A stretch of DNA of 64,000 nucleotides, from assembly GCA_020722965.1 (NCBI GenBank), contig DYJT01000008.1, positions 28,474 through 92,473 on the forward strand, read 5' to 3'. Origin of the DNA: Brachyspira murdochii. GTDB lineage: Bacteria; Spirochaetota; JAAYUW01. The position numbers and the translations under genes were made by a program. The stretch's first letter is position 1. Each line of letters starts with the position of its first letter. The notes beneath the pieces were generated by a model, which saw only the letters and a program-made list of their open reading frames with translations, was not told where the DNA came from and made no database searches. Positions 1 through 64,000 of the stretch are shown piece after piece.

Positions 1-239
1 CTACCAAATATATCTGTTCCAAAAGGTGCGGTTTTATCCTGAAAAGGTTGAACAAAAGATCTATTGACATCTTCTATGTGTTGAGTTGATAAATCGTAAA
101 TATGTCCAAAATTTAAAGCAGACAAAATTGCCATCATTATGTAAATAAATATTATTATAACCATGACCATCGCAAGTTTGTTTCTATAAATTCTTCTTGC
201 TGCATCAAAAAGTAAACTTCTTCCTTTTATTGGTTCCAT
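1..239 (-). CDS. Oligopeptide/dipeptide ABC transporter permease, OppC/DppC-like; N-terminal part only, 3' end runs off the window
   Basis: Reverse translation from ATG at 239 gives MEPIKGRSLLFDAARRIYRNKLAMVMVIIIFIYIMMAIL..., a typical OppC N-terminus with a TM helix. Lies directly downstream of the OppB-like gene on the same strand. Confidence 0.6.
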   Translation of the reverse strand, partial: MEPIKGRSLLFDAARRIYRNKLAMVMVIIIFIYIMMAILSALNFGHIYDLSTQHIEDVNRSFVQPFQDKTAPFGTDIFG

Positions 240-259
240 AATTTTTCTCCTTAATAGAT

Positions 260-1201
260 TTATGTTAATTTAACCCTTGGATCTACAATGCTATACGAAA
301 TATCTGTGATAAGAGAAAAAAGTATAAAAAACAAAGTATAAACGACAACCATGCCTTTTAACACAGGTAAATCATAGCTAGCTACTGCGGTAACTGTCAA
401 ATCACCAATACCAGGTATAGAGAAAAACCTTTCTGTTAACAAAGCTCCTAAAAGCAAACCAGGAATAGACATTATAACAGAAGTTAATATCGGGATTAAT
501 GCATTTTTAAATACATGGGTATACATTATTTTCCTTGTCGAAAGGCCTTTTGCTTTTGCCGTCCTAACATAATCTTTGTTAACTTCTTCAACAAATACAG
601 TTCTATAATATCTAACACTTCCGCCAACGCTAGCAAAAGTTAATAATATCCATGGAAGGGCAAGATATTTTATTCTTTCTAGCCCGAAACCCCAGCCTGA
701 TATTGGAAATATCTTTAATATCCCAGCAAGTAAAGTTTGACCAAGAATGATGAGAGCTAAATAAGGAAAGGCCATAAATATAGTCGCTAAAACCGTAATT
801 GTTTTGTCTAGAAATTTTCCTCTGAAAAAAGCACAAACAAGTGCTAGAGAAATCGAGATAATAAAATCAAAAACAAATGGGGGGAATGTTACACTAAGAG
901 AGACAGGGACACATCTTGCAATTAAACTGGAAATTCTTTGTTTTTTAGAATATGATTTTCCAAAATCCATCGTTGCAGCTTGTTTTATGTAATCTAAATA
1001 TTGTAGTATCAATGGTTTATCAAGCCCCAACTGATGTTTTAAAATTTTAACCTGTTCAGCAGTTCTAGATTTAGGAGATAACATGTTGTACAATACCCTT
1101 TCCTGCCCACCAATAACATTGAAAAGCAAAAAGAATATTAACATACAACCAAGTAAAGTTGGTATTAAATTGAGTAGCTTTCTGATAATATAATTAATCA
1201 T
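260..1201 (-). CDS. Oligopeptide/dipeptide ABC transporter permease, OppB/DppB-like
   Basis: 313 aa, multi-TM binding-protein-dependent transport permease. Has the characteristic ...AKAKGLSTRKIMYTHVFKNALIPILT... (EAA-like) motif. Confidence 0.8.
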   Translation of the reverse strand: MINYIIRKLLNLIPTLLGCMLIFFLLFNVIGGQERVLYNMLSPKSRTAEQVKILKHQLGLDKPLILQYLDYIKQAATMDFGKSYSKKQRISSLIARCVPVSLSVTFPPFVFDFIISISLALVCAFFRGKFLDKTITVLATIFMAFPYLALIILGQTLLAGILKIFPISGWGFGLERIKYLALPWILLTFASVGGSVRYYRTVFVEEVNKDYVRTAKAKGLSTRKIMYTHVFKNALIPILTSVIMSIPGLLLGALLTERFFSIPGIGDLTVTAVASYDLPVLKGMVVVYTLFFILFSLITDISYSIVDPRVKLT

Positions 1202-1330
1202 AAAGTATAACTCCTTTTTTCGCTGACTTAGGCAAAGTTTACATATAAATAAATGTAAATCAAGTATTTTGTTTAATTTTATTTAAGTTGTAGTATAATT
1301 TGTAAGAAAATATATATAAAGAAAAAATTT

Positions 1331-2584
1331 TTGATCAGGTTTTATATGAAATTTTATATCAAAAAAAAAGAATTGGAAATTATTATCAAATTGTTTAACT
1401 CTTTTTCAAAGACTCAAAACATAAATCAACTTTTAGAATATATAATTGATTCATCAATAATCTTAGCGAATTGTGATGCAGGAACTATTTATTTAAAAAA
1501 CGATGAAGATATGCTTGATTTTGCATTTTCTAAATCACTTTATCTTTCTTCGAAATATTCAGAAGAATTAGTTCAGGAAATTTTTAAGCCATTTCAACTT
1601 AAAATCGATGAAAATTCTATTGCTGGTTATTGTGCATCATCAAGGAAAATAATTAACATCAGTGATATCAAAAAACTTGGAGATATTGTCACATTCAAAT
1701 ATAATGACTATTGGGACAAAAAATATGGATATACAACCATTTCCATGCTCACACTTCCATTGGAAAACAATCAAAACGATCTTATTGGAGTTCTTCAACT
1801 TATAAATGCGAAAAATCCAAAAGATCAGCAAATAATACCTTTTTCAAAAAGGATTGAATATATAATAGAAACTATTGCCCAGCAATCGGCTATTGCTATT
1901 GATAATTTTCAATTGACTAACAAACTCTATATATCGCAGGTTGAGACTATATTAAAACTCGGTATTGCATCTGAATATAAAGATAAGGATACATATAGCC
2001 ATCTTAAAAGAATGAGTGAATATAGTAAACTTTTGGCATATAAAATAAAAAAGTCTAAATCTTATGCAGAAAATATTAGACTTGCCTCTATGATGCATGA
2101 TATTGGCAAAATTGGTATCCCTGACAATATCTTATTAAAGCCTGGTAATTTAAATGCAGACGAAAGGAAAATAATGCAAAAACATACTATATATGGAGCA
2201 ATGATTTTAAAAGATTCGGAAGCTTATGTACTTCAGCTTGCGGCAAGGATAGCCTTAACTCATCATGAAAAATGGGATGGTTCGGGTTATCCTCTTGGAT
2301 TAAAAGGAGAAGGGATACCGTTGGAAGGTCGCATTGTCGCCCTGGCAGATGTTTTTGATGCTCTATCATCTAAAAGAGTATATAAAGAAGCTTTGAATAT
2401 TGATGAGTGTAAAAAGTTTTTGCTTGAACAAAAGGGGAACCACTTTGATCCCAATTTAGTAGCTATTTTTATAGATCTATTACCAGAAGTACTAAGAATT
2501 AGAGATCAATATTCCAGTGAAGGTTTAATCGAACCAGAAATATTTTCGATTGGAGATATAATTGTTGATCTTTCAACAATTTAA
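1331..2584 (+). CDS. GAF-domain HD-GYP c-di-GMP phosphodiesterase
   Basis: C-terminal HD-GYP signature (MMHDIGKIGIP ... HHEKWDGSGYPLGLKG) preceded by an N-terminal GAF-like region. Confidence 0.8.
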   Translation: MIRFYMKFYIKKKELEIIIKLFNSFSKTQNINQLLEYIIDSSIILANCDAGTIYLKNDEDMLDFAFSKSLYLSSKYSEELVQEIFKPFQLKIDENSIAGYCASSRKIINISDIKKLGDIVTFKYNDYWDKKYGYTTISMLTLPLENNQNDLIGVLQLINAKNPKDQQIIPFSKRIEYIIETIAQQSAIAIDNFQLTNKLYISQVETILKLGIASEYKDKDTYSHLKRMSEYSKLLAYKIKKSKSYAENIRLASMMHDIGKIGIPDNILLKPGNLNADERKIMQKHTIYGAMILKDSEAYVLQLAARIALTHHEKWDGSGYPLGLKGEGIPLEGRIVALADVFDALSSKRVYKEALNIDECKKFLLEQKGNHFDPNLVAIFIDLLPEVLRIRDQYSSEGLIEPEIFSIGDIIVDLSTI

Positions 2585-2667
2585 CTTTCAGCAATTTAAA
2601 ATAAAGATATATTTTTAACCTATAATTAAAAAACTTGATACAAGAATATTTATTAATAACAATATTA

Positions 2668-3666
2668 TCAATGAATAGGAACTAAAATATATCCCGAAAT
2701 CAGCCAGATCTGATTTTTTAATACTAAGTAAAATTCGCCTTCGAATTTTTCGATTATATTTTTATAGTTGAATTCAAGATAAACATTAATTACCGCTTTA
2801 TCTTTTTCAATTATTGATTTTTTAATTTCATAATGAATCAATTCATTATAAAATTCTTCTATTCTTTCCTTTTTAAAATCCTCGATTATCTTTAATCTTT
2901 CTTTTTCTGATGCGTATGTATAAATATCTCTATACTTTGAGAATTGAATTATATATGAATCAAAATCAAATAAAGAAAAATAAAGTTCCCAATTATGTTC
3001 TATTCTTGCATTCAAAGCCATTTCCACAATTTTATATGGAGGAAGATCCTTCAAGTTTTTTTGAATTTTTTTGGCTTCAACATATTCACTTGCCTGTTTT
3101 TCAGAAGGGAAAAAACTTTTTGCTGGGTTTAATTCGAGTTTTAATATGTTTTTAGTTAAAATTACCTGATCTCTTTCTATTGAAGTATAGAACAACCCTT
3201 GAATAAAATATATACCACTTTGCTTAAAATCAAACCATTGACTTATATCCACCGTATATGACATGCTTTGAAAAGGTGAAAGCAAAATTGATCTTGTAAA
3301 TACCTTTTCCTTGGTCGCTTTAGCTAGGATATAATATTTTGAATATGGAACCTGTTCGGCATATGAAGTGAAAACCTTGAAATCTATTGAAAACATAAGA
3401 TTTTCTGCTATTTCCAAAAAATAATTGTTTGGGGATTTATTTGTTATTTCAATTCTTACCAAAATCGGAGAACCTACAAAATATATCTCTTCATTCTCAA
3501 ATCTCAAATATAGATCAATCATATTGTTTATATCTTCAGAACTAAAACTAAAAAGAATAAAAATTGAGAAAATGAATATTAATAGAATGACAATATTTTT
3601 TATTTTAATTGGCATCATATCCCTCATAATTTTATTATTGTTTTTTTTAATTTCGGTTTTTTGCAA
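2668..3666 (-). CDS. Hypothetical membrane-anchored or secreted protein
   Basis: 332 aa ORF with an N-terminal hydrophobic segment. No recognisable motif. Confidence 0.4.
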   Translation of the reverse strand: MQKTEIKKNNNKIMRDMMPIKIKNIVILLIFIFSIFILFSFSSEDINNMIDLYLRFENEEIYFVGSPILVRIEITNKSPNNYFLEIAENLMFSIDFKVFTSYAEQVPYSKYYILAKATKEKVFTRSILLSPFQSMSYTVDISQWFDFKQSGIYFIQGLFYTSIERDQVILTKNILKLELNPAKSFFPSEKQASEYVEAKKIQKNLKDLPPYKIVEMALNARIEHNWELYFSLFDFDSYIIQFSKYRDIYTYASEKERLKIIEDFKKERIEEFYNELIHYEIKKSIIEKDKAVINVYLEFNYKNIIEKFEGEFYLVLKNQIWLISGYILVPIH

Positions 3667-3720
3667 AAATATTGAAATAATAGATTAAAGAATTATCTTT
3701 GAAAAAAAAAGAGGTTTAAG

Positions 3721-4461
3721 TTGCGATTACTTTTTTTGAACGAAAAATTCAAAAAAGATAACCTTTATTATCTATCTTTAGAAGATAGTAAACATTTAAT
3801 TGCAAATAGATTTTCTATAGGAAATACTATAGATGCTGTTATTGATGATAAATTTGGTAAATTTACCATAAAAACGATCATAAAAAAAATCGTCTATGGT
3901 GAATTTCATCATATATCTTTGATTAAATCTTTTAATTCTAAACTATTTTTGATAATAGGGTTACCAAAAGATAGAGCGTTGATTCCAATTGTAGAGAAAT
4001 CCTCAGAGATTGGAGTAAATCAGATTTATCTTATTCCTTTAAATCATTCAGATAGAAAAAGTTTAAATGAAAACCAACTTTTAAGACTAAAAAAAATAGC
4101 TATAGAGGGATGCAAGCAGTCGGGAAATCCAAATATCCTGAAAATTGTTTATTTTGAATCACTCGAATCTATATTCAAAGATCTATCTTTACTAAATTGC
4201 ATTAAAATTTTTCTTGATGAAGAAGTAGATTTTAATAATAATTTTTTTAATTTAATTAATAAAAATAAAGTTGAAAGATTTAAAAATGTTGTTAATTTAA
4301 TTGGACCAGAAGGAGGACTATCCAGCCAAGAAAAGAGATTACTGATGCAAAATGATTTTTATCCTATAAGTTTAGGTAAGAATATATTACGGACTGAAAC
4401 TGCTGCAATAGTCTCATCTTTTTTAATTAAATCTTATCAAAATATAAATTTTGAAAATTAA
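3721..4461 (+). CDS. rsmE: 16S rRNA (uracil1498-N3) methyltransferase RsmE-like
   Basis: 246 aa. C-terminal SPOUT-type motif NLIGPEGGLSSQEKRLL is typical of RsmE. Apparent TTG start. Confidence 0.7.
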   Translation: MRLLFLNEKFKKDNLYYLSLEDSKHLIANRFSIGNTIDAVIDDKFGKFTIKTIIKKIVYGEFHHISLIKSFNSKLFLIIGLPKDRALIPIVEKSSEIGVNQIYLIPLNHSDRKSLNENQLLRLKKIAIEGCKQSGNPNILKIVYFESLESIFKDLSLLNCIKIFLDEEVDFNNNFFNLINKNKVERFKNVVNLIGPEGGLSSQEKRLLMQNDFYPISLGKNILRTETAAIVSSFLIKSYQNINFEN

Positions 4462-4482
4462 TCTTCAGGAGATATTTTTTTT

Positions 4483-5259
4483 ATGAATCGTTTTTCTCTT
4501 TTTAATATTAAAATAACAGATGGTACACAAGAAGAATACATTGAACTTGTTTTTAAGAATCTTGAAAATGGTAAAAAGACACATATTGTTACACTAAATT
4601 CTCTTATGCTTTTAAAATCTTTGTTTTCAAAAAAATTTAAAAATATCCTTCAGAAAGCAGAATTAGTATTTATCGAAAGTTATGGTGTAGAACTTGCATG
4701 CAAACTTCTTGGGATTAAAATAAACAAAAGAATTGCTGGTATAGACTTTTTCAGGGATTTACTCTATTATATTGATCAATATGACAAGACTGTTTATCTA
4801 TTAGGCGGTAGTTTTAATACATTGATGAAAACCGAAAAAAACATTAAACTTGCATACCCAAAGATTAGAATTGTCGGAAGATATTATGGTTTTTTTAAAA
4901 AAGAAGAAGAAAAAAAAATCAATATCGCAATACAAAAGGCTGCCCCAGATTTTATTTTTGTCGCATTGGGATCTCCCAAGCAAGAGAATTGGATCTTTTC
5001 TAATATCGATAAAATTAAGATTGGAATGGGTGTAGGTGGTTCATTTGATGTATTTTCAGGTAAAAGGAAAAGAGCCCCTAAATTTTTCATAAATAATAAC
5101 ATTGAGTGGCTTTATAGAATTTTATTTATTCCAGGAAAATTCTTCCTGATTTTTCCTTTATCATTATTTGGTTTTATAATAATATTTTACTCACTTATTT
5201 ATAGGATAAAAAAAATCTTTATTAAAAATAAGATTAATCTGGAGAAAGATTATGATTGA
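4483..5259 (+). CDS. WecB/TagA/CpsF-family glycosyltransferase
   Basis: 258 aa with family-typical blocks (HIVTLNS..., LLGGSFNTL..., FVALGSPKQENW, GVGGSFDVFSGKRKRAPK...WLYRI). Overlaps the hisS start by 8 nt. Confidence 0.75.
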   Translation: MNRFSLFNIKITDGTQEEYIELVFKNLENGKKTHIVTLNSLMLLKSLFSKKFKNILQKAELVFIESYGVELACKLLGIKINKRIAGIDFFRDLLYYIDQYDKTVYLLGGSFNTLMKTEKNIKLAYPKIRIVGRYYGFFKKEEEKKINIAIQKAAPDFIFVALGSPKQENWIFSNIDKIKIGMGVGGSFDVFSGKRKRAPKFFINNNIEWLYRILFIPGKFFLIFPLSLFGFIIIFYSLIYRIKKIFIKNKINLEKDYD

Positions 5260-6544
5260 GCCCAGAATTTTAAAAGGTTTTAAAGATTCATTACCTAACG
5301 AAGAATTTTATAAAAAAAATCTTATAAATAAAATAGAAAAGATTTTAAACCTTTTCGGCTATCTTCCGATAGATACTCCTGCAATAGAATATCAAGATAT
5401 ATTGTTAGGTAAAGGTGGTGGAGAAACAGATAAACAGGTGTTTTTATTTAAAGATAAAGGTGAAAGAGATGTCGGTTTAAGATATGATTTGACAGTACCT
5501 CTTGCACGTTTTGTCGCAATGCATGAAAACGAATTAACATTCCCATTTAAAAGATACCATATTGCAAAAGTCTGGAGAGGAGAAAAGCCACAAAAAGGAA
5601 GGTTTAGAGAATTTTATCAAGCAGATTTCGATATAATAGGTGTAAATAGCGTTGAATCAGATATAGAGATAATTTTGCTTATCTATTCTCTTTTGACCGA
5701 CCTCGGAATCAAAGATATAATAATAAAGATAAACGATAGAGAATTGATGCACCAAATATTTGAAAAACTCAATGTTGAAAATTATGAGAAAGAAATTCTC
5801 TTGATCTTAGATAAATATTATAAGGTTTCACAAGACCAGATAATTGAAAATTTAAAAGAATTGATCGGCAACAAAAATATTGAGATAATAAAATTAATAC
5901 AAAATGCGAATAATGGGAATTTTTTTAACATTCTGAAAACAGAATATGGTATTGAAAATACGAGATTAGAAAAAATTTTTAAGATAATTGATAAAATTAA
6001 CCTGAATAAAAATATTATCTTAGATTGTGCAATAACTAGAGGTTTAGATTATTACACTGGAATTGTTTTTGAATCATTTATAAAAGATGCTATTGAACTT
6101 GGCTCGGTCTGTTCCGGAGGTAGATACGAAAATCTTACATCCACATTTTGTAAAAACAAATATTCAGCAATAGGTGGCTCAATTGGTTTAGATAGATTAT
6201 TGTACTACCTTATAGAAAAAAAGATGATAGATAAAATATCATATTGTTTGGTTTTAATTGCCAATCTTAATGAAGAAGATTATCTATTTTATCTTGATAT
6301 ATTAAAAGATTTACATGATCATAAAATTTCTTCGGAAATTTACCTTACAAGTACAAAGCTTAAAAAACAATTTAAATATGCAGAGGATAAAAATATTCCT
6401 TATTTATTAATTACCGGAGAAGAAGAAAAAAATAAAGGGATTTTAAAACTCAAAAATATAAAGACTGGTGAAGAATTTTTATTCCACTCAATTGAAGAAA
6501 TTTCAAACTATCTAAAAAAACCGCAGAATTCGATCAATTTTTGA
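5252..6544 (+). CDS. hisS: Histidyl-tRNA synthetase
   Basis: 430 aa with class II aaRS motifs (FRYDLTVPLARF, RFREFYQADFDIIG, GGRYENL). Confidence 0.9.
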   Translation: MIEPRILKGFKDSLPNEEFYKKNLINKIEKILNLFGYLPIDTPAIEYQDILLGKGGGETDKQVFLFKDKGERDVGLRYDLTVPLARFVAMHENELTFPFKRYHIAKVWRGEKPQKGRFREFYQADFDIIGVNSVESDIEIILLIYSLLTDLGIKDIIIKINDRELMHQIFEKLNVENYEKEILLILDKYYKVSQDQIIENLKELIGNKNIEIIKLIQNANNGNFFNILKTEYGIENTRLEKIFKIIDKINLNKNIILDCAITRGLDYYTGIVFESFIKDAIELGSVCSGGRYENLTSTFCKNKYSAIGGSIGLDRLLYYLIEKKMIDKISYCLVLIANLNEEDYLFYLDILKDLHDHKISSEIYLTSTKLKKQFKYAEDKNIPYLLITGEEEKNKGILKLKNIKTGEEFLFHSIEEISNYLKKPQNSINF

Positions 6545-6852
6545 AGTATCTGCCCGTATTCTTTATCTTTTTCTAAAATCTGCAGACCTATATCGTAGAA
6601 ATTTTCGTTTAAATCTTTAGATATTCTCTTGACAATACCTGTAAATCTCAGGTTATCCCCTTCATTTAATTCTTTTGGTAATTTTAATTTTAATTTTAAT
6701 TGTTTACCCTCAGGTATCTCTGTTTCAGACATCATCAATATACCACCCTCGGAAATATCTAAAAGATAGCCAATTAGAACATCATTTTCATCGAAAATTC
6801 TTAGATAAAATATAAGATGTCTTCTTGTGTATTTTCTTCTGTCCACAATCAA
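6508..6852 (-). CDS. Stand-alone PilZ-domain (c-di-GMP receptor) protein
   Basis: 114 aa. Begins with a RRKYTRRH motif followed by DISEGGILM, the two halves of the PilZ c-di-GMP binding signature. Its 3' end overlaps the 3' end of hisS convergently by 37 nt. Confidence 0.65.
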   Translation of the reverse strand: MIVDRRKYTRRHLIFYLRIFDENDVLIGYLLDISEGGILMMSETEIPEGKQLKLKLKLPKELNEGDNLRFTGIVKRISKDLNENFYDIGLQILEKDKEYGQILQKLIEFCGFFR

Positions 6853-6912
6853 ACCCCTTTTTTGTTTATTGATAATACAAATTGATTATAAAATAAATAA
6901 ATTAAGTTTCAA

Positions 6913-8247
6913 TTAAATACTTTTAATATTTTGTAAAACAATCTGCTGTTCTTCTATACTTAATCCAAAAGATCTAATTATATCTTTTCTTGTTAATATC
7001 CCTATAATTTTCTTATCTTCTAAAACTGGAAGATGTCCTATATTATATTTTTGAAGCAAGCTTTCTGCTTGCTCGATATTCATATCTTTTGTAGCAGTTA
7101 TAACTTTTTTATGCATATAAGCACTAACCGGAGAGTTAATCTGATTTATTTTTCTTGCTTTCATAATATCTCGAAGCGAAATAAAGCCTACAATATTATT
7201 TTCTGAATCTATTACCGGTGCTCCTGTGTGGTTAAAAGATTCTAAAAATATTGAAGCATCCTTAATGGTCCAATTTTCATTAATTGCTTTGACATTTTTT
7301 GTCATTATATCTTCAACTTTTTTTGGAAGTTTAATTGTCTCATTCAAATGTTCTTTAAATGATAAGAAAACTTTTCTAAGCTCACTATTTTCCAGTCTTG
7401 CAGAACCAGCAAAAATATGCCCACCTCCATTAAATCTATGCATTATTAAATTTATATCTATTTCCTCTTTCCTACTTCTACCAATTAATAATCCTTTTTC
7501 GCTATCTGCAAACTGAAAAAAAGCAAAATATCCATCTGGGTTTTCAATCTCAAAAATCTTTTCAACAATACCTGAAAGTCCAGCAAATTGTTGATCCATT
7601 TCCATGTAAGAAAGTATTATGAAATGACCCTTTATCGTCTTGTATATCAAATTGTTAAGTAAATTATGGAATAACGAAATCTGCCCCTGCCCATTTAAAA
7701 TATTAATTTTTCTTGTTGCAATCTTGATGTCCGCACCATTTTTAATAAGATAATTAGCAGCGGCAAAATCAATATCTTTAGTATTAACATGTGTAAAATT
7801 ACCCGTATCGGCATATATGCCTGTAAGAGCTATCGTCGCATCAATAGGATTTAATCTTATAGAATTTTCAATTAAAACCGAAGCTATCAAGGATGCATTT
7901 GCACCACATTCTTTAGAGATTAATTTAGCATTATCTATATCAAAACTATCCTCAATATGATGATCCCATACTTCAATCTCTACTGGTAAATTCAAAATTG
8001 AATTATACTCTTTTAATCTAGCTTTAGTTCTTGTATCAACTATGACAATTTTGGTTATCGAATCCAGGGCTACCTCATTTATAGATTTTAACTGCAAAAA
8101 GTCTGAATATAATGAATAGATGCTCTTTGCGATAGGGTGAATCAAGCTACTTCTTATTAAAACTGCTTCGGGGTAAATATAGCGCATAAGAACCATTGAA
8201 GCAAGGCAATCATTATCAGTATTTGAATGACCTATTATCACAATCAT
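6913..8247 (-). CDS. DHH/DHHA1 phosphoesterase with tandem CBS domains (NrnA-like)
   Basis: N-terminal DHH motifs (IIGHSNTDNDCL, DHH at WDHHIED), DHHA1 region (GGGHIFAGSA) and a C-terminal CBS pair. Confidence 0.75.
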   Translation of the reverse strand: MIVIIGHSNTDNDCLASMVLMRYIYPEAVLIRSSLIHPIAKSIYSLYSDFLQLKSINEVALDSITKIVIVDTRTKARLKEYNSILNLPVEIEVWDHHIEDSFDIDNAKLISKECGANASLIASVLIENSIRLNPIDATIALTGIYADTGNFTHVNTKDIDFAAANYLIKNGADIKIATRKINILNGQGQISLFHNLLNNLIYKTIKGHFIILSYMEMDQQFAGLSGIVEKIFEIENPDGYFAFFQFADSEKGLLIGRSRKEEIDINLIMHRFNGGGHIFAGSARLENSELRKVFLSFKEHLNETIKLPKKVEDIMTKNVKAINENWTIKDASIFLESFNHTGAPVIDSENNIVGFISLRDIMKARKINQINSPVSAYMHKKVITATKDMNIEQAESLLQKYNIGHLPVLEDKKIIGILTRKDIIRSFGLSIEEQQIVLQNIKSI

Positions 8248-8374
8248 AATTATAATTTATAATATAATTTAAAAAAATCAAAAATTAATTATAGTTGTTG
8301 ACAAATTTTATTTTTTTCAATAAATCAGCTATATGTTAAAAGCAATATGAGCAATATGAGAAAAATTTAATTAT

Positions 8375-10876
8375 ATGAAAAACAAGATAAAAAAACCAGA
8401 AATTTTAGCTCCAGCCGGCAGCTTTGAATCAGCAATTTATGCTTTTATGGCAGGAGCGGATGCAGTATATTTTGGTCTTACTTCATTTTCAGCAAGAAAA
8501 TTCGCCGTAAATTTCAATGAAGATCAGTACAGAAAACTTCTTGAATATTCAAGGAAAAACAATAAAAAGGTTTATTTAACGATTAATACACTAATATTTG
8601 ATGATGAACTACAAAATCTAATTAGAACTCTTAGATTTCTTAAACTTTTTACCCCTGATGCCATAATAGTTCAAGATATTGGTATTATTGATTTGATAAG
8701 AGAGTACCTGTATGATATTCCTATTCATCTATCTACACAGGCAGGAACCTATTCAAAATTTTCATATGATCTATTAAGTTTGTTAAAAGTAAAAAGAGTT
8801 GTTGTTGCAAGGGAATCTACTTTTTCAACAATTAAAAAATTAAAAGATCATTTTAAGAATATTGAAATCGAGGTCTTTATTCACGGTGCATTATGTTATT
8901 CTTTTTCCGGTTATTGTCTGGCTTCCGGAATACTTACAAATAGAAGCGGTAACAGGGGTGAATGTGCACAAATTTGCAGGAATTATTTTAATTTTGAAAA
9001 GTTTAAGAATTTAAATGATGTTAAATTAACTCCATTTTCATGCAATGATTTAAATTTACAAACAAAAATATTAGAGCTTTCTGAGATTGGTATAGATTCT
9101 TTTAAAATTGAAGGGAGGATGAAAAGTCCAGAATATACTTTTTATACAGTAAAATATTATAGAAATATTATTGATAAAAAACTTAATCCTATAGAAAGTT
9201 CAGAATTTTTAAAAGATTCAAAAACATCATTTTCCAGAATGCCAACTCTTGCTTATTTCAATGAAAGTCACGCGGAAAATTTGGTAAATCCTTTTTTGCC
9301 ATCACATCTAGGTATAATTGCAGGAGAAATCCTCGATATAAATAAGGATCAAATAAAGATAATCCTGAAGGAAAAGATAGCGATAAAGGATGGATTGCTT
9401 CTTATATTCAAATTTAACAGTAATTTTTTTACTTTCCCATTTTCGGTAGATTTTTTAAAAGTCAACAATAAGAACGAAATAAAGGCAGAAAAAGGTAAAA
9501 AAGCCATAATTTTATCTAATTCATTAAATGAGTTCTGGGACAAAATATTTAAAATTAAAGATTTTGATGATGTTCAGTTGAAAAAATTGATCAATGTTTC
9601 TAATATCGATCTATTTGATCCAGATTATTTCGATATAAACAAAATAAACAATAACAATTTTATATTTATAAGGAAAATATCAAATAGAGACAAAGATCTG
9701 AAAAAAATAAATGAAAACCTTTATGAAAAGATAAAATATAATATTACCATGGAAATAAATGCTAAAGTTGATGAAGAAGAAAATCAATTGAGTTCAAAAT
9801 CAAATTACCCATTTAACCTTTTATTTGAATATAAATTCAATATTCTTGATAAAATTTTTATTAAAACAATTTTAACAAAAGCTTTTTTTAAAACAGGTGA
9901 GAAATCATATTTTAATATTTTTAAAAATAGTTTTTCCAATTCCAGTAAAGAAGATAATTTTAAAATTTTCTTAAAGATAGATGAAAATAGTTCAATTTTA
10001 TTAGATAAGATTTTTATCCCTCCATCTTTAAATAAAAAATTTATAAATGAAATAAAGAACAACATCTTAGATGAATTTAATAAATTTGTAGATCCTCAAT
10101 CTTATTTAAACTCAAATCCATCGGAATTTTTAATTGGGGAAAACTTGAAAGAATTTGATGTAATCTTTGATTTTGATCAACAGAAGATTAAAGATGATAT
10201 TTTACTAAGATTAAAAGAAGATAAGGTTATAATAGATAATAAATTCAATAGAAAAAATATTTCGCCAAAAACCTATATACCAAATAATGAAGATGATAAG
10301 ATTGTCCCTTTTACATCCTTTGAACACCTAGTAGATTCCGATTTGCTTCAAAATGAACTAATTTATAAAAAGGGCAATATTGCTATTTTACCCTTACATC
10401 CAATAATTGAAAATGAAAAAAATTACATCGAAATGTTAGACAAACTTATTTTAAAAAATGAAAAACATATTTTTCTATTAGGAATTAATTCAACATGGCA
10501 TTTTTATTTATATAAAAAATATAATAAAAATAATAATGTTTTCTTTTTTTTCGATTTCTATATATATATTTCTAATAGATTTTCATATTCATATTATTCT
10601 AGATTTAATAAATCGGTTTTTGGCTTTCATTATATAGAAAATAATTCCAGCTTAAATATAAACACTAAACAAAACAATTTACCTCTTTTTAACATCACAG
10701 GTTTTAACCCTCCACTATTTTTAAGTAGAGGTTGTCTTCAAAAAAACATCTTTAATGCTAATAAATGTCTGGATAATTGTCCCAAAAAGTTTTTATATAA
10801 ACTTTATAATCAAAAAAATAGATTTTTGTATACAATAGATGAATGTATCTCTTATTTATTCAAAGTTAGAGATTAA
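8375..10876 (+). CDS. U32-family peptidase (collagenase-like/RlhA-type) with a ~500 aa low-complexity C-terminal extension
   Basis: The first ~330 aa match the U32 fold, including a Cys cluster (CYSFSGYC...C..C). The remainder is N/K/F/I-rich. Confidence 0.7.
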   Translation: MKNKIKKPEILAPAGSFESAIYAFMAGADAVYFGLTSFSARKFAVNFNEDQYRKLLEYSRKNNKKVYLTINTLIFDDELQNLIRTLRFLKLFTPDAIIVQDIGIIDLIREYLYDIPIHLSTQAGTYSKFSYDLLSLLKVKRVVVARESTFSTIKKLKDHFKNIEIEVFIHGALCYSFSGYCLASGILTNRSGNRGECAQICRNYFNFEKFKNLNDVKLTPFSCNDLNLQTKILELSEIGIDSFKIEGRMKSPEYTFYTVKYYRNIIDKKLNPIESSEFLKDSKTSFSRMPTLAYFNESHAENLVNPFLPSHLGIIAGEILDINKDQIKIILKEKIAIKDGLLLIFKFNSNFFTFPFSVDFLKVNNKNEIKAEKGKKAIILSNSLNEFWDKIFKIKDFDDVQLKKLINVSNIDLFDPDYFDINKINNNNFIFIRKISNRDKDLKKINENLYEKIKYNITMEINAKVDEEENQLSSKSNYPFNLLFEYKFNILDKIFIKTILTKAFFKTGEKSYFNIFKNSFSNSSKEDNFKIFLKIDENSSILLDKIFIPPSLNKKFINEIKNNILDEFNKFVDPQSYLNSNPSEFLIGENLKEFDVIFDFDQQKIKDDILLRLKEDKVIIDNKFNRKNISPKTYIPNNEDDKIVPFTSFEHLVDSDLLQNELIYKKGNIAILPLHPIIENEKNYIEMLDKLILKNEKHIFLLGINSTWHFYLYKKYNKNNNVFFFFDFYIYISNRFSYSYYSRFNKSVFGFHYIENNSSLNINTKQNNLPLFNITGFNPPLFLSRGCLQKNIFNANKCLDNCPKKFLYKLYNQKNRFLYTIDECISYLFKVRD

Positions 10877-12060
10877 TCGTTTTTATATAAAAGATCATAT
10901 ATTTCGGGATATCTTTCTTTGACTTCGGTTTTAGGTTTGTATAATCTATGAATAGAATGGGGATAAATTATTTCTTTATTAACAGTCGAAAGGTAGAAAT
11001 GTGGTTCCTTAAAATTTGGTTTCGTTGTCCATGTATATTTTGAATTAATATCAAAGTAAACAGAAGCAACTTTAATATTTTTATGATTTAAGTTTCTTCT
11101 TAACCCTTCTTTTAACTTATCTACGACAGGATTAACATAAATCCCGGCTTTAAAAGTAGTGTCGATAATCAATATCTTACTAGTATCATCTATTCTCTCA
11201 AGAAGATATGGTAGACCTATTATGTTGCTCTTATATGAAAGATGAGATGAGGATGTATTTATTGCTACATGGTCGGGGTTCTTTTTGGGATTACCATTTA
11301 ATTTGTTCAAGTATTTATATGTTTCATGGATATAAATACCGGAAATAACACCACCTGGCCATAGAGCTATTAAAAAATCTGGTTCAAAATCCGAATAAAA
11401 AATATTAACACCTAATTTAATTGAATCTTCTTGTATTTTTTCAGGTGTTAACCAAAGGTAGTCATTGTCTATATTAATTTCTTCCTCTGGGAATGATTTA
11501 CTGGTCAAAATTTTGAAGATATTTATTTTATTTTCTTTCAGCAAAGAATCTCTTTTATCAATTAAGAGATCAGAAATTTCGTGAGGATAATTTACCCAGC
11601 AATCTTTCTCATAGTCATTTAAATATATTAAATTAGTCTGGTATATATTTTTTTCGGGTTTTCTATCGAGAGTTGCCACATAAATTTGATGTGGCATATT
11701 TTTCCTTGTCTGTTTTTTAAGTAAAGAAATTAAATGAGATATGGTCTCACCTGTATCATAAATATCATCTATAATTAAGAGAATATCTTCTGGCACAACT
11801 ACTTTAATTACATGTTCTAGCCCTTTTACAATTATCTCTTTTTGCGTGAAGTCATCACCATATGTAGATGTTGTGATGGCAGTATGGTTTATAAATATAC
11901 CCTGTAATCTGAAATATTCATTTATTCCGATACCAACGATAGTTCCTCCGCGCCACAATGAAATCGCGTGATTTGGCCTAATATTTAAATTATAAAGTTT
12001 TTTACCTAATAAAAAGGATTCAAACATAACCTGTTTTGCTGATTTAAAAACAAAATTCAT
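10873..12060 (-). CDS. Tandem phosphoribosyltransferase-domain protein (two type-I PRTase-like halves)
   Basis: The first half has the PRPP-binding motif LLIIDDIYDTGETI. The second half has a degenerate copy (ILIIDTTFKAG). Confidence 0.55.
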   Translation of the reverse strand: MNFVFKSAKQVMFESFLLGKKLYNLNIRPNHAISLWRGGTIVGIGINEYFRLQGIFINHTAITTSTYGDDFTQKEIIVKGLEHVIKVVVPEDILLIIDDIYDTGETISHLISLLKKQTRKNMPHQIYVATLDRKPEKNIYQTNLIYLNDYEKDCWVNYPHEISDLLIDKRDSLLKENKINIFKILTSKSFPEEEINIDNDYLWLTPEKIQEDSIKLGVNIFYSDFEPDFLIALWPGGVISGIYIHETYKYLNKLNGNPKKNPDHVAINTSSSHLSYKSNIIGLPYLLERIDDTSKILIIDTTFKAGIYVNPVVDKLKEGLRRNLNHKNIKVASVYFDINSKYTWTTKPNFKEPHFYLSTVNKEIIYPHSIHRLYKPKTEVKERYPEIYDLLYKND

Positions 12061-12206
12061 TTTTACCCCTAATAATCTATAATAGATTTCTTTTTGATAT
12101 TTTATTTTTTTTTTTAATAATGTAAATAATTGATTTTATATATTACTTGACATATTTAACCGATGATGTTTTTTTGATTAAAAATAAGAACTTAAAAGGG
12201 AAAAAA

Positions 12207-13364
12207 ATGGCAAATACCTATTTATTTACTTCGGAATCAGTTGGGGAAGGACATCCCGATAAATTATGCGATCAAATTTCGGATGCGATATTAGATAAAG
12301 CTATTTCTTTACAACCAGATTCTAGAGTAGCTATAGAAACTTTTGCATCAAATGGTGTTATTGTCATTGGTGGAGAAATGACATTAAACAATGGATACAT
12401 TGATATTCAAGAAGTTGCAAGAGGGATAATCAAAAAAGTCGGTTATGATAATCCTGATTATGGTTTGGATTATAAATCCTGCGGGATTTTAACAAATATT
12501 AATAGACAATCTACAGATATAGCTTTAGGTGTTGATGAAAAACAAAATCATGAAATGGGAGCCGGTGATCAGGGGATGATGTTCGGCTATGCTTGTAAAG
12601 AGACAGAAGATTTAATGCCAGCACCAATTGTATTTGCTCACAAAATAATGTTAAGAGCTTCTGAAGCTAGGAAAAATGGTGAATTACCCTGTTTAAGACC
12701 TGATGGCAAATGCCAGGTTACAGTTGAATATAAAGATGGAGTTCCTCTACGGATCCATGCTGTTGTCCTATCTCATCAACATGACCCAGATATAGCTTAT
12801 GATCACTTAAAAGAAGAGCTTATTGAAAAAATAATAAAAAAGGCATTGCCCTTAAATATGCTAGATTCTAAAACAATTTACCTTATTAATCCAACGGGAA
12901 GATTTGTAATTGGTGGTCCTATGGGTGATACTGGTCTTACAGGAAGAAAAATAGTCGTGGATACATATGGTGGTGCCGGTAAGGTTGGTGGTGGTGCTTT
13001 TTCAGGAAAAGATCCAACGAAGGTAGATCGTTCTGCTGCATATATGGCAAGGTATATTTGCAAAAATATTGTTAAGGCAGATATTGCAGATAAATGTGAA
13101 ATCGAACTTGCATATGCCATAGGTATTGCTCACCCGGTATCTGTTACATTGAATTTTTTTGGAACAGGGAAATACCCAGAAGAGAAGGTAGAAAAGATAG
13201 TAGAAAATATTTTCCCATTAAAGCCCAAAGATATTATTGATTATCTTGATCTTCAAAAACCTATTTATCTTGAAACTGCAACTTTTGGTCACTTCGGAAG
13301 AAATAAATTTTCGTGGGAAAAAACCGATAAAGTAGAGGAGTTATTAAAATTCTTAAAGAAGTAG
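12207..13364 (+). CDS. metK: S-adenosylmethionine synthetase
   Basis: Strong MetK motifs (ESVGEGHPDK, GAGDQG, GGGAFSGKDPTKVDRS). I place the start at MANTYLFTSE with an RBS (aaaaGGGAaaaaa) just upstream. The track ORF starting at 12147 is probably an upstream in-frame extension. Confidence 0.9.
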   Translation: MANTYLFTSESVGEGHPDKLCDQISDAILDKAISLQPDSRVAIETFASNGVIVIGGEMTLNNGYIDIQEVARGIIKKVGYDNPDYGLDYKSCGILTNINRQSTDIALGVDEKQNHEMGAGDQGMMFGYACKETEDLMPAPIVFAHKIMLRASEARKNGELPCLRPDGKCQVTVEYKDGVPLRIHAVVLSHQHDPDIAYDHLKEELIEKIIKKALPLNMLDSKTIYLINPTGRFVIGGPMGDTGLTGRKIVVDTYGGAGKVGGGAFSGKDPTKVDRSAAYMARYICKNIVKADIADKCEIELAYAIGIAHPVSVTLNFFGTGKYPEEKVEKIVENIFPLKPKDIIDYLDLQKPIYLETATFGHFGRNKFSWEKTDKVEELLKFLKK

Positions 13365-13373
13365 GAAAGATAA

Positions 13374-15191
13374 ATGTCAACTAAATTACCTTCTTCTGAT
13401 ATTAAAAAAGAGATCAAAAAAAAATCTGAGAAGAAAATAAAAAAGCTTAAAAAAACTAATCTTTCTTTTTCAGATAAACTTAAAAGAGTTAAATACGCAT
13501 TAGATCGTAGAAATCTTAAAAGGACTTTCTGGAAAAAAATTAACGAAATTTTAGAGGGAAAAGATTTAAAAGCAGAAGAAAGTTCTTTTGCTGACTTTGA
13601 ACTACTTCTATTAAATCAAGCATATAAATTGGCAAAAAGATCAGATTATTTTTCCTATTTTGTAAATATTATTATTTCAATTGGAATTTATTCTGTTTAT
13701 TTTCTTATATTCAAAAATAATGAAACTTTTAAAGGTTTATTTTTTAACTTCGAAAACCAGCCTATAGATGTTGTTTATATTCTATTTTTAATAAATGCTA
13801 TAATCTTCAATCTTTCTCAAATTAGAGTATCTTCATATGAAATCTTTTCTTTGGATTATTCTCTTTTAATTCCTGTTACTTTTATTTATGGTCCAGTATA
13901 TTCTCTTTTAATGTTTTTATTAGTTTATTTAGTTAGAACAATAAGAGACTCCCGAAGAGGTTATATCGCTAGAGGTAAAAAATATAGATTCGAGAACTTT
14001 TTACAATCTTTGTCCTATTTTTCATCAAATGCAGCTTCTAAAGGTGCGGAAATATTGGCAATTTCACTTGGCGCATCAATATTCAGTATTTCAGTTATAG
14101 AGTTTAATCCTTCTTTATTGATCTTGATTTTGGCAATATTTATTCTCGCTCCAATAATACATGATTTTGTTACAATACTAGGAATAGCTGCTGATGGAAC
14201 ATATATTGGACATGTTGTCAATTTGAGTCTTTTAATCGGTATTGGTTTAGATACCCTAATATTATTAAATGGCTATCTTTATTACATTTTAACAAAAACA
14301 TTTGGTTATTATGGATTTGGGATGTTTTCCTTAATTTTTTACGGAATACTTATCGCTTTCATTAGATTATCCAATTACACAAAAATTGTTGAAGATCAAA
14401 AGAAGGAAATTGAACAAGAAAAGGCGGAATTATCAAAGTTAAATAATGAATTAACCAAGACAACAGAAGTACTTCAATCAAAATCAAAAGACAGTCTTGA
14501 TATAACCAGAGTAATAAGCATTCATGCAGAGAATGTAGGTCAACAATTTTTAAATGTAAAAGACAAACTTGAAAATCTTATCTCATCTTTATCTGATATA
14601 ACAAATGGATTTAAAGCGATTAACGACAAAACAGAGGAAGCATACATAAAACTTGAGCAATCAAAAGGGATTATTGTTGATTCATCAAAAATGCTTAAAG
14701 ATTTCAGAGATTCAACCGAAGTTGTAGACGAATCACTTACCTTAATAACCGAAATATCCGAACAGACAAACTTATTAGCCTTGAATGCTTCGATTGAGGC
14801 TGCTAGAGCCAAAGAAAGTGGAAAAGGTTTTGCGGTTGTAGCAGGAGAAATAAGAAAGCTAGCCGAAAAAACAACCGAATCTACAGAAAAAATCTATTCT
14901 GTCATTACGGCAAATTATAAAATTGTAGATAGATTAAAAAAGGTTTTTGATGAACTGTCATTATTATTTTTAAATTATCAAAATCAGATTAAATCTATTA
15001 AAGATAATTTAAACAAATTAATTTCTAGTTATGAAAATATAAACTCAAATATTTTTAAAATTGAAAACTCAATTGATGAATCTGTGACGACATTGAATAT
15101 ATTTAACAGCATATCCGATGAAATTACTTCTATTACAAATGAGTTAAAACTATTAAACCAAGAGTTAAAGACAAATACCGAAAAAAAATAA
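13374..15191 (+). CDS. Methyl-accepting chemotaxis protein with a multi-TM (about 7 helices) N-terminal sensor region
   Basis: C-terminal MCP signalling domain ([34 protein letters not shown]). Several hydrophobic helices lie between residues ~95 and 330. No obvious HAMP domain. Confidence 0.85.
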
Positions 15192-15195
15192 TTTT

Positions 15196-16239
15196 TTAAA
15201 TTTTATCTTCTACGATATTTATCATATTTTGAAGGGAAATTTTCCCCCATTTCTTATCTTCTTCGTTTAAATCTATAGCGAATTTTTCTGCTTTATTATC
15301 TTTAATATATAGTAAAAGCTGATATAAATTTTCAAGATTTATCTTTTGCATATTAGCACAATATGATTCTTTTATTGAAAAGATTTTTTTACCAGGATTT
15401 TCCATTTGCAATCTATTTACAAAAGTCGATTCTGTACCAACAGCCCAGATAGAGCCTTCTGCAGAATTATTTATAAGATTATAAATAAACTCAGTCGAGC
15501 CAGAATAATCGGCTAATTTCACTACCTCAACCTTTGATTCCGGATGAGCAACAATCTTGATTTCTGGAAATTGATTTCGTAATCTTATAATATCACTTTC
15601 CTGATAAACCTGATGGACCGGACAAAAGCTATTGTATAAAAATATATCAACATCCTTATAGTTTTCATTAGAATTTAATACAATCTCATCTCTTATAAAG
15701 ATATTTTTTGTCTTAACATCACCTATTTTAATAGCCGTATTAGAACCAAGATAGAAATCTGGAAGAAAGACTATTTTTTTATTCTTGCTTAAATAATATC
15801 TAACAATCTTTTCAGCATTGGATGAAGTGCAGCAACTTCCATCGTTTTTACCTGTAAACGCTTTAATATCTGCATAGGAGTTAACATATGTAACAGGAAC
15901 GACATCCAAATTTTGTTCAAATTTTAAAATATTGAAAACATCGTTTAAGTTTTTTAAGGATACTCTTTCTGCTAAAGGACACATAGCATTCATATTTGGA
16001 ATAAAAACATTTTGAAAATCCTGCGATAAAATCTTAACGGTTTCAGCCATGAATTTTACACCACATAAAATTATATTTTTCTTCATCGTAGTCGACGTTT
16101 TCTTAGCCAAAAGATAGGAATCACCTACAATATCTGCTAAATCTACGATATCTTTGTTTTGATAATGATGAGCGGCAATTATTAATTCATCTTTAAGTAT
16201 ATTTTTGATATCTATTATTTTTTCTTTAATAAATTCCAT
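15196..16239 (-). CDS. nadA: Quinolinate synthase
   Basis: 347 aa with NadA-like conserved Cys and His blocks. Adjacent to nadC. Confidence 0.85.
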   Translation of the reverse strand: MEFIKEKIIDIKNILKDELIIAAHHYQNKDIVDLADIVGDSYLLAKKTSTTMKKNIILCGVKFMAETVKILSQDFQNVFIPNMNAMCPLAERVSLKNLNDVFNILKFEQNLDVVPVTYVNSYADIKAFTGKNDGSCCTSSNAEKIVRYYLSKNKKIVFLPDFYLGSNTAIKIGDVKTKNIFIRDEIVLNSNENYKDVDIFLYNSFCPVHQVYQESDIIRLRNQFPEIKIVAHPESKVEVVKLADYSGSTEFIYNLINNSAEGSIWAVGTESTFVNRLQMENPGKKIFSIKESYCANMQKINLENLYQLLLYIKDNKAEKFAIDLNEEDKKWGKISLQNMINIVEDKI

Positions 16240-16253
16240 TTTTTAAACCTCTT

Positions 16254-17135
16254 TTATTTTATAAAATTCATAGAAAAATCAAAAACATTTACAGAATGGG
16301 TCAATGCTCCGATAGAGATATAGGTCGGTTTCAAACTCGCCAGAATCTGTATATTTTCTTCCTTTACATTACCAGATATTTCGGTTTCGACCTTATTGTC
16401 TATAATGCTAATAGCCTTTGTCATAGAATCTATGTCCATATTATCAAGCATGATCCTATCCACATTTAAATTTATAGCTTCTTTTACTTCTTCTATAGTT
16501 CTTGTTTCAACTTCAATCTTATACTTATCTTTATATTTTTTTCTAACTTTTTCTACTGCATTTTTTATCCCTCCAGCTGCATCTATATGATTATCCTTAA
16601 TTAAAATCATATCATAAAGTCCAAATCTATGGTTTATCCCTCCTCCACATCTGACAGCGTATTTGGCAAGAATTCTATAACCAGGAAGTATTTTCCTTGT
16701 ATCAAGTATCTTGGTGTTTTTACCTGTTAATTGCACAAATTTATATGTTTTTGTAGCTATTCCGCTTAAATAACCTAAAAGATTTAAAGCAGTTCTTTCT
16801 GCCTCGAGTAAAGACTTAATATTTCCTTCGATTTCTAAGATTATATCTTTATATTTTATCTTTTCTGCATCCTTTTTTTCTAGATTGAATTTACTATTTT
16901 TATCTACCATTTTAAATACAATTTTTGCCATATCGACACCACATAAGATCCCATCTTGCTTCGATATGATCTGACATCTTCCCTTCTGCTTTGAAAAAAT
17001 CGCTTTTGAAGTAATATCTTTTTCTCTTTTGAAATCCTCTTTTAATCCTATTTTTACAATTTTTTTTATATGTGAAATATTTTTTAAAAGCTCTTTATCC
17101 ATTTTTTTCCTCTTTTCCCACTTAAAATATATCAC
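16254..17135 (-). CDS. nadC: Nicotinate-nucleotide pyrophosphorylase (quinolinate phosphoribosyltransferase)
   Basis: 293 aa with typical NadC blocks (TRKILPGYRILAKYAVRCGGGINHRFGLYD, LIKDNH, IEVE). Confidence 0.85.
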   Translation of the reverse strand: MIYFKWEKRKKMDKELLKNISHIKKIVKIGLKEDFKREKDITSKAIFSKQKGRCQIISKQDGILCGVDMAKIVFKMVDKNSKFNLEKKDAEKIKYKDIILEIEGNIKSLLEAERTALNLLGYLSGIATKTYKFVQLTGKNTKILDTRKILPGYRILAKYAVRCGGGINHRFGLYDMILIKDNHIDAAGGIKNAVEKVRKKYKDKYKIEVETRTIEEVKEAINLNVDRIMLDNMDIDSMTKAISIIDNKVETEISGNVKEENIQILASLKPTYISIGALTHSVNVFDFSMNFIK

Positions 17136-17237
17136 TAAATAAATTAAAAATTCAAGGACAAAATCCGAAATATTAAAAATATATAAACTTATTTACGATA
17201 ATATTTGTAAATATGGGAGTTTTATTTTGAGGGAAAA

Positions 17238-18284
17238 ATGGATGACATAGAAAAGCTTAACCAAAAGTTAAGTGATTATAAATCTTTAATAGAAATCGGT
17301 CTTATAATATCTTCAGAGGGAGATATTAATTCAATATCTAAAGAAATCTGTTATGGTCTTATGGCTAAATATCAAATAGAATATGTTATTATTCTTCTTT
17401 TTCCCGATGAAGTACAAAAAGAGATGAAACTTTTTTCTTTTCATAATTTCCAGGAAAATCAAGATTCTTTGAGTATCAGTGATTTTAACCCTATTAGGAC
17501 TTTTTTTCTTTCTCATCCCAATCAGGTCGATTTTTCAACTTTTTCATTTTTGATCTCTGTTGATATTGTTACTCAATTTTTAAAATATAAACCAGAAATC
17601 CTTTTCCCTATAAAAACGACTGAAAATGTATTGGGTTTTTTGATGCTTTCAGAAAATCAAAATGGACAATACACCCAGGATGATATAGAGTATATATCAA
17701 ATGTAACTTCATTCGCTTCTGTAGCCATTCAAAATAAAAAAAATTACTTAAAGGCTATAACAGATTTGAAAACCGGTCTTTATATTTATACCTATTTTAT
17801 CCAGAGAATGAGCGAAGAGATAGAAATATTTAAAAGATATAATGATGTTTTTTCTGCTTTAATGCTTGATATAGATTATTTTAAGGAAATTAATGATACT
17901 TATGGACATTTAATTGGTGATCTAGCCCTAAATGAGCTTTCAAAGATTATTAAAAATAACATAAGGTTAAATATAGATATTCCAGCGAGATTTGGAGGTG
18001 ATGAATTTGCCGTTCTTTTCCCAAGAACATCTAATTTTGTTGCATTTCAAATAGCAGAAAGGATCAGAAAAAAGGTTAATCAATCTATCTTTTATTTCGA
18101 AGGGAAAGAGGTGAAATTCACCGTTTCTATAGGTGTTTCAACTATAGTTACTGGTATAAACAGTCCAGAAAATTTTATAAAGCTTTGCGATAAGGCTTTA
18201 TATTATTCCAAAAAAGCCGGGAAAAACAGAGTAACTTCATTTTATAATAATAAGTTTGGCGCTTATAAAATAGATAATGACTAA
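17238..18284 (+). CDS. GGDEF diguanylate cyclase with an N-terminal GAF-like sensor
   Basis: Intact active-site motif RFGGDEF, together with the LDIDYFKEINDTYGH block. Confidence 0.85.
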   Translation: MDDIEKLNQKLSDYKSLIEIGLIISSEGDINSISKEICYGLMAKYQIEYVIILLFPDEVQKEMKLFSFHNFQENQDSLSISDFNPIRTFFLSHPNQVDFSTFSFLISVDIVTQFLKYKPEILFPIKTTENVLGFLMLSENQNGQYTQDDIEYISNVTSFASVAIQNKKNYLKAITDLKTGLYIYTYFIQRMSEEIEIFKRYNDVFSALMLDIDYFKEINDTYGHLIGDLALNELSKIIKNNIRLNIDIPARFGGDEFAVLFPRTSNFVAFQIAERIRKKVNQSIFYFEGKEVKFTVSIGVSTIVTGINSPENFIKLCDKALYYSKKAGKNRVTSFYNNKFGAYKIDND

Positions 18285-19546
18285 ACCTTAAAGGCTTTAC
18301 CAAATTTTCCCTGTAAAAATATCCCTTTGATTATCATTGTCGCATAACTACCTTTTGGAAGATTAAATTCAAGTCTTACTTTCTTCTTGCCTTTAAAAAA
18401 TTCATCATCCTGAAAATCTGAGATTAACAGATTTTCAGGGATTAACAAACCTTTTCTATGCTTATTATTTAGCCTTATCTTTAAGTTCTTGCCATCAAGT
18501 TTTTCAAATTTTAAATTCTCTATTTTCTCAATGTCATCTATTATTTTGAATATATTAGATTGATTTATAAAATTAAATTTTTTCGATAATCTTTCAATCT
18601 CATTATAAAATTGGCTTGAAGGAATTGGTAGATCGATTTTTTTAAGTAAATCCAGTAAATTTTTTGAAAACCTCTCACAAAAGATATAATTGTTTGTTTC
18701 ACCTTTAATTATGAAATTTGATGCATTATCATTAAAATTTAATATTAACATAGATAAAAAGATATTAAATAGGTAAGATTGGTAAGCGTGCATTAATAAA
18801 ATTAGATATCTTCTATCAATATTTAAAAATGCTGATAAATAGTCATTTTTATTTTGATATATCCTTTTAAAAAAACCCTTTAGTTCTGATGGTATATTTT
18901 TAAATATTGATTCAATGTTATCAATTTTCTTATCATTAAAAATATAATTTAAAACAGAAAGTTTAGCTTCTTTAGCTTTTTTATTGTCATATTTTGATGT
19001 TGAAAAAAGTAGCCTTGTTGCACTTTCGTAATCACCTAATATTAGACTTTTTGCCACAAAGCCAAGACCATGCCTTGCACTTCCAAAACGCTGGTCATCA
19101 AAATAATTTGGAACTCCTTGATTTTTAACTATTTCAAATCTATCGAGAATTAATGGTATTTCTTTATTATCTATTGATCTTATTGTTAAAGAAAAGTTAT
19201 TATAGCTTATATCATCACTTCGAATTGGTTTATCTATATTCCCTATATATTCAAAAATGGCATTGGGAATTAAAGATTTATCTTCATCTAATGCATTAAT
19301 AATTCTTGATGCGAACCTTTTTTTAATCGTTAAATAAGAGGTTGTAACAGCATGCCTATCTTTAATTCCAGCAATATTGATTTCATTTGTTGGCAAGTTA
19401 AACCTTGTGCTTAACGAAGATATTATATCAAAAGTTCCCCACCCTCTTTTTTCGAATCTAAAAAGAGAATAATTTCCATCTGGATTTATCTCGAAGTTTA
19501 AATGTTCTTTAACTATGAAATCTTCAGGAAATGTTCTTATTTTCAT
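18281..19546 (-). CDS. truD: tRNA pseudouridine(13) synthase TruD-like
   Basis: 421 aa. The N-terminus (IRTFPEDFIVKEHLNFEINPDGNYSLFRFEKRGWGT) and the GIKDRHAVT block match TruD. Confidence 0.7.
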   Translation of the reverse strand: MKIRTFPEDFIVKEHLNFEINPDGNYSLFRFEKRGWGTFDIISSLSTRFNLPTNEINIAGIKDRHAVTTSYLTIKKRFASRIINALDEDKSLIPNAIFEYIGNIDKPIRSDDISYNNFSLTIRSIDNKEIPLILDRFEIVKNQGVPNYFDDQRFGSARHGLGFVAKSLILGDYESATRLLFSTSKYDNKKAKEAKLSVLNYIFNDKKIDNIESIFKNIPSELKGFFKRIYQNKNDYLSAFLNIDRRYLILLMHAYQSYLFNIFLSMLILNFNDNASNFIIKGETNNYIFCERFSKNLLDLLKKIDLPIPSSQFYNEIERLSKKFNFINQSNIFKIIDDIEKIENLKFEKLDGKNLKIRLNNKHRKGLLIPENLLISDFQDDEFFKGKKKVRLEFNLPKGSYATMIIKGIFLQGKFGKAFKV

Positions 19547-20276
19547 AATCTTTTTCTATTATATCTTTGATTACTTCGCTAAGATCTTTATCCTTGAATT
19601 TGCCGATTTCATCGTAAGAAATTGGTTTATGGAATATAACTTTTACAGACTTTATATGATATATCATAAAACTCCATTTTGGTTTTACGATATATGTTCC
19701 ATTTAATGTAACAGGTAATAAATCATATTTAGTGTTTTCCCAGATAGATATAAAACCTCTTTTAAACTTATGAATGTTGCCATCTAATGTTCTTGTTCCC
19801 TCTGGGAAGATTGCGATAGAACTTAATTTATGATTTTTTATAATTTTTGTCTTTTCATGAACTTTTTTTATTGTTTCCTTTATTCTCTTATAATCTATTG
19901 GAATAGAATCCATTAATCTTAATAGACTACCGAAAAATAGCACCTTGAAAAATCTTTGATTTACCACCCAGATTGTATTTGGTATAAAATACATTATTGC
20001 TGCCACATCATAATAACTTGCATGATTTGCGACAATCAGGTAAGGTTTGTTTTTATCTATAAATTCAAAACCTTCCGATTCAAGTTTTATTCCAATAATA
20101 GTAAAAAAGAATTTACACCAAGCCTTTGAAATTAACAAAAATACCCTATCTTTTTTTAGTAATTTAAATAAAAAACCGATAAAAAATATAATGGTTTGTA
20201 TTGGAAGTGCTATAAAATATGTGACAAATGAGCAGATTATCGTAGATATTTTTATTTTTCTTTTGTAACTTTTCAC
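19524..20276 (-). CDS. plsC: 1-acyl-sn-glycerol-3-phosphate acyltransferase
   Basis: Acyltransferase HX4D motif (ANHASYYD) and an FPEGTRT block. Confidence 0.7.
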   Translation of the reverse strand: MKSYKRKIKISTIICSFVTYFIALPIQTIIFFIGFLFKLLKKDRVFLLISKAWCKFFFTIIGIKLESEGFEFIDKNKPYLIVANHASYYDVAAIMYFIPNTIWVVNQRFFKVLFFGSLLRLMDSIPIDYKRIKETIKKVHEKTKIIKNHKLSSIAIFPEGTRTLDGNIHKFKRGFISIWENTKYDLLPVTLNGTYIVKPKWSFMIYHIKSVKVIFHKPISYDEIGKFKDKDLSEVIKDIIEKDYENKNIS

Positions 20277-20377
20277 CTTTTTAGTATATCAATTGCTAGA
20301 ATTTTTTCAATATTTAAAATCTTGTATTAGCTTGCATTATTAATAATTTTTTTTATAGTTAATAAAAAAGGAATTAG

Positions 20378-22138
20378 ATGAAATTTAAAGGTATTGGTAT
20401 CACCGGTATGATTTCCTGGGGTAAAGTTTATCTTTACAACCATGAATCATACACTATACCAAAATATAATGTTCTTGATACATACTCTGAAATAGAAAGA
20501 TTCAGTAAAGCCTTAGATAAAACTGCTGAAGATATCAAGAAAATACAGCAATCCCTTGAAAAATCTGTTTCTGACGATGAACTTTATCTCTATACTTCAT
20601 TTATTCTTTTTTTAACTGACCCGAGTTTTACTAATATGGTAAAAAATGAAATTGAAAAAGGTCAGAAAAATGCCGAATGGGCATTATATATTGTTTTAGA
20701 AGAGTTAATATCTAAATTTAAAGATCTTTCTAATGTTTCATTCGCTCAAAGATCAGAGGATATTTCTTCTATTGGCGAAAAAATAATGATAAATTTACTT
20801 GCTAAACAGCAGGTTAATGATGATTTAAATATACCAAAAGACTCAATAATTGTAGCAAGATCGATATCCCCTACCGATCCTATAATTTTAGAACATAAAA
20901 ACATAGCAGGATTAGTAACTGAGCTTGGTGGATATGCATCTCATACGGCAATTATGGCTAAAAGCTTGTCTATACCATCTGTACTTGGTTGCGAATTTAT
21001 TACTTCGGTCGCTCAAAATGATGATGAGGTAATAATTAACCCTCTTACTGGTGAAGTCATATTAAAACCATCAAAAAATGATATAGAAAAAGCAAAAATA
21101 CTTCAAGGAAAACAAAAAAAATTACTTACCAAATTTTATCCTTATAATAATTATGAACCAAAAACAGGCGATGGGACAGATATTGATATTCTTGCGAACA
21201 TAGCATTCGCAGAAGAAATTCCTTCGCTTTTGAAAACTTCATTAAAAGGGATAGGCCTTTATCGATCCGAATTCATTGTTCTTCAATTCAATTCATTCCC
21301 ATCTGAAGAAACCCAATATAAAATTTTAAAAAAGATCTTTTCAAGTTATAGATTGGATAAAGAAATAACCATAAGAACACTTGATCTGGGAGGAGACAAG
21401 ATAATTCCTGGTTATGCCTCGGCTAATGAAAAAAATCCTTTTTTGGGTTACAGGGCAATCCGATTTTGCCTTTCAAGACCTCAACTATTTTTGGAACAGA
21501 TAAGGGCAATTTTAAGAGCTGGTCATGGTTTTAAAAATCTTAAAATAATGATTCCAATGGTATCTAATTATGAAGAAATAATAGAAACAAAAAAACTTTT
21601 TAAACAGGCTACTAACCAATTGGAAAAAGAAAATGTACATTATTGTAAAGATTATAAAATTGGTATCATGTTCGAAATCCCTTCAATATTATATATCCTC
21701 GAAGATCTCTCTAAAGAGATAGATTTTATTTCTATAGGTACAAATGATTTAATTCAATATCTTCTTGCTGTTGATAGAGGTAATGAAAAAATTGCATATC
21801 TATTCAAGTACTCTAACCCTTCTGTATTAAGATTTTTAAACGAGACCATAAAAAAGGCAAAAAGCTTAAATCTTGAAATATCCATGTGTGGTGAGATGGC
21901 ATCAGATATATATTCTATCCCTATCTTATTGGGTATGGGTTTAAGAAGATTCTCAATACCACCATCTGCATACATGATGGTAAATAGACTATTACATTCA
22001 ATTAATATTAAAGAGTGTGAAGAACTTGCCAATGAAACACTTAAATATCTATCTTCCGAAGTTATAGAAAACAAAATTAGTCAATGGGTCAAAGATAGGG
22101 CATACGATGTTTATGAGTTTTTTCATCTTTTCAAATAA
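20378..22138 (+). CDS. ptsI: Phosphoenolpyruvate-protein phosphotransferase (PTS Enzyme I)
   Basis: 586 aa. Has the phospho-His region (GGYASHTAIMAKSLSIPSVLG) and a PEP-utilising C-terminal domain (SIGTNDLIQY, CGEMA). No HPr or EII genes are seen nearby. Confidence 0.85.
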   Translation: MKFKGIGITGMISWGKVYLYNHESYTIPKYNVLDTYSEIERFSKALDKTAEDIKKIQQSLEKSVSDDELYLYTSFILFLTDPSFTNMVKNEIEKGQKNAEWALYIVLEELISKFKDLSNVSFAQRSEDISSIGEKIMINLLAKQQVNDDLNIPKDSIIVARSISPTDPIILEHKNIAGLVTELGGYASHTAIMAKSLSIPSVLGCEFITSVAQNDDEVIINPLTGEVILKPSKNDIEKAKILQGKQKKLLTKFYPYNNYEPKTGDGTDIDILANIAFAEEIPSLLKTSLKGIGLYRSEFIVLQFNSFPSEETQYKILKKIFSSYRLDKEITIRTLDLGGDKIIPGYASANEKNPFLGYRAIRFCLSRPQLFLEQIRAILRAGHGFKNLKIMIPMVSNYEEIIETKKLFKQATNQLEKENVHYCKDYKIGIMFEIPSILYILEDLSKEIDFISIGTNDLIQYLLAVDRGNEKIAYLFKYSNPSVLRFLNETIKKAKSLNLEISMCGEMASDIYSIPILLGMGLRRFSIPPSAYMMVNRLLHSINIKECEELANETLKYLSSEVIENKISQWVKDRAYDVYEFFHLFK

Positions 22139-22221
22139 GATTAAAATAACAGTAATTTTTCTTAAAATAAATTTGATTTGATTTAATATTTCCATATTGT
22201 TTAATTTTCCTGGGATGTTTT

Positions 22222-23595
22222 ATGAATAATAAAGATGATTTAATTAAAATTGTTTTAGCCGGAAGACCAAATGTGGGTAAATCTACTATATTCAATATTT
22301 TTGCGGGGAAAAGGATTTCAATCGAATTTAGTAAGCCAGGCACAACTAGAGATCCTGTAGAAAAAATAGTTGAAATTGGTAATAAGAAAGTCCTTTTAGT
22401 CGATACAGGTGGTTTTGAGTTTGGAAGTAAAGACCCATTATATACTCTTATAGGGGAAAAAGCGAAACAATATATTCAAAATAGCGATCTAGTTTTATTT
22501 GTTATAGAAAAAGAAAACATTATAGATGAAGATCTTGCATTTCTTAGATTTATAAAGAAAAATGCAAAAAATTATATTTTAATAATCAATAAATGCGAGG
22601 GGAAATTTAAAGATCTTTTACCCAAAGAGGTTTATAGACTTGGTGTCAAGAAAATGATACCAATTTCTGCTATTCATCGTGATAATATCGATGCTATAGA
22701 AGATGAAATTTTAGCAATTTTTAATGATAATCCTAAGCTAAATAGTGATTCTACAGTTGAAAAAGAATTAACTAATACAATGAAACTCGCTATAGTTGGT
22801 CGCCCAAATACCGGAAAATCTACATTACTCAACTGTATTTTGAATGAAAACAAGGCTATAGTTTCTGATATTCCAGGAACAACAAGGGATGCAATAGAAG
22901 CATCGATAAAATATGATGACCACAATATTATACTTGTCGATACTGCCGGGATAAGAAAAAAACGTAAAATTGATGATGATTTAGAATATTACTGCATAAA
23001 AAGAAGTTTTGATGCAATAGATAATGCCGATATTGTAATTCATGTTATAGAATCCACTGATTTAATTACTTCACAAGATAAAAAAATTTCGGATTACATC
23101 ATAAACAAAGGGAAAGGATATATTTTAGCGATAAATAAAATAGATTTAATTTTAAGCACAAGCTCTTACAATAAAAACTTAAATTTGATTGAGCAGGAGA
23201 TTGAAAATGAAATAAACTATAAGTTTCCACATATCTTATATATAAAGAAAATCTTTATTTCTGCAATGGATAATATAAATATAGATATTCTTTTAAGATA
23301 TTCTATAAACCTTTATTCAAGGGTAATAAAAGAATTAAAAACATCTCAATTAAATAAAGTGATCGAAAAGATAGTTGATATTAAACCAATATTGGTTGGT
23401 TCATCTTTTTTGAATCTTTTATATATGGTTCAGGTGAAAAATGTCCCTCGAATATTCAAGATATTCACAAATAAAAATCCTGATGAAATTCCTGCTTATT
23501 ATACACAATATATTATAAATGAATTAAGAAACCAATTAGAATTAGAATCTATACCAATAAGAATAAAATTTGAAAAAAGAAAAAATAAAAATTAA
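22222..23595 (+). CDS. der: Ribosome-biogenesis GTPase Der/EngA (tandem GTPase domains + KH)
   Basis: Two G domains (GRPNVGKST ... DTGG and GRPNTGKST ... DTAG) followed by a KH-like C-terminus. Confidence 0.9.
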   Translation: MNNKDDLIKIVLAGRPNVGKSTIFNIFAGKRISIEFSKPGTTRDPVEKIVEIGNKKVLLVDTGGFEFGSKDPLYTLIGEKAKQYIQNSDLVLFVIEKENIIDEDLAFLRFIKKNAKNYILIINKCEGKFKDLLPKEVYRLGVKKMIPISAIHRDNIDAIEDEILAIFNDNPKLNSDSTVEKELTNTMKLAIVGRPNTGKSTLLNCILNENKAIVSDIPGTTRDAIEASIKYDDHNIILVDTAGIRKKRKIDDDLEYYCIKRSFDAIDNADIVIHVIESTDLITSQDKKISDYIINKGKGYILAINKIDLILSTSSYNKNLNLIEQEIENEINYKFPHILYIKKIFISAMDNINIDILLRYSINLYSRVIKELKTSQLNKVIEKIVDIKPILVGSSFLNLLYMVQVKNVPRIFKIFTNKNPDEIPAYYTQYIINELRNQLELESIPIRIKFEKRKNKN

Positions 23596-23606
23596 AATAT
23601 TAAAGG

Positions 23607-24248
23607 ATGTCTATGATTAATTATATTTTTTATATTACCTATATTTTCTTTTGCTTTTTTATTGGAGCCATTCCTACAGGTTTTATCATAGGGAAATTAA
23701 AAAATATAGACATTAGGGATAAAGGGTCGAAAAATATTGGTGCGACAAATGTAACAAGGACATTAGGACCTGTTTTTGGACTTATAACCTTATCTGTTGA
23801 TTCATTGAAAGCATTTTTACCACTATTTTTATTTAAAACTATTATGAATTATTTTAAACTTGAGGTTCCTATTTTGACATTTGATTTTTGGTTGGCTCTT
23901 GCAAGTGTTTTTGTCCTTTTCGGTAATATTTTTAATCCTTTTTTAAATTTCAAAGGTGGCAAGGGTGTTGCGACAGGTTTGGGGATAATGTTGTACTTAA
24001 ATCCCATAGGAGTTATAATAGTATTTTTTGTTTTTATTATTGTTTTTATTTTATTTAAGTATATTTCTTTAGGCTCTATTTTCGCTGTAATAAGTATTGT
24101 TGCATTTTCTTTTTTCAAAATTAAATCCCCTTATATTCTTATATCAATTTTTTTAATTGGTACTTTTGTAATTATAAGACATAAAGAAAACATCAAAAGA
24201 CTTATTAACAGATCTGAAAATAGATTTTCTTTAAAAAAGAAAGAATAA
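23607..24248 (+). CDS. plsY: Glycerol-3-phosphate acyltransferase PlsY
   Basis: 213 aa integral membrane protein with PlsY motifs (GSKNIGATNV, FKGGKGVATGLG). Confidence 0.85.
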   Translation: MSMINYIFYITYIFFCFFIGAIPTGFIIGKLKNIDIRDKGSKNIGATNVTRTLGPVFGLITLSVDSLKAFLPLFLFKTIMNYFKLEVPILTFDFWLALASVFVLFGNIFNPFLNFKGGKGVATGLGIMLYLNPIGVIIVFFVFIIVFILFKYISLGSIFAVISIVAFSFFKIKSPYILISIFLIGTFVIIRHKENIKRLINRSENRFSLKKKE

Positions 24249-24272
24249 AAATTAATCTTTTAAGTAATTTTT

Positions 24273-24608
24273 ATGGATGAAAATAAAATATATTATTCTA
24301 TCTCCGAAGTCTGCAAGATTTGTGAACTTAAACCTTATATATTAAGAAAATGGGAAGATGGCATTATCGCACTAAAACCCAAAAAAAATAAATTTGGTCA
24401 TCGAATTTATACCTTTCAAGATATAAAAAAAATAAAAATTATTAAAAAATTAGTATATATAGATAAACTTTCTATTAAGGGAATAAATGACTATTTTCTA
24501 TTAAAATTTAACAATAAACACTATCAGAAAATTACAGAAATTCAGGCTTTATGGTATGAAATTAATGATAAAATTGAGCAATTAAAAAATTTTATTGACA
24601 AAATATAA
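24273..24608 (+). CDS. MerR-family HTH transcriptional regulator
   Basis: 111 aa with an N-terminal MerR-type HTH (YSISEVCKICELKPYILRKWE) and a C-terminal coiled region. Confidence 0.55.
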   Translation: MDENKIYYSISEVCKICELKPYILRKWEDGIIALKPKKNKFGHRIYTFQDIKKIKIIKKLVYIDKLSIKGINDYFLLKFNNKHYQKITEIQALWYEINDKIEQLKNFIDKI

Positions 24609-24633
24609 TCTACTGCTAATTTATTTCACGTGA

Positions 24634-24706
24634 GCCGAGATAGCTCAGTCGGTAGAGCAAAGGACTGAAAATCCTTGTGTCGGCGGTTCGATTCCACCTC
24701 TCGGCA
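24634..24706 (+). tRNA. tRNA-Phe (GAA)
   Basis: GCCGAGATAGCTCAGTCGGTAGAGCAAAGGACTGAAAATCCTTGTGTCGGCGGTTCGATTCCACCTCTCGGCA. Perfect 7-bp acceptor stem, D-arm GCTC/GAGC, anticodon loop CTGAAAA, T-loop TTCGATT. CCA is not encoded. Confidence 0.85.
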
Positions 24707-24709
24707 TTG

Positions 24710-24734
24710 GCAGGGATTATTCCCTGCTTTTTTT
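24710..24734 (+). terminator. Rho-independent terminator after tRNA-Phe
   Basis: Hairpin GCAGGGATTATTCCCTGC followed by TTTTTTT. Confidence 0.6.
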
Positions 24735-24831
24735 ATATATTTGCAGTCTATTTTTTTATGTATTATTATTTTGGTATAATTATTTTGGAATTATTTAGTT
24801 AAATTTGACAAGAGGAAAACTTATTTAAAAA

Positions 24832-25683
24832 ATGGATAAAAATTTTGTCGATCCCGGATTTCAAACACTAACTAAAGCGATACAAATATATTTGAAATTT
24901 GCCTATGAAAATTCTTCCATGCCAGATAATATAAAAAGTAAAGTTGATTCTATATTAAGCTGTAGCTCTTCCCAGGAAGCCTTAAGTTTTTTTAAAAACG
25001 AAATTTTTAATGGATCACAATCATTAAAACTTCAGCTTGGCTCAGCAAAATATCCATTTTTAAAATTAGTATATGAAAAAGCAGCATTTGAAAATTCTTA
25101 TGGTTTTTACATAGATAGACATTCAGAATATATTGCTGTCGATTCAAGCTCCCCAGACTTCCAGAAAGAACTCGAAATAAAAGAATATACCTCTTTTTTG
25201 AAATTCAAAATTGAATCAGAATTTGAAAAAGAAGGTATCCCTACTTACAGAAAACTGGTAAAAGAATATGTAATAAAGAGTAAGAATAATATCAACTCAT
25301 CAAATATCAAAAGAAAAGGTAAATTTATTCTACTTGTCGAAGATGATCCCGATATCAATGAAATGCATAAACTAGAACTTTATATTTTAGGATATGATGT
25401 CGAATCTGTTTTTAATGGATATGATGCTTTGAAGATGGTCGAAAATAAATATTTTGATCTTATGCTTTTAGATCTTATGATGAGTGGTATTTCAGGACAA
25501 GAAGTCATTAATAGAGCTGGTAAAGAGATAGATATTATTGTTTTGAGTGCCTTATCGGACAAATTTACCAAAGATACCTGTTTAAATCTTGGTGCAAAGG
25601 GATTTTTAACAAAACCAATTCATAAAAATGATCTGGATAAATATCTAACAGAGTTTTTTACTAGAAAAGATGAAAATTTTTAA
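24832..25683 (+). CDS. Response regulator with a C-terminal receiver domain and an N-terminal domain of unknown function
   Basis: The REC domain occupies the C-terminal ~120 aa (LLVEDDPDINE...DLMLLDLMMSG...LSALSD...GAKGFLTKP). The N-terminal ~160 aa is unassigned. No cognate kinase is adjacent. Confidence 0.7.
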   Translation: MDKNFVDPGFQTLTKAIQIYLKFAYENSSMPDNIKSKVDSILSCSSSQEALSFFKNEIFNGSQSLKLQLGSAKYPFLKLVYEKAAFENSYGFYIDRHSEYIAVDSSSPDFQKELEIKEYTSFLKFKIESEFEKEGIPTYRKLVKEYVIKSKNNINSSNIKRKGKFILLVEDDPDINEMHKLELYILGYDVESVFNGYDALKMVENKYFDLMLLDLMMSGISGQEVINRAGKEIDIIVLSALSDKFTKDTCLNLGAKGFLTKPIHKNDLDKYLTEFFTRKDENF

Positions 25684-25701
25684 TCTTTAAAAGGAGCTAT
25701 A

Positions 25702-27531
25702 ATGTGTGGTATTGTTGGTTATGTTGGTTTTAATGATGCAAAAGAAATTTTAATAAATGGCTTAAAAAATCTTGAATATAGAGGATATGATTCTGCCGGT
25801 ATTGCCTTATTGAATAAAGAGAATCTTATAATTCAAAAATCTGTTGGAAAGGTTCAAAATTTAAAAAATAAAGTTGGAAATATTGAAGATACTTTTAATA
25901 CCGGTATTGCCCATACTCGTTGGGCTACTCATGGCGAGCCTACAGAGATAAATGCCCATCCTCAAATCGATTGTAGTAAAAAAATTGCCGTCGTTCACAA
26001 TGGAATTATTGAAAATTATGATACTTTAAAAAAATATCTTATAGAAAAGGGACATAAATTTATTTCAGATACTGACACCGAGGTATTTGCTCATCTTATC
26101 GAATCTAATTATAAAGACGATCTATTGGAAGCAGTGTTGATTTCCTTAAAAGAATGCGTTGGATCTTATGCCTTCGCTATTTTACACAAAGATCATCCCG
26201 ATACCATTATAGCTGCAAAAAAGGGTTCCCCTTTAGTTGTTGGAATAGGTAATAAAGAATATTTTTTAGCTTCTGATGTTAATGCTATATCTAAATACAC
26301 AAGCAATTTTATCTATGTTAATGAAGAAGAAGTTGTAATATTAAAAGAGAATTCATACAAATTTGTCTCATTCGAAAATAAAAAAATTGAAAAACAGATG
26401 GTCAAAGTTAATTCAGACCTACAAAATATTGAGATTAGCAATTATCCTCATTATATGTTAAAAGAAATTTTTGAACAACCATATTCTATATCTAATGCTG
26501 TAAGGGGAAGATTAAATTTTGAAGAAGCTACTGTGAGATTAGATGGTCTTTATGCTGTAATAGATAATATTAAAAAGGCAAACAATTATATATTATGTGG
26601 ATGTGGTACATCGTGGCATTCTGCTCTTATTGGTGAATATATGTTCAACAACCTGGTAAAAACAAATGTTAAAGTTGAATATGCATCCGAAATGAGATAT
26701 AAAAATACTTATATCGATAAAAACACCATAAGTATTTTTATCTCCCAATCGGGTGAAACTGCCGACACAATTGCGGCTTTAAAAGAAGCAAAAAGAAGAG
26801 AAGCGACATGTCTTGGAATATGTAATGTTGTTAATTCTACAATTGCTCGCGAAACAGCTTCAGGAGTTTATTTACATGCTGGTCCAGAAATTGGAGTTGC
26901 ATCAACAAAGGCTTTTACCTCTCAAGTTAGTGTTTTGGCGTTAATATCTATTTTTATAGGTCGTCTTTTAGGTAGGATTTCTTTTGAAGAGGCTTATATA
27001 AATTTAAAAGAATTATCAATTTTACCTGAAAAGATAGAGAAAATTTTACATAACTCTTCTTATATTCAAAATATTGCCGAACATTTTTATACTTCGAATA
27101 ATGCCCTATTCCTTGGTAGAGGGATTAACTATCCTGTTGCATTAGAAGGAGCATTAAAGCTTAAAGAAATCTCTTACATCCACGCAGAAGGTTATCCTGC
27201 GGCAGAGATGAAACATGGACCAATCGCTCTAATAGATGAAAACATGCCGGTATTCGTAATAGCAACAAAAGATTTTCTTTATGATAAAGTAATTAATAAT
27301 ATTAAGGAAGTTAAAGCGAGAAAAGGAATTGTCATCGCTATTGCATCTGAAATTGATAAAAATATATTGAAACATGTTGATCATGCTATTTTTGTCCCGG
27401 AAACCCTTCCGATTTTGTCTCCGATATTGAATATAATTCCACTCCAACTTTTTGCATACTATGTGGCTGTTAGAAGAGGTTTAGATGTCGATAAACCAAG
27501 AAATCTCGCTAAATCAGTCACGGTCGAATAG
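25702..27531 (+). CDS. glmS: Glutamine-fructose-6-phosphate aminotransferase
   Basis: Starts MCGIVGY (Ntn Cys). Two SIS domains and a C-terminal ...KPRNLAKSVTVE. Confidence 0.95.
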   Translation: MCGIVGYVGFNDAKEILINGLKNLEYRGYDSAGIALLNKENLIIQKSVGKVQNLKNKVGNIEDTFNTGIAHTRWATHGEPTEINAHPQIDCSKKIAVVHNGIIENYDTLKKYLIEKGHKFISDTDTEVFAHLIESNYKDDLLEAVLISLKECVGSYAFAILHKDHPDTIIAAKKGSPLVVGIGNKEYFLASDVNAISKYTSNFIYVNEEEVVILKENSYKFVSFENKKIEKQMVKVNSDLQNIEISNYPHYMLKEIFEQPYSISNAVRGRLNFEEATVRLDGLYAVIDNIKKANNYILCGCGTSWHSALIGEYMFNNLVKTNVKVEYASEMRYKNTYIDKNTISIFISQSGETADTIAALKEAKRREATCLGICNVVNSTIARETASGVYLHAGPEIGVASTKAFTSQVSVLALISIFIGRLLGRISFEEAYINLKELSILPEKIEKILHNSSYIQNIAEHFYTSNNALFLGRGINYPVALEGALKLKEISYIHAEGYPAAEMKHGPIALIDENMPVFVIATKDFLYDKVINNIKEVKARKGIVIAIASEIDKNILKHVDHAIFVPETLPILSPILNIIPLQLFAYYVAVRRGLDVDKPRNLAKSVTVE

Positions 27532-27852
27532 ATGAAAAAAGATTATCTTTTTTGTCTTTTTATAATTATTTTATCATCTGCTGTGATACTGATTTTTACA
27601 CTTTCGTTATATTTTCTTTCAAAGATAAAAATTTCTATTTTTAATATTGTTGCAATAGGTTTATCCTTAATTTTCTTTTATTTTTTGTTTTTAAGATATA
27701 TTAAATCTATTACTTTTTTTTCGATCTTTCTTTTTTTGCTTTTATTTATATTTACTCTGGCTAATAGTCATCCATTAATTGGTTTAATATTATCATTATC
27801 TATTTTATTTATCTATATTAAAGCTCGAAAAATTCTTTTTTTAAAGATTTGA
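27532..27852 (+). CDS. Small hydrophobic membrane protein (hypothetical)
   Basis: 106 aa, almost entirely TM helices. Starts 1 nt after the glmS stop. Confidence 0.35.
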   Translation: MKKDYLFCLFIIILSSAVILIFTLSLYFLSKIKISIFNIVAIGLSLIFFYFLFLRYIKSITFFSIFLFLLLFIFTLANSHPLIGLILSLSILFIYIKARKILFLKI

Positions 27853-28392
27853 ATTAAAATTAAAACAAAAATTTTTTAATAGATAATTCATCCTTTTTCT
27901 TAAAATTCTTGTCGTATGTTTTTTCTTAATTCTACAAATATTTGTATTCCTCCCACAAATAATACAATTTTTTTGATTTAAGCCAACCAGCATAGAAGTT
28001 ATCATCCTTTTATTTGCTACTATATCTATATCGAAAAATCTACAATTTTTCTCAATATTATAGCATATATTTTTCAAAATTATAGGAAATTGTTTAATAT
28101 TAATCAAAAGGACAGAGCCAGCAAAAGAAATAAATAATTTGTAATTCAAAATAGATTGCGTTGTAAAGAAATTTTCAAAAAATATTATTAAATATCTAAT
28201 AGCATCGTTAAAATATCTGTTATATTTTGGTACTCCTGGATAATTGAAACTTATTAATACAAATGTATCGCAATTACCTTTCTTGTTTTCATCCATATAG
28301 CTTTTAATGTTATTATATAGGTTTTCTCTTGAAATCAATAACTTTTCCTTATAGGAAATTAAACTTCTATGATTAAACTTTAATTTTTTCAT
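27841..28392 (-). CDS. CitX-like holo-ACP synthase (apo-citrate lyase phosphoribosyl-dephospho-CoA transferase family)
   Basis: 183 aa. Motif-level similarity to CitX as I recall it: NYPGVPK, FFDIDIV, and a C-terminal Cys/His cluster KNCIICGRNTNICRIKKKHT. No citrate lyase or malonate decarboxylase genes are in the window. Confidence 0.5.
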   Translation of the reverse strand: MKKLKFNHRSLISYKEKLLISRENLYNNIKSYMDENKKGNCDTFVLISFNYPGVPKYNRYFNDAIRYLIIFFENFFTTQSILNYKLFISFAGSVLLINIKQFPIILKNICYNIEKNCRFFDIDIVANKRMITSMLVGLNQKNCIICGRNTNICRIKKKHTTRILRKRMNYLLKNFCFNFNSNL

Positions 28393-28498
28393 TTCATTAT
28401 TTATACATTAAAAATCAATTTTTCAAATATTGACATATAAAAAAATTGTATTATTATATTGTTTGAATTGATTTAATTATACTTAAGGAATCAGGTTT

Positions 28499-29014
28499 AT
28501 GAAAAAAATAATATTTATAAATTTTATTATTATTTTCTTTGTCCTATCTATTGTTTATCCAGTATTCTCAAGCGAATCTGATATTAAATCGACTTTTTTA
28601 CTATACTTTAATAATATATATGGTGAGTTTACTTCATATGAAACAAATTATGCCCTTAATAACTTAGTGTTATTTCTAAAAAGTAAATACAATATCCAGA
28701 TAATAGATAATGGTTTTTCGACAAGAAATCTATCCATGGAACTGGTTAAAAAATTTAATTTAAGTTCACTCGCAGAAATGACTGGCAAAGTTAATTCAAT
28801 TAACTATTCCAATGGTAAATACAGGACTGGAATCTATTTAAATCTTATCTTTGATTCAATTAAGACAGATCAGATAGATTTAGAAACATCGAAATCTTTT
28901 GAAGGTGAAGAAGCTAATTCTATGTTAGACTCCAGAGCTTTTACATTAAGTAAAGCTTATATTGAAATATTTACAGAAAATATAGAGAAAATATTAGAAA
29001 TAGTAAGACAATAA
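28499..29014 (+). CDS. Hypothetical secreted protein
   Basis: 171 aa with an N-terminal signal-peptide-like segment. No motif recognised. Confidence 0.4.
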   Translation: MKKIIFINFIIIFFVLSIVYPVFSSESDIKSTFLLYFNNIYGEFTSYETNYALNNLVLFLKSKYNIQIIDNGFSTRNLSMELVKKFNLSSLAEMTGKVNSINYSNGKYRTGIYLNLIFDSIKTDQIDLETSKSFEGEEANSMLDSRAFTLSKAYIEIFTENIEKILEIVRQ

Positions 29015-29017
29015 ATT

Positions 29018-30274
29018 TTAACCTATAACAAGTTTTCCATATTCTCCATCATAACCCGGAGGATTAAAACTAAAATTATTGCTCTTTACCTTTATCAATG
29101 AATTTTTAACTTCTTTTTCAATATCCATTTCATCTAATAAATGTACCAAATTGTTTTTATCCAACATATAGAAATTACTCTCAAAACCTATTTTTTCTAT
29201 TATTTTTCTATAGGTAAATTCGACTTTTTTAGATTTAATTGAAGATTGTAATGTAATACTGATTATATCGACCAATGGTATTGAATAAAAAAAATTTTGC
29301 TTTCTTTTATTATCATTAGATTTTTGTGAAAGCTTAAATACTCTATATTCAACTCCTGCAATCATCTTTTTATGGCAATATGGGCATATTAAATCTTGCG
29401 GAACCTTATCGGCAGTAAAATAAATTTCCTTATTATCTTTGTGTCTTATCGCTCTATGACCTGTAAGATAATACCTACCATGAGAAGGCATAAATTCTAC
29501 TGAAAATGCCAGTTTTTTGTTTCTTATAGAGTTTATTATACTATGATAATTTAGTTCTTCTATATCTAATGCAAAAAATTCTCTTCCTATCCTATTTAAT
29601 GCTTCACTATGGGCATCAGAATTTGAGATTACAAGATAATTTGATAAGTTTTCGATCCCTAAAATCATATCTGGATCCGCCGATAGACCGGACTCAAGGG
29701 CATTAATCTTATCAGAAAATATTCCAAAGAATTGTCGTAAACTATCTATCGGGTTTTCTCCACCCATCACTCCATCAGGAGTTAAAATATGAGCCGGGAT
29801 AAATTCAATATCCTCGTATTTATCTATTATTCTAAGGAAAAAATCTTCAAGTTCATTTAATGTGGAAAATTTTATAAATGGCCTTCCAATATTAAGTTTA
29901 ACATCGATTTTTTCGCAAATTTTTATAAAATCTTCAACAATTTCAAATGAGGGGAATAATATCAATAGATGAGCTACCTTTCTTTTTTTATTATCAAAAA
30001 AATATGGGGCGGTAATTATCACTTCGGTTTGCAAGATTATCCTTGGTAAAAATGGATTTATATTATCTTTATATTTACTTAAAATAAACAAACCTTTTTC
30101 AGATTCAAATAAAGATTCTTTTAAATATTCCTTCCATCTAGGATGTAGGATATCTGCACTACCATAAAGATTTATTCCCTTTAATGATAAATTTTCATAT
30201 AATTTATCCAGTGAAATTTTACCGACTCCTCCTGAATAACCAGAATGGCAATGAATATCACAATTTAATATCAT
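29018..30274 (-). CDS. PHP-domain phosphoesterase with a Zn-ribbon (COG1379/EndoQ-like)
   Basis: N-terminal PHP motif (DIHCHSGYS). Internal His/Asp metal ligands. CPYCHKK zinc-ribbon-like motif. The ~420 aa size matches the endonuclease Q family. Confidence 0.55.
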   Translation of the reverse strand: MILNCDIHCHSGYSGGVGKISLDKLYENLSLKGINLYGSADILHPRWKEYLKESLFESEKGLFILSKYKDNINPFLPRIILQTEVIITAPYFFDNKKRKVAHLLILFPSFEIVEDFIKICEKIDVKLNIGRPFIKFSTLNELEDFFLRIIDKYEDIEFIPAHILTPDGVMGGENPIDSLRQFFGIFSDKINALESGLSADPDMILGIENLSNYLVISNSDAHSEALNRIGREFFALDIEELNYHSIINSIRNKKLAFSVEFMPSHGRYYLTGHRAIRHKDNKEIYFTADKVPQDLICPYCHKKMIAGVEYRVFKLSQKSNDNKRKQNFFYSIPLVDIISITLQSSIKSKKVEFTYRKIIEKIGFESNFYMLDKNNLVHLLDEMDIEKEVKNSLIKVKSNNFSFNPPGYDGEYGKLVIG

Positions 30275-30366
30275 CTTATTTCGCGCCTTTTTTGTGCTAC
30301 ATTAATTTTTTTTTAATTTTAAGCAAGAAAAACAGCCTTGACTTAGTATTATATTTTTATTAATTT

Positions 30367-30582
30367 TTGCTAGGGGTACACATGAAAAGAGATTGGGTTT
30401 CAATGAATATAATGGAAATTCTTACAATTCATCCAAAAGCGGCAGAAATTCTTGCAAAATATAATGTAGGTTGTCTAGGTTGTTTTGCAGCCAGTGCCGA
30501 AAGTCTTTCTCAAGGTTTATATGCTCATGGTATAGATCCACAAATAGTCGCCAGAGAATTAGACGAAACATTTAATGGATAA
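30367..30582 (+). CDS. DUF1858 small redox-disulfide protein (hybrid-cluster-protein-associated type)
   Basis: 71 aa. CLGCF motif within ...ILAKYNVGCLGCFAASAESLSQG.... Confidence 0.6.
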   Translation: MLGVHMKRDWVSMNIMEILTIHPKAAEILAKYNVGCLGCFAASAESLSQGLYAHGIDPQIVARELDETFNG

Positions 30583-31090
30583 AAATAATTTTCAAAAACA
30601 TGATTATTTTTCTTTTTCAAACAAATTACTGTATAATATTTTAAATAATTGGATTTTAATATCAGCAGGTAATTTAACAAAATATAATATGATGACCGCA
30701 AGTTGGGCTACTTTTGGTATTTTGTGGAATAAACCAATTGCTCAAGTTTTTATTCGTCCATCTAGGTATACTTATGATTTTATAGATGAAAATGAATTTT
30801 TCTCTATCTGTTTTTTTAATGATTCCTATAAGGATATTTTAGCTTTATTGGGATCAAAGAGTGGGAAAAACTTCAATAAAATGAAGATACAAGGATTAAA
30901 TCCAATTGATTATGAAAATAAAACAATTTATTTTGAACAATCCGAACAGGTTTTAATATTAAAGAAAATCTATAAGACCAAATTCGATGGTAACGATATA
31001 GATAAGGATGTCAAATCTTTATTCTACCCAGACAATAAAGATTTTCATTTCATATTCTATGGTCAAATAGTAAATTATCTAACAAAATAA
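30575..31090 (+). CDS. Flavin reductase-like FMN-binding split-barrel protein (flavoredoxin-like)
   Basis: 171 aa. The block NMMTASWATFGILWNKPIAQVFIRPSRYTYDFI is typical of this family. Overlaps the upstream DUF1858 gene by 8 nt. Confidence 0.6.
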   Translation: MDKNNFQKHDYFSFSNKLLYNILNNWILISAGNLTKYNMMTASWATFGILWNKPIAQVFIRPSRYTYDFIDENEFFSICFFNDSYKDILALLGSKSGKNFNKMKIQGLNPIDYENKTIYFEQSEQVLILKKIYKTKFDGNDIDKDVKSLFYPDNKDFHFIFYGQIVNYLTK

Positions 31091-31098
31091 AATTAATA

Positions 31099-31128
31099 AT
31101 GCCAGAGTTCCCTCTGGCATTATTTTTT
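31099..31128. terminator. Bidirectional rho-independent terminator between convergent genes
   Basis: Hairpin ATGCCAGAGTTCCCTCTGGCAT followed by TTTTTT. Confidence 0.55.
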
Positions 31129-31131
31129 ATC

Positions 31132-32127
31132 TTACTTTTGCATCAATTCATCGAGCAGATAGGGTCTTTGGGAGAAAAAGGATTTCAATGTCGTCATAGT
31201 TATGGTGAAGATCTCTTTTGTGCTATCATTTATTGCGTAAAAAAGTTCTTGAACATCATCTGGGGATTTTTCCTTTTTAAAAATCGAACATTTAATCGAT
31301 TGCCCATTTTTTAAAACTATTATAATCTCGTATTCTACATTGTAATTTTTTGGCATTTCATCCAATACATCTACAGCACTCAAGTAAAATAATCTATCGA
31401 CAATTGACTTGATGGATTCATCTGGTATGAGTAATTTTGAAGCCTTAGGATTATAAGATGCAGTAAAATAGTATTTTTGTCCATCGAGTTCTATAATATT
31501 TTCATCTTTTGTAAGGTTATTGATGAATTTTATTAAAGCTATATCATCTCTGTTAATATTTGAGAAGATCTGTTTATTCCTGAGCTGATTGGCATTAAAA
31601 TCAATTAATTGAATAGCATCCAAAGTTATTACATAAATATATGGTTTATCAATAACTTTTAAATATATTCCATCATTTGATGGGATATTTTTCCCAAAAA
31701 TAATTCCGGTTTTAATCTGTTTACCATTTTCAAAATATTCGAAAATAAAAGTTTTCTGAGGATTATCAAGCCCAAAATGACTAAGAGAAAGATCAGACTC
31801 TATTTCAAATTTATCTTTATAATATAACTGTTGAAACCCGATTAGATATGACTGTATTATGGAATTGTCCGTTATATATTTTTGGGGTGATATAAATTCC
31901 CAATTATTATCAATTTTTTGAAGCTCGAATTTACTGTTTCCTATAGCATCTTCGACAAATATTTTGTTTATTAAGTCTGGATTAAAATTTTCAAAAACAT
32001 TATAAGAGATAGTTTTACTTTTTTTTGATTCAATCAATTTACTTATCCCTTTATATGAGAAGAAAATTATCAAGATTGCTGCCAATATGATAAGTAATAT
32101 TATTATCTGTTTATCTGAGCTCTTCAT
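31132..32127 (-). CDS. DUF4340-like protein associated with a GldG-type ABC transporter
   Basis: 331 aa with an N-terminal TM anchor. Last gene of the ABC-ATPase/ABC-2/GldG-like operon on the minus strand. Confidence 0.5.
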   Translation of the reverse strand: MKSSDKQIIILLIILAAILIIFFSYKGISKLIESKKSKTISYNVFENFNPDLINKIFVEDAIGNSKFELQKIDNNWEFISPQKYITDNSIIQSYLIGFQQLYYKDKFEIESDLSLSHFGLDNPQKTFIFEYFENGKQIKTGIIFGKNIPSNDGIYLKVIDKPYIYVITLDAIQLIDFNANQLRNKQIFSNINRDDIALIKFINNLTKDENIIELDGQKYYFTASYNPKASKLLIPDESIKSIVDRLFYLSAVDVLDEMPKNYNVEYEIIIVLKNGQSIKCSIFKKEKSPDDVQELFYAINDSTKEIFTITMTTLKSFFSQRPYLLDELMQK

Positions 32128-32129
32128 CT

Positions 32130-33836
32130 TTATCCCCTACTTTTTTCCTTGTATTTTCGTATTACCCTTATAGCGACAACAATCAAAATTATCAAGACCT
32201 CCAAAAAAACAAAACAGGTTAAGGATATTAATTTTTGAGATTTTGCGGATAAGTTTACTTTATTAGATTCAAGATCTTTTCCAGGAATATTTAATAGTGT
32301 ATAATCTTCAACAAGATAATTTATGCTATTTTCAAATAAGAGAAGATTTCCTATTGAATTACCATATTTTAATATCTTATTCGAGAAAATATCTGAATCA
32401 CAGAAAATTATTCCTATAGGTTGATTACCTCCATTTTTGTTTTTATTTTTAAGAGATTCAATTACAAAACCAAGGTGTTTCACACCTTTTTTTTCTCTTT
32501 TTGCATCAAAAGAAGGTTGTGCATTAAAATCGTAATCTTTTGCAACATCATTCCAGGAAGATTCAAATGTTTTTCCGATTGATACTATCGAAAACTCTTC
32601 TGATTTAGGAGTATCTGGATTAATTATTAAAGGCGCAGCAGTGTTTATAAGTATTGGTTTATTATATTCCTGAACTTTTTGTGTAATATTATGATATGAA
32701 AGCTGAGTGACAGGATAAAAGTTTCCTAAACTGTAATAAAAGTTTTGATCGTCGACGACTACACCCTCTTGCTGAATTATATCGTATTTTTTTAAGATCT
32801 TACTAACAATATTTACATTAGAATCAAAATCTGCCATAAGGACAAATTTTCCACCATTATTTATATAATCTTCAATTATTTTAATTTCCTGATCTGAATA
32901 ATTCTCTTTAGGGGCTGCAATAATTACAACAGATGCATCTTCCGGAATTTTGCCTTTTTCTAAAAGATTTATATTTATAACCTGCCTATCAATTTTATCT
33001 AAATATTCGCTTATGGTTGAAAAACCCTGTTCTTGATAATCATTTGTATATTTTTCCTTATGACCAAGAACAAAATATATCTTTTTACCTTCGGCAGAGA
33101 TTAAATATCTTATTGCCGAAGATATAATTTTTTCAGCTATAAAAAGTTGTTTACCCTCAGAAGTTTCTGTTGGAGCCTGGGTAATTTCATAGAATTCATA
33201 AGTTGAAAGTTTTTTATTTCTATCATTATAAGATATATGTACTGTTCCGTCCTCATTTATTCCATATTTTAAGGCTAAATCTGGTCTTTTGACTGGATCA
33301 ATAATTTCAAGTTTTACCTTATCAGAGTATTTTTTGTACTTACCTAAAATAGTCTGAATTATTTTACCTTCTTTTGAATCTAATTTCTCACTTGTTACGA
33401 AATATAAAATGGTAAGATCCTGTTTTAAACTCTTTACTAATTCCTTTGATTCATTAGAAATAGAATAAACTTTAGATGTAGTTAAATCTAACTTTGGTAG
33501 TTTCCCGTTAAGAATAGCCATCAAAATGATAACGATAATTAATACAATGATTATTCTAAGACCAACAGAAATACCTTCTGATCTTATCTTATCTCTTTTT
33601 AATTCTTTAATAGATTCTTTAAATATTTCTGGATTCAAGATAAAATATAAGATTATTCCAAGAAAACCAAAGGCTGAACCTATTAAAAAGATTTTTTTCG
33701 AAGTAACCCATGAAACTATGAGAAAGGCTATGACTATGGCTGATGATATCCAGAAGATAATTTCTGATACTAATTTATTTTTCTTAAGTTTATAATATAT
33801 ATTTAAAATTTTATCGAATAATTTGCTCATATTCAC
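32130..33836 (-). CDS. GldG-like ABC-transporter accessory protein (ABC-type uncharacterised transport system)
   Basis: 568 aa with N- and C-terminal TM segments and a large extracytoplasmic domain. Lies in an operon with the ABC-2 permease and ATPase. Confidence 0.6.
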   Translation of the reverse strand: MNMSKLFDKILNIYYKLKKNKLVSEIIFWISSAIVIAFLIVSWVTSKKIFLIGSAFGFLGIILYFILNPEIFKESIKELKRDKIRSEGISVGLRIIIVLIIVIILMAILNGKLPKLDLTTSKVYSISNESKELVKSLKQDLTILYFVTSEKLDSKEGKIIQTILGKYKKYSDKVKLEIIDPVKRPDLALKYGINEDGTVHISYNDRNKKLSTYEFYEITQAPTETSEGKQLFIAEKIISSAIRYLISAEGKKIYFVLGHKEKYTNDYQEQGFSTISEYLDKIDRQVININLLEKGKIPEDASVVIIAAPKENYSDQEIKIIEDYINNGGKFVLMADFDSNVNIVSKILKKYDIIQQEGVVVDDQNFYYSLGNFYPVTQLSYHNITQKVQEYNKPILINTAAPLIINPDTPKSEEFSIVSIGKTFESSWNDVAKDYDFNAQPSFDAKREKKGVKHLGFVIESLKNKNKNGGNQPIGIIFCDSDIFSNKILKYGNSIGNLLLFENSINYLVEDYTLLNIPGKDLESNKVNLSAKSQKLISLTCFVFLEVLIILIVVAIRVIRKYKEKSRG

Positions 33837-33841
33837 CTCTT

Positions 33842-34552
33842 TTACTTTTTAGATTCAATTAAAGTGATGTTTATATAGATAAGAACACCTATAAAAAGAA
33901 CAAAATATAGTATAGCATTAAAATCGAGTAATCCTTTAGAAAGGCTTGCTAGATGTTCCTGATAAGATAGATTGGAAATTATGTCTTTGAAAAATTGTTT
34001 ATAAACAAAATTTTTAAGCCAATCTATTAGGGAGATAAACAAAAGAACTACCCAGGAAATTGTAGTGGCTATAACCTGATTGTTCGAGATATAGGAAATT
34101 AAAAGACTAACAGTTGTAAATAAAACTACTAATAAGATATAAGCGAAAATAGAAAATATAAGAGGAAGAAGATCTGGTTTACCAACAACAAAGAGTATAA
34201 TTGTATAAATAATAATTGGGCTTATCAATATGAGTGAAAAAAGATTATATGCTATAAACTTACCAAAATATATCTGCTGATCACTGACAGGGCTTGTGTA
34301 TAAAAGCTCAAGGGTATTGTTCCTTCTTTCTTCGACAAATGCTCGGGATGTAATAATAGGTATTGAAAGAGCCAAAATAATTATCATGTTAGGAATATAA
34401 CCTTCTAAACTTGCAATTTGAGCACCTACTAAAAAAGCATAGAAAAAAAAGCCACTCAACTCAAAAAATACAAATAATATTATTGGTGCTATAATTGAGT
34501 TTAAAAATATTGAATTCAAATCTCTTTTTGCCAAAAGCCAACTCATTTTCAT
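33842..34552 (-). CDS. ABC-2 type transporter permease (GldF-like)
   Basis: 236 aa, about six TM helices. Confidence 0.65.
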   Translation of the reverse strand: MKMSWLLAKRDLNSIFLNSIIAPIILFVFFELSGFFFYAFLVGAQIASLEGYIPNMIIILALSIPIITSRAFVEERRNNTLELLYTSPVSDQQIYFGKFIAYNLFSLILISPIIIYTIILFVVGKPDLLPLIFSIFAYILLVVLFTTVSLLISYISNNQVIATTISWVVLLFISLIDWLKNFVYKQFFKDIISNLSYQEHLASLSKGLLDFNAILYFVLFIGVLIYINITLIESKK

Positions 34553-34553
34553 A

Positions 34554-35498
34554 TTATTCTTCCCCTTTTATAAGTTTTGCAAATATTTCTTCCAGAGAAA
34601 GCTCATGTTCTCTTATTTCAAGAATTGAAAAACCCTTTTCTATAATCATTCTGGTTATGTTAGATTGAACCGAAGGGAGATCTTCTGTTCTAATCATATA
34701 TTCATTTCCCTTTTTTTCGCAACTCTTAACATGAGGTATTGTATAAATATGATTAGATATATCACTCTCTTCCACTATTTTTAGTGAAAATAATCTATCT
34801 GGTTGTAATTCTCTTCTCAAATTATCTGCAGTATCTACTGCTATTATTTCACCTCTATTTAATATTATTACCCTGGAACATACTTCTTCAATTTCTGCTA
34901 AGATATGCGAAGAAAGAATTATAGTCTTCTCCTTCCCTATCTCTTTAATAAGGTTTCTAATCTCTATAATTTGGATTGGATCCAGCCCAATAGTAGGCTC
35001 ATCAAGTATTATTACCTTTGGATCATGTACTAAGGTGGCGGCTATACCAACTCTTTGCTTTAATCCTTTAGATAGTGTTTTTATCTTGCTGTAATATTTT
35101 TCCTGCAAACTTGTTTTTGTTACAACATAATCTATCCTTTCTTGTAACAAATTTGAGGGTAATCCATTGAGTTTTGCCACGAATTTTAAATAATCTACAA
35201 CTGGCATTTCAGGATATAAAGGTGGATTTTCAGGCAGATAACCAAGTAGTGCCTTTGCCTTCTTTGGTTCTTCGTCCATCATATAATTACCAATCTTAAC
35301 TGAGCCGGTATTTGGAAGGAAATAACCAGTAATTACTCTCATAGCCGTAGTTTTCCCTGCTCCATTAGGACCCAAAAAACCAACTATTTCACTTTCACTT
35401 ATTGAAAAAGAAATATCTTTAAGCGCTTGAAAGTTGCCATACCATTTGGAAACATTTTTTACTTCTATCATGAAAAGATCCTCCTTAATTTTTACCAA
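34554..35498 (-). CDS. ABC transporter ATP-binding protein
   Basis: Walker A (GPNGAGKTT), signature (LSKGLKQRVGIA) and Walker B (ILDEPTIGLD). Confidence 0.9.
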   Translation of the reverse strand: MVKIKEDLFMIEVKNVSKWYGNFQALKDISFSISESEIVGFLGPNGAGKTTAMRVITGYFLPNTGSVKIGNYMMDEEPKKAKALLGYLPENPPLYPEMPVVDYLKFVAKLNGLPSNLLQERIDYVVTKTSLQEKYYSKIKTLSKGLKQRVGIAATLVHDPKVIILDEPTIGLDPIQIIEIRNLIKEIGKEKTIILSSHILAEIEEVCSRVIILNRGEIIAVDTADNLRRELQPDRLFSLKIVEESDISNHIYTIPHVKSCEKKGNEYMIRTEDLPSVQSNITRMIIEKGFSILEIREHELSLEEIFAKLIKGEE

Positions 35499-36541
35499 CT
35501 TCTTTTTTTCTTCTTTTTATTTATCTTTTGCATTTGTACCATTTTTTTAATCTTTTCTTTCTCTTTTTCTTTTCTTTTCTCTTCTTCTAACTTGTTTAAA
35601 ACTCCTTCTTGTTCTCTTTTTTTCTCTATCTTATTCTTATTTTTATCTAAAAATCTTTTATATCTAATTTCAAAATAATCTTTTTTTTGGGCAAGATAAA
35701 GCATAGGTAATGCAATTAAAATCATTATCAGACATAAAATTTGGCCCATAGTCAAACCACCAAGGACAAATCCATTTTTGATTAACCAACCAGCATATTT
35801 ATCTGGTTCTCGAGTGTATTCAATTAAAAATCTAAAAAATCCATAGCCTAATATAAAAAGCCAGAAGATAAATCCTGTTTTAAGTTTTTTAGATTTTCTA
35901 TTCGCTTTTTCGAGAAAAAACAGAATTAAAAATAAAATCAATCCCTCAAAAAGTGCTTCATAAAGCTGTGAAGGATGACGGGCAACAAGATTTTGAGGAA
36001 TATCGGAATTTGGGAAAATCATTCCCCAGGGTAAATTAGTTGGTCTACCCCAGAGTTCACCATTTATGAAATTACCCAATCTCCCAAAGAAAAGACCAAG
36101 TGGTGCAATTACAACTGAAGCGTCTGCTACCTTATAAAAATTAAGGAATCTGTATCGCATTAAAAGAGCACTTGCCACAAGAACCCCAATTAATCCACCA
36201 TGAAAAGATAGACCACCACCTCTAATATTTATAATATTCCATAGAACATTTAAGATTGCGGAAATTCCTTTTTTACCTGGTTCGGCTTTAAATATGGATA
36301 CTGGATCATATAAAAGTATAAAAAACAATCTAGCACCTATCAATATGCCGATTGCTACCCATAGTATAACCTCCCATTCAAAATCAATAGGGGGGTTAAC
36401 AGATTCTATAAAATCTTTCATCTTATATCTTTTTGATAAATAGATTAGAGCTATAACAAGACCAATGACATACATAAAACCATACCATCGAATCTCAAAT
36501 GGACCAATGGTAAAAATAGCAGGATTAATATTAACGGTCAT
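35492..36541 (-). CDS. lgt: Prolipoprotein diacylglyceryl transferase with a ~70 aa Lys/Glu-rich C-terminal tail
   Basis: Lgt blocks (GPFEIRWYGFMYVIG, GGLSFHGGLIG, GRLGNFINGELWGRPT). The tail KRFLDKNKNKIEKKREQEGVLNKLEEEKRKEKEKEKIKK... is an extension. Confidence 0.85.
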   Translation of the reverse strand: MTVNINPAIFTIGPFEIRWYGFMYVIGLVIALIYLSKRYKMKDFIESVNPPIDFEWEVILWVAIGILIGARLFFILLYDPVSIFKAEPGKKGISAILNVLWNIINIRGGGLSFHGGLIGVLVASALLMRYRFLNFYKVADASVVIAPLGLFFGRLGNFINGELWGRPTNLPWGMIFPNSDIPQNLVARHPSQLYEALFEGLILFLILFFLEKANRKSKKLKTGFIFWLFILGYGFFRFLIEYTREPDKYAGWLIKNGFVLGGLTMGQILCLIMILIALPMLYLAQKKDYFEIRYKRFLDKNKNKIEKKREQEGVLNKLEEEKRKEKEKEKIKKMVQMQKINKKKKKRSW

Positions 36542-36617
36542 TAGACATCCTCCATTAATTACTTTCTTACTAAAAATTTACCATTTATGTTTATTTATGC
36601 AATATAAAAGTAATTAA

Positions 36618-36720
36618 ATTTACATGTATATTAATTTTACATAGTATATTATTTTTACATAGTATATTTTTTTTACATAGTATATCATTTATACCTTTTG
36701 GATTTTTTACATCATATTTA
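36618..36720. repeat. Tandem direct repeats (3 perfect 18-bp units TACATAGTATATnnTTTT, plus 2 degenerate flanking copies) in the lgt/hsp20 divergent intergenic region
   Basis: TACATAGTATAT begins at 36638, 36656 and 36674, an exact 18-bp period. Variant copies are TACATGTATAT at 36622 and TACATCATAT at 36708. Confidence 0.75.
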
Positions 36721-36865
36721 ATTTATATCTAACAACGCCTTCTTCTTGCATTATTCGCAAAATATTTACCCTATTTTGATATCTTTAATTTTGATAATTT
36801 TTTGATATTTTTTGGCATAATAATTGCATTGTTACATATGAAGAAACAAAAATTAGGAGGAAAAT

Positions 36866-37306
36866 ATGAAAAGAAACGATTTAGTATTTTTAAAAAATCA
36901 TGATCCCTTTGAATTGATCGAAAAAGATCTAGATGATTTATGGCTTTTTCCATTTTTGAGATATCCATCTGATACTATAAAATTTGGAGCTCTTGATATT
37001 TCTGAAGACGAGAATAATTATTATGTTGAAACAGATCTACCTGGCTTTTCAAAAGATCAAATTTCTGTTAAAGTTGAAAAAGATCTTCTTACAATATCTG
37101 CTTCGATCGAAAAAGAGGAAGAAAAAAAGGATAAGAAATACTACAAAAAAGAAAGAGCAAGCAGAAGTTGCACCAGAAAAATTAATCTTCCCGAAAATGT
37201 AGACATAACAAACATAGGTGCAAAATATGAAAATGGTGTATTGATTTTAACATTACCAAAAAAGGAACCAGAAAAATCCGAAAATATCGAGATTAAGATC
37301 CAATAA
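36866..37306 (+). CDS. Small heat-shock protein (Hsp20/alpha-crystallin family)
   Basis: 146 aa with an alpha-crystallin domain (DISEDENNYYVETDLPGFSKDQISVKVEKDLLTISA ... GAKYENGVLILTLPK). RBS AGGAGG lies upstream. Confidence 0.85.
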   Translation: MKRNDLVFLKNHDPFELIEKDLDDLWLFPFLRYPSDTIKFGALDISEDENNYYVETDLPGFSKDQISVKVEKDLLTISASIEKEEEKKDKKYYKKERASRSCTRKINLPENVDITNIGAKYENGVLILTLPKKEPEKSENIEIKIQ

Positions 37307-37315
37307 TAAAAAAGA

Positions 37316-37350
37316 AGGGGTTGTCCATCAACTTGAGGACAACCCCAATT
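37316..37350. terminator. Bidirectional rho-independent terminator between hsp20 and kce
   Basis: GGGGTTGTCC-loop-GGACAACCCC followed by AATTTTTT. Confidence 0.6.
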
Positions 37351-37352
37351 TT

Positions 37353-38174
37353 TTAATCGATTCCTAAAATCTTTCTTGTTTCATCGGCTGTTGCGACTTC
37401 CCTTCCCAGTTCTTTAGCTATTCTAACTATTCTTTCAACCAATTCTGCATTTGTTTTAGCCAGAACACCTTTTGAATAATAGATATTATCTTCAAAACCA
37501 ACCCTGACATTTCCGCCCATTGTAATTGCGTTTACCGCTAATGGTAATTCGAATCTACCTATTCCTGCTACTGTCCAAGTTGCATCTAATGGCAGGAGTT
37601 CTGTCATATAAAGAAGATTTTTAACAGAACCATTTAATGCTCCTGGTACCCCAAGGACTATATCAAAGTGCATATGTTTTGGGAGTAATCCCTCTTTTTT
37701 TAAAATTAATGCGTTTTGTATATGACCTGGTTCAAAACATTCTAACTCCGGTAAGATATTATGTTTTATCATTGTTTTAGCGAAATTTCTCATAAGTGGA
37801 AGGTCATTGACAAAAATATCGTCACCAAAATTAGTAGTTCCGCAATCGAGTGTGGCCATTTCTGGTTTTAGCTCTGCTACTGCAATTCTTTCCTGCCATT
37901 TCATTCCAACTGCTCCACCAGTCGATGGCTGGATTATTGGACCTTTTCCTGGTATTTTTGCTCTAATTGCATCGATTGCCTTTTTAAAAACATTTATATC
38001 CTGTGTAGGAGTTCCATCGTCTAATCTAACATGAAGATGTATTATAGATGCACCTGCGTCATAACATCTTTTAGCTTCCTGGGCAATCTCTTCTGCTGTG
38101 TATGGAACATTGGGATTTTCTTTTTTTGTAACTTCAGCACCGCATATAGCTGCAGTAATAATCAATTTTTCCAT
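37353..38174 (-). CDS. kce: 3-keto-5-aminohexanoate cleavage enzyme (BKACE/DUF849 family), lysine fermentation
   Basis: 273 aa. N-terminus (MEKLIITAAICGAEVTKKENPNVPYTAEEIAQEAKRCYDAGASIIHLHVR) and overall length are typical of Kce. Confidence 0.75.
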   Translation of the reverse strand: MEKLIITAAICGAEVTKKENPNVPYTAEEIAQEAKRCYDAGASIIHLHVRLDDGTPTQDINVFKKAIDAIRAKIPGKGPIIQPSTGGAVGMKWQERIAVAELKPEMATLDCGTTNFGDDIFVNDLPLMRNFAKTMIKHNILPELECFEPGHIQNALILKKEGLLPKHMHFDIVLGVPGALNGSVKNLLYMTELLPLDATWTVAGIGRFELPLAVNAITMGGNVRVGFEDNIYYSKGVLAKTNAELVERIVRIAKELGREVATADETRKILGID

Positions 38175-38179
38175 ATTTT

Positions 38180-38653
38180 TTAAACCTTTTTCTTCCTTTG
38201 TTTATCTTTTGGTACAACACAAACTCCCTCGGCTTTACAGACCAAAATTGGACTTTCAAGTATATCACATGCAGAAACATTGTCCGGGATATTAGCACTG
38301 GTAATAACCTTAAAAGCAGCAAATTCCATCTTTCTAGATGTATTTCCTTTTGAAACTATTCTCCCATATGCTTCTATATAATCACCCGCATAAACAGGTG
38401 CTAAAAATTCGACAGATGTATAGGCTCTAAATAAACCTTCATCACCATCTTCTCTTATCAATAATTCTGTTGCAACATCACCAAAAATGTTAAGAACCTT
38501 TGCCCCATCTACAAGATTTCCAGCATAATGAGCATCATGTAAACTCATTCTTACTCTGATTAAAACATCCCAATTTTTAGGGTTATAGATAGTCATATCA
38601 TTTTCCATGCTTACCCCTTTAATACTTATATTATTCTTCTCCCAGCTCATCAT
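38180..38653 (-). CDS. kal: Probable 3-aminobutyryl-CoA ammonia-lyase (hot-dog fold), lysine fermentation
   Basis: 157 aa protein immediately upstream of kce. Size and thioesterase-like character fit Kal. The assignment rests mainly on size and context. Confidence 0.5.
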
Positions 38654-39182
38654 ACAATTTTTGTAATATCAATTTTGAAAACTCGATTCTAGATTTACAA
38701 TATTCTTTTGCACTATCAAGAGCAAAAGAATTTTCGGCATTTTCTAAGAATTCCTTGTAATTTTGATAAATTTCTTCAATTTTACTTGATCTATCCCAGA
38801 AAAAAGAACCAACAGAAAATCTTGAAAACCCAACAGCACCTAAATTATCTGTTATAATTGCATCATGTAAAAGTTTTCCTTCTATACTCTGAGGTTTATC
38901 ATTCAAATCAGAGTAAAGTATCGCATCTGTAACTTTTTGAATCTTTTCAACTGGGAATCCAGTTTCAGATAATATTTGTGATGCTCTTTCTGCCGAATCT
39001 TCTTTGGAATTTTTACCTAAGATTATCTTGTAAAGAAAGCATGCGGCATGTAAAACCTGGTCATCATAATTGTCACCAAATTTCTTGGCATAAAAGTATA
39101 CTCTTGAAAGATGGTCAAAAGAAAAAGCCAATCTTCCAGTAGTCAAATCTTTCGCGTATTGTTCGATAATAGATCTCATCAT
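38631..39182 (-). CDS. HD-domain phosphohydrolase
   Basis: 183 aa with an H...HD...D pattern (FDHLSRV ... [10 protein letters not shown]). Overlaps the kal start. Confidence 0.55.
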
Positions 39183-39196
39183 CTCACCTTATGATT

Positions 39197-39364
39197 TTAT
39201 TTTTTCTTTATTGCTTTAACAGGGCAAATTGGTATGCACTTTTCGCATGAAGTGCATTTGGATTCTATAATTTTATATATTGGATCACCTTCTTCAATAG
39301 CCTCAAAAGGGCATACCACAACACATGCGTTACATCTTAAGCATTCTTTATCGATGTAAATCAT
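39197..39364 (-). CDS. 4Fe-4S ferredoxin (2 x CxxCxxCxxxCP); below the 60-aa cutoff of the ORF track
   Basis: Hand translation of the minus strand gives MIYIDKECLRCNACVVVCPFEAIEEGDPIYKIIESKCTSCEKCIPICPVKAIKKK. Confidence 0.7.
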   Translation of the reverse strand: MIYIDKECLRCNACVVVCPFEAIEEGDPIYKIIESKCTSCEKCIPICPVKAIKKK

Positions 39365-39399
39365 AAAAACTCCTAGAACTGTTATTATAAAACAGCTAT

Positions 39400-40653
39400 T
39401 TAAACAAAAGTTATTTTTTTATATTTCTTTTTCCCTACACGAATAAGTATATAATTTTTTTGCAAATTATCTATTAAAATTTGATATTTAATATCTTTTA
39501 CTATTTTATCATCTATGGTAACTCCACCCTGCTCAATTAATCTTTTGGCATCACTTTTTGATGATGCAAGATCCGAGATTACCATTAGATTAACAAGATC
39601 AACAGTGTTTCCATCCTTTTTTTCAAAATTAAAATTTGGTATCAATCCTAAAACTTCATCATCTAGTTTATTTTCAACATTTTTAGTAAATATTTTTGAT
39701 CCCTTACTAGCTTTTATCGCTTCTTCTTCTCCATGAGCCAGCTTTGTAGTCTCAAATGCTAATATCCTTTTTGCCTCATTAATATTTTTCTCGCTTGCCG
39801 TTATAGATTCGATTTCTTCTATATCCAGTAATGTAAAAAGCTTCATAAATCTTTTTACATCATTATCATCTACATTAATCCAGTATTGGTAATAATCGTA
39901 TGGACTTAGCAAGTCTGCATCTATCCAAACAGCATTTCCGGCTGTTTTACCCATTTTTTCACCATTTGAAGCCACAACCAATGGCGCAGTAAAGGCATAT
40001 GTTTCCTTCTGGTAAATTCTTCGAATTAGATCTATACCTGCCACCATATTACCCCATTGATCTGCACCACCAATTTGCATAATACAATTTTCTTGTTCAA
40101 ATAGTTTTAAAAAATCATATGCCTGCATTACCTGATAATTAAACTCTAAAAATGATAATCCTTTCTCCATTCTTATCTTGTATGATTCAAAAGACAACAT
40201 TCTGTTGACAGAAAAATGTACTCCTATGTCTCTTATGAAATCAATATAATTTAATGGCAACAACCAATCACTATTATATCTTATTTTTGTTTGCCCAACT
40301 TTTCTATCGCCTTCAACTAAATTCAAGAATTGGTTCAAATTTTTCCTTATCCCTTGAGCATTTTGGAAAATTTGATCTTTGGTCATCATCTTGCGCATTT
40401 CTATCTTGCCTGAAGGGTCGCCAACCATTGCCGTACCTGTACCAATAACCGCTATCGGTTTATGACCGTAAATCTCAAACCATTTTAATAGCATTATTGG
40501 TTCAAGACTTCCTACATGCAAGGATGGGGCGGTAGGATCAAATCCTATATAACAAACAACTTCTTGATCATTTAAAATATTTTCGATTTTCTCATCTGTG
40601 ACTTGTTCGATGAATCCTCTTTGAGAAAGAGTTTTAAATAATCCTTGTTTCAT
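39400..40653 (-). CDS. tyrS: Tyrosyl-tRNA synthetase
   Basis: Class I motifs: HIGH-like (PTAPSLHVGSL), KMSKS-like (KMGKT) and a C-terminal S4 domain. Confidence 0.9.
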   Translation of the reverse strand: MKQGLFKTLSQRGFIEQVTDEKIENILNDQEVVCYIGFDPTAPSLHVGSLEPIMLLKWFEIYGHKPIAVIGTGTAMVGDPSGKIEMRKMMTKDQIFQNAQGIRKNLNQFLNLVEGDRKVGQTKIRYNSDWLLPLNYIDFIRDIGVHFSVNRMLSFESYKIRMEKGLSFLEFNYQVMQAYDFLKLFEQENCIMQIGGADQWGNMVAGIDLIRRIYQKETYAFTAPLVVASNGEKMGKTAGNAVWIDADLLSPYDYYQYWINVDDNDVKRFMKLFTLLDIEEIESITASEKNINEAKRILAFETTKLAHGEEEAIKASKGSKIFTKNVENKLDDEVLGLIPNFNFEKKDGNTVDLVNLMVISDLASSKSDAKRLIEQGGVTIDDKIVKDIKYQILIDNLQKNYILIRVGKKKYKKITFV

Positions 40654-40670
40654 ATTTTAACCTTTTTAAT

Positions 40671-41729
40671 CTAATATTCCAGTATCTCTTCTTCTTCTTT
40701 TAATGCTCTTAAAGCTCCTAATACCAGTGCTTCCATCTCATGTTCACCTGGTATAATTTCAAATCTTTCATTTTCATCAAACCATCTTTTTATCCAGTTT
40801 ACTATAGTTTCCGATCTTGCTAACCCTCCTGTTAATATAACAGAATTATATTTCCCTTTTAAAATTGTTTTTTGAGCATTGATCGCCTTGGCTATCTGAA
40901 AGCACATGGCTTCAAGGATATTTTGTATATTTTTGTCTTCCTTTGATTTTTCAAGCAATTCTTTAACATCATCTGTACCAAAATATGCGGTTAAACCACC
41001 GTTTTTAGAATATAGATCATCTATCTGTTCAATTTTTATTTCGCCTTTTTTTATCAATTTTACAACGGTTTTTACGGGTAAAGAGCCACAAGAGGTAGGT
41101 GAAAATGGTCCTGTTTGTCTTCCTTCAACGACATCTACTATTTTGCCGTTTGAAACTGCATTTACCGAAATCCCTCCGCCCATATGGACAACTATGAAAT
41201 TTGAATTAAAAAAATCAAGACCTAAATTTTTTGCAACTTTTCTTACACAAGCCCTCACATTTAGCGCATGTGTTAAGGCTGCAAATTTTATTTTGGGATG
41301 CCCTGTAATTCTTGCTATATCAGCCATTTCGTCGGTAGAAATAGGATCGACTATAAATGAGGGTTTACCTGTAATTTTAGAAAATTCATATACTATCATC
41401 GCTCCAAGCAATGAGGCATGCAAGGTTTGATAATTACCATTTTTTATATCATCGATCATCTTTTGATCTACCTTATAAATCCCTGCTTTTAATGGCTTTA
41501 ATGGACCTCCTCTTCCTGCAAATGCATCAAAACTGGTTAAATCAATATTTCTTGATTTTAAGAAATCCTCTATTGCCCTTTTTCTTAGAGGAAGTTCATC
41601 TATTATTTTTGTAAAAGTATTCAGTTCTTCTTTTGAATGCTTTATATTTTGTTCATCAATTAACTCATCATCCTCATAGATAGCAATCTTGGTAGAAGTT
41701 GAACCTGGGTTTACGGCCAAAATTTTCAT
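40671..41729 (-). CDS. buk: Butyrate kinase (ASKHA superfamily)
   Basis: MKILAVNPGSTSTKIAIYED.... The RBS GGAGG sits 6 nt upstream of this ATG. The track ORF to 41747 starts at an upstream TTG and is likely an over-extension. Confidence 0.8.
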   Translation of the reverse strand: MKILAVNPGSTSTKIAIYEDDELIDEQNIKHSKEELNTFTKIIDELPLRKRAIEDFLKSRNIDLTSFDAFAGRGGPLKPLKAGIYKVDQKMIDDIKNGNYQTLHASLLGAMIVYEFSKITGKPSFIVDPISTDEMADIARITGHPKIKFAALTHALNVRACVRKVAKNLGLDFFNSNFIVVHMGGGISVNAVSNGKIVDVVEGRQTGPFSPTSCGSLPVKTVVKLIKKGEIKIEQIDDLYSKNGGLTAYFGTDDVKELLEKSKEDKNIQNILEAMCFQIAKAINAQKTILKGKYNSVILTGGLARSETIVNWIKRWFDENERFEIIPGEHEMEALVLGALRALKEEEEILEY

Positions 41730-41782
41730 TTGATCTCCTTCCCTCAATATTTAAATATTAAAACCAAAAGATTATAATATTG

Positions 41783-43603
41783 TTATATCTGGGATTTTCC
41801 TTTATTAGTTAGATTGATAAAGAAGTTTTTAAAAGTTTCAAGTAATTCTTTACTTAATCTATCATTCATTGTCACCACCTGAAAATATATCTTAATTTTT
41901 GGTTCTGTTCCCGATGGCCTAATGGTAATTTTAAAGTTTTCACCGATATACTGAATCAAATCGCTTTTTGGAAAATTTTCATAACCATCTTTAAAATCTA
42001 TCACCTTTCTTATCTTTTTACCACAGATTGTCTCGGAAATATTATCACTTAAAAAACTCATTAATTTAAGAGTGATTTCATTCAAACCGATATTTTTATC
42101 GTAGGCAAGATCAATATTCAAAAGATCATTTTTATAATAACCAAACTGATTGTAAATAGAATTTAAATATTTTTTAACCGATAGATTCTGGTTCTTCAGA
42201 TAGCAGACCAGTTCAAGCATTAAGTTTATAGTTGAAAACGAATCTTTGTCTCTTAAAATATTACTTGCAAGAAATCCATTACTCTCTTCTGCTGCAAAAA
42301 GAAAAGTCTTATTCTGATTTTTATTTATCTGATCTCCTATATATTTAAAACCTATAAGTGTTTTGATTATTTCGACGCCAAAATATCTTCCTATTATTTC
42401 AAATAAATCTGTTGTCACAACTGTGGTTATAGCATAATAATTGAAAGGAGATTTATTTAAAAATCCTTGCTCTATCTCTTTTAATCTAACCTGCGTACAG
42501 ATATAATAGAATAGCATAATAGCTATTTCGTTTCCCGAGGGGATAAAATACCCGCCATCTTCTAAAAAGGCAAAACCTACTCTATCTGCATCAGGATCTG
42601 TAGCTATAACTACATCTACATTATTTTTTATAGCTAATTCGATGGCTTTCTCAAAACTTGCAGGATTTTCTGGATTTAACGATTTAATTTTTGAAAAATC
42701 GCTATCAATTACTATCTGCTCATCGACATAGTAGGTTGTAAAATTTATCTTCTGTGCCAGAAACCTAAAAATATTTATACCAGTACCATGAAGACTTGTA
42801 TAAACTACTTTTAATAATTTTTTTGATTGATTTGAATTTTTATTAAAAGATATTTCTGTGATTTTGTCAATAAAAGATGATATCAAAACTTCATCCAGAT
42901 ATTTTATCTTTTTTTCATCAACAAATTTATTAAATAAGGTGAGGTTTACAGGTTCTAATTGAGAATAATTTATATAATTTTGCATAATATCATTTGCTTC
43001 TTTTGAAAGTATCTGCGAACCAGTATAGTTATAAACTTTAAATCCATTATATTCTTTAGGATTATGAGAAGCAGTAATCATTATTCCACAACAACTCTTT
43101 GTTTCTATTGTGGAATAAGATAGAAAAGGTGTTGGAAGTGGCTTAAAAGCATAAAAAACTTCGAAACCATTTTCAACGGCTATGATTGAGGTAATCTTTG
43201 CGAATAGTTCAGAGTTTTTCCTTGTATCATATGAGATACAAACAGATCTTTTCTGTGTTTTTTCTTCTTTTTTAAAATAATTCAATGTCACATAGGCGGC
43301 TTTAGATATGGTGTAAGTGTTTATATTTGAAAAACCTACATCCATTATCCCTCGAAGTCCACCAGTACCAAACTTTAAATCATTTGAAAACCAGGATTTG
43401 ATTGCCTTCTGGTTATTGTTTAATATTGCCTTTTCTATCTTATCCCTATCTTTGTCTTGGACAAAATTGTAGTAATCTTTTATCTTGGCTTTTAGCTTTT
43501 CTTCAATATCTAGATTATTTAACATTTCAACTATAGAATTTTCTTCATTTGATCTATCTGAGTTTCCCATCAACATCTTCCATCTTAAGATTTTTCTATT
43601 CAT
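41783..43603 (-). CDS. Phosphoglucomutase/phosphomannomutase family protein
   Basis: 606 aa with an active-site Ser block (GIMITASHNPKEYNGFK) and a metal-binding loop (DPDADR). Confidence 0.8.
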   Translation of the reverse strand: MNRKILRWKMLMGNSDRSNEENSIVEMLNNLDIEEKLKAKIKDYYNFVQDKDRDKIEKAILNNNQKAIKSWFSNDLKFGTGGLRGIMDVGFSNINTYTISKAAYVTLNYFKKEEKTQKRSVCISYDTRKNSELFAKITSIIAVENGFEVFYAFKPLPTPFLSYSTIETKSCCGIMITASHNPKEYNGFKVYNYTGSQILSKEANDIMQNYINYSQLEPVNLTLFNKFVDEKKIKYLDEVLISSFIDKITEISFNKNSNQSKKLLKVVYTSLHGTGINIFRFLAQKINFTTYYVDEQIVIDSDFSKIKSLNPENPASFEKAIELAIKNNVDVVIATDPDADRVGFAFLEDGGYFIPSGNEIAIMLFYYICTQVRLKEIEQGFLNKSPFNYYAITTVVTTDLFEIIGRYFGVEIIKTLIGFKYIGDQINKNQNKTFLFAAEESNGFLASNILRDKDSFSTINLMLELVCYLKNQNLSVKKYLNSIYNQFGYYKNDLLNIDLAYDKNIGLNEITLKLMSFLSDNISETICGKKIRKVIDFKDGYENFPKSDLIQYIGENFKITIRPSGTEPKIKIYFQVVTMNDRLSKELLETFKNFFINLTNKGKSQI

Positions 43604-45056
43604 ATGTCTTTAAATCATCTACTTCGTATTTTATCTTTTCAAAGATTTGATCAGAAAGCTCATATAATTTTTCTTTTGTATTCAAAGAGTTATCATCCAG
43701 GACATATTCAAGCAGTTGCTTTAATATTTTGCCAACCAATTTTGATGGTTTGATTTCATATCTGTTCATTATATCATGACCATTAATAGCTAAATCAGAT
43801 ACTTTTAATGCATGGTTTTCTTTAATAACCTGTTGAATCTTATCCCAGAAATCTATTAATATTTTTGGATAACCAAAATTTTTCCCATTCCCTATCCTAT
43901 CCGCGACTCTTAATGCAAAAAGCATAGGGATTAAATCTTCTCCAACTCTTGAGATAAATCTTTTAACAGCCCCTTCTGTCCAGGATGTTGTATAATGGAA
44001 CATATGATATTTTACCAATTTAGTAATTGTTTGTATTTCATATTTTGAATATCTATATTCCGTGAGGAAATTTTTTGCTATTTTTTCCGAATGAATTTCA
44101 TGATTGTAAAAAACATTTTCCTTCAAACCTTTTTTTCTACACTCCATTAAAGAAATTGGCTTACCAATATCATGAAAAAGGGCCGCTAACCTTAAAATAA
44201 TATTTTTTGGCGCAGCATCACAACTATAAAGAAGATGATAGTAGACATCATGCAAATGGTATTCATTTTGTTGTTCACCATAACAATCTTTTAATTCTGG
44301 GATCAAAATATCGAGAACAGATGATTGCCTTAAAAGTTCAATACCAAATGAAGGTTTGTCAGAGAGGATCAACCTGTTTAATTCATCCCTAATTCTTTCT
44401 TTAGATATATTATTAAGAAGATGGGAATTCTTCCTTATCTGTTTCATCGTACCTTCATCAATTTCAAACATTAAATTTGATGAAAATCTTAATGCTCTTA
44501 AAATTCTAAGTGCATCCTCTTTGAATCTTAGCTCTGCATCTCCGACAGTTCTAATGATTCTCCTTTGAATATCATCTATTCCGTTAAAATCGTCTATAAA
44601 CTCCTTCGTAAATGGATTAAATGCAAAAGCATTTATCGTGAAATCTCTTCTTGCCAGATCTTGATGTATATTTTGGACATATTGTACTTTTTCTGGATGT
44701 CTTAAATCATAATATTGCTGATCCACTCTAAATGTGGTTATTTCGTATTTATTTTTTAATCCAATAACGGTCACCGTTCCATGTTTAATTCCAGTGGGAA
44801 TAACTTTGCTAAACAATCTTACTATTTGTTCAGGCAGTGCATCTGTAGCAATATCTATATCTATATTGTTAGATTTTCTTTCTAAAATTATATCTCTAAT
44901 ATAGCCACCCACAATATATGTTTTAAATCCTTCATCCTCTATTCGCTTTAATATCGAGAGTAATTCTCTGTTTTCTTCATTGTTTATATTAAGCGCAATC
45001 TTTGCAAAAATATTTTCAATATTTCCTATAAAATCCATTTTTCCCTGATTAATCAA
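43596..45056 (-). CDS. cca: CCA-adding tRNA nucleotidyltransferase / poly(A) polymerase-family protein with a C-terminal HD domain
   Basis: N-terminal Pol-beta nucleotidyltransferase head (GGYIRDIIL...DIDIA) and an HD motif (LFHDIGKP). Confidence 0.8.
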   Translation of the reverse strand: MINQGKMDFIGNIENIFAKIALNINNEENRELLSILKRIEDEGFKTYIVGGYIRDIILERKSNNIDIDIATDALPEQIVRLFSKVIPTGIKHGTVTVIGLKNKYEITTFRVDQQYYDLRHPEKVQYVQNIHQDLARRDFTINAFAFNPFTKEFIDDFNGIDDIQRRIIRTVGDAELRFKEDALRILRALRFSSNLMFEIDEGTMKQIRKNSHLLNNISKERIRDELNRLILSDKPSFGIELLRQSSVLDILIPELKDCYGEQQNEYHLHDVYYHLLYSCDAAPKNIILRLAALFHDIGKPISLMECRKKGLKENVFYNHEIHSEKIAKNFLTEYRYSKYEIQTITKLVKYHMFHYTTSWTEGAVKRFISRVGEDLIPMLFALRVADRIGNGKNFGYPKILIDFWDKIQQVIKENHALKVSDLAINGHDIMNRYEIKPSKLVGKILKQLLEYVLDDNSLNTKEKLYELSDQIFEKIKYEVDDLKTYE

Positions 45057-46943
45057 AATTTAAGCCAAATTAAATTAGTCTTTAAAAAAAAATTGTCAAA
45101 ATTATTATATATTATTAAAAATCAAGAGGTTATTATTCTTCAATATTAATATTACCATATTTGTATTTGTAGAAAGTATTAGTACTAAAAAAAATTTTGG
45201 TAACAAGCAAGAAATTGTGATTGGGGAAAGATTTGATTTTTTAAAGCTATCATTACAAACTGAAAGAAGGAGTTTCAAAAATACAAAAATATCATTAGTT
45301 ATTTTTCGGAATACATCGTAAATTAATTTAAATTTTGTACCTTACAAGATAACTCAATTTAATTCAAAAGAAATTATATTAAGTAGAACTTCATCATATA
45401 AACTTTTTTAAATATTTTTTTCTCTTGATGTTTATATTGATGATTAAAGAAAGATTAAAGAAGAAAAAAGGATATTAAATAACAAGAAAATATAGAAAAG
45501 AGAAAATAGACTAGAACTTCGAGTCAGGAGAAATTAACTTAATTCAAACTTAAGAACTAAAATTCATTATTTAATATTAAGCTGCGTATCAATCCCATTG
45601 AAAGAGATAAAACTAAAAAAAGAGATGATGAGTAAAACCAGAAAAAAAGTCTTTTTCTTCATTTTAATTCCTTTAATTGCAAATCGGAAAATAATTTGTC
45701 ATAAAATAAGCATGAATATCCATAATAAGATAAGGATAATTCATGCCTTTATTTCTTTTATTATAATTAAGGTTGATCCGGTAATAACTCTTGATTTACA
45801 TATACTATGTAATATGTTCCTCAAAGTTGGAAAAATAGTAAAAGAAATAAAGTTAGATGCTACTTTATTAGATTTTTTATTAATAGAAAATCTATTATTG
45901 AATATTAAATTAATATTTTTATAATTTTTATTTTTATTAAAAGGTAAAGACTTATTTTTAATTAAAAAGAATCGAGAATTCAGGCGATAAGAGATAAGAG
46001 ATAAGATTTTATTTGTCTTCAATCTGTTTATTTAAAAAATTTATTTAATTTATGTAAAGTATTTTTTAATTTTATTGAAAAATTTTTTAATTTTTTATTC
46101 TTTTATTAATTACCCATAAAAATGTCTACCACAAAAATTTTTGCATATCTATAATTCTAAAATTATTTAAAATTAAAAAATAGAATTAATCATCTTAAAA
46201 TAATTTTTTGGTAAAATCTTCCCACTAGAAGTTATCTTATTAAATTAGTTAATACTTATAAAAATAATTCCAATAAAAATTCACTAGATAACTTAAAAAA
46301 TTACATCCAGCAGAAATATATAGAGCAAAACGATCAGCAATACCCTCTATGCGGGTAATTCCTATCCAAATAAAAAGGATTATATTATAAACAATAAAAT
46401 GCGAATAATAGTTGTGTAACAATTAAATGTCGTTCTTGTAAATAGCACCATAAAACTGATTAAGACTTAAAGCAAATCAAAAAATGATGGCAAGACGACA
46501 ATATTACCTATATAAAATAGATAAAAATCTGGGACAATTTACTACAAAAGAGAGAAAGGGCAAATAAAATATTTACTTTACTTATGCATATTTGATAGAT
46601 GGATTATTAAAAAATAGGCTAAATAATAGATTATTAAATAATTGATTATTAAATATAAGATAATCCAAGATTGCGTAAAAAATATGACTATAATGAACCA
46701 CGTACAGTTTTACCATGAATAAAAATTTGTTCGCAATTGATTTAATAGAACATTAATAAGATAGCTGTATGAATAACAAATAGCAAAAGACTAAGGCATT
46801 TTTCAACTGAAATAGAAAAAACTTAAAAATAATCCTAGATTATGTTATTTCTTGTAATCTTAAAATCTCTTTTTACTTATTAATTATTAAAAATAGTATA
46901 AAAAAGAATCTGATTAAACTTTTAAAAAAAGGGATCTTTTAAA

Positions 46944-48542
46944 ATGGTGTCAATTAAAACTTTATATATTGAGGAAAGTGTAAGTAATATAATACAAATC
47001 GAATGCGATAGTGCACCGGGGATACCGGGCATTGTATTTTCAGGAAGAGCAGGTAAAATAATTGAAGAAAGTGCAATAAGAGTTAGACAAGCTATAAGGA
47101 ATACCTTTGATATCTCATTTGTAGTAAAAATTTTAATAAATTTAATCCCAGCTGATATTAAAAAAAATACAAATTTATTTGATCTTCCTTTAGCTATAGC
47201 CATATTGGGTGCACTTAATAAGATTAGTTTCTCATTGAATGAAATCTTAATCTTAGGAGAGCTATCTCTTTCTGGTCAAATTAGTACTATCAACTCGGTA
47301 ATACCACATCTTTTAAGAGCAAATTCTTTAGGTTTCAAATATTGTATAATTCCAGATGAAGATATTCCTGAAAATCTTCATTTGCCAGTTTCAATTAAAA
47401 AAGTTAAAAACCTTTTTGAAACATGGGAATTAATATCAAAACTATTCTTAAAAAAACCAGAGAATGCGAATGTTCCGGATGATATTAGTATTAAAAGTAA
47501 AGAAACCAATGACTATTTAAAAAGACAAATAAACTATTGCAAGACAACCTTCAAAGATAATTTAGTTGAAGAAAGTCTTTGCAATAATGAAATCGATTAT
47601 GATTTCAAAGATTATGTTGGTGGTTTGTATGTCAAAAGGGCCTTGACTATATGTGCGGCGGGATTCCATTCCATCTATTTACTAGGTCCTTCTGGAACCG
47701 GGAAGACACTTTTATCGACAATGTTTAAAAATGTTTTACCCCCTATTTTAAAAAAGGAGTTATATGAAATAATCGATTTATATTCCCAATTCAACATAAC
47801 TTTTGAAACAAAAAGATTAAAAAGACCTTATAGGGTACCACATCATAGTTCGACTGTTATTTCCATGGTCGGGGGTGGAAACCCGCTCACAATAGGCGAA
47901 GTTTCACTTGCAAACAATGGGGTGTTGGTACTTGACGAGATAAATCTCTTTAGCAAGATAGTACTTGAAAGTCTTAGAGAACCTTTCGAAGAACAAAAAG
48001 TTATGATTTCCAGAGCAAGATATAAAGTAATTTTGCCATCATCATTTTTACTTTTCATGATAAGCAATCTTTGTGCATGTGGTAATTATGGTTCTTCAAA
48101 AAGAACTTGCGTTTGTAGTGAGATTCAAAGGCAAAACTTTCTTTCTCATATTTCAGGTGCATTAAAAGATCGAATAGATATAACCTTTATATTGGATGAC
48201 AATGTTAATAATAAATCGAATAATATAGATACAAAAACCATAAAAGATTTGGTTATTAAATCCTTTGAAAAACAGTTCTATAGATACCTCAACTCAGAAA
48301 CCAAGTTTAATGGAAAAGTTTATAAAACCGAGCTTAAAAAATATATTAAAATAGATGGTGAACTCGAATTTTATTTAAATGATTTTATGAAAAAAAACGG
48401 CCAATCCTTTAGAAAGATGGAAAAGGTAATTAAGGTTGCAAGAACGATTGCAGACATTGAAAATCATTCCGAAATCCAGAAGACTGATCTTATTGAGGCT
48501 ATTTTTTTTGTTACCGGTTTAAAAAATTTAAAAAACTATTGA
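46944..48542 (+). CDS. comM: Mg-chelatase-related AAA+ protein YifB/ComM
   Basis: 532 aa with an N-terminal Lon-like domain, Walker A (GPSGTGKT), Walker B (VLVLDEINLF) and a C-terminal ChlI-like region. Confidence 0.85.
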   Translation: MVSIKTLYIEESVSNIIQIECDSAPGIPGIVFSGRAGKIIEESAIRVRQAIRNTFDISFVVKILINLIPADIKKNTNLFDLPLAIAILGALNKISFSLNEILILGELSLSGQISTINSVIPHLLRANSLGFKYCIIPDEDIPENLHLPVSIKKVKNLFETWELISKLFLKKPENANVPDDISIKSKETNDYLKRQINYCKTTFKDNLVEESLCNNEIDYDFKDYVGGLYVKRALTICAAGFHSIYLLGPSGTGKTLLSTMFKNVLPPILKKELYEIIDLYSQFNITFETKRLKRPYRVPHHSSTVISMVGGGNPLTIGEVSLANNGVLVLDEINLFSKIVLESLREPFEEQKVMISRARYKVILPSSFLLFMISNLCACGNYGSSKRTCVCSEIQRQNFLSHISGALKDRIDITFILDDNVNNKSNNIDTKTIKDLVIKSFEKQFYRYLNSETKFNGKVYKTELKKYIKIDGELEFYLNDFMKKNGQSFRKMEKVIKVARTIADIENHSEIQKTDLIEAIFFVTGLKNLKNY

Positions 48543-48601
48543 CTTTTAACTTTAAATTTTTGTATATTTTATAAAAGATTTATCTTTCCCAGGAGGATAC
48601 A

Positions 48602-48868
48602 ATGAAGATTAGACCTTTATATGATAGGATTCTTGTAAAGATACTACCACCAGAAGAAAAAACAAAAGGTGGCCTTTTTTTACCTCAAACAGCTCAAGAA
48701 AAAACTCAAGAAGGTTTAGTTGAAGCTATTGGCGATAGTGATCAGATTAAAGTAAAAGTTGGTGATAAGGTTATTTATGACAAATATGCTGGAACCACTT
48801 TAAAAATTGATGAACAGGACTACTTAATACTTAGAAATAACGATATTTTAGCTGTTGTAGAGGCTTAG
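48602..48868 (+). CDS. groES: Co-chaperonin GroES (Cpn10)
   Basis: 88 aa (MKIRPLYDRILVK...GGLFLP...DILAVVEA). Not followed by groEL. Confidence 0.85.
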   Translation: MKIRPLYDRILVKILPPEEKTKGGLFLPQTAQEKTQEGLVEAIGDSDQIKVKVGDKVIYDKYAGTTLKIDEQDYLILRNNDILAVVEA

Positions 48869-48902
48869 TATTTCAATTTTTTCGTTATTTGTATTAACTT
48901 AA

Positions 48903-48932
48903 GGGCTACCCAAAAAGGTAGCCTTTTTTATA
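48903..48932. terminator. Bidirectional rho-independent terminator between groES and glgB
   Basis: GGGCTACC-loop-GGTAGCC followed by TTTTTTAT. Confidence 0.6.
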
Positions 48933-50949
48933 TTTTTTCATATGCCAAAGCAGTTCTACTGGGTAAATATATCGAAATTTCATATTTTTTTGAATCAATT
49001 TTATGAGTTCTATAAATAATTTCTTTATCTAATCTCTCAAAACCTCCAAAATCTTTGTCATCAGATGAAAATATTAGTTTATAGTCATCTGGTTGACCTA
49101 CCTCCAATTTAAAGTTTTCAAAGCTTTTTACAGGATTCAGGTTAAAGGCATAAACAATCCCATCCCTTATAAATGTTATTGTTTTGTTAGAATCATCTAC
49201 TTTTAAATATTCTATTTTGTAATTAAGTCGATTATGTTTTTGATTAAAAAATTGAATTAACTTCTTTTCAAAATTAAGTAAATATTTAAATTTTAAATTT
49301 TCGTCTTTTACCAAAGACCATAGCCTTCTAGCATGCTTAAAACTAAAATTATTCCCTTCACGGGGGAAATCTATCCATTCTGGATGCCCCCATTCATTAC
49401 CAATAAAATTTAAATAACCTTCTCCTCCTAAAAGAATAACTAAAAATTTAAAAATCTTATGTAATGCAATACCTCTATCTATTATCAAATTTTTATCTTC
49501 AATATGCATCCCGGTGTAAATATCTTTATCTACCAGTCTGAAAAACAAAGTCTTGCCTCCAACCATAGCTTGATCATGAGACTCGCAATAACTAATTACC
49601 TTCTCTAAAGATCTTTTTGACCTTAAGATATGGACAAGTTCACCCAAGTTTAAATTCTCATCGGGGGTATTTGGAATATTTTTTTCAAAGAAATCAGGTA
49701 TACCCATGCCTAATCTAAAATCAAATCCTACACCCCCATAACTAACAGGTAAAGCCATACCAGGAAAGCCACTCATATCCTCCGCAATTGTTATTTCATC
49801 TTCATCTATTTCATGTATCAGATCATTTGCAAGTTTTAAATAAATTACAGCATCTTTATCGAGATCATCTGAAAAATACATGTCATATGAGGTAAAAGCC
49901 TTTCCAATCCCATGATGATGATAGATCATTGATGTAATTCCATCAAACCTAAATCCATCGAAATGATACTCACAAATCCAGAATTTTAAATTTGACAAAA
50001 GAAAATGAATTACCTCATTTTTCCCATAATCGAATAATTTCGAATCCCATACCGGGTGGTTCCCTCTTTCTCCTCGATGGAAAAACTGATACTCCGTTCC
50101 ATCAAATAAATTGATGCCTTCATTTATATTTTTAACAGTATGCGAATGTATCAAATCTAAAAAAACAAGTAAACCAAGTCCATGTGCCGTATCAATTAAA
50201 TTTTTTATATCATCTATAGCCCCAAATCTTGAGGAAATCGCGAAAAAATTAGATACCTGATAACCAAAAGAACCATAATAGGGGTGTTCCATAATTGCCA
50301 TAAGTTGAATTGCATCATATCCAAGTTCTTTAATATAGAGTAAAATTTCTTTTGTAAACTCTTTGTAAGTAGTTATTCCTTCCTTTTCCGAGGACATACC
50401 TATATGAACTTCATATATTAACAATGGCTTATTTTTTTGCTCTCTTTTTTTATCTTTGATCTCGTTTTTCCACTTATAGCTATCTACCTTATCTGGTGGT
50501 AACAATAAAGCTGTGAAATCCTTTGTATTTTCATCCTGTATTAAATATCTAGCATAAAGAGGAATTTTAAAATGATTACCTATGCAGGATACGACAAAAG
50601 CCTTTACTCTAATCCCATCTGGAAACTTGTTAAAATCGAATAGATTTAAGGGTAATTCTATTTCCCAAATACCATTACCTAAGGGTTCAAGTCTATATTT
50701 TTTCTTTTCCCAATTACAAAAATCACCTGTAAAATAAATTGCATGAGCCGATGGCGCCCATTCTCTATAAATAAATGAATTTTCGGTATAATGAAATCCA
50801 AAATAAAGATAACCATTTGCAAAATCAGATAAGCTTGAATCTTTAACCAAGATCTTCTTTTTTTCTTTATATTTTGAATCAAGATCAATAAGAAAATCTT
50901 TATATGGTAAAAGATAAGGATCTAAATCCAATATTTTTGTGTTTTTCAT
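48928..50949 (-). CDS. glgB: GH13 1,4-alpha-glucan branching enzyme
   Basis: 673 aa. GH13 catalytic blocks (YEVHIGMSS, GYDAIQLMAIMEHPYYGSFGYQ, FLDLIHSH, FRFDGITSM) follow an N-terminal CBM48-like region. Confidence 0.8.
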   Translation of the reverse strand: MKNTKILDLDPYLLPYKDFLIDLDSKYKEKKKILVKDSSLSDFANGYLYFGFHYTENSFIYREWAPSAHAIYFTGDFCNWEKKKYRLEPLGNGIWEIELPLNLFDFNKFPDGIRVKAFVVSCIGNHFKIPLYARYLIQDENTKDFTALLLPPDKVDSYKWKNEIKDKKREQKNKPLLIYEVHIGMSSEKEGITTYKEFTKEILLYIKELGYDAIQLMAIMEHPYYGSFGYQVSNFFAISSRFGAIDDIKNLIDTAHGLGLLVFLDLIHSHTVKNINEGINLFDGTEYQFFHRGERGNHPVWDSKLFDYGKNEVIHFLLSNLKFWICEYHFDGFRFDGITSMIYHHHGIGKAFTSYDMYFSDDLDKDAVIYLKLANDLIHEIDEDEITIAEDMSGFPGMALPVSYGGVGFDFRLGMGIPDFFEKNIPNTPDENLNLGELVHILRSKRSLEKVISYCESHDQAMVGGKTLFFRLVDKDIYTGMHIEDKNLIIDRGIALHKIFKFLVILLGGEGYLNFIGNEWGHPEWIDFPREGNNFSFKHARRLWSLVKDENLKFKYLLNFEKKLIQFFNQKHNRLNYKIEYLKVDDSNKTITFIRDGIVYAFNLNPVKSFENFKLEVGQPDDYKLIFSSDDKDFGGFERLDKEIIYRTHKIDSKKYEISIYLPSRTALAYEKI

Positions 50950-51028
50950 ATATTCTATTTTAACATAAATTTAACTATAATCAAAATTAATTCAAACCCA
51001 AAATTTCAAAAATATATAAAAATGTTGA

Positions 51029-52900
51029 TTAAAAATAAAATGAAAAATCTATATTGATTACAAGATTACTTATAGGGTAATATAAAAGATCATAATATGT
51101 AGCAGATAATAGATTCTCGATTGAGATCGTTATATTTTGTTTTTCTGAGATGTAATATGTGAAGTTTAAATTCAATAAAAAATATGGGGAAAACCAGTTG
51201 TAGTTCTCTAAAGTTATATACCTTATACCACGATAGATTAATTCTAATTTAAGTTTAAATTTCTCTACTTCGGCTAGATCAATATTGAAGATTAAGTTCA
51301 ATAATGGAATATATGGGACATATACCTCATTTAAAATAAGTAATCCCTCGGTAATCTTTGATATCGTCAATGAAAAGTAGCCCGAGATATCTATATAGAA
51401 CTCTTCATTTAAAGGTATTGTATAAGAAAGATTTAAATCAATACCCAGGCTATTTCCTTGAGCAAAATTTATAGGCTTAAATCTATTGTCAAACCTTCGT
51501 AGCCATACTATAAAATCATTAAAATAATAATAATAAAATGAAAAATCAAAATTTAATTTAAATAGATTTAATATCAGACCAAATTCCATTCCAATCGATT
51601 TTTCTGGCTTTAAATCAGGATTACCAATCGCAATAATCCCATATGTACTATATAATTCCTGGTAAGTAGGAAGTCTATAACCAGTTGCTCCCTTAATAAA
51701 CAGTTTTAATAAATTATCTTCTTTAAGATCATAGCCTTTTTCTAAATGAAAATATATTGATGGTAAAACTTGATAAACTAAATCTTGTGTATATTTTAAA
51801 TTTAAATCTATCGATGATGAAGCTTCAATATTTAAAAGATTGTCAAAAGATTTATTGAAAATTAATGAAAAAGAAAATAATGATTGATATAAATTGTTAA
51901 ACATAAGTGTATCATCGTTAATAGATTCAATCCTAAGACTTAAACTTGAGTTTAATAAGGCATTTTTGCTTTTAAAAATCATAAATGGAAAATGTAAAAA
52001 GCCGAATAATAATTTCCTTTCTTCATCTATCAAATAAGTATAATCATGGCAGGAAAATTCTTCATAAAAATATTGAAAGGAAAACAATAGATCTTCAAAT
52101 TTTAAAAAGGAAAATAAAGATAAAGAGTCTTTGTATGTCTTATAATAAGGGAATTGAATATCGTTTGGAAGATATTTTTTTGAATAATCAACAAAAAAAG
52201 AGAACGCAAGAGACTGATATTCCAAATTAAATTTAGAAAAAATATCATAAAAATCCGAATTACCAAATGAATCATTATAACTATTAGTATTAAATTTTAC
52301 TTGAAGATCAAGGCTTGAAAAAAAATTGTTATTGAAAAATGATAAATGAGCAAACATCCCTATATTGATCAAAGATGATAGATATATTGTCCCAAAATTT
52401 ATTGCGCCAGACTCCTTGTTTTTTGTCCAGATAAGTATGGCACCACCTATTGCATTTGGGCCAAAAAGAGCCGAAACATTCCCTTTGTAAATGGTGATTT
52501 TACTTATAATGCTTAGTGGTAGTCTTAATGCATTAATTTGAGAAAGAGTTATTGGTATACCATCTAGAAATATCGCTATCCTGGAGGTTGTAAAGCCTCT
52601 TAAAACAAGAAAACCAATTTCTGCTTCATCTATACCAGAAGCAACATACATAAATGATTGACTTTGTAAAAACTCAACAAGAGTAGTTTTTTGACTCTCT
52701 TCAAAATCTTGTTCATCAAATGTTATTACAGAACCTTCTGTTTGTTGATCCTCTGCTGTAACATTGATTGTAATATCCTGTGCATAGATAATTTGAGTTA
52801 AAATGATTAAATATAAGATAAAAATAAACAAAATAGATAAAAAATTAAAATCTCTTTCTTGTAAAATATTAAATTTTGACTTTTTTATTTTTATTATCAT
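51029..52900 (-). CDS. TonB-dependent outer-membrane receptor (BtuB-like), last gene of the cobalamin-riboswitch operon
   Basis: Signal peptide. Plug-domain blocks (LRGFTTSRIAIFLDGIPI, GNVSALFGPNAIGGAILIWTK). Beta-barrel region ending in the aromatic C-terminus ...DFSFYF. Confidence 0.8.
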   Translation of the reverse strand: MIIKIKKSKFNILQERDFNFLSILFIFILYLIILTQIIYAQDITINVTAEDQQTEGSVITFDEQDFEESQKTTLVEFLQSQSFMYVASGIDEAEIGFLVLRGFTTSRIAIFLDGIPITLSQINALRLPLSIISKITIYKGNVSALFGPNAIGGAILIWTKNKESGAINFGTIYLSSLINIGMFAHLSFFNNNFFSSLDLQVKFNTNSYNDSFGNSDFYDIFSKFNLEYQSLAFSFFVDYSKKYLPNDIQFPYYKTYKDSLSLFSFLKFEDLLFSFQYFYEEFSCHDYTYLIDEERKLLFGFLHFPFMIFKSKNALLNSSLSLRIESINDDTLMFNNLYQSLFSFSLIFNKSFDNLLNIEASSSIDLNLKYTQDLVYQVLPSIYFHLEKGYDLKEDNLLKLFIKGATGYRLPTYQELYSTYGIIAIGNPDLKPEKSIGMEFGLILNLFKLNFDFSFYYYYFNDFIVWLRRFDNRFKPINFAQGNSLGIDLNLSYTIPLNEEFYIDISGYFSLTISKITEGLLILNEVYVPYIPLLNLIFNIDLAEVEKFKLKLELIYRGIRYITLENYNWFSPYFLLNLNFTYYISEKQNITISIENLLSATYYDLLYYPISNLVINIDFSFYF

Positions 52901-53027
52901 AGGAATAATATACTAGTTTTATAATTTTTATTATTTTTTATCTTTTTATTTTTAAATTTATTTTGCACCCATATTTTTTTTAACTTTTTAAACCCATCCC
53001 CTTTATTTAAATAAATCAGCCAATAAA

Positions 53028-53885
53028 TCAGCCAGATGTCACTGTCACATTTGATTTTATTGAATATATTACTTTTATAATAATCCAGAGGGGGAAATTT
53101 GTCTTCTGATCTTTTGGAAATGTAAATAATAGCAAAGATGCCTGCTTAATCGTATAATTATCCAATAGCTTAAAACCTGAACTTTCAAGTAATATAACAT
53201 CGATAACCTTACCAGTACTATCGATAGCTATATTTAATCTTACAATCCCCTGCATCTTAAGTTTCAAAGCATCTTTTGGATACTTAAATAGATTTTTATA
53301 ATTGATAGAATATGAAAATATATTTGAACCTATTGAAGAATTTATCGAATTAAGATCGGAATTAGTTGTCGAATTACCCTGGGAATTAATATCAGAATTT
53401 ACACCATTTGCAATATTTATATCACTTGAATCAAAATTATTTGTATTGTTTTGTTCATTTTCAATGTCTTGATTAATACTCTGGCTTATATTTGTGTTTA
53501 AAGCTTCTTCTTTTTTTTCTTCTTTTTGCGACAAATTTAATTTACTTATTGAATCCTCTGTTTTTTCGTTTGTTTTTTCATTTATCTTTTTTTCTTTATT
53601 TAATATTTTATTTTCTTTTGTTGCATTTAAATTTTTTATCACTTTCTGTTCGATTTTTTCATTTATAATACCAGTGTTTTGTGATAATATTATATTAATA
53701 GACTGATAATTAATCTTCCTATCATCCTTAAGTAAATTTAAAGATTCATTGTTTTGTTTTATAAATATTGCTATAAGAAAAATTATGATAAGATGAAGGG
53801 AAAAAGACAATATGAAGTAAAATATAAAACCCTTTTTGGCTACTTTTCTATGAAAATTAAATTTAAAATCTTTTCCCCTTCTCAT
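53028..53885 (-). CDS. TonB-family energy transducer
   Basis: N-terminal TM anchor, a low-complexity N/S/K-rich linker and a TonB C-terminal domain (YPKDALKLKMQGIVRLNIAIDSTGKVIDVILLESSG). Confidence 0.65.
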   Translation of the reverse strand: MRRGKDFKFNFHRKVAKKGFIFYFILSFSLHLIIIFLIAIFIKQNNESLNLLKDDRKINYQSINIILSQNTGIINEKIEQKVIKNLNATKENKILNKEKKINEKTNEKTEDSISKLNLSQKEEKKEEALNTNISQSINQDIENEQNNTNNFDSSDINIANGVNSDINSQGNSTTNSDLNSINSSIGSNIFSYSINYKNLFKYPKDALKLKMQGIVRLNIAIDSTGKVIDVILLESSGFKLLDNYTIKQASLLLFTFPKDQKTNFPLWIIIKVIYSIKSNVTVTSG

Positions 53886-53895
53886 AAAAAATCTT

Positions 53896-55062
53896 CTATT
53901 TACTCTTTCTAAAGATTATTGACACTGGATAACCTGAAAATTCATAGAAATTTGTAAATATAATGTTTGAAAATTGACTAACTAAATTAGTAAAAGAATT
54001 AGTAAAAGAAAAAGAAGATAGCGAACCCCATGGAGTATTTACAATTGCGATATATTGACTATTTGCCAAATCACCAACATGTATTAAAGAGAGGTTGCTT
54101 TTGGCCCCAACATTTGAATTTTTATCTACCCCGCTAACAAATGTTATAGCACTAGAATCAACTGGTAATCTATAAATTGACTTATTCGAAATAGTATAAA
54201 GATAACCGTTATAAATGGAAGATTTGGAACCAAAATATTCACCACTAGGTAACTTATCATAACTAATTTTGGTAATATTTAAATTAGATAAATCAATCTT
54301 AATCCTAAGAAAACCAGAAGATTGAGTAAAACCATAGTCTCCTGTAGAAATAAGATCGCAGTAGATTTCCCCAGAATGCTCATGAACATAAACCTGTTGA
54401 AAATTTTTTAAATTATATCCTATAAATGTAGTATCAAGGCTCTGCTCTTTCACCTTTTCTAAAGTATTCATTTTAAGAATATAGATTATACTATCATCAT
54501 AGGAATAATTAGAGAGATTATAGTTGGTGTTAATTGTCATTAAATATTCGGAGTTTAATTTTGCAATCGCCTGGATTCCTATATTTGAAGTGTATAAAGC
54601 AGAGCTTTCTTTAATAGTACCATCATTTAAATTTAGTTTAACAACTTTACCACTTGCATTCCCTGAAATATACATATAATCACCATCGATAAAGGCATTA
54701 TACGGATTTGTTCCTGCAGGAAGTGTATATTTTTGAACAAAAGAAAGATTCCTTGTAAATTTTGAAACGGAATTGTCAAGTGAATTTACAACATAATAAT
54801 ATTCTTCATCTGCTGAACTTAATATCTGCTGTGGGGCATAATTTGTATTCTCTGAAGGACCCACAGGAATTGGTTGATCTTTGAATTTACTTAATGTTAC
54901 ATCATAAGGAACGATAACATTTCCTGTTGAATTCAGTATCAAAATGTAATCATGGTAAGTCGCTAAAATATCTGTTTCAACAAATGTGCAGGAAAAAGCG
55001 ATTAAAAAAAAGATAAAAGATGCGAAAAGAGCCAGTGAAATCTTCAATTTTCGTGAATACAT
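53896..55062 (-). CDS. Hypothetical lipoprotein, first gene downstream of the cobalamin riboswitch (possible surface B12-binding protein)
   Basis: 388 aa. Signal peptide with a lipobox-like ...LIAFSC. S/T/N/Y-rich, with a repetitive beta-strand character. Confidence 0.4.
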   Translation of the reverse strand: MYSRKLKISLALFASFIFFLIAFSCTFVETDILATYHDYILILNSTGNVIVPYDVTLSKFKDQPIPVGPSENTNYAPQQILSSADEEYYYVVNSLDNSVSKFTRNLSFVQKYTLPAGTNPYNAFIDGDYMYISGNASGKVVKLNLNDGTIKESSALYTSNIGIQAIAKLNSEYLMTINTNYNLSNYSYDDSIIYILKMNTLEKVKEQSLDTTFIGYNLKNFQQVYVHEHSGEIYCDLISTGDYGFTQSSGFLRIKIDLSNLNITKISYDKLPSGEYFGSKSSIYNGYLYTISNKSIYRLPVDSSAITFVSGVDKNSNVGAKSNLSLIHVGDLANSQYIAIVNTPWGSLSSFSFTNSFTNLVSQFSNIIFTNFYEFSGYPVSIIFRKSK

Positions 55063-55214
55063 AAATCCTCCAAATAGATTTTTTGGAGGGGAGATGCTTC
55101 GTAATGAAAAGATTCTTTTTATATTACTTAAAAAAGCTTAAATAAATAAAATTTCAAAAAATATAAAAGAATCTTCAAACGAGAAGATAACCCTCCCCTA
55201 GCGGATATCTTCTT

Positions 55215-55362
55215 CAATACAGGAAGGTCTCCTGGCTATGGCAACCTCTTTAGCCTTCCCACCATAAAATGGCAGTGGCAAAATTAAAGAGTTTAAACCA
55301 TTACAGTGCCTGGGTGCGCACAGGATTTTCACCTGTTTCCCTTTTATGCTTTCGCTCCTGTA
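55215..55362 (-). ncRNA. Cobalamin (B12) riboswitch
   Basis: The minus strand reads ...AAAAGGGAAACAGGTGAAAATCCTGTGCGCACCCAGGCACTGTAATGG...TTGCCACTGCCATTTTATGGTGGGAAGGCTAAAGAGGTTGCCATAGCCAGGAGACCTTCCTG. This contains the B12 box GCCACTG and the conserved GGTGAAAATCC, GGGAAGGC and AGCCAGGAGACCT elements. The downstream leader has GGGGAGGG and CTCCCCTCC segments that can alternately sequester the GGAGG RBS of the 53896..55062 gene. Confidence 0.8.
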
Positions 55363-55669
55363 TAATAAGCAAAAAAAATTTAAACTTTATTTAAATTTAA
55401 TCAATAGATTTTCAAAAATAGATATAAATTTATTTATAAAAAGGGTAGTTATTTATTTAATAATATTCTTTTATTTATTCTTGTTTTATACACCACACCA
55501 ATTAAACTTTTTATTTATTTGCTTAATAATGTTTTAATCCGCCGGCAATTCAAAAAGTAATATGAAATTTCTATAGTAATTTACTTAATTAATAAGTTTT
55601 TTTCAACTACCAGGACGCCTAAAAGTATTATAAAATATCTATAGTATTATAAAAAATATCTATAATAGT

Positions 55670-56338
55670 TTATTTTGTTAATAAGGTCTTTTCAACAGGT
55701 AAAAATCCAATTATCTTTAATTCAATACCAAAGTTTCTTATTAAGATAATAACTATCTGATCGCTATCTTCACTATGGACTACATATAACAAATCGCCTT
55801 CCAGATATACCAGTGGTAAAAATGATGAAAGATTGCTGGATTTTTCATATTCAACTTCTGTAATTTTTAATTTATGACCAAAAAATTGCTTTATCTGATC
55901 GATTTCTAAAAGAGCATCTATTGTTTCTTCATTGAATAGGTCTGCTGTCGCCAGATTATAAACAGGGAAAGATAAAGATGACTTTTCTTTATTAGTGAAA
56001 AAATCAGAAATGAATTTCGGTGAACTTTCTTTTGCTTCTTTTATTTTATTTTCAATTTCTTCATCTGTTAGTGGTTCATTTGAAAAAACAACATCTTTTG
56101 GGGCAAAATTTGGGTCTAAATAATGTGCGACAGATTTGAAGGCATCACCCTTTTGCTTATCATTATTATTATAATAATATAGGGCAACTTTATAATATGC
56201 CTGAGCAAGGAGTATCTTTTGGTTCAAAGTCAAATTTTGGAAAGGATTTGATGAAGAGATAAATATCAGCAAAACTAAAATTGATATAAGAATGATTAAG
56301 AATTTTACAGAATTTTTACTTTTTATTTTATTTTTCAT
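55670..56338 (-). CDS. Hypothetical membrane-anchored protein
   Basis: 222 aa with an N-terminal TM/signal segment. No motif recognised. Confidence 0.4.
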   Translation of the reverse strand: MKNKIKSKNSVKFLIILISILVLLIFISSSNPFQNLTLNQKILLAQAYYKVALYYYNNNDKQKGDAFKSVAHYLDPNFAPKDVVFSNEPLTDEEIENKIKEAKESSPKFISDFFTNKEKSSLSFPVYNLATADLFNEETIDALLEIDQIKQFFGHKLKITEVEYEKSSNLSSFLPLVYLEGDLLYVVHSEDSDQIVIILIRNFGIELKIIGFLPVEKTLLTK

Positions 56339-56367
56339 AAAACTAAATACCCCCTATCTTTAAATAC

Positions 56368-57909
56368 TTATTTTTCATCCAATTTCATAGTAATTATAAA
56401 AGAATTCTGATTTTTTTCAAATTCTATGTCATCCTCGCAATAATTCAAAATTTGAATTGGGCAATATGCTAGAAAATCTTCGAGAGTAAATTCTTTAAAA
56501 TTCTTGGTATCTATATTTTCTTTGTAAAATTTTAGTTTTTCAAAATATTCCTCATTTATCATTGGAGATTCGACAATTATTGAAATTGTCAATTTTCTTT
56601 TGTTTTTATCATCTAATCTTATCCGCAATATATATACAGCATGAACCTTACTAGAAAGAGAAAAAAATAGCAGAGAAAATATTAACTGTCCAATTCTCTT
56701 GTAATCATGAACAAAATTAAAATCGTAATCTGAAATATCAACTTCTATTTTAGCATCAAAATATTTTTGTAAAAAGCTTGTAAGTTTTAATAGCATATCA
56801 TATACCTGGTGAAAATCAAAAGGCTCGAAATTGCAATTAAAACTGTTCGCTATTATTTTAGTGTAATCTATGATATCTAATATATTATAAAATAGGAATA
56901 AGGCATTTACCTCAATGTTTTCGATATCATTTAGTAAATCCCTCGATAAAGTATTTCCTGCAAAATTTATAATATACATGGAAAAACCCAGTATAGAATT
57001 TAAAGGAGTCAAAAGTTGATGATATACTTTATTAAAAATTAAATTCCTGGATTGTTCGATTTCCGATATTGTATGAAGTTGTCTTAGTAGTTGCTGATTT
57101 TTTGTCTTTAATTCGTTTTTATTTTGATTAACAATCTCTTCTAGATTTTCTATGTAAGATTTTTGCTCGGTCAAAAAAAAGAATGAATATATGATAAAAC
57201 CAAGAGCCTTTTCAATTTTTGAAAGAATCAACTTTTTTTTATATCCTATATACAATTTTTCTGATTTCATCTCTTTTAAAAATAATGTTATTATTGCTGA
57301 AAATTGGTTTGCAAAAGATATATTAAGTTCGTATGTAATTTTGGATTCCATAGATTTGCTAGATAATGAATAGTCATATTCATAATTATTGTCATTTAAC
57401 ATCAATTTTAAATGAAGATAACCTTGAACAGCATCAAAATAATTTGCTATTTTATTCAAAATATATTGGAAAAAGGTGTCGATCTTTTTAGTCTGGGGTT
57501 CTTCTTTTATTATCTGTTTAAATGCCAATTCATATAGCTCAGTCAACAATAAAGATTGTTCATATTCAATTTTTAAAATATGTTCTATAAGTGCTGAAAA
57601 CAAAAAATTAGCAAGGTTTTCATTTTTAATTTCAACATCTGAATATACGAATATTAAAGAATATTCTTTATTTATTAATTTTGTTGATTTTGTTTTTAGT
57701 TTATTCGATTTTACAAGATCATTTAATTCAAAATTATCAAATTCTTTTTTATCTAATACCGGGAAGGAAAAACAATTAAAATAATACTGCTTTAAATCAT
57801 CAAAGTTTATGAGACATATGAAATTTTTTATTTCTAACGAATGTAAAAAGAGCAATAAACCATCTTGAAAACCAAGCTGGAAATTGTCATTATAGTTTAT
57901 TTGACCCAT
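56368..57909 (-). CDS. Cytoplasmic histidine-kinase-like protein (HisKA/DHp motif present, ATPase domain not recognisable)
   Basis: 513 aa with no TM segments. Phosphoacceptor-like block VYHQLLTPLNSILGFSMYI after a coiled coil. The C-terminal 200 aa lack clear N, G1 and G2 boxes. Confidence 0.5.
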   Translation of the reverse strand: MGQINYNDNFQLGFQDGLLLFLHSLEIKNFICLINFDDLKQYYFNCFSFPVLDKKEFDNFELNDLVKSNKLKTKSTKLINKEYSLIFVYSDVEIKNENLANFLFSALIEHILKIEYEQSLLLTELYELAFKQIIKEEPQTKKIDTFFQYILNKIANYFDAVQGYLHLKLMLNDNNYEYDYSLSSKSMESKITYELNISFANQFSAIITLFLKEMKSEKLYIGYKKKLILSKIEKALGFIIYSFFFLTEQKSYIENLEEIVNQNKNELKTKNQQLLRQLHTISEIEQSRNLIFNKVYHQLLTPLNSILGFSMYIINFAGNTLSRDLLNDIENIEVNALFLFYNILDIIDYTKIIANSFNCNFEPFDFHQVYDMLLKLTSFLQKYFDAKIEVDISDYDFNFVHDYKRIGQLIFSLLFFSLSSKVHAVYILRIRLDDKNKRKLTISIIVESPMINEEYFEKLKFYKENIDTKNFKEFTLEDFLAYCPIQILNYCEDDIEFEKNQNSFIITMKLDEK

Positions 57910-57963
57910 AATTATAATTTATAATAGTTAAATATAAATAAATGTCAATTTTTTTAATTTGAC

Positions 57964-59613
57964 TTGAAAATTTTATTAAAAAGCAAATATTTACCAAAAT
58001 TAAAAGGGAAAGAAAATATGAAAATAAACAAGATGCCCCTTAAACTTAATCTTAATAAATCAATTATCGATCAATCAAGGCAATTTGCCAGACAGATTGT
58101 TGATGAAGTACAGAAATTTATAGATTTACGATCAACAGTCTCGGTTGAAAGAGCTATACTTAGATTATTCGGAGTTGAATGGCATAGTGAGGATCAGGAA
58201 CTTCCATATGTTAATATTATTATTGACAAGCTTCATAAAGACAATTTACTTTCTAAAGGTGCAACATATTATCTTGTCAATGGTTTATTAAGAACAAATA
58301 TGCCACTAAAAGAATTTTGTGACAACATAGTAAATGGAAGACTATCATTTAAATCTATAGAACCCTTAGATTATGAAGTTGTCAAGGAAAAAGCATTCGA
58401 GTTGGCAAATAAATCGGCCGAAAATATACTTCGAAATGTCGAAAAAAGAGAACAATTAATTTCTGAATATGGTGAAGGTGAACCACCTTATCTATATCTT
58501 ATAGTTGCAACAGGGAATATATACGAAGATGTTATACAGGCACAAAATGCAGCTAGAAGTGGCGCTGATATTATAGCAGTAATAAGATCAACGGCACAAT
58601 CATTGTTGGATTATGTTCCTTATGGCGCTACAACAGAGGGATTTGGGGGCACCTATGCTACTCAAGAAAACTTCAGGATAATGCGTAAGGCTCTAGATGA
58701 AGTTTCAAAAGAAATAGGGAAATATATAAGATTGGTTAACTATTGTTCTGGTCTTTGCATGCCGGAAATAGCTGCTTTAGGAGCAATCGAAAGACTGGAT
58801 GTAATGTTAAATGATTCTATGTATGGTATTTTGTTTAGAGATATAAACATGCAAAGGACATTTATCGATCAATACTTTTCCAGGATGATTAATTCATTTG
58901 CAGAGATAGTTATTAATACAGGAGAAGATAACTATTTGACCACAAGTGATGCATTTGAAAAAGCACATACGGTTCTGGCATCTGAGCTCATTAATGAGCA
59001 ATTTGCATTGAAAGCATATATGCCTGAAAGATTAATGGGACTTGGACATGCCTTTGAGATAAATCCCGATATAGAGAATCAATTTTTATATGAACTTGCT
59101 CAAGCTCAGATGATTAAGGAAATTTTTCCGAATTCTCCTTTAAAATATATGCCTCCAACTAAATTTATGACTGGTAATATTTTTAAAGGACATGTACAGG
59201 ATGCACTTTTCAATTCCGTTTCTGTCATGACAGGGCAAACAATTCACCTTCTTGGAATGCTTACCGAGGCGATTCATACTCCATTTATGATGGATAGACA
59301 TTTATCACTTGAAAATGCGAAAATGGTTTTTAAAACCATGAGGAATATGGCAGATGAGATAGAATTTAAAAAAGATGGAATAATAATGAAAAGGGCGGAA
59401 AAAGTATTACAGGACGCACATGATCTATTAAAATCTATAACACAAAAAGGTCTTATGGAGGCAATTTCCGAAGGTAATTTCGCCGATATTAAAAGATCGC
59501 TTGATGGTGGAAAAGGTTTTAATGGGGTATTTTTAAAGGATGAATCATATTTTAATCCTTTTGAAAAGATTTTTATTGAAAAATTGAAAGAAAGAAATAA
59601 ACAATTCTCATAA
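57964..59613 (+). CDS. kamD: Lysine 5,6-aminomutase alpha subunit (PLP-binding TIM-barrel subunit)
   Basis: 549 aa. The length and the gene order with the downstream B12-binding subunit fit KamD. Confidence 0.75.
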   Translation: MKILLKSKYLPKLKGKENMKINKMPLKLNLNKSIIDQSRQFARQIVDEVQKFIDLRSTVSVERAILRLFGVEWHSEDQELPYVNIIIDKLHKDNLLSKGATYYLVNGLLRTNMPLKEFCDNIVNGRLSFKSIEPLDYEVVKEKAFELANKSAENILRNVEKREQLISEYGEGEPPYLYLIVATGNIYEDVIQAQNAARSGADIIAVIRSTAQSLLDYVPYGATTEGFGGTYATQENFRIMRKALDEVSKEIGKYIRLVNYCSGLCMPEIAALGAIERLDVMLNDSMYGILFRDINMQRTFIDQYFSRMINSFAEIVINTGEDNYLTTSDAFEKAHTVLASELINEQFALKAYMPERLMGLGHAFEINPDIENQFLYELAQAQMIKEIFPNSPLKYMPPTKFMTGNIFKGHVQDALFNSVSVMTGQTIHLLGMLTEAIHTPFMMDRHLSLENAKMVFKTMRNMADEIEFKKDGIIMKRAEKVLQDAHDLLKSITQKGLMEAISEGNFADIKRSLDGGKGFNGVFLKDESYFNPFEKIFIEKLKERNKQFS

Positions 59614-59654
59614 AATGCTTAAAAACTCAAAATAATTAACAAAAAGGTGGTTTC

Positions 59655-60419
59655 ATGAAAGCAAAAGAAATAGATTTAAAAAAAGTTAAACCCTATGGAG
59701 ATACTCTTGATGATGGCAAAATACAGTTTTCTTTTACTTTGCCAGTTCCATATGGCGATGAGGCTAAAGAATGTGCAAAAAGATATCTGGAGGGACTTGG
59801 ATTCGAAAATGTTATGATTACCCACATGGATTCAATGGGCAAGGGTTTTTCTTTTTTTGTCGCATATGGTGCTGCAACTAAGACTATAGATTTTACATCA
59901 ATAGTTGTTCCAAAGGCAAACAAAGAAATATGGGATAAACACACTATAATTGAAAAAATAGAAAATGAACTGGGAAGGCAAATTGTCTTAGTTGGCGCAT
60001 GTATTGAATCTGATGCCCACACAGTTGGAATAGATGCTATTTTAAACATGAAGGGTATTGCAGGACACAAAGGATTGGAATCTTACCATGGAGTTCAAGT
60101 TTATAATATGGGTGCACAGGTTCCTTCCGAAGAAGTTGTTGCTTTAGCCAAAAAGGTAAATGCCGATGTTATATTAATTTCTCAAATTGTAACGCAGAAA
60201 GATGTGCATATTGCAAATATGACTAAATTCATTGAGATTCTTGAGGCTGAAAAATTAAGAGATAAAATTATAGCAATTGCAGGGGGTCCTCGGATAACTC
60301 ATGAACTAGCTTTGGAACTTGGATTCGATGCTGGTTTTGGAGTAGGTACATTTCCCGAAGATGTTGCCACATTTATAGTTCAAATGCTTTTGAAAAAGAA
60401 AAATGAAAAAAGAATATAA
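59655..60419 (+). CDS. kamE: Lysine 5,6-aminomutase beta subunit (B12-binding Rossmann subunit)
   Basis: 254 aa with the cobalamin-binding motif DxHxxG (ESDAHTVGID) in a C-terminal Rossmann-like domain. Confidence 0.8.
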   Translation: MKAKEIDLKKVKPYGDTLDDGKIQFSFTLPVPYGDEAKECAKRYLEGLGFENVMITHMDSMGKGFSFFVAYGAATKTIDFTSIVVPKANKEIWDKHTIIEKIENELGRQIVLVGACIESDAHTVGIDAILNMKGIAGHKGLESYHGVQVYNMGAQVPSEEVVALAKKVNADVILISQIVTQKDVHIANMTKFIEILEAEKLRDKIIAIAGGPRITHELALELGFDAGFGVGTFPEDVATFIVQMLLKKKNEKRI

Positions 60420-61455
60420 CCTTTTACCGGGTCCATCTGGCTTAGTTGAAGAATTCGCAAGATATCTTGTTAAAAACCCAATATCTCAGAGAAGTAAAGA
60501 ATTTTTAAATATCTGGTTTAATGTTAAAGAAAATTTAAAAATACTTTTAGATAATCCTTATGGTGAAATAGCAATACTTACCTGTTCAGCCACTGGAGCC
60601 ATGGAAGCATCTATTCTTTCACTATGCGATGAAAAAAGCAAGGTTCTTGTAATTTCAACTGGTAAATTCGGGGATAGATTTTATGAGATTTTAAGTGGAT
60701 ACTCTATAAATGCAAAAAGAATTTCGTTTTTTGAAGAAAAAAAGATAAACTATGATATAATAGATAAAGAGCTTTGTGATAATAGTTATACTCATATCAC
60801 TTATCAGATCTGTGAGACATCTACCGGGATATTTTGTGATCCACAGATCATAGGGAAATTGTCCCAAAAACATAATTGTCTTACCATAGCCGATGGTGTA
60901 TCTGCATTTTTATCTGATTATATCTATCAAAAAGAGTATAATATTGATGTTGTAATTCTTGGTTCTCAAAAAGGATTCAATTCCCCTGCCGGTCTTTCCT
61001 TTATTAGTTTATCTAAGAGGGCTTTAAATATACTTATGCAAAATGATGTTAAATCATATTATTTTAATCTGAAAAAATATCTTGATCAACCACCTTTTAC
61101 ACCTGCCATTAATACCATATTTTATATAGATAAAATTATAGATAAAGTTTTAAAAATTGGCTATAAAAACCTAATCGAAAGAAATGCTCAGATTGCCTAT
61201 AATTTTAGAGATCGTTGTTTTAAATATGATTTATCTCTTTTTTCAAGGGACCCATCCAATGGGGTTTCGGTAATAGAATTTTTTGATTCGGAAAAGTTTA
61301 TTGAATTTTGTGAGAGAAAATTTAATTTATATATTGGACATGGTCAGGGTTCACTAAAAGGAAAGGTTTTTAGAGTAGGTCATTTAGGTTTGACAGAATT
61401 AAAAAATTATAATATTCTTTTTTTAGCATTAAAAGAATTTTTCAACATCAAATAA
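60403..61455 (+). CDS. Class V (AGXT/serine-pyruvate-like) PLP-dependent aminotransferase
   Basis: N-terminal LLPGPSG. PLP-Lys block (GSQKGFNSPAGLS). C-terminal FRVGHLG. Overlaps the kamE stop by 17 nt. Confidence 0.7.
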   Translation: MKKEYNLLPGPSGLVEEFARYLVKNPISQRSKEFLNIWFNVKENLKILLDNPYGEIAILTCSATGAMEASILSLCDEKSKVLVISTGKFGDRFYEILSGYSINAKRISFFEEKKINYDIIDKELCDNSYTHITYQICETSTGIFCDPQIIGKLSQKHNCLTIADGVSAFLSDYIYQKEYNIDVVILGSQKGFNSPAGLSFISLSKRALNILMQNDVKSYYFNLKKYLDQPPFTPAINTIFYIDKIIDKVLKIGYKNLIERNAQIAYNFRDRCFKYDLSLFSRDPSNGVSVIEFFDSEKFIEFCERKFNLYIGHGQGSLKGKVFRVGHLGLTELKNYNILFLALKEFFNIK

Positions 61456-61469
61456 GATGGGGAGCAATT

Positions 61470-62705
61470 TTGAGTAGCCCAATAGGTGGAAATGAATTAA
61501 ATATGATTTTGCTTTCAGCAATAAATGTAATTAAGCAAATTAGTAATGTTGAGCTTACAAAAAAGCATATATTTAGTTCACATGAATCTTTAACTATCAA
61601 CGCTGATCTACTTTTAATTAAATTATCGGGAGATATTACAGGAGATATCCTTATCAAATTTGATAATAACCTAAAAAAAATAGTATTAGAAAAATTTTTG
61701 AACAATTACTCCGAAATTAAGGATTCCAAAAATACAGAATTAGAAAATTCTGCGTTTAATGAGATTGGAAATCTTATTTCAGCAAAAATGACAAATTTTC
61801 TTTCGGTAGAAAACAAAAAAGTTGATATTTCATCTGTGTCCTTTATCCCTTCAAAAGAAGAGATATTTTATGAATCTATTTTCGCTATTAATATGACAAG
61901 CGATTTTGGTGACTTATCAATTTATCTTTGTTTAAATGAAATAAAATATGAAAGATCTATCTCTTTCATTTTCTATGGATTTTCCGAAGACTCTATGGAA
62001 GAGATTATAAATGATTTCATTCCAAAAGGCTTTGAAGTATATTATGCTCAAAATAGTACCGAATTTTTAAATCAGATCAAATCAAAAAAATTCGATATAG
62101 CAGTTATAGATTTTTATGTAGTTTACCAGGATTTCAATATATTTTTAAAATCATATTTTTCATCCCTGGATTATAAGATAAATCTTATCTTTGGAGTTAC
62201 TAAATTAGATACAATAAAATTCCAGGGTATATCTGCAAATAGTGATAAATACCAGATTATTGGTTTATTTTTAAAAACTTTTTCAATCAAAGAAATAGTT
62301 AAATATATCTATTCAATACTTCAAAAGATAGGAATAAGAGCTAACGATAGAAGAAAACATGTTAGAGTTATACTTTCTGATAATACCAGATATTTTGTTA
62401 CTGTTGATGAAAAAAATTATAAATTTACAGCAAAACTTTTAGATATTTCAATGGGTGGTTTTAAAGCTCAAATTGATATTACCAAAGAAAAAGATAAAAA
62501 CGAAAATAAAGTAATTAAAAAAATACCCGAAATAAGCAGCTTGTTAAATAATGTAGATATGTTTTTAAAATACAATAGGCTAAAAGTTAGCTGCAAAGTT
62601 GTTTATAGCAATGATAAATGTTTTTCAGTATCTTTCATTAATTTAACAGAACAGGACAAGAATACCTTAGCAAATGTGATATTTAAAATTTTATGCAACA
62701 AATAA
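61470..62705 (+). CDS. CheC/CheX-like domain fused to a C-terminal PilZ domain
   Basis: The N-terminal ~130 aa look like a CheC/CheX phosphatase fold (alternating hydrophobic pattern, ...NEIGNLISAKMTNFLS...). The C-terminus has PilZ motifs (RRKHVRV ... DISMGGFKAQI). Confidence 0.5.
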   Translation: MSSPIGGNELNMILLSAINVIKQISNVELTKKHIFSSHESLTINADLLLIKLSGDITGDILIKFDNNLKKIVLEKFLNNYSEIKDSKNTELENSAFNEIGNLISAKMTNFLSVENKKVDISSVSFIPSKEEIFYESIFAINMTSDFGDLSIYLCLNEIKYERSISFIFYGFSEDSMEEIINDFIPKGFEVYYAQNSTEFLNQIKSKKFDIAVIDFYVVYQDFNIFLKSYFSSLDYKINLIFGVTKLDTIKFQGISANSDKYQIIGLFLKTFSIKEIVKYIYSILQKIGIRANDRRKHVRVILSDNTRYFVTVDEKNYKFTAKLLDISMGGFKAQIDITKEKDKNENKVIKKIPEISSLLNNVDMFLKYNRLKVSCKVVYSNDKCFSVSFINLTEQDKNTLANVIFKILCNK

Positions 62706-62716
62706 TATATCTTTTA

Positions 62717-64000
62717 TCATCTATTTAAACTTGCTTTATTCTTATTAAATATAAAATTTATCATTACATAATGAGCCAGATATATCAATAAAAGCATTAT
62801 AAAACCAAGGTTTTTACTTAAATTTATATAGATTATAAATATCTTTAATCTTTTACATAAAAGCAAAAAAATTGATAATAGATTAAAAAGGCCACTACTA
62901 ATATTGCTTGAAATCGAAAATGGATTAAAAATCAACGAAAAAATCGTGAAGTAAATAGCAAAACTAAAAAGTGGTATTGCAATCAAATTTATAAAAGGAG
63001 ATAGAAGATTAATTTTACCAAAATATGCTGAAATTAAAGGAAATTGAAAGATAAAAATATCAAGACTTGAAATGAGTGGGATAAATAAAATTTTCGCAAG
63101 TACCCCTTTAATTTTTGGCACAAGGTAAAATACTGCTGTTAAAGCTACAATTGCAGTTAGTGATAGAAAAAAACTTACAGATATAATGCTTTGAGGTTCG
63201 GTTATGAAAACTAAAAGAGTTAAAATCGCGATTATATTTTCGAAACAAATTTTAATTTTATATCTTTTAATTATCAAAGCAATAACCAATGAATAAAAAG
63301 CTCTTAAAAATGATACCTGCCAGCCAGCAAAAGCTAAGTAGATAAGAGAGAATATTATTAATATTATTGAGTTAGTTGAAAATATCCCAACAATTAAAAG
63401 CAAAATACTTAAATGTTGCCCGGATAATGCAAAAAGGTGTGAGGTTCCTGTGTCATTAAAAGCTTCAATCAAAGGTTGATAGATAAATTGCTTACTACCT
63501 GTTAAGATTGCATAGATATTTGCCGCATTCCACCTATCATAATATAGATTTAATTTTTCGAATAATATTATCCTTATCTTCATCCTTAAACTATTTATAA
63601 AATTGCCTTCTTTTATTTTTTTTATTGAATCTATTTTTGATAAAGAAATAGGTTTTTTATTTTCAAGAAAATTTAAAGTAGAATATTTTTTAAGTATATC
63701 TGACTTAAAAAGATATATATCTCCAGATGCAAGATTTAACATAGAATCCGAATAAAAATAGATAGCTATCTTTGTTTTTTCAATTTTATTAAAATCGGTA
63801 AATCCTATGATATAAGCCTTTACCCTGGAATATTTTTCAAAATCCTGATAAAAATCCGTTGTTTTCACATAAAAGTAAGGATATTTTGCTATAAGCATAG
63901 ACAATGTAGAATAGCTATAACTTATATCAGAAATTGAATATCTATATAAGATCGAAAAATTAAAAATTAAAAGAAGGATTAAGATTAGAACTATAAGATT
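62717..64000 (-). CDS. comEC: ComEC/Rec2-family competence membrane protein; 5' end runs off the window
   Basis: Polytopic membrane protein with a ComEC competence-domain block (GTSHLFALSGQHLSILL). The reading frame stays open upstream of the track's TTG start all the way to position 64000. Confidence 0.7.
   Translation of the reverse strand, partial: NLIVLILILLLIFNFSILYRYSISDISYSYSTLSMLIAKYPYFYVKTTDFYQDFEKYSRVKAYIIGFTDFNKIEKTKIAIYFYSDSMLNLASGDIYLFKSDILKKYSTLNFLENKKPISLSKIDSIKKIKEGNFINSLRMKIRIILFEKLNLYYDRWNAANIYAILTGSKQFIYQPLIEAFNDTGTSHLFALSGQHLSILLLIVGIFSTNSIILIIFSLIYLAFAGWQVSFLRAFYSLVIALIIKRYKIKICFENIIAILTLLVFITEPQSIISVSFFLSLTAIVALTAVFYLVPKIKGVLAKILFIPLISSLDIFIFQFPLISAYFGKINLLSPFINLIAIPLFSFAIYFTIFSLIFNPFSISSNISSGLFNLLSIFLLLCKRLKIFIIYINLSKNLGFIMLLLIYLAHYVMINFIFNKNKASLNR

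Follow-up and report, generated by a model that had tools for sequence, protein, structure and literature searches.

A lineage-specific AT-rich insertion with a candidate gene remnant in the spacer between the divergent genes cca and comM

The 64,000-nucleotide stretch of DNA analysed here (the window) belongs to a MAG of an Exilispira-like spirochaete. In it, cca on the minus strand and comM on the plus strand (start 46944) form a divergent pair around a spacer of 1905 bp (45039-46943) when counted from the cca ATG at 45038, which is the start given by the gene callers, or of 1887 bp if cca is taken as the longest ORF, with its TTG at 45056. This gap is by far the largest of the 54 in the window, for which the median is 24.5 bp and the 90th percentile 128 bp; the second largest measures 607 bp and contains a B12 riboswitch. 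The preliminary description, made from the letters alone, was thus right in pointing to a gap of about 1.9 kb that is far longer than the others. It also called the gap extremely AT-rich, which is correct relative to the genes of the window (21.0% GC vs 28.6%) but not relative to its other intergenic DNA (22.4%). Locally, GC drops to 13% at 45900-46200. The features to which we refer are the following, with the basis of each in brackets:

45039-46943, unstranded: the whole cca–comM spacer (ORF list, gene calls and gap statistics).
45058-45103, unstranded: conserved block 1, AAATTAAATTA…AAAAAAATTGTCAAAATT (alignment of relatives; promoter scan match at 45093-45122).
45104-46845, unstranded: lineage-specific insert of ~1.74 kb, boundaries about ±10 nt (block spacing compared with relatives).
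45079-46116, plus strand: stop-poor frame, a candidate relic of a longer gene (stop count compared with shuffles).
45511-45846, unstranded: in-frame stretch of about 336 nt, or 112 codons, that variants lack (variant alignments).
45598-45924, plus strand: orphan ORF that begins with TTG, spans 108 codons and contains ATG codons at 45625 and 45712 (length and periodicity).
45747-45852, unstranded: inverted repeat inside the ORF, with 18-nt arms that are 94% complementary and a 70-nt interior (repeat scan).
45900-46250, unstranded: extremely AT-rich core of 13-17% GC with decayed short tandem repeats (GC profile and repeat scan).
46251-46845, unstranded: right half of the insert, with an excess of A on the plus strand (neither coding nor RNA nor repeat signals).
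46846-46895, plus strand: conserved block 2, TTGTAATC-N10-TTTTTACTTATTAATTAT (alignment of relatives).

In 12 related loci, the genes around cca and comM are arranged as in the window, and the spacer measures about 120-360 bp in the 10 related loci that hold both genes. None of the 12 related genomes covering the site carries the ~1.74-kb insert. Eight relatives have 21-24 nt between blocks 1 and 2, locus L027 has 98 nt and the window 1759 nt, and this difference in block distance indicates that ~1.74 kb was inserted between two conserved spacer blocks, at a junction that resembles the −35/−10 interval of a promoter. Past block 1, no similarity was seen between the window and the loci of the relatives, and a permissive blastn search with the relatives' spacers against the insert returned AT-rich noise only. 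Among the options raised in the preliminary description was a degraded insertion, and the alignment with related genomes supports it, as the relatives have short spacers, none of them equally long, and the extra DNA lies between conserved blocks.

The same spacer has changed in other relatives as well. L027 carries an 88-nt insert at the same junction, which is unrelated to that of the window, and an insertion common to both was rejected because the two inserts show no similarity. A 46-nt tandem repeat in 4.1 copies is found in the spacer of L012, and short repeats in that of L006. The cca–comM spacer has been enlarged independently among the relatives (L027, L012).

Block 1 adjoins cca and ends in AAATTGTCAAAATT. 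Its minus strand reads TTGACA-16 nt-TAATTT, which is likely the cca promoter, and its plus strand presents TTGTCA, a −35-like hexamer facing comM. The motif AAAWTTGTCAAAA has exactly one occurrence in each of 11 loci, which lies on the plus strand of the cca–comM spacer in every case; these are nine relative loci together with L016 and L017, which are copies of the window's own sequence. In the window, it occurs a single time, at 45089-45101. Block 2 adjoins comM, 91 nt upstream of the gene, and reads TTGTAATC…TTTTTACTTATT. From TGTWAT to TTTTACT, the window measures 18 nt, and so do all nine relatives in which the motif was found; block 2 may represent a −10-like element with a conserved leader. 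In the relatives, 72-314 nt separate block 1 from comM. The blocks are likewise apart in L027, and they may be independent elements and not one promoter. A large divergent regulatory region, also considered in the preliminary description, is retained only for the ~100 nt of conserved blocks at the ends of the spacer and not for the remainder. The two blocks could serve as promoter markers for cca and comM in Exilispira-like genomes.

The insert is not the product of a mis-join, since overlapping JGI contigs and Logan contigs match the window. JGI contigs L016/L031 stop at 45936 and L001 is homologous from about 45855; they overlap at 45855-45936 and jointly span the whole insert, with 99.9-100% identity to the window. 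The two Logan contigs agree with it completely (100% identity), one on either side. An assembly artefact, either a chimeric join or collapsed low-complexity sequence, might be suspected from the four contigs of two other assemblies that end within 45790-46044 (at 45861, 45936, about 45790 and 46044), but with the overlapping coverage and with both conserved spacer blocks flanking the insert in correct order and orientation we consider this extremely improbable. Independent assemblies break in the AT-rich core (45900-46250), and the locus is a concrete case in which 13% GC interrupts short-read assembly at one and the same place in independent data sets.

On the plus strand of the left half, the frame 45079-46116 contains eight stops (seven TAA and one TAG) in 347 codons, a count as low as which was seen in none of 1000 dinucleotide shuffles. 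When the long ORF is left out, stop depletion in the frame has p ≈ 0.009. Recoded stop codons were rejected because seven of the eight in-frame stops are TAA. The period-3 signal of the frame (z = 5.3) comes mainly from 45538-45921, a stop-free core of 128 codons that 0 of 500 shuffles reach (mean 66). Sense-codon usage in the frame is weakly gene-like and close to non-coding (0.002 vs 0.125 ± 0.053 for genes).

The orphan ORF (45598-45924) has a period-3 z of 6.2, which is gene-like and comparable to that of real genes of its length, and its flanks show no such signal. In codon score it reaches 0.092, where genes have 0.21 ± 0.05 and shadow ORFs 0.03 ± 0.12; this value and the order GC1 > GC3 > GC2 favour it over the ORF on the antisense strand. 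No SD-like motif precedes any of its candidate starts, whereas 27 of 53 genes have one, and an AF2 model of the product is of low confidence (pLDDT 56) and uninformative. The inverted repeat inside the ORF has a fold z of −3.2 to −3.9 and no other copy in the window. The earlier statement that the gap holds no credible ORF is too strong in view of a 128-codon stop-free frame beyond 500 shuffles and of the periodicity. The relic of a gene was anticipated in the wrong place: the signal lies on the plus strand of the left half (45079-46116) and not at 46300-46800, where neither a coding nor an RNA signal was found for the decayed gene or structured RNA proposed there.

The core contains decayed tandem repeats such as one of period 21 at 46027-46097. 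The right half (46251-46845) has a period-3 z of 0.5 and a fold z of −2.1; its best frame is not significant against shuffles (p = 0.07-0.25), and it gave no protein homologues and no Rfam match. A minus-strand gene relic in this half, considered for its hydrophobic translations, was rejected as the frame statistics are not significant.

The orphan ORF is identical in three assemblies of the species, and variants of it exist elsewhere. Short direct repeats rich in A (45487-45510 and 45823-45845) border the segment missing from the variants (45511-45846). The first part of L001 matches 45454-45510 at ~80% and continues directly with the sequence from 45823, and protein P0124 (MINSKKVEKRGKEIKLDATLL…), encoded on a 227 kb NCBI contig, has the same junction; two thirds of the orphan ORF are absent from these variants. 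Divergence from the variant is ~20% left of 45855 and ~0.03% (3/8688 nt) right of it. An inversion between the 18-nt repeat arms as the origin of the L001 variant was rejected on reading the sequence. The NCBI contigs with ORF variants measure 93.7 kb (P0123) and 227 kb (P0124), and these other large contigs lack the exact cca or comM proteins of the window.

Searches of 5.8 billion and 1.84 billion proteins with the orphan ORF returned itself and the 38-aa deletion variant P0124. A 231-aa tandem-repeat protein (P0125, 34% identity, exhaustive HMMER) was dismissed as a low-complexity artefact. The other frames of the insert, concatenated, had no protein homologue in these collections either, a six-frame Pfam search of the insert gave no match at E ≤ 1, and PHROGs, NCBIfam and PADLOC yielded nothing credible for all ORFs of at least 35 aa. 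A sub-threshold match to IcmT (E = 0.04) in the family searches was taken as chance. At the DNA level, the insert did not match phages or plasmids, viral contigs gave nothing or chance 19-mers only (three patterns and one protein-guided scan), and a metagenome scan with one 20-mer found nine contigs among the matches listed, all unrelated. The literature on Exilispira contained nothing relevant to the locus.

No signature of a mobile element was found. The ends at ~45104 and ~46845 are not paired by terminal inverted repeats, there is no convincing target duplication at them (only a shared, trivial ATTAT), and no frame has transposase or TnpB coding capacity according to Pfam, PHROGs, NCBIfam, PADLOC and protein searches. 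A second copy of the insert was not found in the 64 kb window, the related loci or the phage, plasmid and viral collections; integrase, phage genes and an att flank, by which a prophage remnant or integrative island would be recognised, were not found at the insert by PHROGs or by phage and viral DNA searches, and the closest tRNA is 20 kb away. A mobile element was rejected as a candidate, since boundary repeats are absent and the 18-nt inverted repeat inside the ORF occurs only once in the window.

By inserting between −35 and −10 sequences, some IS elements and MITEs split or create promoters, and the insert resembles them in its position, with a −35-like block on one side and a −10-like block on the other. 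Elements of the IS200/IS605 type have neither terminal inverted repeats nor target duplications. The insert is like them in this respect and in its size of 1.7 kb, and its stop-poor frame of ~347 codons is roughly TnpB-sized. It differs in having no similarity to transposase or TnpB, no second copy in the searched collections and no identified terminal hairpins. With strain-specific ORFan genes or small genomic islets spread by horizontal transfer, the insert shares lineage restriction, AT-richness, the lack of homologues, a position between conserved syntenic genes and polymorphism within the population, but it has no integrase, tRNA or att site, flanking repeats or mobility gene, and its GC content is not distinct from that of the host's intergenic DNA. 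Alleles that have diverged to ~80% identity directly adjoin nearly identical flanks, and variants of the ORF are found on other large contigs; these hints would fit a small, so far undescribed mobile or exchangeable cassette with a fast-evolving orphan gene, which would target the −35/−10 junction of a shared divergent promoter, rewire comM expression and possibly encode a small membrane-active protein. We regard such a cassette as very unlikely.

A role in replication was also considered. Like a bacterial oriC, the insert is AT-rich, intergenic and situated between divergent genes, and there is a local change of sign in GC skew near 45 kb, which could point to an origin or an AT-rich unwinding element. 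However, DnaA boxes (TTATCCACA-like, one mismatch or fewer) are absent from 45057-46943, in agreement with the preliminary description, which had seen no cluster of them, and the 21 in the whole window equal the number expected by chance (21.8). Neither dnaA nor dnaN adjoins the insert, the sole change in skew across the 64 kb follows gene orientation with the cumulative minimum near 57 kb, A-tract phasing indicative of curved DNA is not significant, and relatives with identical gene order do not have the element. The replication-related element proposed earlier is thus largely refuted, and the probability that we would assign to it is close to nil.

The absence of predicted intrinsic terminators from both strands of the insert, a plus-strand excess of A that resembles transcribed or coding strands and a few local stems (z ≈ −2 to −3.9) would be compatible with a long comM leader or a novel non-coding RNA, transcribed over 1.8 kb from a putative promoter in block 1. 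On the other hand, the covariance models of Rfam 15 matched nothing when the gathering score was applied, and at E ≤ 10 only two eukaryotic matches appeared, which were taken as chance; tRNA and tmRNA scans found nothing in the region. Folding z-scores across the insert average −0.1 with only modest local stems, and no homologous copy that would permit a covariation analysis was found in relatives or in phage, plasmid, viral and metagenome searches. Moreover, the relatives serve comM with the much shorter distance from block 1 given above. An unannotated structured RNA, as suggested at the outset, finds no counterpart in Rfam, and we consider a transcript of this kind quite unlikely.

We favour, as reasonably probable, the explanation that acquired AT-rich DNA, consisting of a decaying orphan gene and junk DNA, lies in the cca–comM control region. 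Anonymous AT-rich DNA of ~1.74 kb has entered the short shared control region in this lineage, between the −35-like block, which stayed by cca, and the −10-like/leader block, which stayed by comM. The left kilobase would be what remains of a protein-coding gene on the plus strand, of unassigned family, in which a 108-codon piece is still open, and non-coding filler would make up the core of 13% GC and the 600 bp on the right. The whole region would be drifting under the AT mutation pressure of the genome and through small deletions. The comM core promoter would have been separated from its former −35/upstream block, likely as a side effect, and the cca promoter would be intact. Probably, the insert has no dedicated function today.

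As may be expected of a pseudogene, a residual frame with stop depletion and periodicity is present at 45079-46116; homology to an intact gene elsewhere was not found in protein and Pfam searches. That the GC content of the insert equals that of other intergenic DNA is in line with acquisition followed by decay. Because no donor or homologous sequence was found, the acquired gene is something that we infer. In an old pseudogene, frameshifts would also be expected, but a single frame is kept over 1 kb, and the codon usage of this frame is only weakly gene-like. The ORF could still be functional, as it is identical in three assemblies, and part of the insert could stem from local repeat expansion and not from acquisition.

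It is unlikely, but deserves consideration, that the insert is a functional lineage-specific cassette in which the ORF at 45598-45924 encodes a small orphan protein (about 100 aa, helical and partly hydrophobic) transcribed from the TTGTCA block, the rest being untranslated or regulatory DNA. Length and periodicity of this ORF beyond chance are what a functional gene would show, and codon-position composition, codon score, identity across assemblies and the promoter-like site at 45093-45122, about 500 nt upstream, point the same way. Against a working gene speak the lack of homologues in two exhaustive searches, the missing SD-like motif, a codon score in the range of shadow ORFs and below nearly all genes, the low-confidence model and the variants, which delete 112 of its codons. 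Slippage or minisatellite growth of an AT-rich spacer in place, followed by decay and involving neither a gene nor an acquisition, would agree with the repeat arrays of L012 and L006, the unrelated insert of L027, the decayed tandem repeats in the core and the intergenic-like GC content. Repeats cover a small part of the 1.74 kb, though, and repeat expansion would not be expected to leave the stop depletion and period-3 signal of the left half, which makes this origin very unlikely indeed.

In reductive or AT-biased genomes such as those of Rickettsia and Mycobacterium leprae, long AT-drifted spacers are remnants of decayed genes, and the dead gene can be recognised from its intact orthologue in a relative. 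The insert is like these spacers in being a long AT-drifted stretch in an otherwise compact genome, with a residual stop-poor frame broken mostly by TAA and a composition that has converged on intergenic DNA. It differs in that searches found no homologue and in that the relatives show an addition and not the decay of an ancestral gene.

Overall, the insert represents ordinary genome flux and is neither a replication origin nor a known RNA. The long empty stretch is a lineage-specific insertion with what is probably a decaying orphan ORF, and it matters little beyond annotation. Should the orphan ORF turn out to be functional, the split promoter would harbour a gene that is young or evolves fast.

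The divergent genes cca and comM are separated by 1887 bp when the longest cca ORF (TTG 45056) is used and by 1905 bp from ATG 45038. The latter is probably the true spacer, given that AGGGA lies upstream of this ATG at a proper distance and that three independent gene calls chose it. The length is a clear outlier because the 54 intergenic gaps of the window have a median of 24.5 bp and a 90th percentile of 128 bp, with a runner-up of only 607 bp, and the large divergent gap of the preliminary description is indeed the biggest of them. Its "extreme" AT-richness holds against genes (28.6% GC; window overall about 28%) but not against other intergenic DNA (22.4%, versus 21.0% in the gap). The spacer is not outlying in composition among non-coding DNA, and GC falls to a minimum of 13% in a core at 45900-46200. 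The NCBI contig CCWSBS010000004.1 (assembly GCA_973316735.1) is 100% identical to the window, and the best named relatives of the ComM protein are Exilispira MAGs.

Features of the cca–comM region
cca: minus strand, divergent from comM; domains PolyA_pol, HD and tRNA_NucTran2_2
45058-45103: block 1, beside cca, conserved across relatives' spacers; AAATTAAATTA…AAAAAAATTGTCAAAATT
about 45104-46845: insert
46846-46895: block 2, beside comM, conserved across relatives' spacers; TTGTAAT[A/C]-N10-12-TTTTTACTTATT
comM: plus strand, divergent from cca; domains ChlI and Mg_chelatase

The 607-bp gap (55063-55669) holds a minus-strand cobalamin riboswitch (55205-55376, 101 bits) upstream of a minus-strand operon, presumably for B12 uptake, which encodes a 388-aa protein without a Pfam match, a TonB_C protein and a TonB-dependent receptor; this gene order is also found in relatives. 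Two divergent gaps, at 36542-36865 (324 nt, 19.8% GC) and 30275-30574 (300 nt, 32% GC), gave no Rfam match at gathering score.

Exact-protein look-ups, together with a single scan of species-representative genomes, yielded twelve related loci, whose ComM is 54-73% identical to that of the window. The longer ones share its gene order (ackA, pgm, cca, then divergent comM, groES, glgB and a TonB-receptor operon). Alignment to related genomes, as proposed in the preliminary description, revealed no equally long spacer; it measures about 120-360 bp wherever one contig holds both genes. The block 1 motif AAAWTTGTCAAAA occurs exactly once per locus in the nine related loci that have it, always in the cca–comM spacer and on the comM strand (17-21 kb where fully fetched); the 64-kb window has a single copy, which lies at 45089-45101 with 35 nt between it and cca.

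On the minus strand, block 1 reads TTGACA-16 nt-TAATTT and is suitably spaced from the start of cca, from which we infer a cca promoter; its plus strand has TTGTCA. The heptamer TTGTCAA (45093-45099), conserved at orthologous sites in the related loci L003-L014 and L027, is a −35-like hexamer both ways (TTGTCA toward comM, TTGACA toward cca), and the arrangement suggests back-to-back divergent promoters with one common −35 region. In eight relatives block 2 starts 21-24 nt past block 1, in a −35/−10-like geometry. The window keeps block 2, 91 nt upstream of comM and with its internal 18-nt spacing, but its distance to block 1 is 1759 nt; about 1.74 kb of DNA has therefore been inserted at the block junction. 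Beyond block 1, this DNA resembles none of the related loci and no other part of the window. Locus L027 carries an unrelated 88-nt insert (1299-1386) at the exact same junction, L012 (1-188) a 46-nt tandem array of at least 4.1 copies that lies between cca and block 1 and runs off the contig end, and L006 (about 3990-4060) short TATATTTT-type repeats in the orthologous spacer; the spacer has grown independently in these relatives.

Four contigs of the same organism from two independent short-read assemblies (L001, L002, L016/L031 and L032) all have an end in one stretch of about 250 bp (45790-46044), a reproducible breakpoint in the insert's 13-18% GC core. The JGI cca-side contig stops at 45936 and the comM-side contig starts at about 45790 but is truly homologous only from about 45855, while one Logan contig ends at 45861 and the other begins at 46044. 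The two JGI contigs together cover the whole spacer with an overlap at 45855-45936, and every one of these contigs matches the window at 99.9-100% identity, so the join is real. Contig breaks are expected in low-complexity DNA of 13% GC, and an assembly artefact is extremely improbable.

The left part of the insert retains a reading frame. The frame of ORF 45598-45924 runs for 128 codons without a stop (45538-45921), a length reached in 0 of 500 shuffles (mean 66), and its period-3 Fourier power (z = 6.2) is in proportion to that of 1-kb controls (cca, 9.8; comM, 11.8); the flanks and right half gave no signal (z between 0 and 0.7). The wider frame 45079-46116 has 8 stops (7 TAA, 1 TAG) in 347 codons, against 20.6 ± 2.5 in dinucleotide shuffles (minimum 13 in 1000 trials), and the depletion remains significant once the long ORF is removed (p ≈ 0.009). 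Counting against a healthy gene are the codon score (0.092 per codon, where genes have 0.21 ± 0.05 and shadow ORFs 0.03 ± 0.12; 0.002 for the wider frame with stops left out versus 0.125 ± 0.053 for genes), the lack of an SD-like motif before any candidate ORF start, a low-confidence AlphaFold model (pLDDT 56) and the lack of homologues: among 5.8 billion clustered proteins, and among 1.84 billion representatives scanned exhaustively with HMMER, only the ORF itself and one variant matched. The earlier statement that there is no credible ORF is too strong. The right half (46251-46845), where the preliminary description saw possible relics of a decayed gene, shows neither a significant frame (p = 0.07-0.25) nor periodicity or homologues.

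The locus is variable. The first 56 nt of the JGI contig L001 match 45454-45510 at about 80% identity and then jump to 45823, with about 81% identity to 45854 and differences at 3 of 8688 positions from 45855 onward. Compared with the window, about 336 nt (112 codons, in frame) are missing from this variant, bounded by two short A-rich direct repeats, and it is open at the position of the window's TAG 45493. The database protein P0124 (38 aa, MINSKKVEKRGKEIKLDATLL…; 227,063-bp NCBI contig) shares this junction but combines substitutions in a third way, so at least three haplotypes exist, two without two thirds of the 108-codon ORF. Another call of the orphan ORF, P0123 (70 aa, identical), lies on a 93,737-bp NCBI contig. 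The window's exact cca and comM proteins are not recorded on contigs of these two sizes; the two large contigs may therefore end in the insert, come from diverged strains or hold the sequence in another context.

We consider it reasonably probable that anonymous DNA was inserted into the cca–comM control region in one lineage, leaving a coding remnant in the left kilobase and non-coding filler elsewhere. The remnant would be a plus-strand coding sequence, unassigned to a family, since truncated by TAA mutations and deletions, and the filler would have drifted to the genome's intergenic composition. The "degraded insertion" among the earlier options fits best, given the short spacer in relatives and the residual stop-poor frame. 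The main rival, in which the 108-codon ORF would remain a working orphan gene, draws on the same frame and periodicity and is unlikely in view of its codon scores and truncated haplotypes. A small mobile cassette aimed at the promoter junction, with a fast-evolving orphan gene, is rather improbable. The insert has no boundary inverted repeats, no similarity to phage or plasmid DNA and no copy in IMG/VR. Pfam (six frames, E ≤ 1) gave no match, and PHROG, NCBIfam and PADLOC no credible match for any insert ORF.

A long leader or novel RNA is improbable. Among the stems only an 18-nt inverted repeat (45747-45764 / 45835-45852; fold z −3.2 to −3.9) stands out, and it has no further copy in the window; over 100 sliding windows the mean fold z was −0.1 and Rfam found no family in the insert even at E ≤ 10, which disfavors the structured RNA suggested earlier. 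Neither a tRNA or tmRNA nor an intrinsic terminator was predicted in the insert, and promoter-like sites were fewer than in shuffles. Growth by local repeats alone, as the array of L012 and the short repeats of L006 might bring to mind, is quite improbable. The insert has no long direct repeats. The AT-rich core notwithstanding, a replication origin is very remote: the insert has no DnaA box (as noted previously, none cluster here), the window-wide count equals chance, and A-tract phasing is not significant.

The region does not qualify as an oriC, a member of an Rfam family, a prophage remnant or an IS/transposon: it has no transposase and no transposon ends, and no second copy turned up in the window, the related loci or phage, plasmid and viral collections. 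It resembles the long spacers with decayed genes of AT-biased genomes as well as small orphan islets that are specific to a strain, and is a fresh instance of an already known kind of thing. For the organism, spacing and conservation indicate that the insertion likely parted the comM −10/leader block from its former −35/upstream block and left the cca promoter intact.

Follow-up and report, generated by a model that had tools for sequence, protein, structure and literature searches.

The closest described counterparts of the locus reported here are the corrinoid acquisition loci of Bacteroides (Wexler 2018, PMC6143338; Abellon-Ruiz 2023, PMC10404256; Putnam 2022, PMC8941943), in which a riboswitch, a TonB-dependent receptor (BtuB) and an accessory lipoprotein (BtuG, in some loci with BtuH) occur together and btuB lies immediately before btuG. 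BtuG has been stated to be exclusive to Bacteroidetes (PMC6143338). In E. coli, the btuB riboswitch acts on translation: a kissing loop between L5 and L13 controls a hairpin that holds the RBS (PMC10327014). The window that we analysed, a 64 kb stretch of spirochaete DNA, carries an operon (Table 1) with the same three components as the Bacteroides loci, but in the order lipoprotein, tonB, receptor, with a TonB of its own, which the Bacteroides loci lack, and in a minimal form without btuFCD, BtuH, BtuJ or BtuK; no btuFCD genes were found in the 64 kb. With a probability of roughly 0.7, we read it as an operon for the uptake of corrinoids (vitamin B12) across the outer membrane, translationally repressed by its riboswitch and encoding a BtuG-like lipoprotein, a dedicated TonB and a BtuB-like receptor. 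Such a locus, in an uncultured Exilispira-type spirochaete, would combine a B12 riboswitch and a BtuB system of the ordinary kind with a divergent BtuG-like partner outside the Bacteroidota.

Table 1. Positions of the operon, its leader elements and kamDE in the 64 kb window.
Feature	Position	Strand	Remarks
BtuG-like lipoprotein, 388 aa	53896-55062	minus	first gene of operon
TonB-family protein, 285 aa	53028-53885	minus	second gene
BtuB-like TonB-dependent receptor, 623 aa	51029-52900	minus	third gene
Cobalamin riboswitch aptamer	55205-55376	minus	RF00174 match, class with P6 extension
Aptamer motif GGTGAAAATCC	55323-55333	minus	
P5/L5 stem-loop GCACCCAGGC	55308-55317	minus	within aptamer
B12 box GCCACTG	55273-55279	minus	within aptamer
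Aptamer motif GGGAAGGC	55253-55260	minus	
Aptamer motif AGCCAGGAGACCT	55225-55237	minus	
P13-like hairpin, stem GAAGAAGAUA/UAUCUUCUC, loop L13 UCCGCUAGGGGAGGGU	55181-55215	minus	expression platform
G-rich segment GGGGAGGG	within 55191-55200	minus	inside loop L13
Variable spacer hairpin	55100-55181	minus	places P13 hairpin beside anti-RBS
Anti-RBS segment CUCCCCUCCAAA, including CTCCCCTCC	55082-55093	minus	
Shine-Dalgarno region UUUGGAGGA (RBS GGAGGA)	55066-55074	minus	4 nt before ATG at 55062
kamD	57964-59613	plus	NF052384, 858.9 bits (equivalog cut-off 600)
kamE	59655-60419	plus	NF052385, 362 bits (equivalog cut-off 280)

Operon layout and genomic context

The gene order lipoprotein, TonB homologue, BtuB-like receptor, proposed in the first-pass annotation, was confirmed by the open reading frames and by TonB_C, plug and barrel domains. 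The tonB start lies 10 nt past the stop of the lipoprotein gene, and the three genes are probably co-transcribed; an internal promoter could lie in the 127-nt gap ahead of the receptor gene. The TonB protein has an N-terminal membrane anchor, a linker and a C-terminal TonB_C domain (PF03544, 43 bits with a cut-off of 24.6; TIGR01352, 39 bits), and its nearest relative in the PDB is HasB, a TonB paralogue dedicated to a single receptor. As with Serratia HasB and HasR, the gene for the TonB_C protein forms part of an uptake operon for one substrate, although the HasB system serves heme and this one would serve corrinoids. The linker is N/S/K/E-rich here, in contrast to the proline-rich linker of HasB-type TonB, and exbBD is not adjacent in the window, unlike in one related locus (L015). 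The receptor consists of a signal peptide, a TonB box (DITINVTA) that resembles that of BtuB and is conserved in orthologues, a plug (57 bits) and a barrel (TonB_dep_Rec_b-barrel, 67 bits). Among PDB sequences it is closest to BtuB2 of B. thetaiotaomicron (2.2e-9), BtuB of E. coli (2.2e-7) and BtuB3, and the TonB paralogue encoded between the lipoprotein and receptor genes would energise it.

About 2.6 kb from the operon, divergent and on the opposite strand, kamDE (called by NCBIfam equivalog cut-offs) encodes an adenosylcobalamin-dependent lysine 5,6-aminomutase. Its proximity had been offered as a functional reason for the uptake system. The gene identities and the proximity stand, and the proximity accounts for a demand for AdoCbl. 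It is not evidence of functional coupling; kamDE lies outside riboswitch control, and its synteny with the operon is kept solely inside the Exilispira lineage.

Riboswitch and translational control

A canonical B12 riboswitch had been placed on the minus strand at 55.22-55.36 kb, with a covariance-model search as the suggested check. Rfam cmscan returned RF00174 at 101.2 bits (gathering score 31.5; E 3.8e-24), spanning model positions 1-189 of 189, and every quoted motif was found; the location was right, but the true ends lie about 15 nt further out on each side. At each of the 12 Exilispira-type loci examined, an orthologous riboswitch (94-104 bits) precedes the orthologous lipoprotein gene. 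The window element and that of E. coli btuB share a class-I aptamer with a B12 box, an RBS-sequestering hairpin downstream, and a P13 hairpin whose G-rich loop is able to kiss a C-rich L5. They differ in that L13 here bears an RBS-like GGAGG(G) and is separated from the anti-RBS by a lineage-variable hairpin, in that window-type L5 is ACCCAG or CCCCAG against a UCCCG consensus, and in that switching is predicted here.

The complementary segments around the GGAGG RBS, from which the first-pass annotation had argued for translational control, were all located, and they are conserved base for base in the eight related leaders that were compared nucleotide by nucleotide. Among these, GGGGAGGG, CUCCCCUCC and GGAGG are unchanged in all eight, as are CTCCCCTCC of the anti-RBS and the 4-nt spacing from RBS to ATG, and the P13 hairpin and loop are invariant in seven, the exception (L010) differing in two bases of the L13 loop, close to its 5' end and outside the G-run. 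The spacer between the conserved segments ranges from 40 to 107 nt and is unalignable across the eight loci, forming a hairpin in every one (-8 to -20 kcal/mol) with a basal stem that differs in sequence but keeps its pairing. Translational control is supported because the leader segments are invariant while spacer length varies; the same invariance of the RNA elements leaves no covariation by which the alternative pairings could be proved. The anti-RBS can pair either with L13 (AGGGGAG; computed duplex -15.8 kcal/mol) or with the RBS (UUUGGAGG; -12.7 kcal/mol), the RBS hairpin is present in the MFE fold of the leader, and L13 is also a candidate kissing-loop partner of L5 (CCC).

We infer that a class-I riboswitch represses the operon in response to B12, at the level of translation initiation. 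Under corrinoid scarcity, the G-rich P13 loop GGGGAGGG would pair with the downstream CUCCCCUCC, leaving the Shine-Dalgarno GGAGG free and allowing translation of the first gene; when AdoCbl is bound to the aptamer, L5 (CCC) would take the L13 G-run in a canonical kissing loop, and the freed CUCCCCUCCAAA would fold onto UUUGGAGG, hiding the ribosome binding site. Alternatively, regulation could be transcriptional (attenuation) or act on mRNA stability only, with the complementarity of GGGGAGGG and CUCCCCUCC being incidental. Transcriptional cobalamin riboswitches are frequent in other phyla (PMC10327014), and a consensus scan flags the RBS hairpin, CCUCCAAA...UUUGGAGG with AUUUAUGUAU after it, as terminator-like. 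However, that hairpin has a stem of just 8 bp with four G-C pairs, its U-rich tail includes the start codon, and it is the sole terminator-like match in the leader. Coincidental pairing is also hard to reconcile with the composition of the window (28% GC), where each G/C-rich leader motif occurs exactly once in the 64 kb, both strands counted; both the G-rich and the C-rich 8-9-mers are invariant in eight leaders across a spacer otherwise free to change, and the anti-RBS overlaps both candidate partners. We therefore regard this alternative as quite improbable.

A divergent BtuG-like lipoprotein

The first-pass annotation had described the 388 aa product as a repetitive, beta-rich lipoprotein recalling BtuG and had proposed comparing its predicted structure with the BtuG propeller. 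The AF2 model is a seven-bladed beta-propeller (pLDDT 87) for which BtuG is the nearest solved structure, and the description holds. The propeller follows an N-terminal signal helix, a lipobox (...AFS-C25) and a short linker; the lipobox cysteine is invariant in the family, with a hydrophobic helix before it, and Lgt is also encoded within the window. Sequence similarity to BtuG is remote: identity to B. thetaiotaomicron BtuG1/2/3 (PDB 3DSM, 8BMZ, 8BN0, 8OKV, 8PTD; DUF5074) is about 12-14%, and no match to Pfam DUF5074 (the BtuG family) or another family was found even at E 0.01. Direct profile comparison gives E 3.7e-8 for BtuG and 5.1e-8 for generic YVTN propellers, so BtuG does no better. 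The connection runs through an intermediate family of ~340-380 aa lipoproteins, which the profile of the window family matches at E 7.7e-31 and which in turn matches BtuG over its full length at E 1.7e-34. In a joint alignment with the ligand contacts listed for BtuG2 (bioRxiv 10.1101/2024.02.16.580637), Q93, Q219, N107 and S131 correspond to Q78, N220, S94 and T118, and S195, Y239 and W272 to N180, Y243 and Y276; all seven aligned positions are invariant or nearly so within the window's family. By contrast, the BtuG2 contacts E55, W149 and R133 are not kept in the window protein, which is also less acidic (mature pI 5.3 against 4.6), comes from Spirochaetota and lacks the Bacteroidota lipoprotein export signal. 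Judged from sequence and model, the protein is related to BtuG very distantly and is a putative B12-capturing surface lipoprotein. Binding of B12, surface exposure and receptor contact are predicted: the lipid-anchored propeller would work like Bacteroides BtuG, capturing corrinoids and passing them to the BtuB-like transporter encoded two genes downstream.

An alternative is a generic YVTN/YncE/lactonase-type propeller, for example an enzyme or adhesin, that has no part in corrinoid capture and merely shares an mRNA with a B12 receptor. Such proteins (1L0Q, 3VGZ, 6IGB) are not lipoproteins in riboswitch-TBDR operons, and they align with the window protein partially and out of register, whereas the BtuG lineage aligns from the lipobox onward. 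Against a generic role stand several retained and invariant ligand-contact positions and the place of the gene, which in 12 of 12 Exilispira-type loci opens the operon, immediately after the RBS that the riboswitch controls. The shared synteny of these close homologues counts as one observation, because all come from one narrow lineage, but remote homologues of independent lineages lie in riboswitch-TBDR operons as well, one of them with a bona fide BtuH homologue. A generic propeller is accordingly a distinctly unlikely explanation.

Related loci outside the Bacteroidota

Comparative evidence gives the BtuG-like reading stronger support than the window alone. In the intermediate family, whose lineages include a Spirochaetales MAG, RF00174 lies ahead of the gene and a TBDR gene directly beside it in six of nine loci, a frequency that far exceeds the background density of RF00174, and the model of a Spirochaetales MAG member (P0171) finds its best match in BtuG (TM 0.75-0.80). 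Outside Exilispira, L013, L015 and L026 resemble Bacteroides loci in having BtuF/C/D-like or BtuH-like genes in addition: L013 has TonB and BtuF/C/D-like genes, and L015 has TonB-ExbBD and a BtuH homologue (7biz_A, E 6.8e-33).

These loci also bear on which way the propeller faces. Spirochaetal lipoproteins may sit on either face of the outer membrane or on the inner membrane. With the Bacteroidota surface-export signal not applicable to the window protein, and no Peripla_BP_2 (BtuF-type) gene in the operon or the rest of the 64 kb window, the propeller could face the periplasm, where it would bind corrinoids and hand them on in place of BtuF, and not act as a surface lid on the receptor. In L013 and L026, however, the homologous propeller is not a BtuF replacement, because a BtuF-like Peripla_BP_2 protein co-occurs there; moreover, the nearest solved structures (8bmx, 8p97, 8blw) are extracellular lids bound on BtuB, and the propeller gene overlaps or adjoins the TBDR gene in related loci. 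We consider a periplasmic role unlikely and favor a surface lipoprotein partnering the receptor. The first-pass annotation had called this arrangement unusual outside Bacteroidetes, which is true of the literature searched (PMC6143338), but a TBDR, a propeller lipoprotein and a TonB are found together again in other metagenome bins from outside the Bacteroidota, so the arrangement is under-reported rather than unique.

A riboswitch-headed operon with a BtuB-like receptor

The only riboswitch in the window is a cobalamin riboswitch, recovered in a whole-window Rfam scan with all 189 positions of the RF00174 model matched (101.2 bits, where the gathering threshold is 31.5; E 3.8e-24), and it is an ordinary, standard member of that family. 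The core motifs quoted in the first-pass annotation, the B12 box GCCACTG together with GGTGAAAATCC, GGGAAGGC, and AGCCAGGAGACCT, are present where it had placed them, and the gene order that it had read behind the riboswitch (388 aa protein, TonB homologue, BtuB-like receptor) was recovered in full, with the corresponding domains detected in the second and third genes (see table). A tRNA gene is the one further Rfam match in the window.

Coordinates and annotation of the features discussed, in window positions unless a related locus is named
Feature	Position	Strand	Remarks
Cobalamin riboswitch (RF00174)	55205-55376	-	
B12 box	55273-55279		
Lipoprotein, 388 aa	53896-55062	-	no Pfam or NCBIfam match
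TonB-family protein, 285 aa	53028-53885	-	TonB_C; start 10 nt past preceding stop
TonB-dependent receptor, 623 aa	51029-52900	-	Plug and TonB-dependent barrel; preceded by 127-nt gap
Gap after receptor gene	50950-51028		79 nt; without terminator-like site
Extended -10 promoter-like site	50984-50957		within the gap
glgB-like branching enzyme	48928-50949	-	
222 aa gene	55670-56338	-	between kamD and riboswitch; function not assigned by family; syntenic in all Exilispira-type loci
513 aa gene	56368-57909	-	between kamD and riboswitch; HisKA 15.9 bits, sub-threshold; syntenic in all Exilispira-type loci
kamD and kamE	57964-60419	+	NF052384 858.9 bits vs 600; NF052385 362 vs 280; PF02310 B12-binding
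BKACE/Kce-type gene (3-keto-5-aminohexanoate cleavage enzyme family)	37353-38174	-	347 bits; lysine fermentation pathway; ~20 kb from kamDE
ABC-2 type transporter cluster	31132-35498, 35492-36541	-, -	ABC_tran, ABC2_membrane, ABC_transp_aux, DUF4340
tRNA gene	24634-24706	+	68.3 bits
BtuH-like ORF, 326 aa	L015:2389-3369	+	unannotated
Copy of BtuH-like ORF	L023:744-1685		45% identical to the L015 ORF
Small ORFs, 178-353 aa	L013:2490-4113; L015:1831-2382, 3384-4115, 7137-7673; L026:514-1787; L023:185-742		
Leader with extra hairpin	L003:7816-7900		

The receptor matches PF07715 at 57.4 bits and PF00593 at 67.2 bits (Pfam), and its best sequence relatives in the PDB are Bacteroides thetaiotaomicron BtuB2 (2.2e-9, the chain crystallised with BtuG2), Escherichia coli BtuB (2.2e-7), and BtuB3. 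Behind its signal peptide lies DITINVTA, a TonB-box-like motif kept in orthologues and similar to DTLVVTA, the TonB box of E. coli BtuB. Its scores lie far below the cut-offs of the NCBIfam BtuB equivalogs TIGR01779 (68.9 bits against 599.7) and NF007926 (51 against 836), and we take it to be an ordinary receptor, predicted to be BtuB-like in its working and below equivalog-level membership. The TonB protein passes both PF03544 (43 bits against 24.6) and TIGR01352 (39 against 27.1), with a hydrophobic segment at about residues 19-43 and a linker rich in N, S, K, and E rather than in proline; its closest solved relative is HasB, itself a TonB paralogue dedicated to one receptor. Beyond the receptor gene, at a distance of 79 nt, comes the glgB-like gene in the same orientation, an arrangement retained in relatives.

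The lipoprotein, a probable divergent relative of BtuG

The product of the first gene begins with a basic n-region and a hydrophobic helix (residues 4-23), followed by an invariant S24-C25 and a disordered or low-confidence linker (25-29). In a joint alignment C25 coincides with Cys32 of BtuG2, and the lipid-anchor cysteine is aligned across the window protein's own family (Exilispira-type), an intermediate lipoprotein family described below, and BtuG. The predicted signal is of the lipoprotein type that BtuG carries. Lgt is also encoded in the window; directly downstream of lgt lies an ABC-2 type transporter cluster.

An AlphaFold2 model built from a 12-sequence alignment (pLDDT 87, pTM 0.85) is an all-beta, seven-bladed propeller, and at the level of the modelled fold we regard this as certain. 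In a Foldseek search of the PDB the top 14 matches are BtuG entries (BT1954, BT2095, BtuG1, and 3DSM; E 2e-13 to 1.4e-11, TM about 0.7), and the next is the archaeal YVTN propeller 1L0Q. BtuG is thus the nearest solved structure to the model, by a margin that is insufficient as the sole argument.

Sequence comparison gives a less direct answer. Scans of the protein against Pfam (E <= 0.01) and NCBIfam returned no match, including none to PF16819 (DUF5074), and searches of PDB sequences, whether with the protein itself or with the profile of its family, turned up only CJ1041c (E 0.002-0.07) and EcoRI (0.03), which we discarded as marginal or spurious. When 1.84 billion cluster representatives were searched exhaustively with an HMM, a single close cluster came up along with some 150 weak matches, among them proteins of 326-371 aa with a lipobox cysteine and shared blade motifs, which form the intermediate family; a few of its members do match PF16819. 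Using BtuG sequences from Table S2 of PMC6143338, profile-profile alignment joined the window family to the intermediate family (E 7.7e-31, 208 columns) and the intermediate family to BtuG (E 1.7e-34, full length and in register from the lipobox). The window family also aligns directly with BtuG (hhalign; E 3.7e-8, 95%, 253 columns), but a control profile of generic YVTN propellers does equally well (E 5.1e-8, 108 columns), and this direct link is therefore unspecific and was rejected as proof of BtuG membership in particular. The same control aligns with the intermediate family at E 3e-27 over 285 columns. By sequence the window family is tied to BtuG only transitively, through the intermediate family, and it is this chain and the genomic context that count. 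Structure comparison points the same way for the intermediate family: in the PDB, the model of one member, P0171 from a Spirochaetales MAG (pLDDT 87), again matches BtuG best, at TM 0.75-0.80, above the values for the window protein.

Since the 388 aa protein fails the sequence test for DUF5074, we do not place it in that family but regard it as a divergent relative inside a broader BtuG-like superfamily. The BtuG-like lipoprotein proposed in the first-pass annotation is upheld as to fold, anchor, receptor partner, and riboswitch, and the structural comparison that it had suggested came out in its favor, but no PF16819 match accompanies them. It resembles BtuG in its fold, its lipid anchor, the operon partner, and the way it is regulated; corrinoid capture at the cell surface, in complex with the receptor, is putative.

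The positions that contact the ligand are compatible with a BtuG-like role. The corrinoid contacts listed for BtuG2 are E55, G56, Q93, N107, S131, an R, W149, S195, and Q219, along with Y239 and W272, and BtuG1 and BtuG2 themselves have about 60% of contacts in common (bioRxiv 10.1101/2024.02.16.580637). In a joint MAFFT alignment of the three families, at about 12% identity, seven of these count as retained in the window protein (Q93 to Q78, Q219 to N220, N107 to S94, S131 to T118, S195 to N180, Y239 to Y243, and W272 to Y276), at residues that are invariant or nearly so in its family, some of them within the generic repeat motif, and three are lost (E55 to S45, W149 to A136, and R133 to P120). 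A pattern read from so distant an alignment, and partly at generic repeat positions, would agree with a BtuG-like role.

Related loci in other lineages

The strongest evidence is the genomic context of the intermediate family, for which nine loci from other lineages served as an independent set. A cobalamin riboswitch is present in six of the nine, far over background density. In L013, from a contig labelled as a Spirochaetales MAG, the riboswitch (69.7 bits) is followed by two small ORFs, a TonB-dependent receptor, a propeller gene whose start overlaps the receptor stop, a TonB gene, and a BtuFCD-like set (Peripla_BP_2, FecCD, and ABC_tran). In L015 (56% GC) it is followed (73.1 bits) by three ORFs, receptor, propeller, one ORF, and TonB-ExbB-ExbD; in L014 (95.4 bits) by receptor and propeller; and in L026 by two ORFs, receptor, a BtuF-like gene, and propeller. 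L024 and L025 have riboswitches of about 100 bits, in L025, where the genes were scanned, again ahead of receptor and propeller. The receptor adjoins the propeller gene in L023 too, with no riboswitch within the fetched flank, and none was found in L016 or L027. TonB genes lie in the operons of L013 and L015 as well, so loci of this kind repeatedly come with a private TonB. BLASTP of the window protein in a small database matched the propellers of L026 (8.5e-10), L025 (2.4e-9), and L023 (1e-7). Taxonomic labels exist for L013 (Spirochaetales MAG) and P0180 (Myxococcota MAG) only. Beyond the Exilispira clade, then, members of this propeller-lipoprotein lineage repeatedly accompany B12-regulated receptors, and at least one of the organisms concerned is another spirochaete.

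Further proteins that may serve B12 uptake accompany these receptors. In L015, one of the ORFs upstream is similar to B. thetaiotaomicron BtuH2 (7biz_A, E 6.8e-33) as well as to the C-terminal, BtuH-like portion of BtuG1 (8blw_B, E 2.1e-27); with the copy in L023, it indicates that BtuH-type B12 binders occur in non-Exilispira loci too. The small ORFs between riboswitch and receptor in the related loci gave no Pfam or PDB match, and some are shared between loci (L015_183 and L023_185 at 46% identity, L013_353 and L026_230 at 33%); they may be undescribed accessory proteins of corrinoid uptake.

From 313 gut genomes, BtuG homologues have been described as confined to Bacteroidetes (PMC6143338), and our full-text literature searches combining BtuG with spirochaetes returned no report of such a homologue. 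To that extent the view that this system is unusual outside Bacteroidetes stands, but loci combining propeller, receptor, and riboswitch recur in other lineages. A related accessory family, DUF4465/BtuJ, already reaches Spirochaetota (PMC13398666), so that a BtuG-like extension is not startling. The finding is real and its original interpretation essentially right. A broader reading, to which we give about even odds (a probability near 0.5), is that corrinoid-capturing propeller lipoproteins of the BtuG type did not originate as a Bacteroidota invention but form a phylum-spanning superfamily. Current family models would mostly miss it, and its members would work with riboswitch-controlled BtuB receptors in Spirochaetota as well as in further diderm lineages, with the Exilispira branch as its most divergent, distinguished by a private TonB and an expression platform in which a loop mimics the ribosome-binding site (RBS).

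BtuG has been described as key to the competitiveness of gut Bacteroidetes for B12. If the window protein and the intermediate family bind corrinoids, lidded TonB-dependent B12 capture would be widespread in diderms, in habitats such as anaerobic digesters, sediments, and hot springs, and these lipoproteins would be systematically overlooked under their current annotation ("hypothetical protein" or "YncE family protein"). They would then offer a recognisable marker for models of B12 auxotrophy and of cross-feeding in such communities. The BtuG paradigm would be extended beyond Bacteroidota, and the operon, with its putative binding protein and predicted switch, is a clean candidate for experiment.

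Conservation among close relatives and the kamDE genes

Among 5.8 billion proteins the close homologues of the lipoprotein make up only 12 clusters (49-100% identity), whose sources are metagenomes along with MAGs that bear the label Exilispira sp. or Spirochaetales bacterium, and among 185,579 species-representative genomes it occurs in six species, all of the Exilispira-type lineage, two of them labelled "uncultured Brachyspira sp." The loci with that label, L017 and L021 (GTDB representatives CAYVTU01 and CAZOPR01), encode a lipoprotein 58% identical to that of the window and have the riboswitch too; the evidence suggests that the label is imprecise. As with BtuG, the gene in the window is encoded with a btuB-type receptor behind a cobalamin riboswitch, and this arrangement is kept in 12 related Exilispira-type loci, with RF00174 directly upstream of the orthologous gene in all 12 (94-104 bits).

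The fuller neighborhood (kamDE, two genes, riboswitch, lipoprotein, tonB, receptor, glgB) is present wherever contig and gene map reach, but since these loci belong to one narrow lineage, their shared synteny counts as a single observation. KamDE requires adenosylcobalamin, and its proximity had been offered as a functional reason for the uptake system. The genes are indeed nearby and match at equivalog level, but they lie on the other strand and outside riboswitch control, and their adjacency is confined to the Exilispira lineage and missing from the other riboswitch-propeller loci; we rejected it as a sign of coupling. The genes of lysine fermentation appear scattered rather than clustered. 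No B12 biosynthesis or btuFCD genes were seen among the window ORFs scanned, and a requirement for imported corrinoid is plausible. The two genes between kamDE and the riboswitch were considered as B12 accessory proteins and set aside, having no similarity to the ORFs of the related loci and no significant family.

The leader and its predicted switch

Across eight Exilispira-type loci the leader has one layout: the aptamer and a spacer of about 22 nt; a P13-like hairpin with a 16-nt loop, L13 (UCCGCUAGGGGAGGGU); a spacer hairpin, 40-107 nt long, which is unalignable from locus to locus but folds in every one, its basal stem varying in sequence while pairing is kept; a C-rich anti-RBS segment (GCAUCUCCCCUCCAAA) and 10-13 nt; and then GGAGGA, 4 nt, and AUG. 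All eight share an identical G-rich loop segment, C-rich segment, and RBS, although the proteins encoded are only 49-59% identical, and the G-rich and C-rich 8-9-mers occur once apiece in the 28% GC window.

AGGGGAG in L13 is complementary to CUCCCCU in the anti-RBS (extended duplex -15.8 kcal/mol), and CCUCCAAA is complementary to UUUGGAGG (-12.7 kcal/mol). The L13:anti-RBS and anti-RBS:RBS pairings overlap by three nucleotides and so would be mutually exclusive. The aptamer loop L5 reads ACCCAG in the window and CCCCAG in three of the seven related leaders read for it, complementary to the G-run of L13 (GGGG and GGGU in the loop), with variation in both loops too small for covariation. In translational cobalamin riboswitches a ligand-stabilised L5-L13 kissing loop favors the RBS hairpin (PMC10327014), and the leader would fit this established logic, the predicted switching being drawn from elements that are invariant and without covariation. 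On the broader reading given above, L13 would not only be the kissing-loop partner of L5 but also mimic the RBS and in this way titrate the anti-RBS. A transcription-terminator reading was dropped, since a terminator search of the leader found nothing besides the RBS hairpin itself. The invariant complementary segments and the absence of any further terminator-like site in the leader are compatible with the translational control that the first-pass annotation had read from this region, and the operon is a compact natural candidate for cobalamin switching of the translational kind in a genome of 28% GC, with what appear to be unusually clean, invariant elements. In one leader, that of L003, aptamer and P13-like hairpin are set apart by an additional hairpin of about 62 nt, which brings the distance from aptamer to L13 to 84 nt against 22 elsewhere, with the switching elements all unchanged.

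Follow-up and report, generated by a model that had tools for sequence, protein, structure and literature searches.

A single protein that joins a CheX-type domain, a receiver fold and a PilZ domain in one chain of 411 residues is encoded in the spirochaete DNA considered here, as judged from structure models and sequence comparison. With a probability of roughly one half, this fusion is a single-polypeptide c-di-GMP effector for chemotaxis, acting as a c-di-GMP-responsive CheY-P phosphatase, and its composition suggests that c-di-GMP may directly tune swimming in this spirochaete lineage. Few entry points of c-di-GMP into chemotaxis are known: a receptor (Tlp1), a methyltransferase (MapZ-CheR1), the motor (YcgR) and the CheY-like protein Cle. 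To our knowledge, control of a CheY-P phosphatase was first shown in 2026, for two separate proteins of V. cholerae and independently of c-di-GMP, and control of CheX or CheY3 by a spirochaete PilZ protein (B. burgdorferi PlzA) has reportedly been a hypothesis since 2011. That CheX and a PilZ domain with both motifs intact are naturally joined in a spirochaete lineage is "Rosetta-stone" support for a direct functional link between PilZ and CheX.

The fusion gene and its product

The gene occupies positions 61470..62705 (+) of the window, the whole stretch of 64,000 nucleotides that was analyzed. It is a complete ORF of 411 aa with a TTG start and a stop codon at 62703-62705, and a Shine-Dalgarno-like GGGGAG can be read from the sequence at 61459..61464 (+), 6 nt 5' of the TTG. 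The start codon is supported by residues I5 and N11, which lie upstream of the first internal ATG (M12) and are invariant across 12 homologues. Eleven other clusters carry the fusion protein at 50-67% identity, so the gene is no chance ORF and was rightly taken as genuine in an earlier sequence-only reading; an identical protein (P0001) is recorded in GCA_973316735.1. In what follows, the close family is the Exilispira clade, to which the window protein belongs, and the wider family is a 20-sequence alignment. The full-length AlphaFold2 model has a mean pLDDT of 79.7 and a pTM of 0.60, the latter pointing to uncertain packing of the domains. The sequence-only reading had described a two-domain fusion of CheC/CheX to PilZ; both domain calls were correct, but a third, receiver-like domain (residues 165-287) had been overlooked.

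The CheX-type domain

Residues 1-160 (61470..61949, +) make up the CheX-type domain, recognized by Foldseek, by the family profile and, in the wider family, by Pfam. The top 13 Foldseek matches in the PDB are CheX or CheC-like structures (E 7.5e-10 to 1.5e-7, target TM 0.67-0.80), led by the CheX structures 3hm4, 1xko and 3hzh with a target TM of 0.70-0.80, whereas the values for FliM, FliY and CheC structures are 0.3-0.5. Other PDB fold matches of this domain include the FliM/FliY-type structures 4hyn, 2hp7 and 8wiw, together with 3h2d and 3iic. HMM searches bore out the assignment in part. The family profile matched the solved CheX proteins of B. burgdorferi (3hzh, E=2.9e-5) and T. maritima (1xko, E=4.5e-5), and the NCBIfam CheX model matched residues 10-128 of the window protein (E=5.6e-7, far below the equivalog cut-off), but the Pfam CheX model (PF13690) reached only 18 bits over residues 49-121 (E=0.003), below its gathering cut-off of 27. 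The same Pfam model matches 15 of the 20 wider-family members (best E=3.6e-14), P0021 scoring 53 bits.

The CheC/CheX catalytic motif S94-x3-E98-x2-N101 lies within SAFNEIGN (61749..61772, +) and was identified from its invariance and from alignment with solved CheX proteins. S94, E98 and N101 are invariant across 12 close homologues, and the family profile places the E98/N101 motif opposite ELGN in the CheX protein of T. maritima and EVGN in that of B. burgdorferi. The CheC/CheX-like N-terminus proposed from sequence alone is confirmed by the CheX fold and by this intact motif, and the domain, whose Glu/Asn pair is intact, is predicted to act as a CheY-P phosphatase of the CheX type. Both catalytic residues are retained in 16 of the 20 wider-family members; the Glu and/or the Asn has gone from the other four (P0015, P0024, P0033 and P0066), so the scaffold can persist without catalysis. 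The stand-alone CheX proteins of B. burgdorferi and T. maritima (3hzh, 1xko) have the same fold and a single E-x2-N site, and the former shares a spirochaete source with the fusion, but canonical CheX is a protein of about 150-160 aa without extra domains, and sequence identity is only 16-20%. The 'PP' stretch that follows the catalytic helix of canonical CheX has no conserved counterpart in the Exilispira clade: in the alignment with the T. maritima and B. burgdorferi proteins, the conserved Pro about 22 residues after the catalytic Asn is absent from the window protein, the canonical 'DITPP' aligning to 'DISSV'. The proline at position 127 of the window protein is not shared across its clade, and a PP stretch after the catalytic helix is found in several distant family members.

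The central receiver-fold domain

The overlooked domain (61962..62330, +) has a receiver (CheY-like) fold, detected in a separate AF2 model, by Foldseek and with the wider-family profile, and is joined to the CheX domain by a linker of 6 residues in the full-length AlphaFold2 model. Modeled in isolation, it shows a (beta-alpha)5 topology with a pLDDT of 87.8, and receiver domains account for 48 of its 50 listed Foldseek matches in the PDB (query-normalized TM 0.52-0.70). A close-clade profile of the domain gave no significant match to the PDB or to E. coli CheY, so the wider-family profile was needed to reach receiver domains (best E=8.5e-11, for 2qxy; CheY proteins at about 1e-6). Pfam Response_reg (PF00072) matches three of the 20 family members (best E=2.8e-6). 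This domain is the best conserved of the three.

The acidic Asp-Asp pair of the Mg2+ site at the end of beta-1 is absent. The window protein has G170-F171 at these positions, none of the 20 sequences of the family alignment has two acids there, and acidic residues (E173 and D/E174) come after this loop. The position of the phospho-acceptor Asp is taken by D214 (codon 62109..62111, +), which aligns to the acceptor Asp of the receiver-like designed protein 9xzo_A in an HMM alignment and stands opposite CheY D57 in a weak hhalign match. D214, T244 (at or beside the Thr position) and K269 are invariant within the Exilispira clade; across the 20 wider-family sequences the acceptor position is occupied by Asn in seven and by Cys in one, Asp and Asn together accounting for 19. 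Because the Asp-Asp pair is missing, residues 165-287 are probably a non-phosphorylatable pseudo-receiver, and the domain was filed as such, rather than as a functional REC domain, because of the members with Asn or Cys at the acceptor position. A canonical phosphorylatable receiver was dropped as the default reading, since no family member has the Asp-Asp pair. The pseudo-receiver would most likely act as a non-phosphorylated adaptor or dimerization module, and its conservation raises a testable structural question, that of the relay of PilZ signals.

The PilZ domain

Residues 293-411 (62346..62702, +) form a PilZ domain, identified by Pfam, an AF2 model and Foldseek. The Pfam PilZ model (PF07238) covers residues 293-405 and clears its cut-off of 22.5 bits with a score of 37.2 (E=4e-9), and the structure model contains the foldable barrel expected of the family, with six strands between residues 308 and 390, followed by a C-terminal helix (394-410). 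Foldseek matched this part to the PilZ structures of YcgR (5y6g), PP4397 (3kyf), Alg44 (4rt0) and MrkH, c-di-GMP-bound PilZ structures being among the matches. Both halves of the c-di-GMP-binding signature are present as quoted in the sequence-only reading. The RxxxR motif, RRKHVR (residues 294-299; 62349..62366, +), lies in the linker between the receiver and PilZ domains, and its three arginines (R294, R295 and R299) show no variation within the close family. The [D/N]hSxxG motif, as defined in bioRxiv 10.1101/814665, is DISMGG (62442..62459, +), with D325, I326, S327 and G330 invariant in the close family; the DISMGGF string quoted earlier covers residues 325-331 (nt 62442-62462). In the wider family both motifs are missing together from P0020, P0029, P0032, P0043 and P0071, which is the pattern expected if they form one ligand site. 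Pfam and NCBIfam gave no match to a PilZN (YcgR_N) domain in the window protein; the NCBIfam YcgR model matched only the PilZ part, and weakly (E=0.0066; 16 bits, where the cut-off is 400).

Genomic context

The fusion gene follows three same-strand genes annotated with Pfam: D-lysine 5,6-aminomutase alpha (57964-59613, +), the B12-binding beta subunit of the same enzyme (59655-60419, +) and a class-V aminotransferase (60403-61455, +), which ends 14 nt before the fusion gene start. These genes (57964..61455) and the fusion gene probably form an operon, co-transcription being suggested by their spacing alone. The gene order KamD-KamE-aminotransferase-fusion is common to all Exilispira-like loci, with a 14-nt gap or a 1-nt overlap, and the conserved immediate neighbors are the D-lysine 5,6-aminomutase, the class-V aminotransferase and ComEC. 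No che or flagellar gene adjoins the fusion gene in the window annotation or at the Exilispira-like loci. At the locus of P0013 only the aminotransferase and ComEC remain of the conserved neighbors, at locus L008 the Kam genes are divergent, and more distant family members have unrelated neighbors. On two contigs the P0021 gene is preceded, at a distance of 27 bp, by a GAF-GGDEF cyclase gene, and MCP genes are found within about 2 kb of two other family members; beyond this one GGDEF adjacency and the two nearby MCP genes, no recurrent che or flagellar operon was found near the distant members.

The context annotation covered 30 further ORFs of the window. It contains all four of the signaling genes that the sequence-only reading had listed, namely a GAF-HD-GYP gene (1331-2584), a stand-alone PilZ gene (6508-6852, -), a 7-TM MCP gene (13374-15191) and a GAF-GGDEF gene (17238-18284). 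The compact c-di-GMP/chemotaxis module that these genes had been thought to form with the fusion gene was rejected: the genes are real but dispersed, at 43-60 kb from the fusion gene and on both strands, amid housekeeping genes that include those for SAM synthetase, NadA, U32 peptidase, EngA and PTS enzyme I. A search of the window with Rfam found no c-di-GMP riboswitch. The DNA around the fusion gene is AT-rich, and a promoter/terminator scan was uninformative.

Distribution of the family

In a set of 1.84 billion representatives, the CheX / pseudo-receiver / PilZ architecture accounts for about 20 clusters at 50% identity, and wherever the source of a family member is named, it is a Spirochaetota genome from a metagenome. 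The source organisms are uncultured. A word-index search with the 20-sequence alignment returned only known members among the matches listed, and a search seeded with P0126 returned its own subclade only, with no named Treponema protein; precomputed matches to Pfam PF27476 point to a possible link to T. pallidum TP0454. The small number of clusters and the confinement of the named ones to Spirochaetota agree with the earlier description of the architecture as uncommon. As a class the architecture is not new, PilZ-CheC and PilZ-REC fusions having been catalogued already in 2006. These fusions, listed by Amikam and Galperin (2006) according to bioRxiv 10.1101/814665, likewise join PilZ to chemotaxis or two-component modules; as described in the citing paper they are two-domain proteins with no functional study, and it is by this cited description that they are set apart from the three-domain family. 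Searches for CheX-PilZ, CheC-PilZ and REC-PilZ fusions by name returned nothing from the literature searched. What is described here is the domain order CheX-pseudo-receiver-PilZ and its restriction to Spirochaetota.

Proposed function and alternatives

An input of c-di-GMP into CheY-P dephosphorylation is the most economical reading of this protein, because the CheX catalytic Glu/Asn pair and both PilZ motifs have been kept. The sequence-only reading had come to the same view; the domains and residues on which it rests are observed, and from them we infer c-di-GMP binding, phosphatase activity, the coupling of the two and its direction. Bound c-di-GMP would hold the linker tight against the PilZ barrel, in the manner of other two-domain PilZ proteins, and this clamping would re-orient the pseudo-receiver and the CheX domain. 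The re-orientation could alter the efficiency with which the CheX domain removes phosphate from CheY-P, and the level of c-di-GMP would thereby shift the frequency of spirochaete reversal or flexing. That high c-di-GMP would inhibit the phosphatase is a guess, made by analogy with V. cholerae PlzC-CheX and with the B. burgdorferi pdeB phenotype. The fusion would offer a single-polypeptide system for measuring such coupling in vitro, for which the protein itself, CheY-P and c-di-GMP would suffice.

The purified PilZ protein PlzC of V. cholerae inhibits the CheX phosphatase independently of c-di-GMP (PMC12799141, 2026), so a link between PilZ and CheX need not transmit a nucleotide signal. The fusion might accordingly be a constitutive CheX phosphatase that its PilZ domain and pseudo-receiver only localize or scaffold, at receptor arrays, the motor or the pole, with catalysis outside the control of c-di-GMP. 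PilZ domains are known to contact other proteins through the C-terminal helix, MapZ being an example (bioRxiv 10.1101/814665), and the five members without c-di-GMP motifs, a quarter of the family, keep both the three-domain scaffold and E-x2-N. Both PilZ motifs are nevertheless invariant in the Exilispira clade across 50-67% identity, which speaks for selection on ligand binding in that clade, and a GGDEF gene lies directly upstream of one member (P0021); a constitutive enzyme, with c-di-GMP setting its location or nothing at all, is on balance unlikely. A shade less probable is a non-catalytic, YcgR-like modulator, a c-di-GMP brake or switch whose CheX-like domain binds the flagellar switch or CheY. 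The CheC/CheX fold is common to the FliM middle domain and FliY (4hyn, 2hp7, 8wiw), the PilZ part has its weak match to YcgR, and four family members have lost catalytic residues; set against this are the invariance of S-x3-E-x2-N in the clade of the window protein, the much closer fit to CheX than to FliM, FliY or CheC in target TM, and the lack of a PilZN/YcgR_N domain.

The neighborhood of the gene bears on a further alternative, in which the protein serves outside chemotaxis, as a c-di-GMP-responsive phosphatase or regulator of another response regulator or of the lysine-fermentation operon. The conserved order and tight spacing of the Kam and aminotransferase genes in Exilispira-like genomes and the lack of adjoining che genes would fit such a role, as would the many CheC-like superfamily proteins of unknown role (3h2d and 3iic are among the fold matches). 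The KamDE linkage does not hold, however, in the next clades (P0013, L008), the neighbors of distant members are unrelated, and the characterized substrates of CheX-type enzymes are all CheY (established knowledge; PMC12799141); a role outside chemotaxis is considered improbable. The chance is slighter still that the protein is a self-draining phosphate sink, in which CheA would phosphorylate D214, the CheX domain of the same chain or of a dimer partner would remove the phosphate, and c-di-GMP would set the rate of the drain. D214, T244 and K269, which sit at or beside the places of the receiver Asp, Thr and Lys, do not vary within the Exilispira clade, and the acidic E173 and D/E174 follow the loop; yet G170-F171 replace the metal-binding Asp-Asp pair, which is missing throughout the family, eight of 20 members have Asn or Cys as the acceptor, and the 6-residue linker between CheX and receiver leaves little freedom for docking in cis. 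An idea closer to the c-di-GMP-responsive phosphatase, though also improbable, is that the pseudo-receiver is a built-in pseudo-substrate that would occupy the E98/N101 site instead of CheY-P and hold the enzyme in an auto-inhibited state, with c-di-GMP, bound to the neighboring RxxxR linker and the PilZ barrel, releasing or locking it. The strong conservation of the receiver-like domain, the presence of Asp or the isosteric Asn at the acceptor position in all but one of the 20 members, the loss of the Mg2+ site and the placement of RxxxR right at the receiver-PilZ junction are all compatible with this idea. If true, the protein would be a response-regulator phosphatase that is gated by a second messenger and carries its own intramolecular decoy; we know of no CheY-P phosphatase for which such a logic has been described.

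Relation to known systems

For the predicted c-di-GMP-responsive CheY-P phosphatase, the nearest parallel is the PlzC-CheX pair of V. cholerae, where a PilZ protein controls a CheX-type CheY-P phosphatase, both functionally and biochemically, and so connects the c-di-GMP network with how often the cells change direction. PlzC and CheX are separate proteins, whereas here the two domains are fused in one chain, with a pseudo-receiver between the two parts and strictly conserved c-di-GMP motifs. In B. burgdorferi, CheX or CheY3 has been suggested as a target of modulation by the PilZ protein PlzA, a PlzA-CheX link there being no more than a hypothesis (PMC4013479). The brakes YcgR, MotI and PlzD resemble the fusion in their C-terminal canonical PilZ domain, in the RxxxR motif in the inter-domain linker and in their motility output, which is a prediction for the fusion; their N-terminus is, in contrast, a PilZN domain, a PilZ-like barrel in contact with the motor or stator, and they have neither a phosphatase nor a receiver domain. 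Azospirillum Tlp1 (an MCP-PilZ protein), P. aeruginosa MapZ-CheR1 and the CheY-like Cle of Caulobacter are further cases in which c-di-GMP acts directly on a chemotaxis component; there it enters at a receptor, a methyltransferase and a CheY-like motor binder, respectively, whereas the entry point predicted for the fusion is the CheY-P phosphatase.

Domain architecture of the fusion protein

The fusion gene (61470–62705, + strand) lies in a window with a G+C content of about 27%, assigned to contig CCWSBS010000004.1 of assembly GCA_973316735.1, and encodes a protein of 411 residues. Its TTG start codon, preceded by GGGGAG, is credible because I5 and N11, both upstream of the first internal methionine, are invariant among homologues. 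The motifs quoted in a sequence-only reading of this DNA were exact (RRKHVR, residues 294–299; DISMGGF, residues 325–331), and the CheC/CheX-like and PilZ domains that it recognized are both present, but it overlooked a third domain, with a receiver fold, between them.

The identification of the N-terminal domain as CheX-type is borne out by a profile of close homologues and by an AlphaFold2 model searched with Foldseek. The NCBIfam CheX model matches residues 10–128 (E = 5.6e-7), and the Pfam CheX model gives a sub-threshold match at residues 49–121 (18 bits, for a gathering score of 27). A profile built from the 12 close homologues (the Exilispira clade) matches the solved CheX structures of B. 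burgdorferi (3hzh, E = 2.9e-5) and T. maritima (1xko, E = 4.5e-5), and aligns E98-x2-N101 with their catalytic E-x2-N. The best PDB matches to the model of the full-length protein (mean pLDDT 79.7, pTM 0.60) are CheX structures, with a target TM of 0.70–0.80, CheC, FliY and FliM being far behind (0.3–0.5). The protein has one S-x3-E-x2-N site, like CheX, whereas CheC has two.

The PilZ domain rests on a Pfam match above the gathering score (residues 293–405, E = 4e-9), a modelled barrel with a C-terminal helix, as in canonical PilZ domains, and both c-di-GMP motifs. D325-I-S-M-G-G330 satisfies the refined [D/N]hSxxG motif (bioRxiv 10.1101/814665), and the RxxxR motif sits in the junction between receiver and PilZ. 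After CheX, the next PDB matches to the model are c-di-GMP-bound PilZ domains (YcgR, PP4397, Alg44 and MrkH).

The central domain gives weak response-regulator matches in NCBIfam (residues 174–319) and forms a (beta-alpha)5 unit at residues 165–287 of the full-length model. When this unit was modelled separately (pLDDT 87.8) and compared with the PDB, 48 of the 50 Foldseek matches listed were receiver domains, including CheY, PhoB, Spo0F and PmrA, the other two being chains of a single uncharacterised human Rossmann-fold protein; the TM scores normalised to the query were 0.52–0.70. The sequences of the close clade alone show no significant similarity to receivers in this domain; a profile including distant members matches a T. 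maritima response regulator (2qxy) at E = 8.5e-11 and many CheY structures at about 1e-6. In the alignment from this profile, the receiver acidic pair corresponds to G170-F171, the phospho-acceptor to D214 and the lysine to K269, with T244 at or beside the threonine position. The acidic pair of the metal site is absent from all 20 representatives of the wider family, and the acceptor position is occupied by Asn in seven of them and Cys in one; the domain is therefore best described, from its sequence, as a pseudo-receiver. Neither of the other two domains is as well conserved as this one, whose mean pairwise identity is 74% (63% for CheX, 69% for PilZ), and the 13-residue junction bearing RxxxR reaches 83%.

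Family and taxonomic range

A word-index search recovered only 12 clusters (50–100% identity), one carrying the name Exilispira sp., and a scan in which each GTDB species was represented by one genome recovered six genomes, all Exilispira-like metagenome genomes, some labelled Brachyspira or Spirochaetales. An exhaustive HMM search of 1.84 billion representatives gave 114 matches at E ≤ 1e-3, about 20 of which are proteins of 400–430 residues spanning all three domains; the remainder are mostly receiver-PilZ halves of about 240 residues (some being contig-end fragments), stand-alone CheX proteins of about 150 residues, and fragments. Named sources are Spirochaetota or Spirochaetes bacterium, and named members are annotated “PilZ domain-containing protein” or “chemotaxis protein CheX”.

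Among the 20 representatives, Pfam detects CheX in 15 (best E = 3.6e-14), CheC in 8, PilZ in 12 and Response_reg in 3. Of the 20, 16 retain both the Glu and the Asn of the catalytic site, and five members have lost the two PilZ motifs together, which is what one would expect if these form one ligand site. In the window's own clade, the catalytic residues and both PilZ motifs are kept, and the spirochaete family as a whole is under purifying selection.

One Exilispira-like locus (L002, 9965–11817) carries an intact 412-residue ortholog followed in tandem by a truncated 171-residue ORF, a second paralogue resembling the family member P0015, in which Thr replaces the catalytic Glu. Precomputed Pfam matches place PF27476 (“TP_0454_C”) on two members with degenerate PilZ motifs, P0020 and P0144 (L020, 3551–4762). 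Given these matches, and as T. pallidum TP0454 has been modelled as response-regulator-like (PMC9200625), TP0454 may belong to this family.

Genomic neighbourhood

The four other signalling genes of the sequence-only reading are all found among the annotated ORFs of the window: GAF-HD-GYP (1331–2584), a stand-alone PilZ of 114 residues (6508–6852, − strand; Pfam 48.8 bits, RxxxR and DxSxGG intact), a 7-TM MCP (13374–15191, + strand; about seven predicted transmembrane segments at residues 93–334) and GAF-GGDEF (17238–18284). Housekeeping genes surround them, and the fusion gene is 43–60 kb away; they thus do not form the compact module that had been proposed. The MCP has no recognised sensor domain and an unusually Lys-rich N-terminus.

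Upstream of the fusion gene, on the same strand, are the alpha and beta genes of D-lysine 5,6-aminomutase (Kam genes) and then a class-V aminotransferase gene, separated from the fusion gene by 14 nt; a ComEC gene is convergent with it. All Exilispira-like loci share exactly this gene order, down to 50% identity, and only the aminotransferase and ComEC neighbourhood is left around a 36%-identity member. In GCA_026415295.1 (Spirochaetota), two full-length paralogues are found (L008, 8001–9233 and 12691–13911), one beside the Kam genes and divergent from them, the other in the aminotransferase-ComEC slot. On two independent contigs (L009, 6859–9221; L010, 1852–4214), the gene of the distant member P0021 starts 27 bp after a GAF-GGDEF diguanylate cyclase gene. 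Two distant members have MCP genes within about 2 kb, and the genes of two with degenerate PilZ motifs come immediately after, or overlap, a DUF4015 gene of about 695 codons (L015, 1323–4632; L016, 3918–7239). No recurrent che or flagellar operon was found at the loci of close and distant members. About 4 kb downstream of the ortholog in L001, at 13214–15068, a gene for ComFB, a c-di-NMP receptor family described only recently (PMC12448109), comes immediately after a GAF-HD-GYP gene.

Proposed mechanism and alternatives

The fusion protein combines three folds with intact catalytic and ligand-binding residues and a receiver metal site that has been lost. Binding of c-di-GMP to the PilZ domain would wrap the linker around the ligand, in the manner of other PilZ proteins with several domains, and re-orient the pseudo-receiver, altering the activity or availability of CheX towards CheY-P. 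As to direction, our guess by analogy favours inhibition of CheX at high c-di-GMP, because PlzC inhibits CheX in V. cholerae (PMC12799141); this would also agree with the phenotype of B. burgdorferi pdeB mutants, which flex more; a modulating effect of PlzA on CheX or CheY3 has been proposed for it (PMC4013479). There are four rival readings: the PilZ domain might serve localisation only, or the protein might be a non-catalytic, YcgR-like binder; it might instead act as a self-draining phosphate sink, or have a role outside chemotaxis that is linked to the lysine operon.

bioRxiv 10.1101/814665 cites the original PilZ paper as listing fusions of PilZ to CheC and to REC, so the concept has a precedent; a search of the local literature turned up no study of such a protein. 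What is new is the three-domain order CheX, pseudo-receiver, PilZ, and the fit of the family with the recently demonstrated PlzC-CheX link; the definition of the family and its apparent restriction to Spirochaetota are also new. The protein lends itself well to testing biochemically, within one polypeptide, whether c-di-GMP controls a CheY-P phosphatase, but its properties are all predicted and it comes from uncultured organisms.

Other features of the window

A cobalamin riboswitch (55205–55376, − strand; Rfam RF00174, 101 bits) precedes a minus-strand gene set (51029–55062) encoding a hypothetical protein, a TonB_C protein and a TonB-dependent receptor. Together they are probably a B12-uptake operon, which adjoins the genes for the B12-dependent D-lysine 5,6-aminomutase. 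Three ORFs without a Pfam match (388, 222 and 513 residues; 53896–57909, − strand) recur, in unchanged order, at every Exilispira-like locus. The AT-rich 1.9 kb between divergent genes at 45057–46943 contains no ORF of at least 110 residues, Rfam or tRNA match, or clear repeat. Just past the single tRNA-Phe (24634–24706), a gene at 24832–25683 (+ strand) encodes a 283-residue protein with a canonical receiver at residues 166–271 and a 165-residue N-terminal region without a Pfam match.
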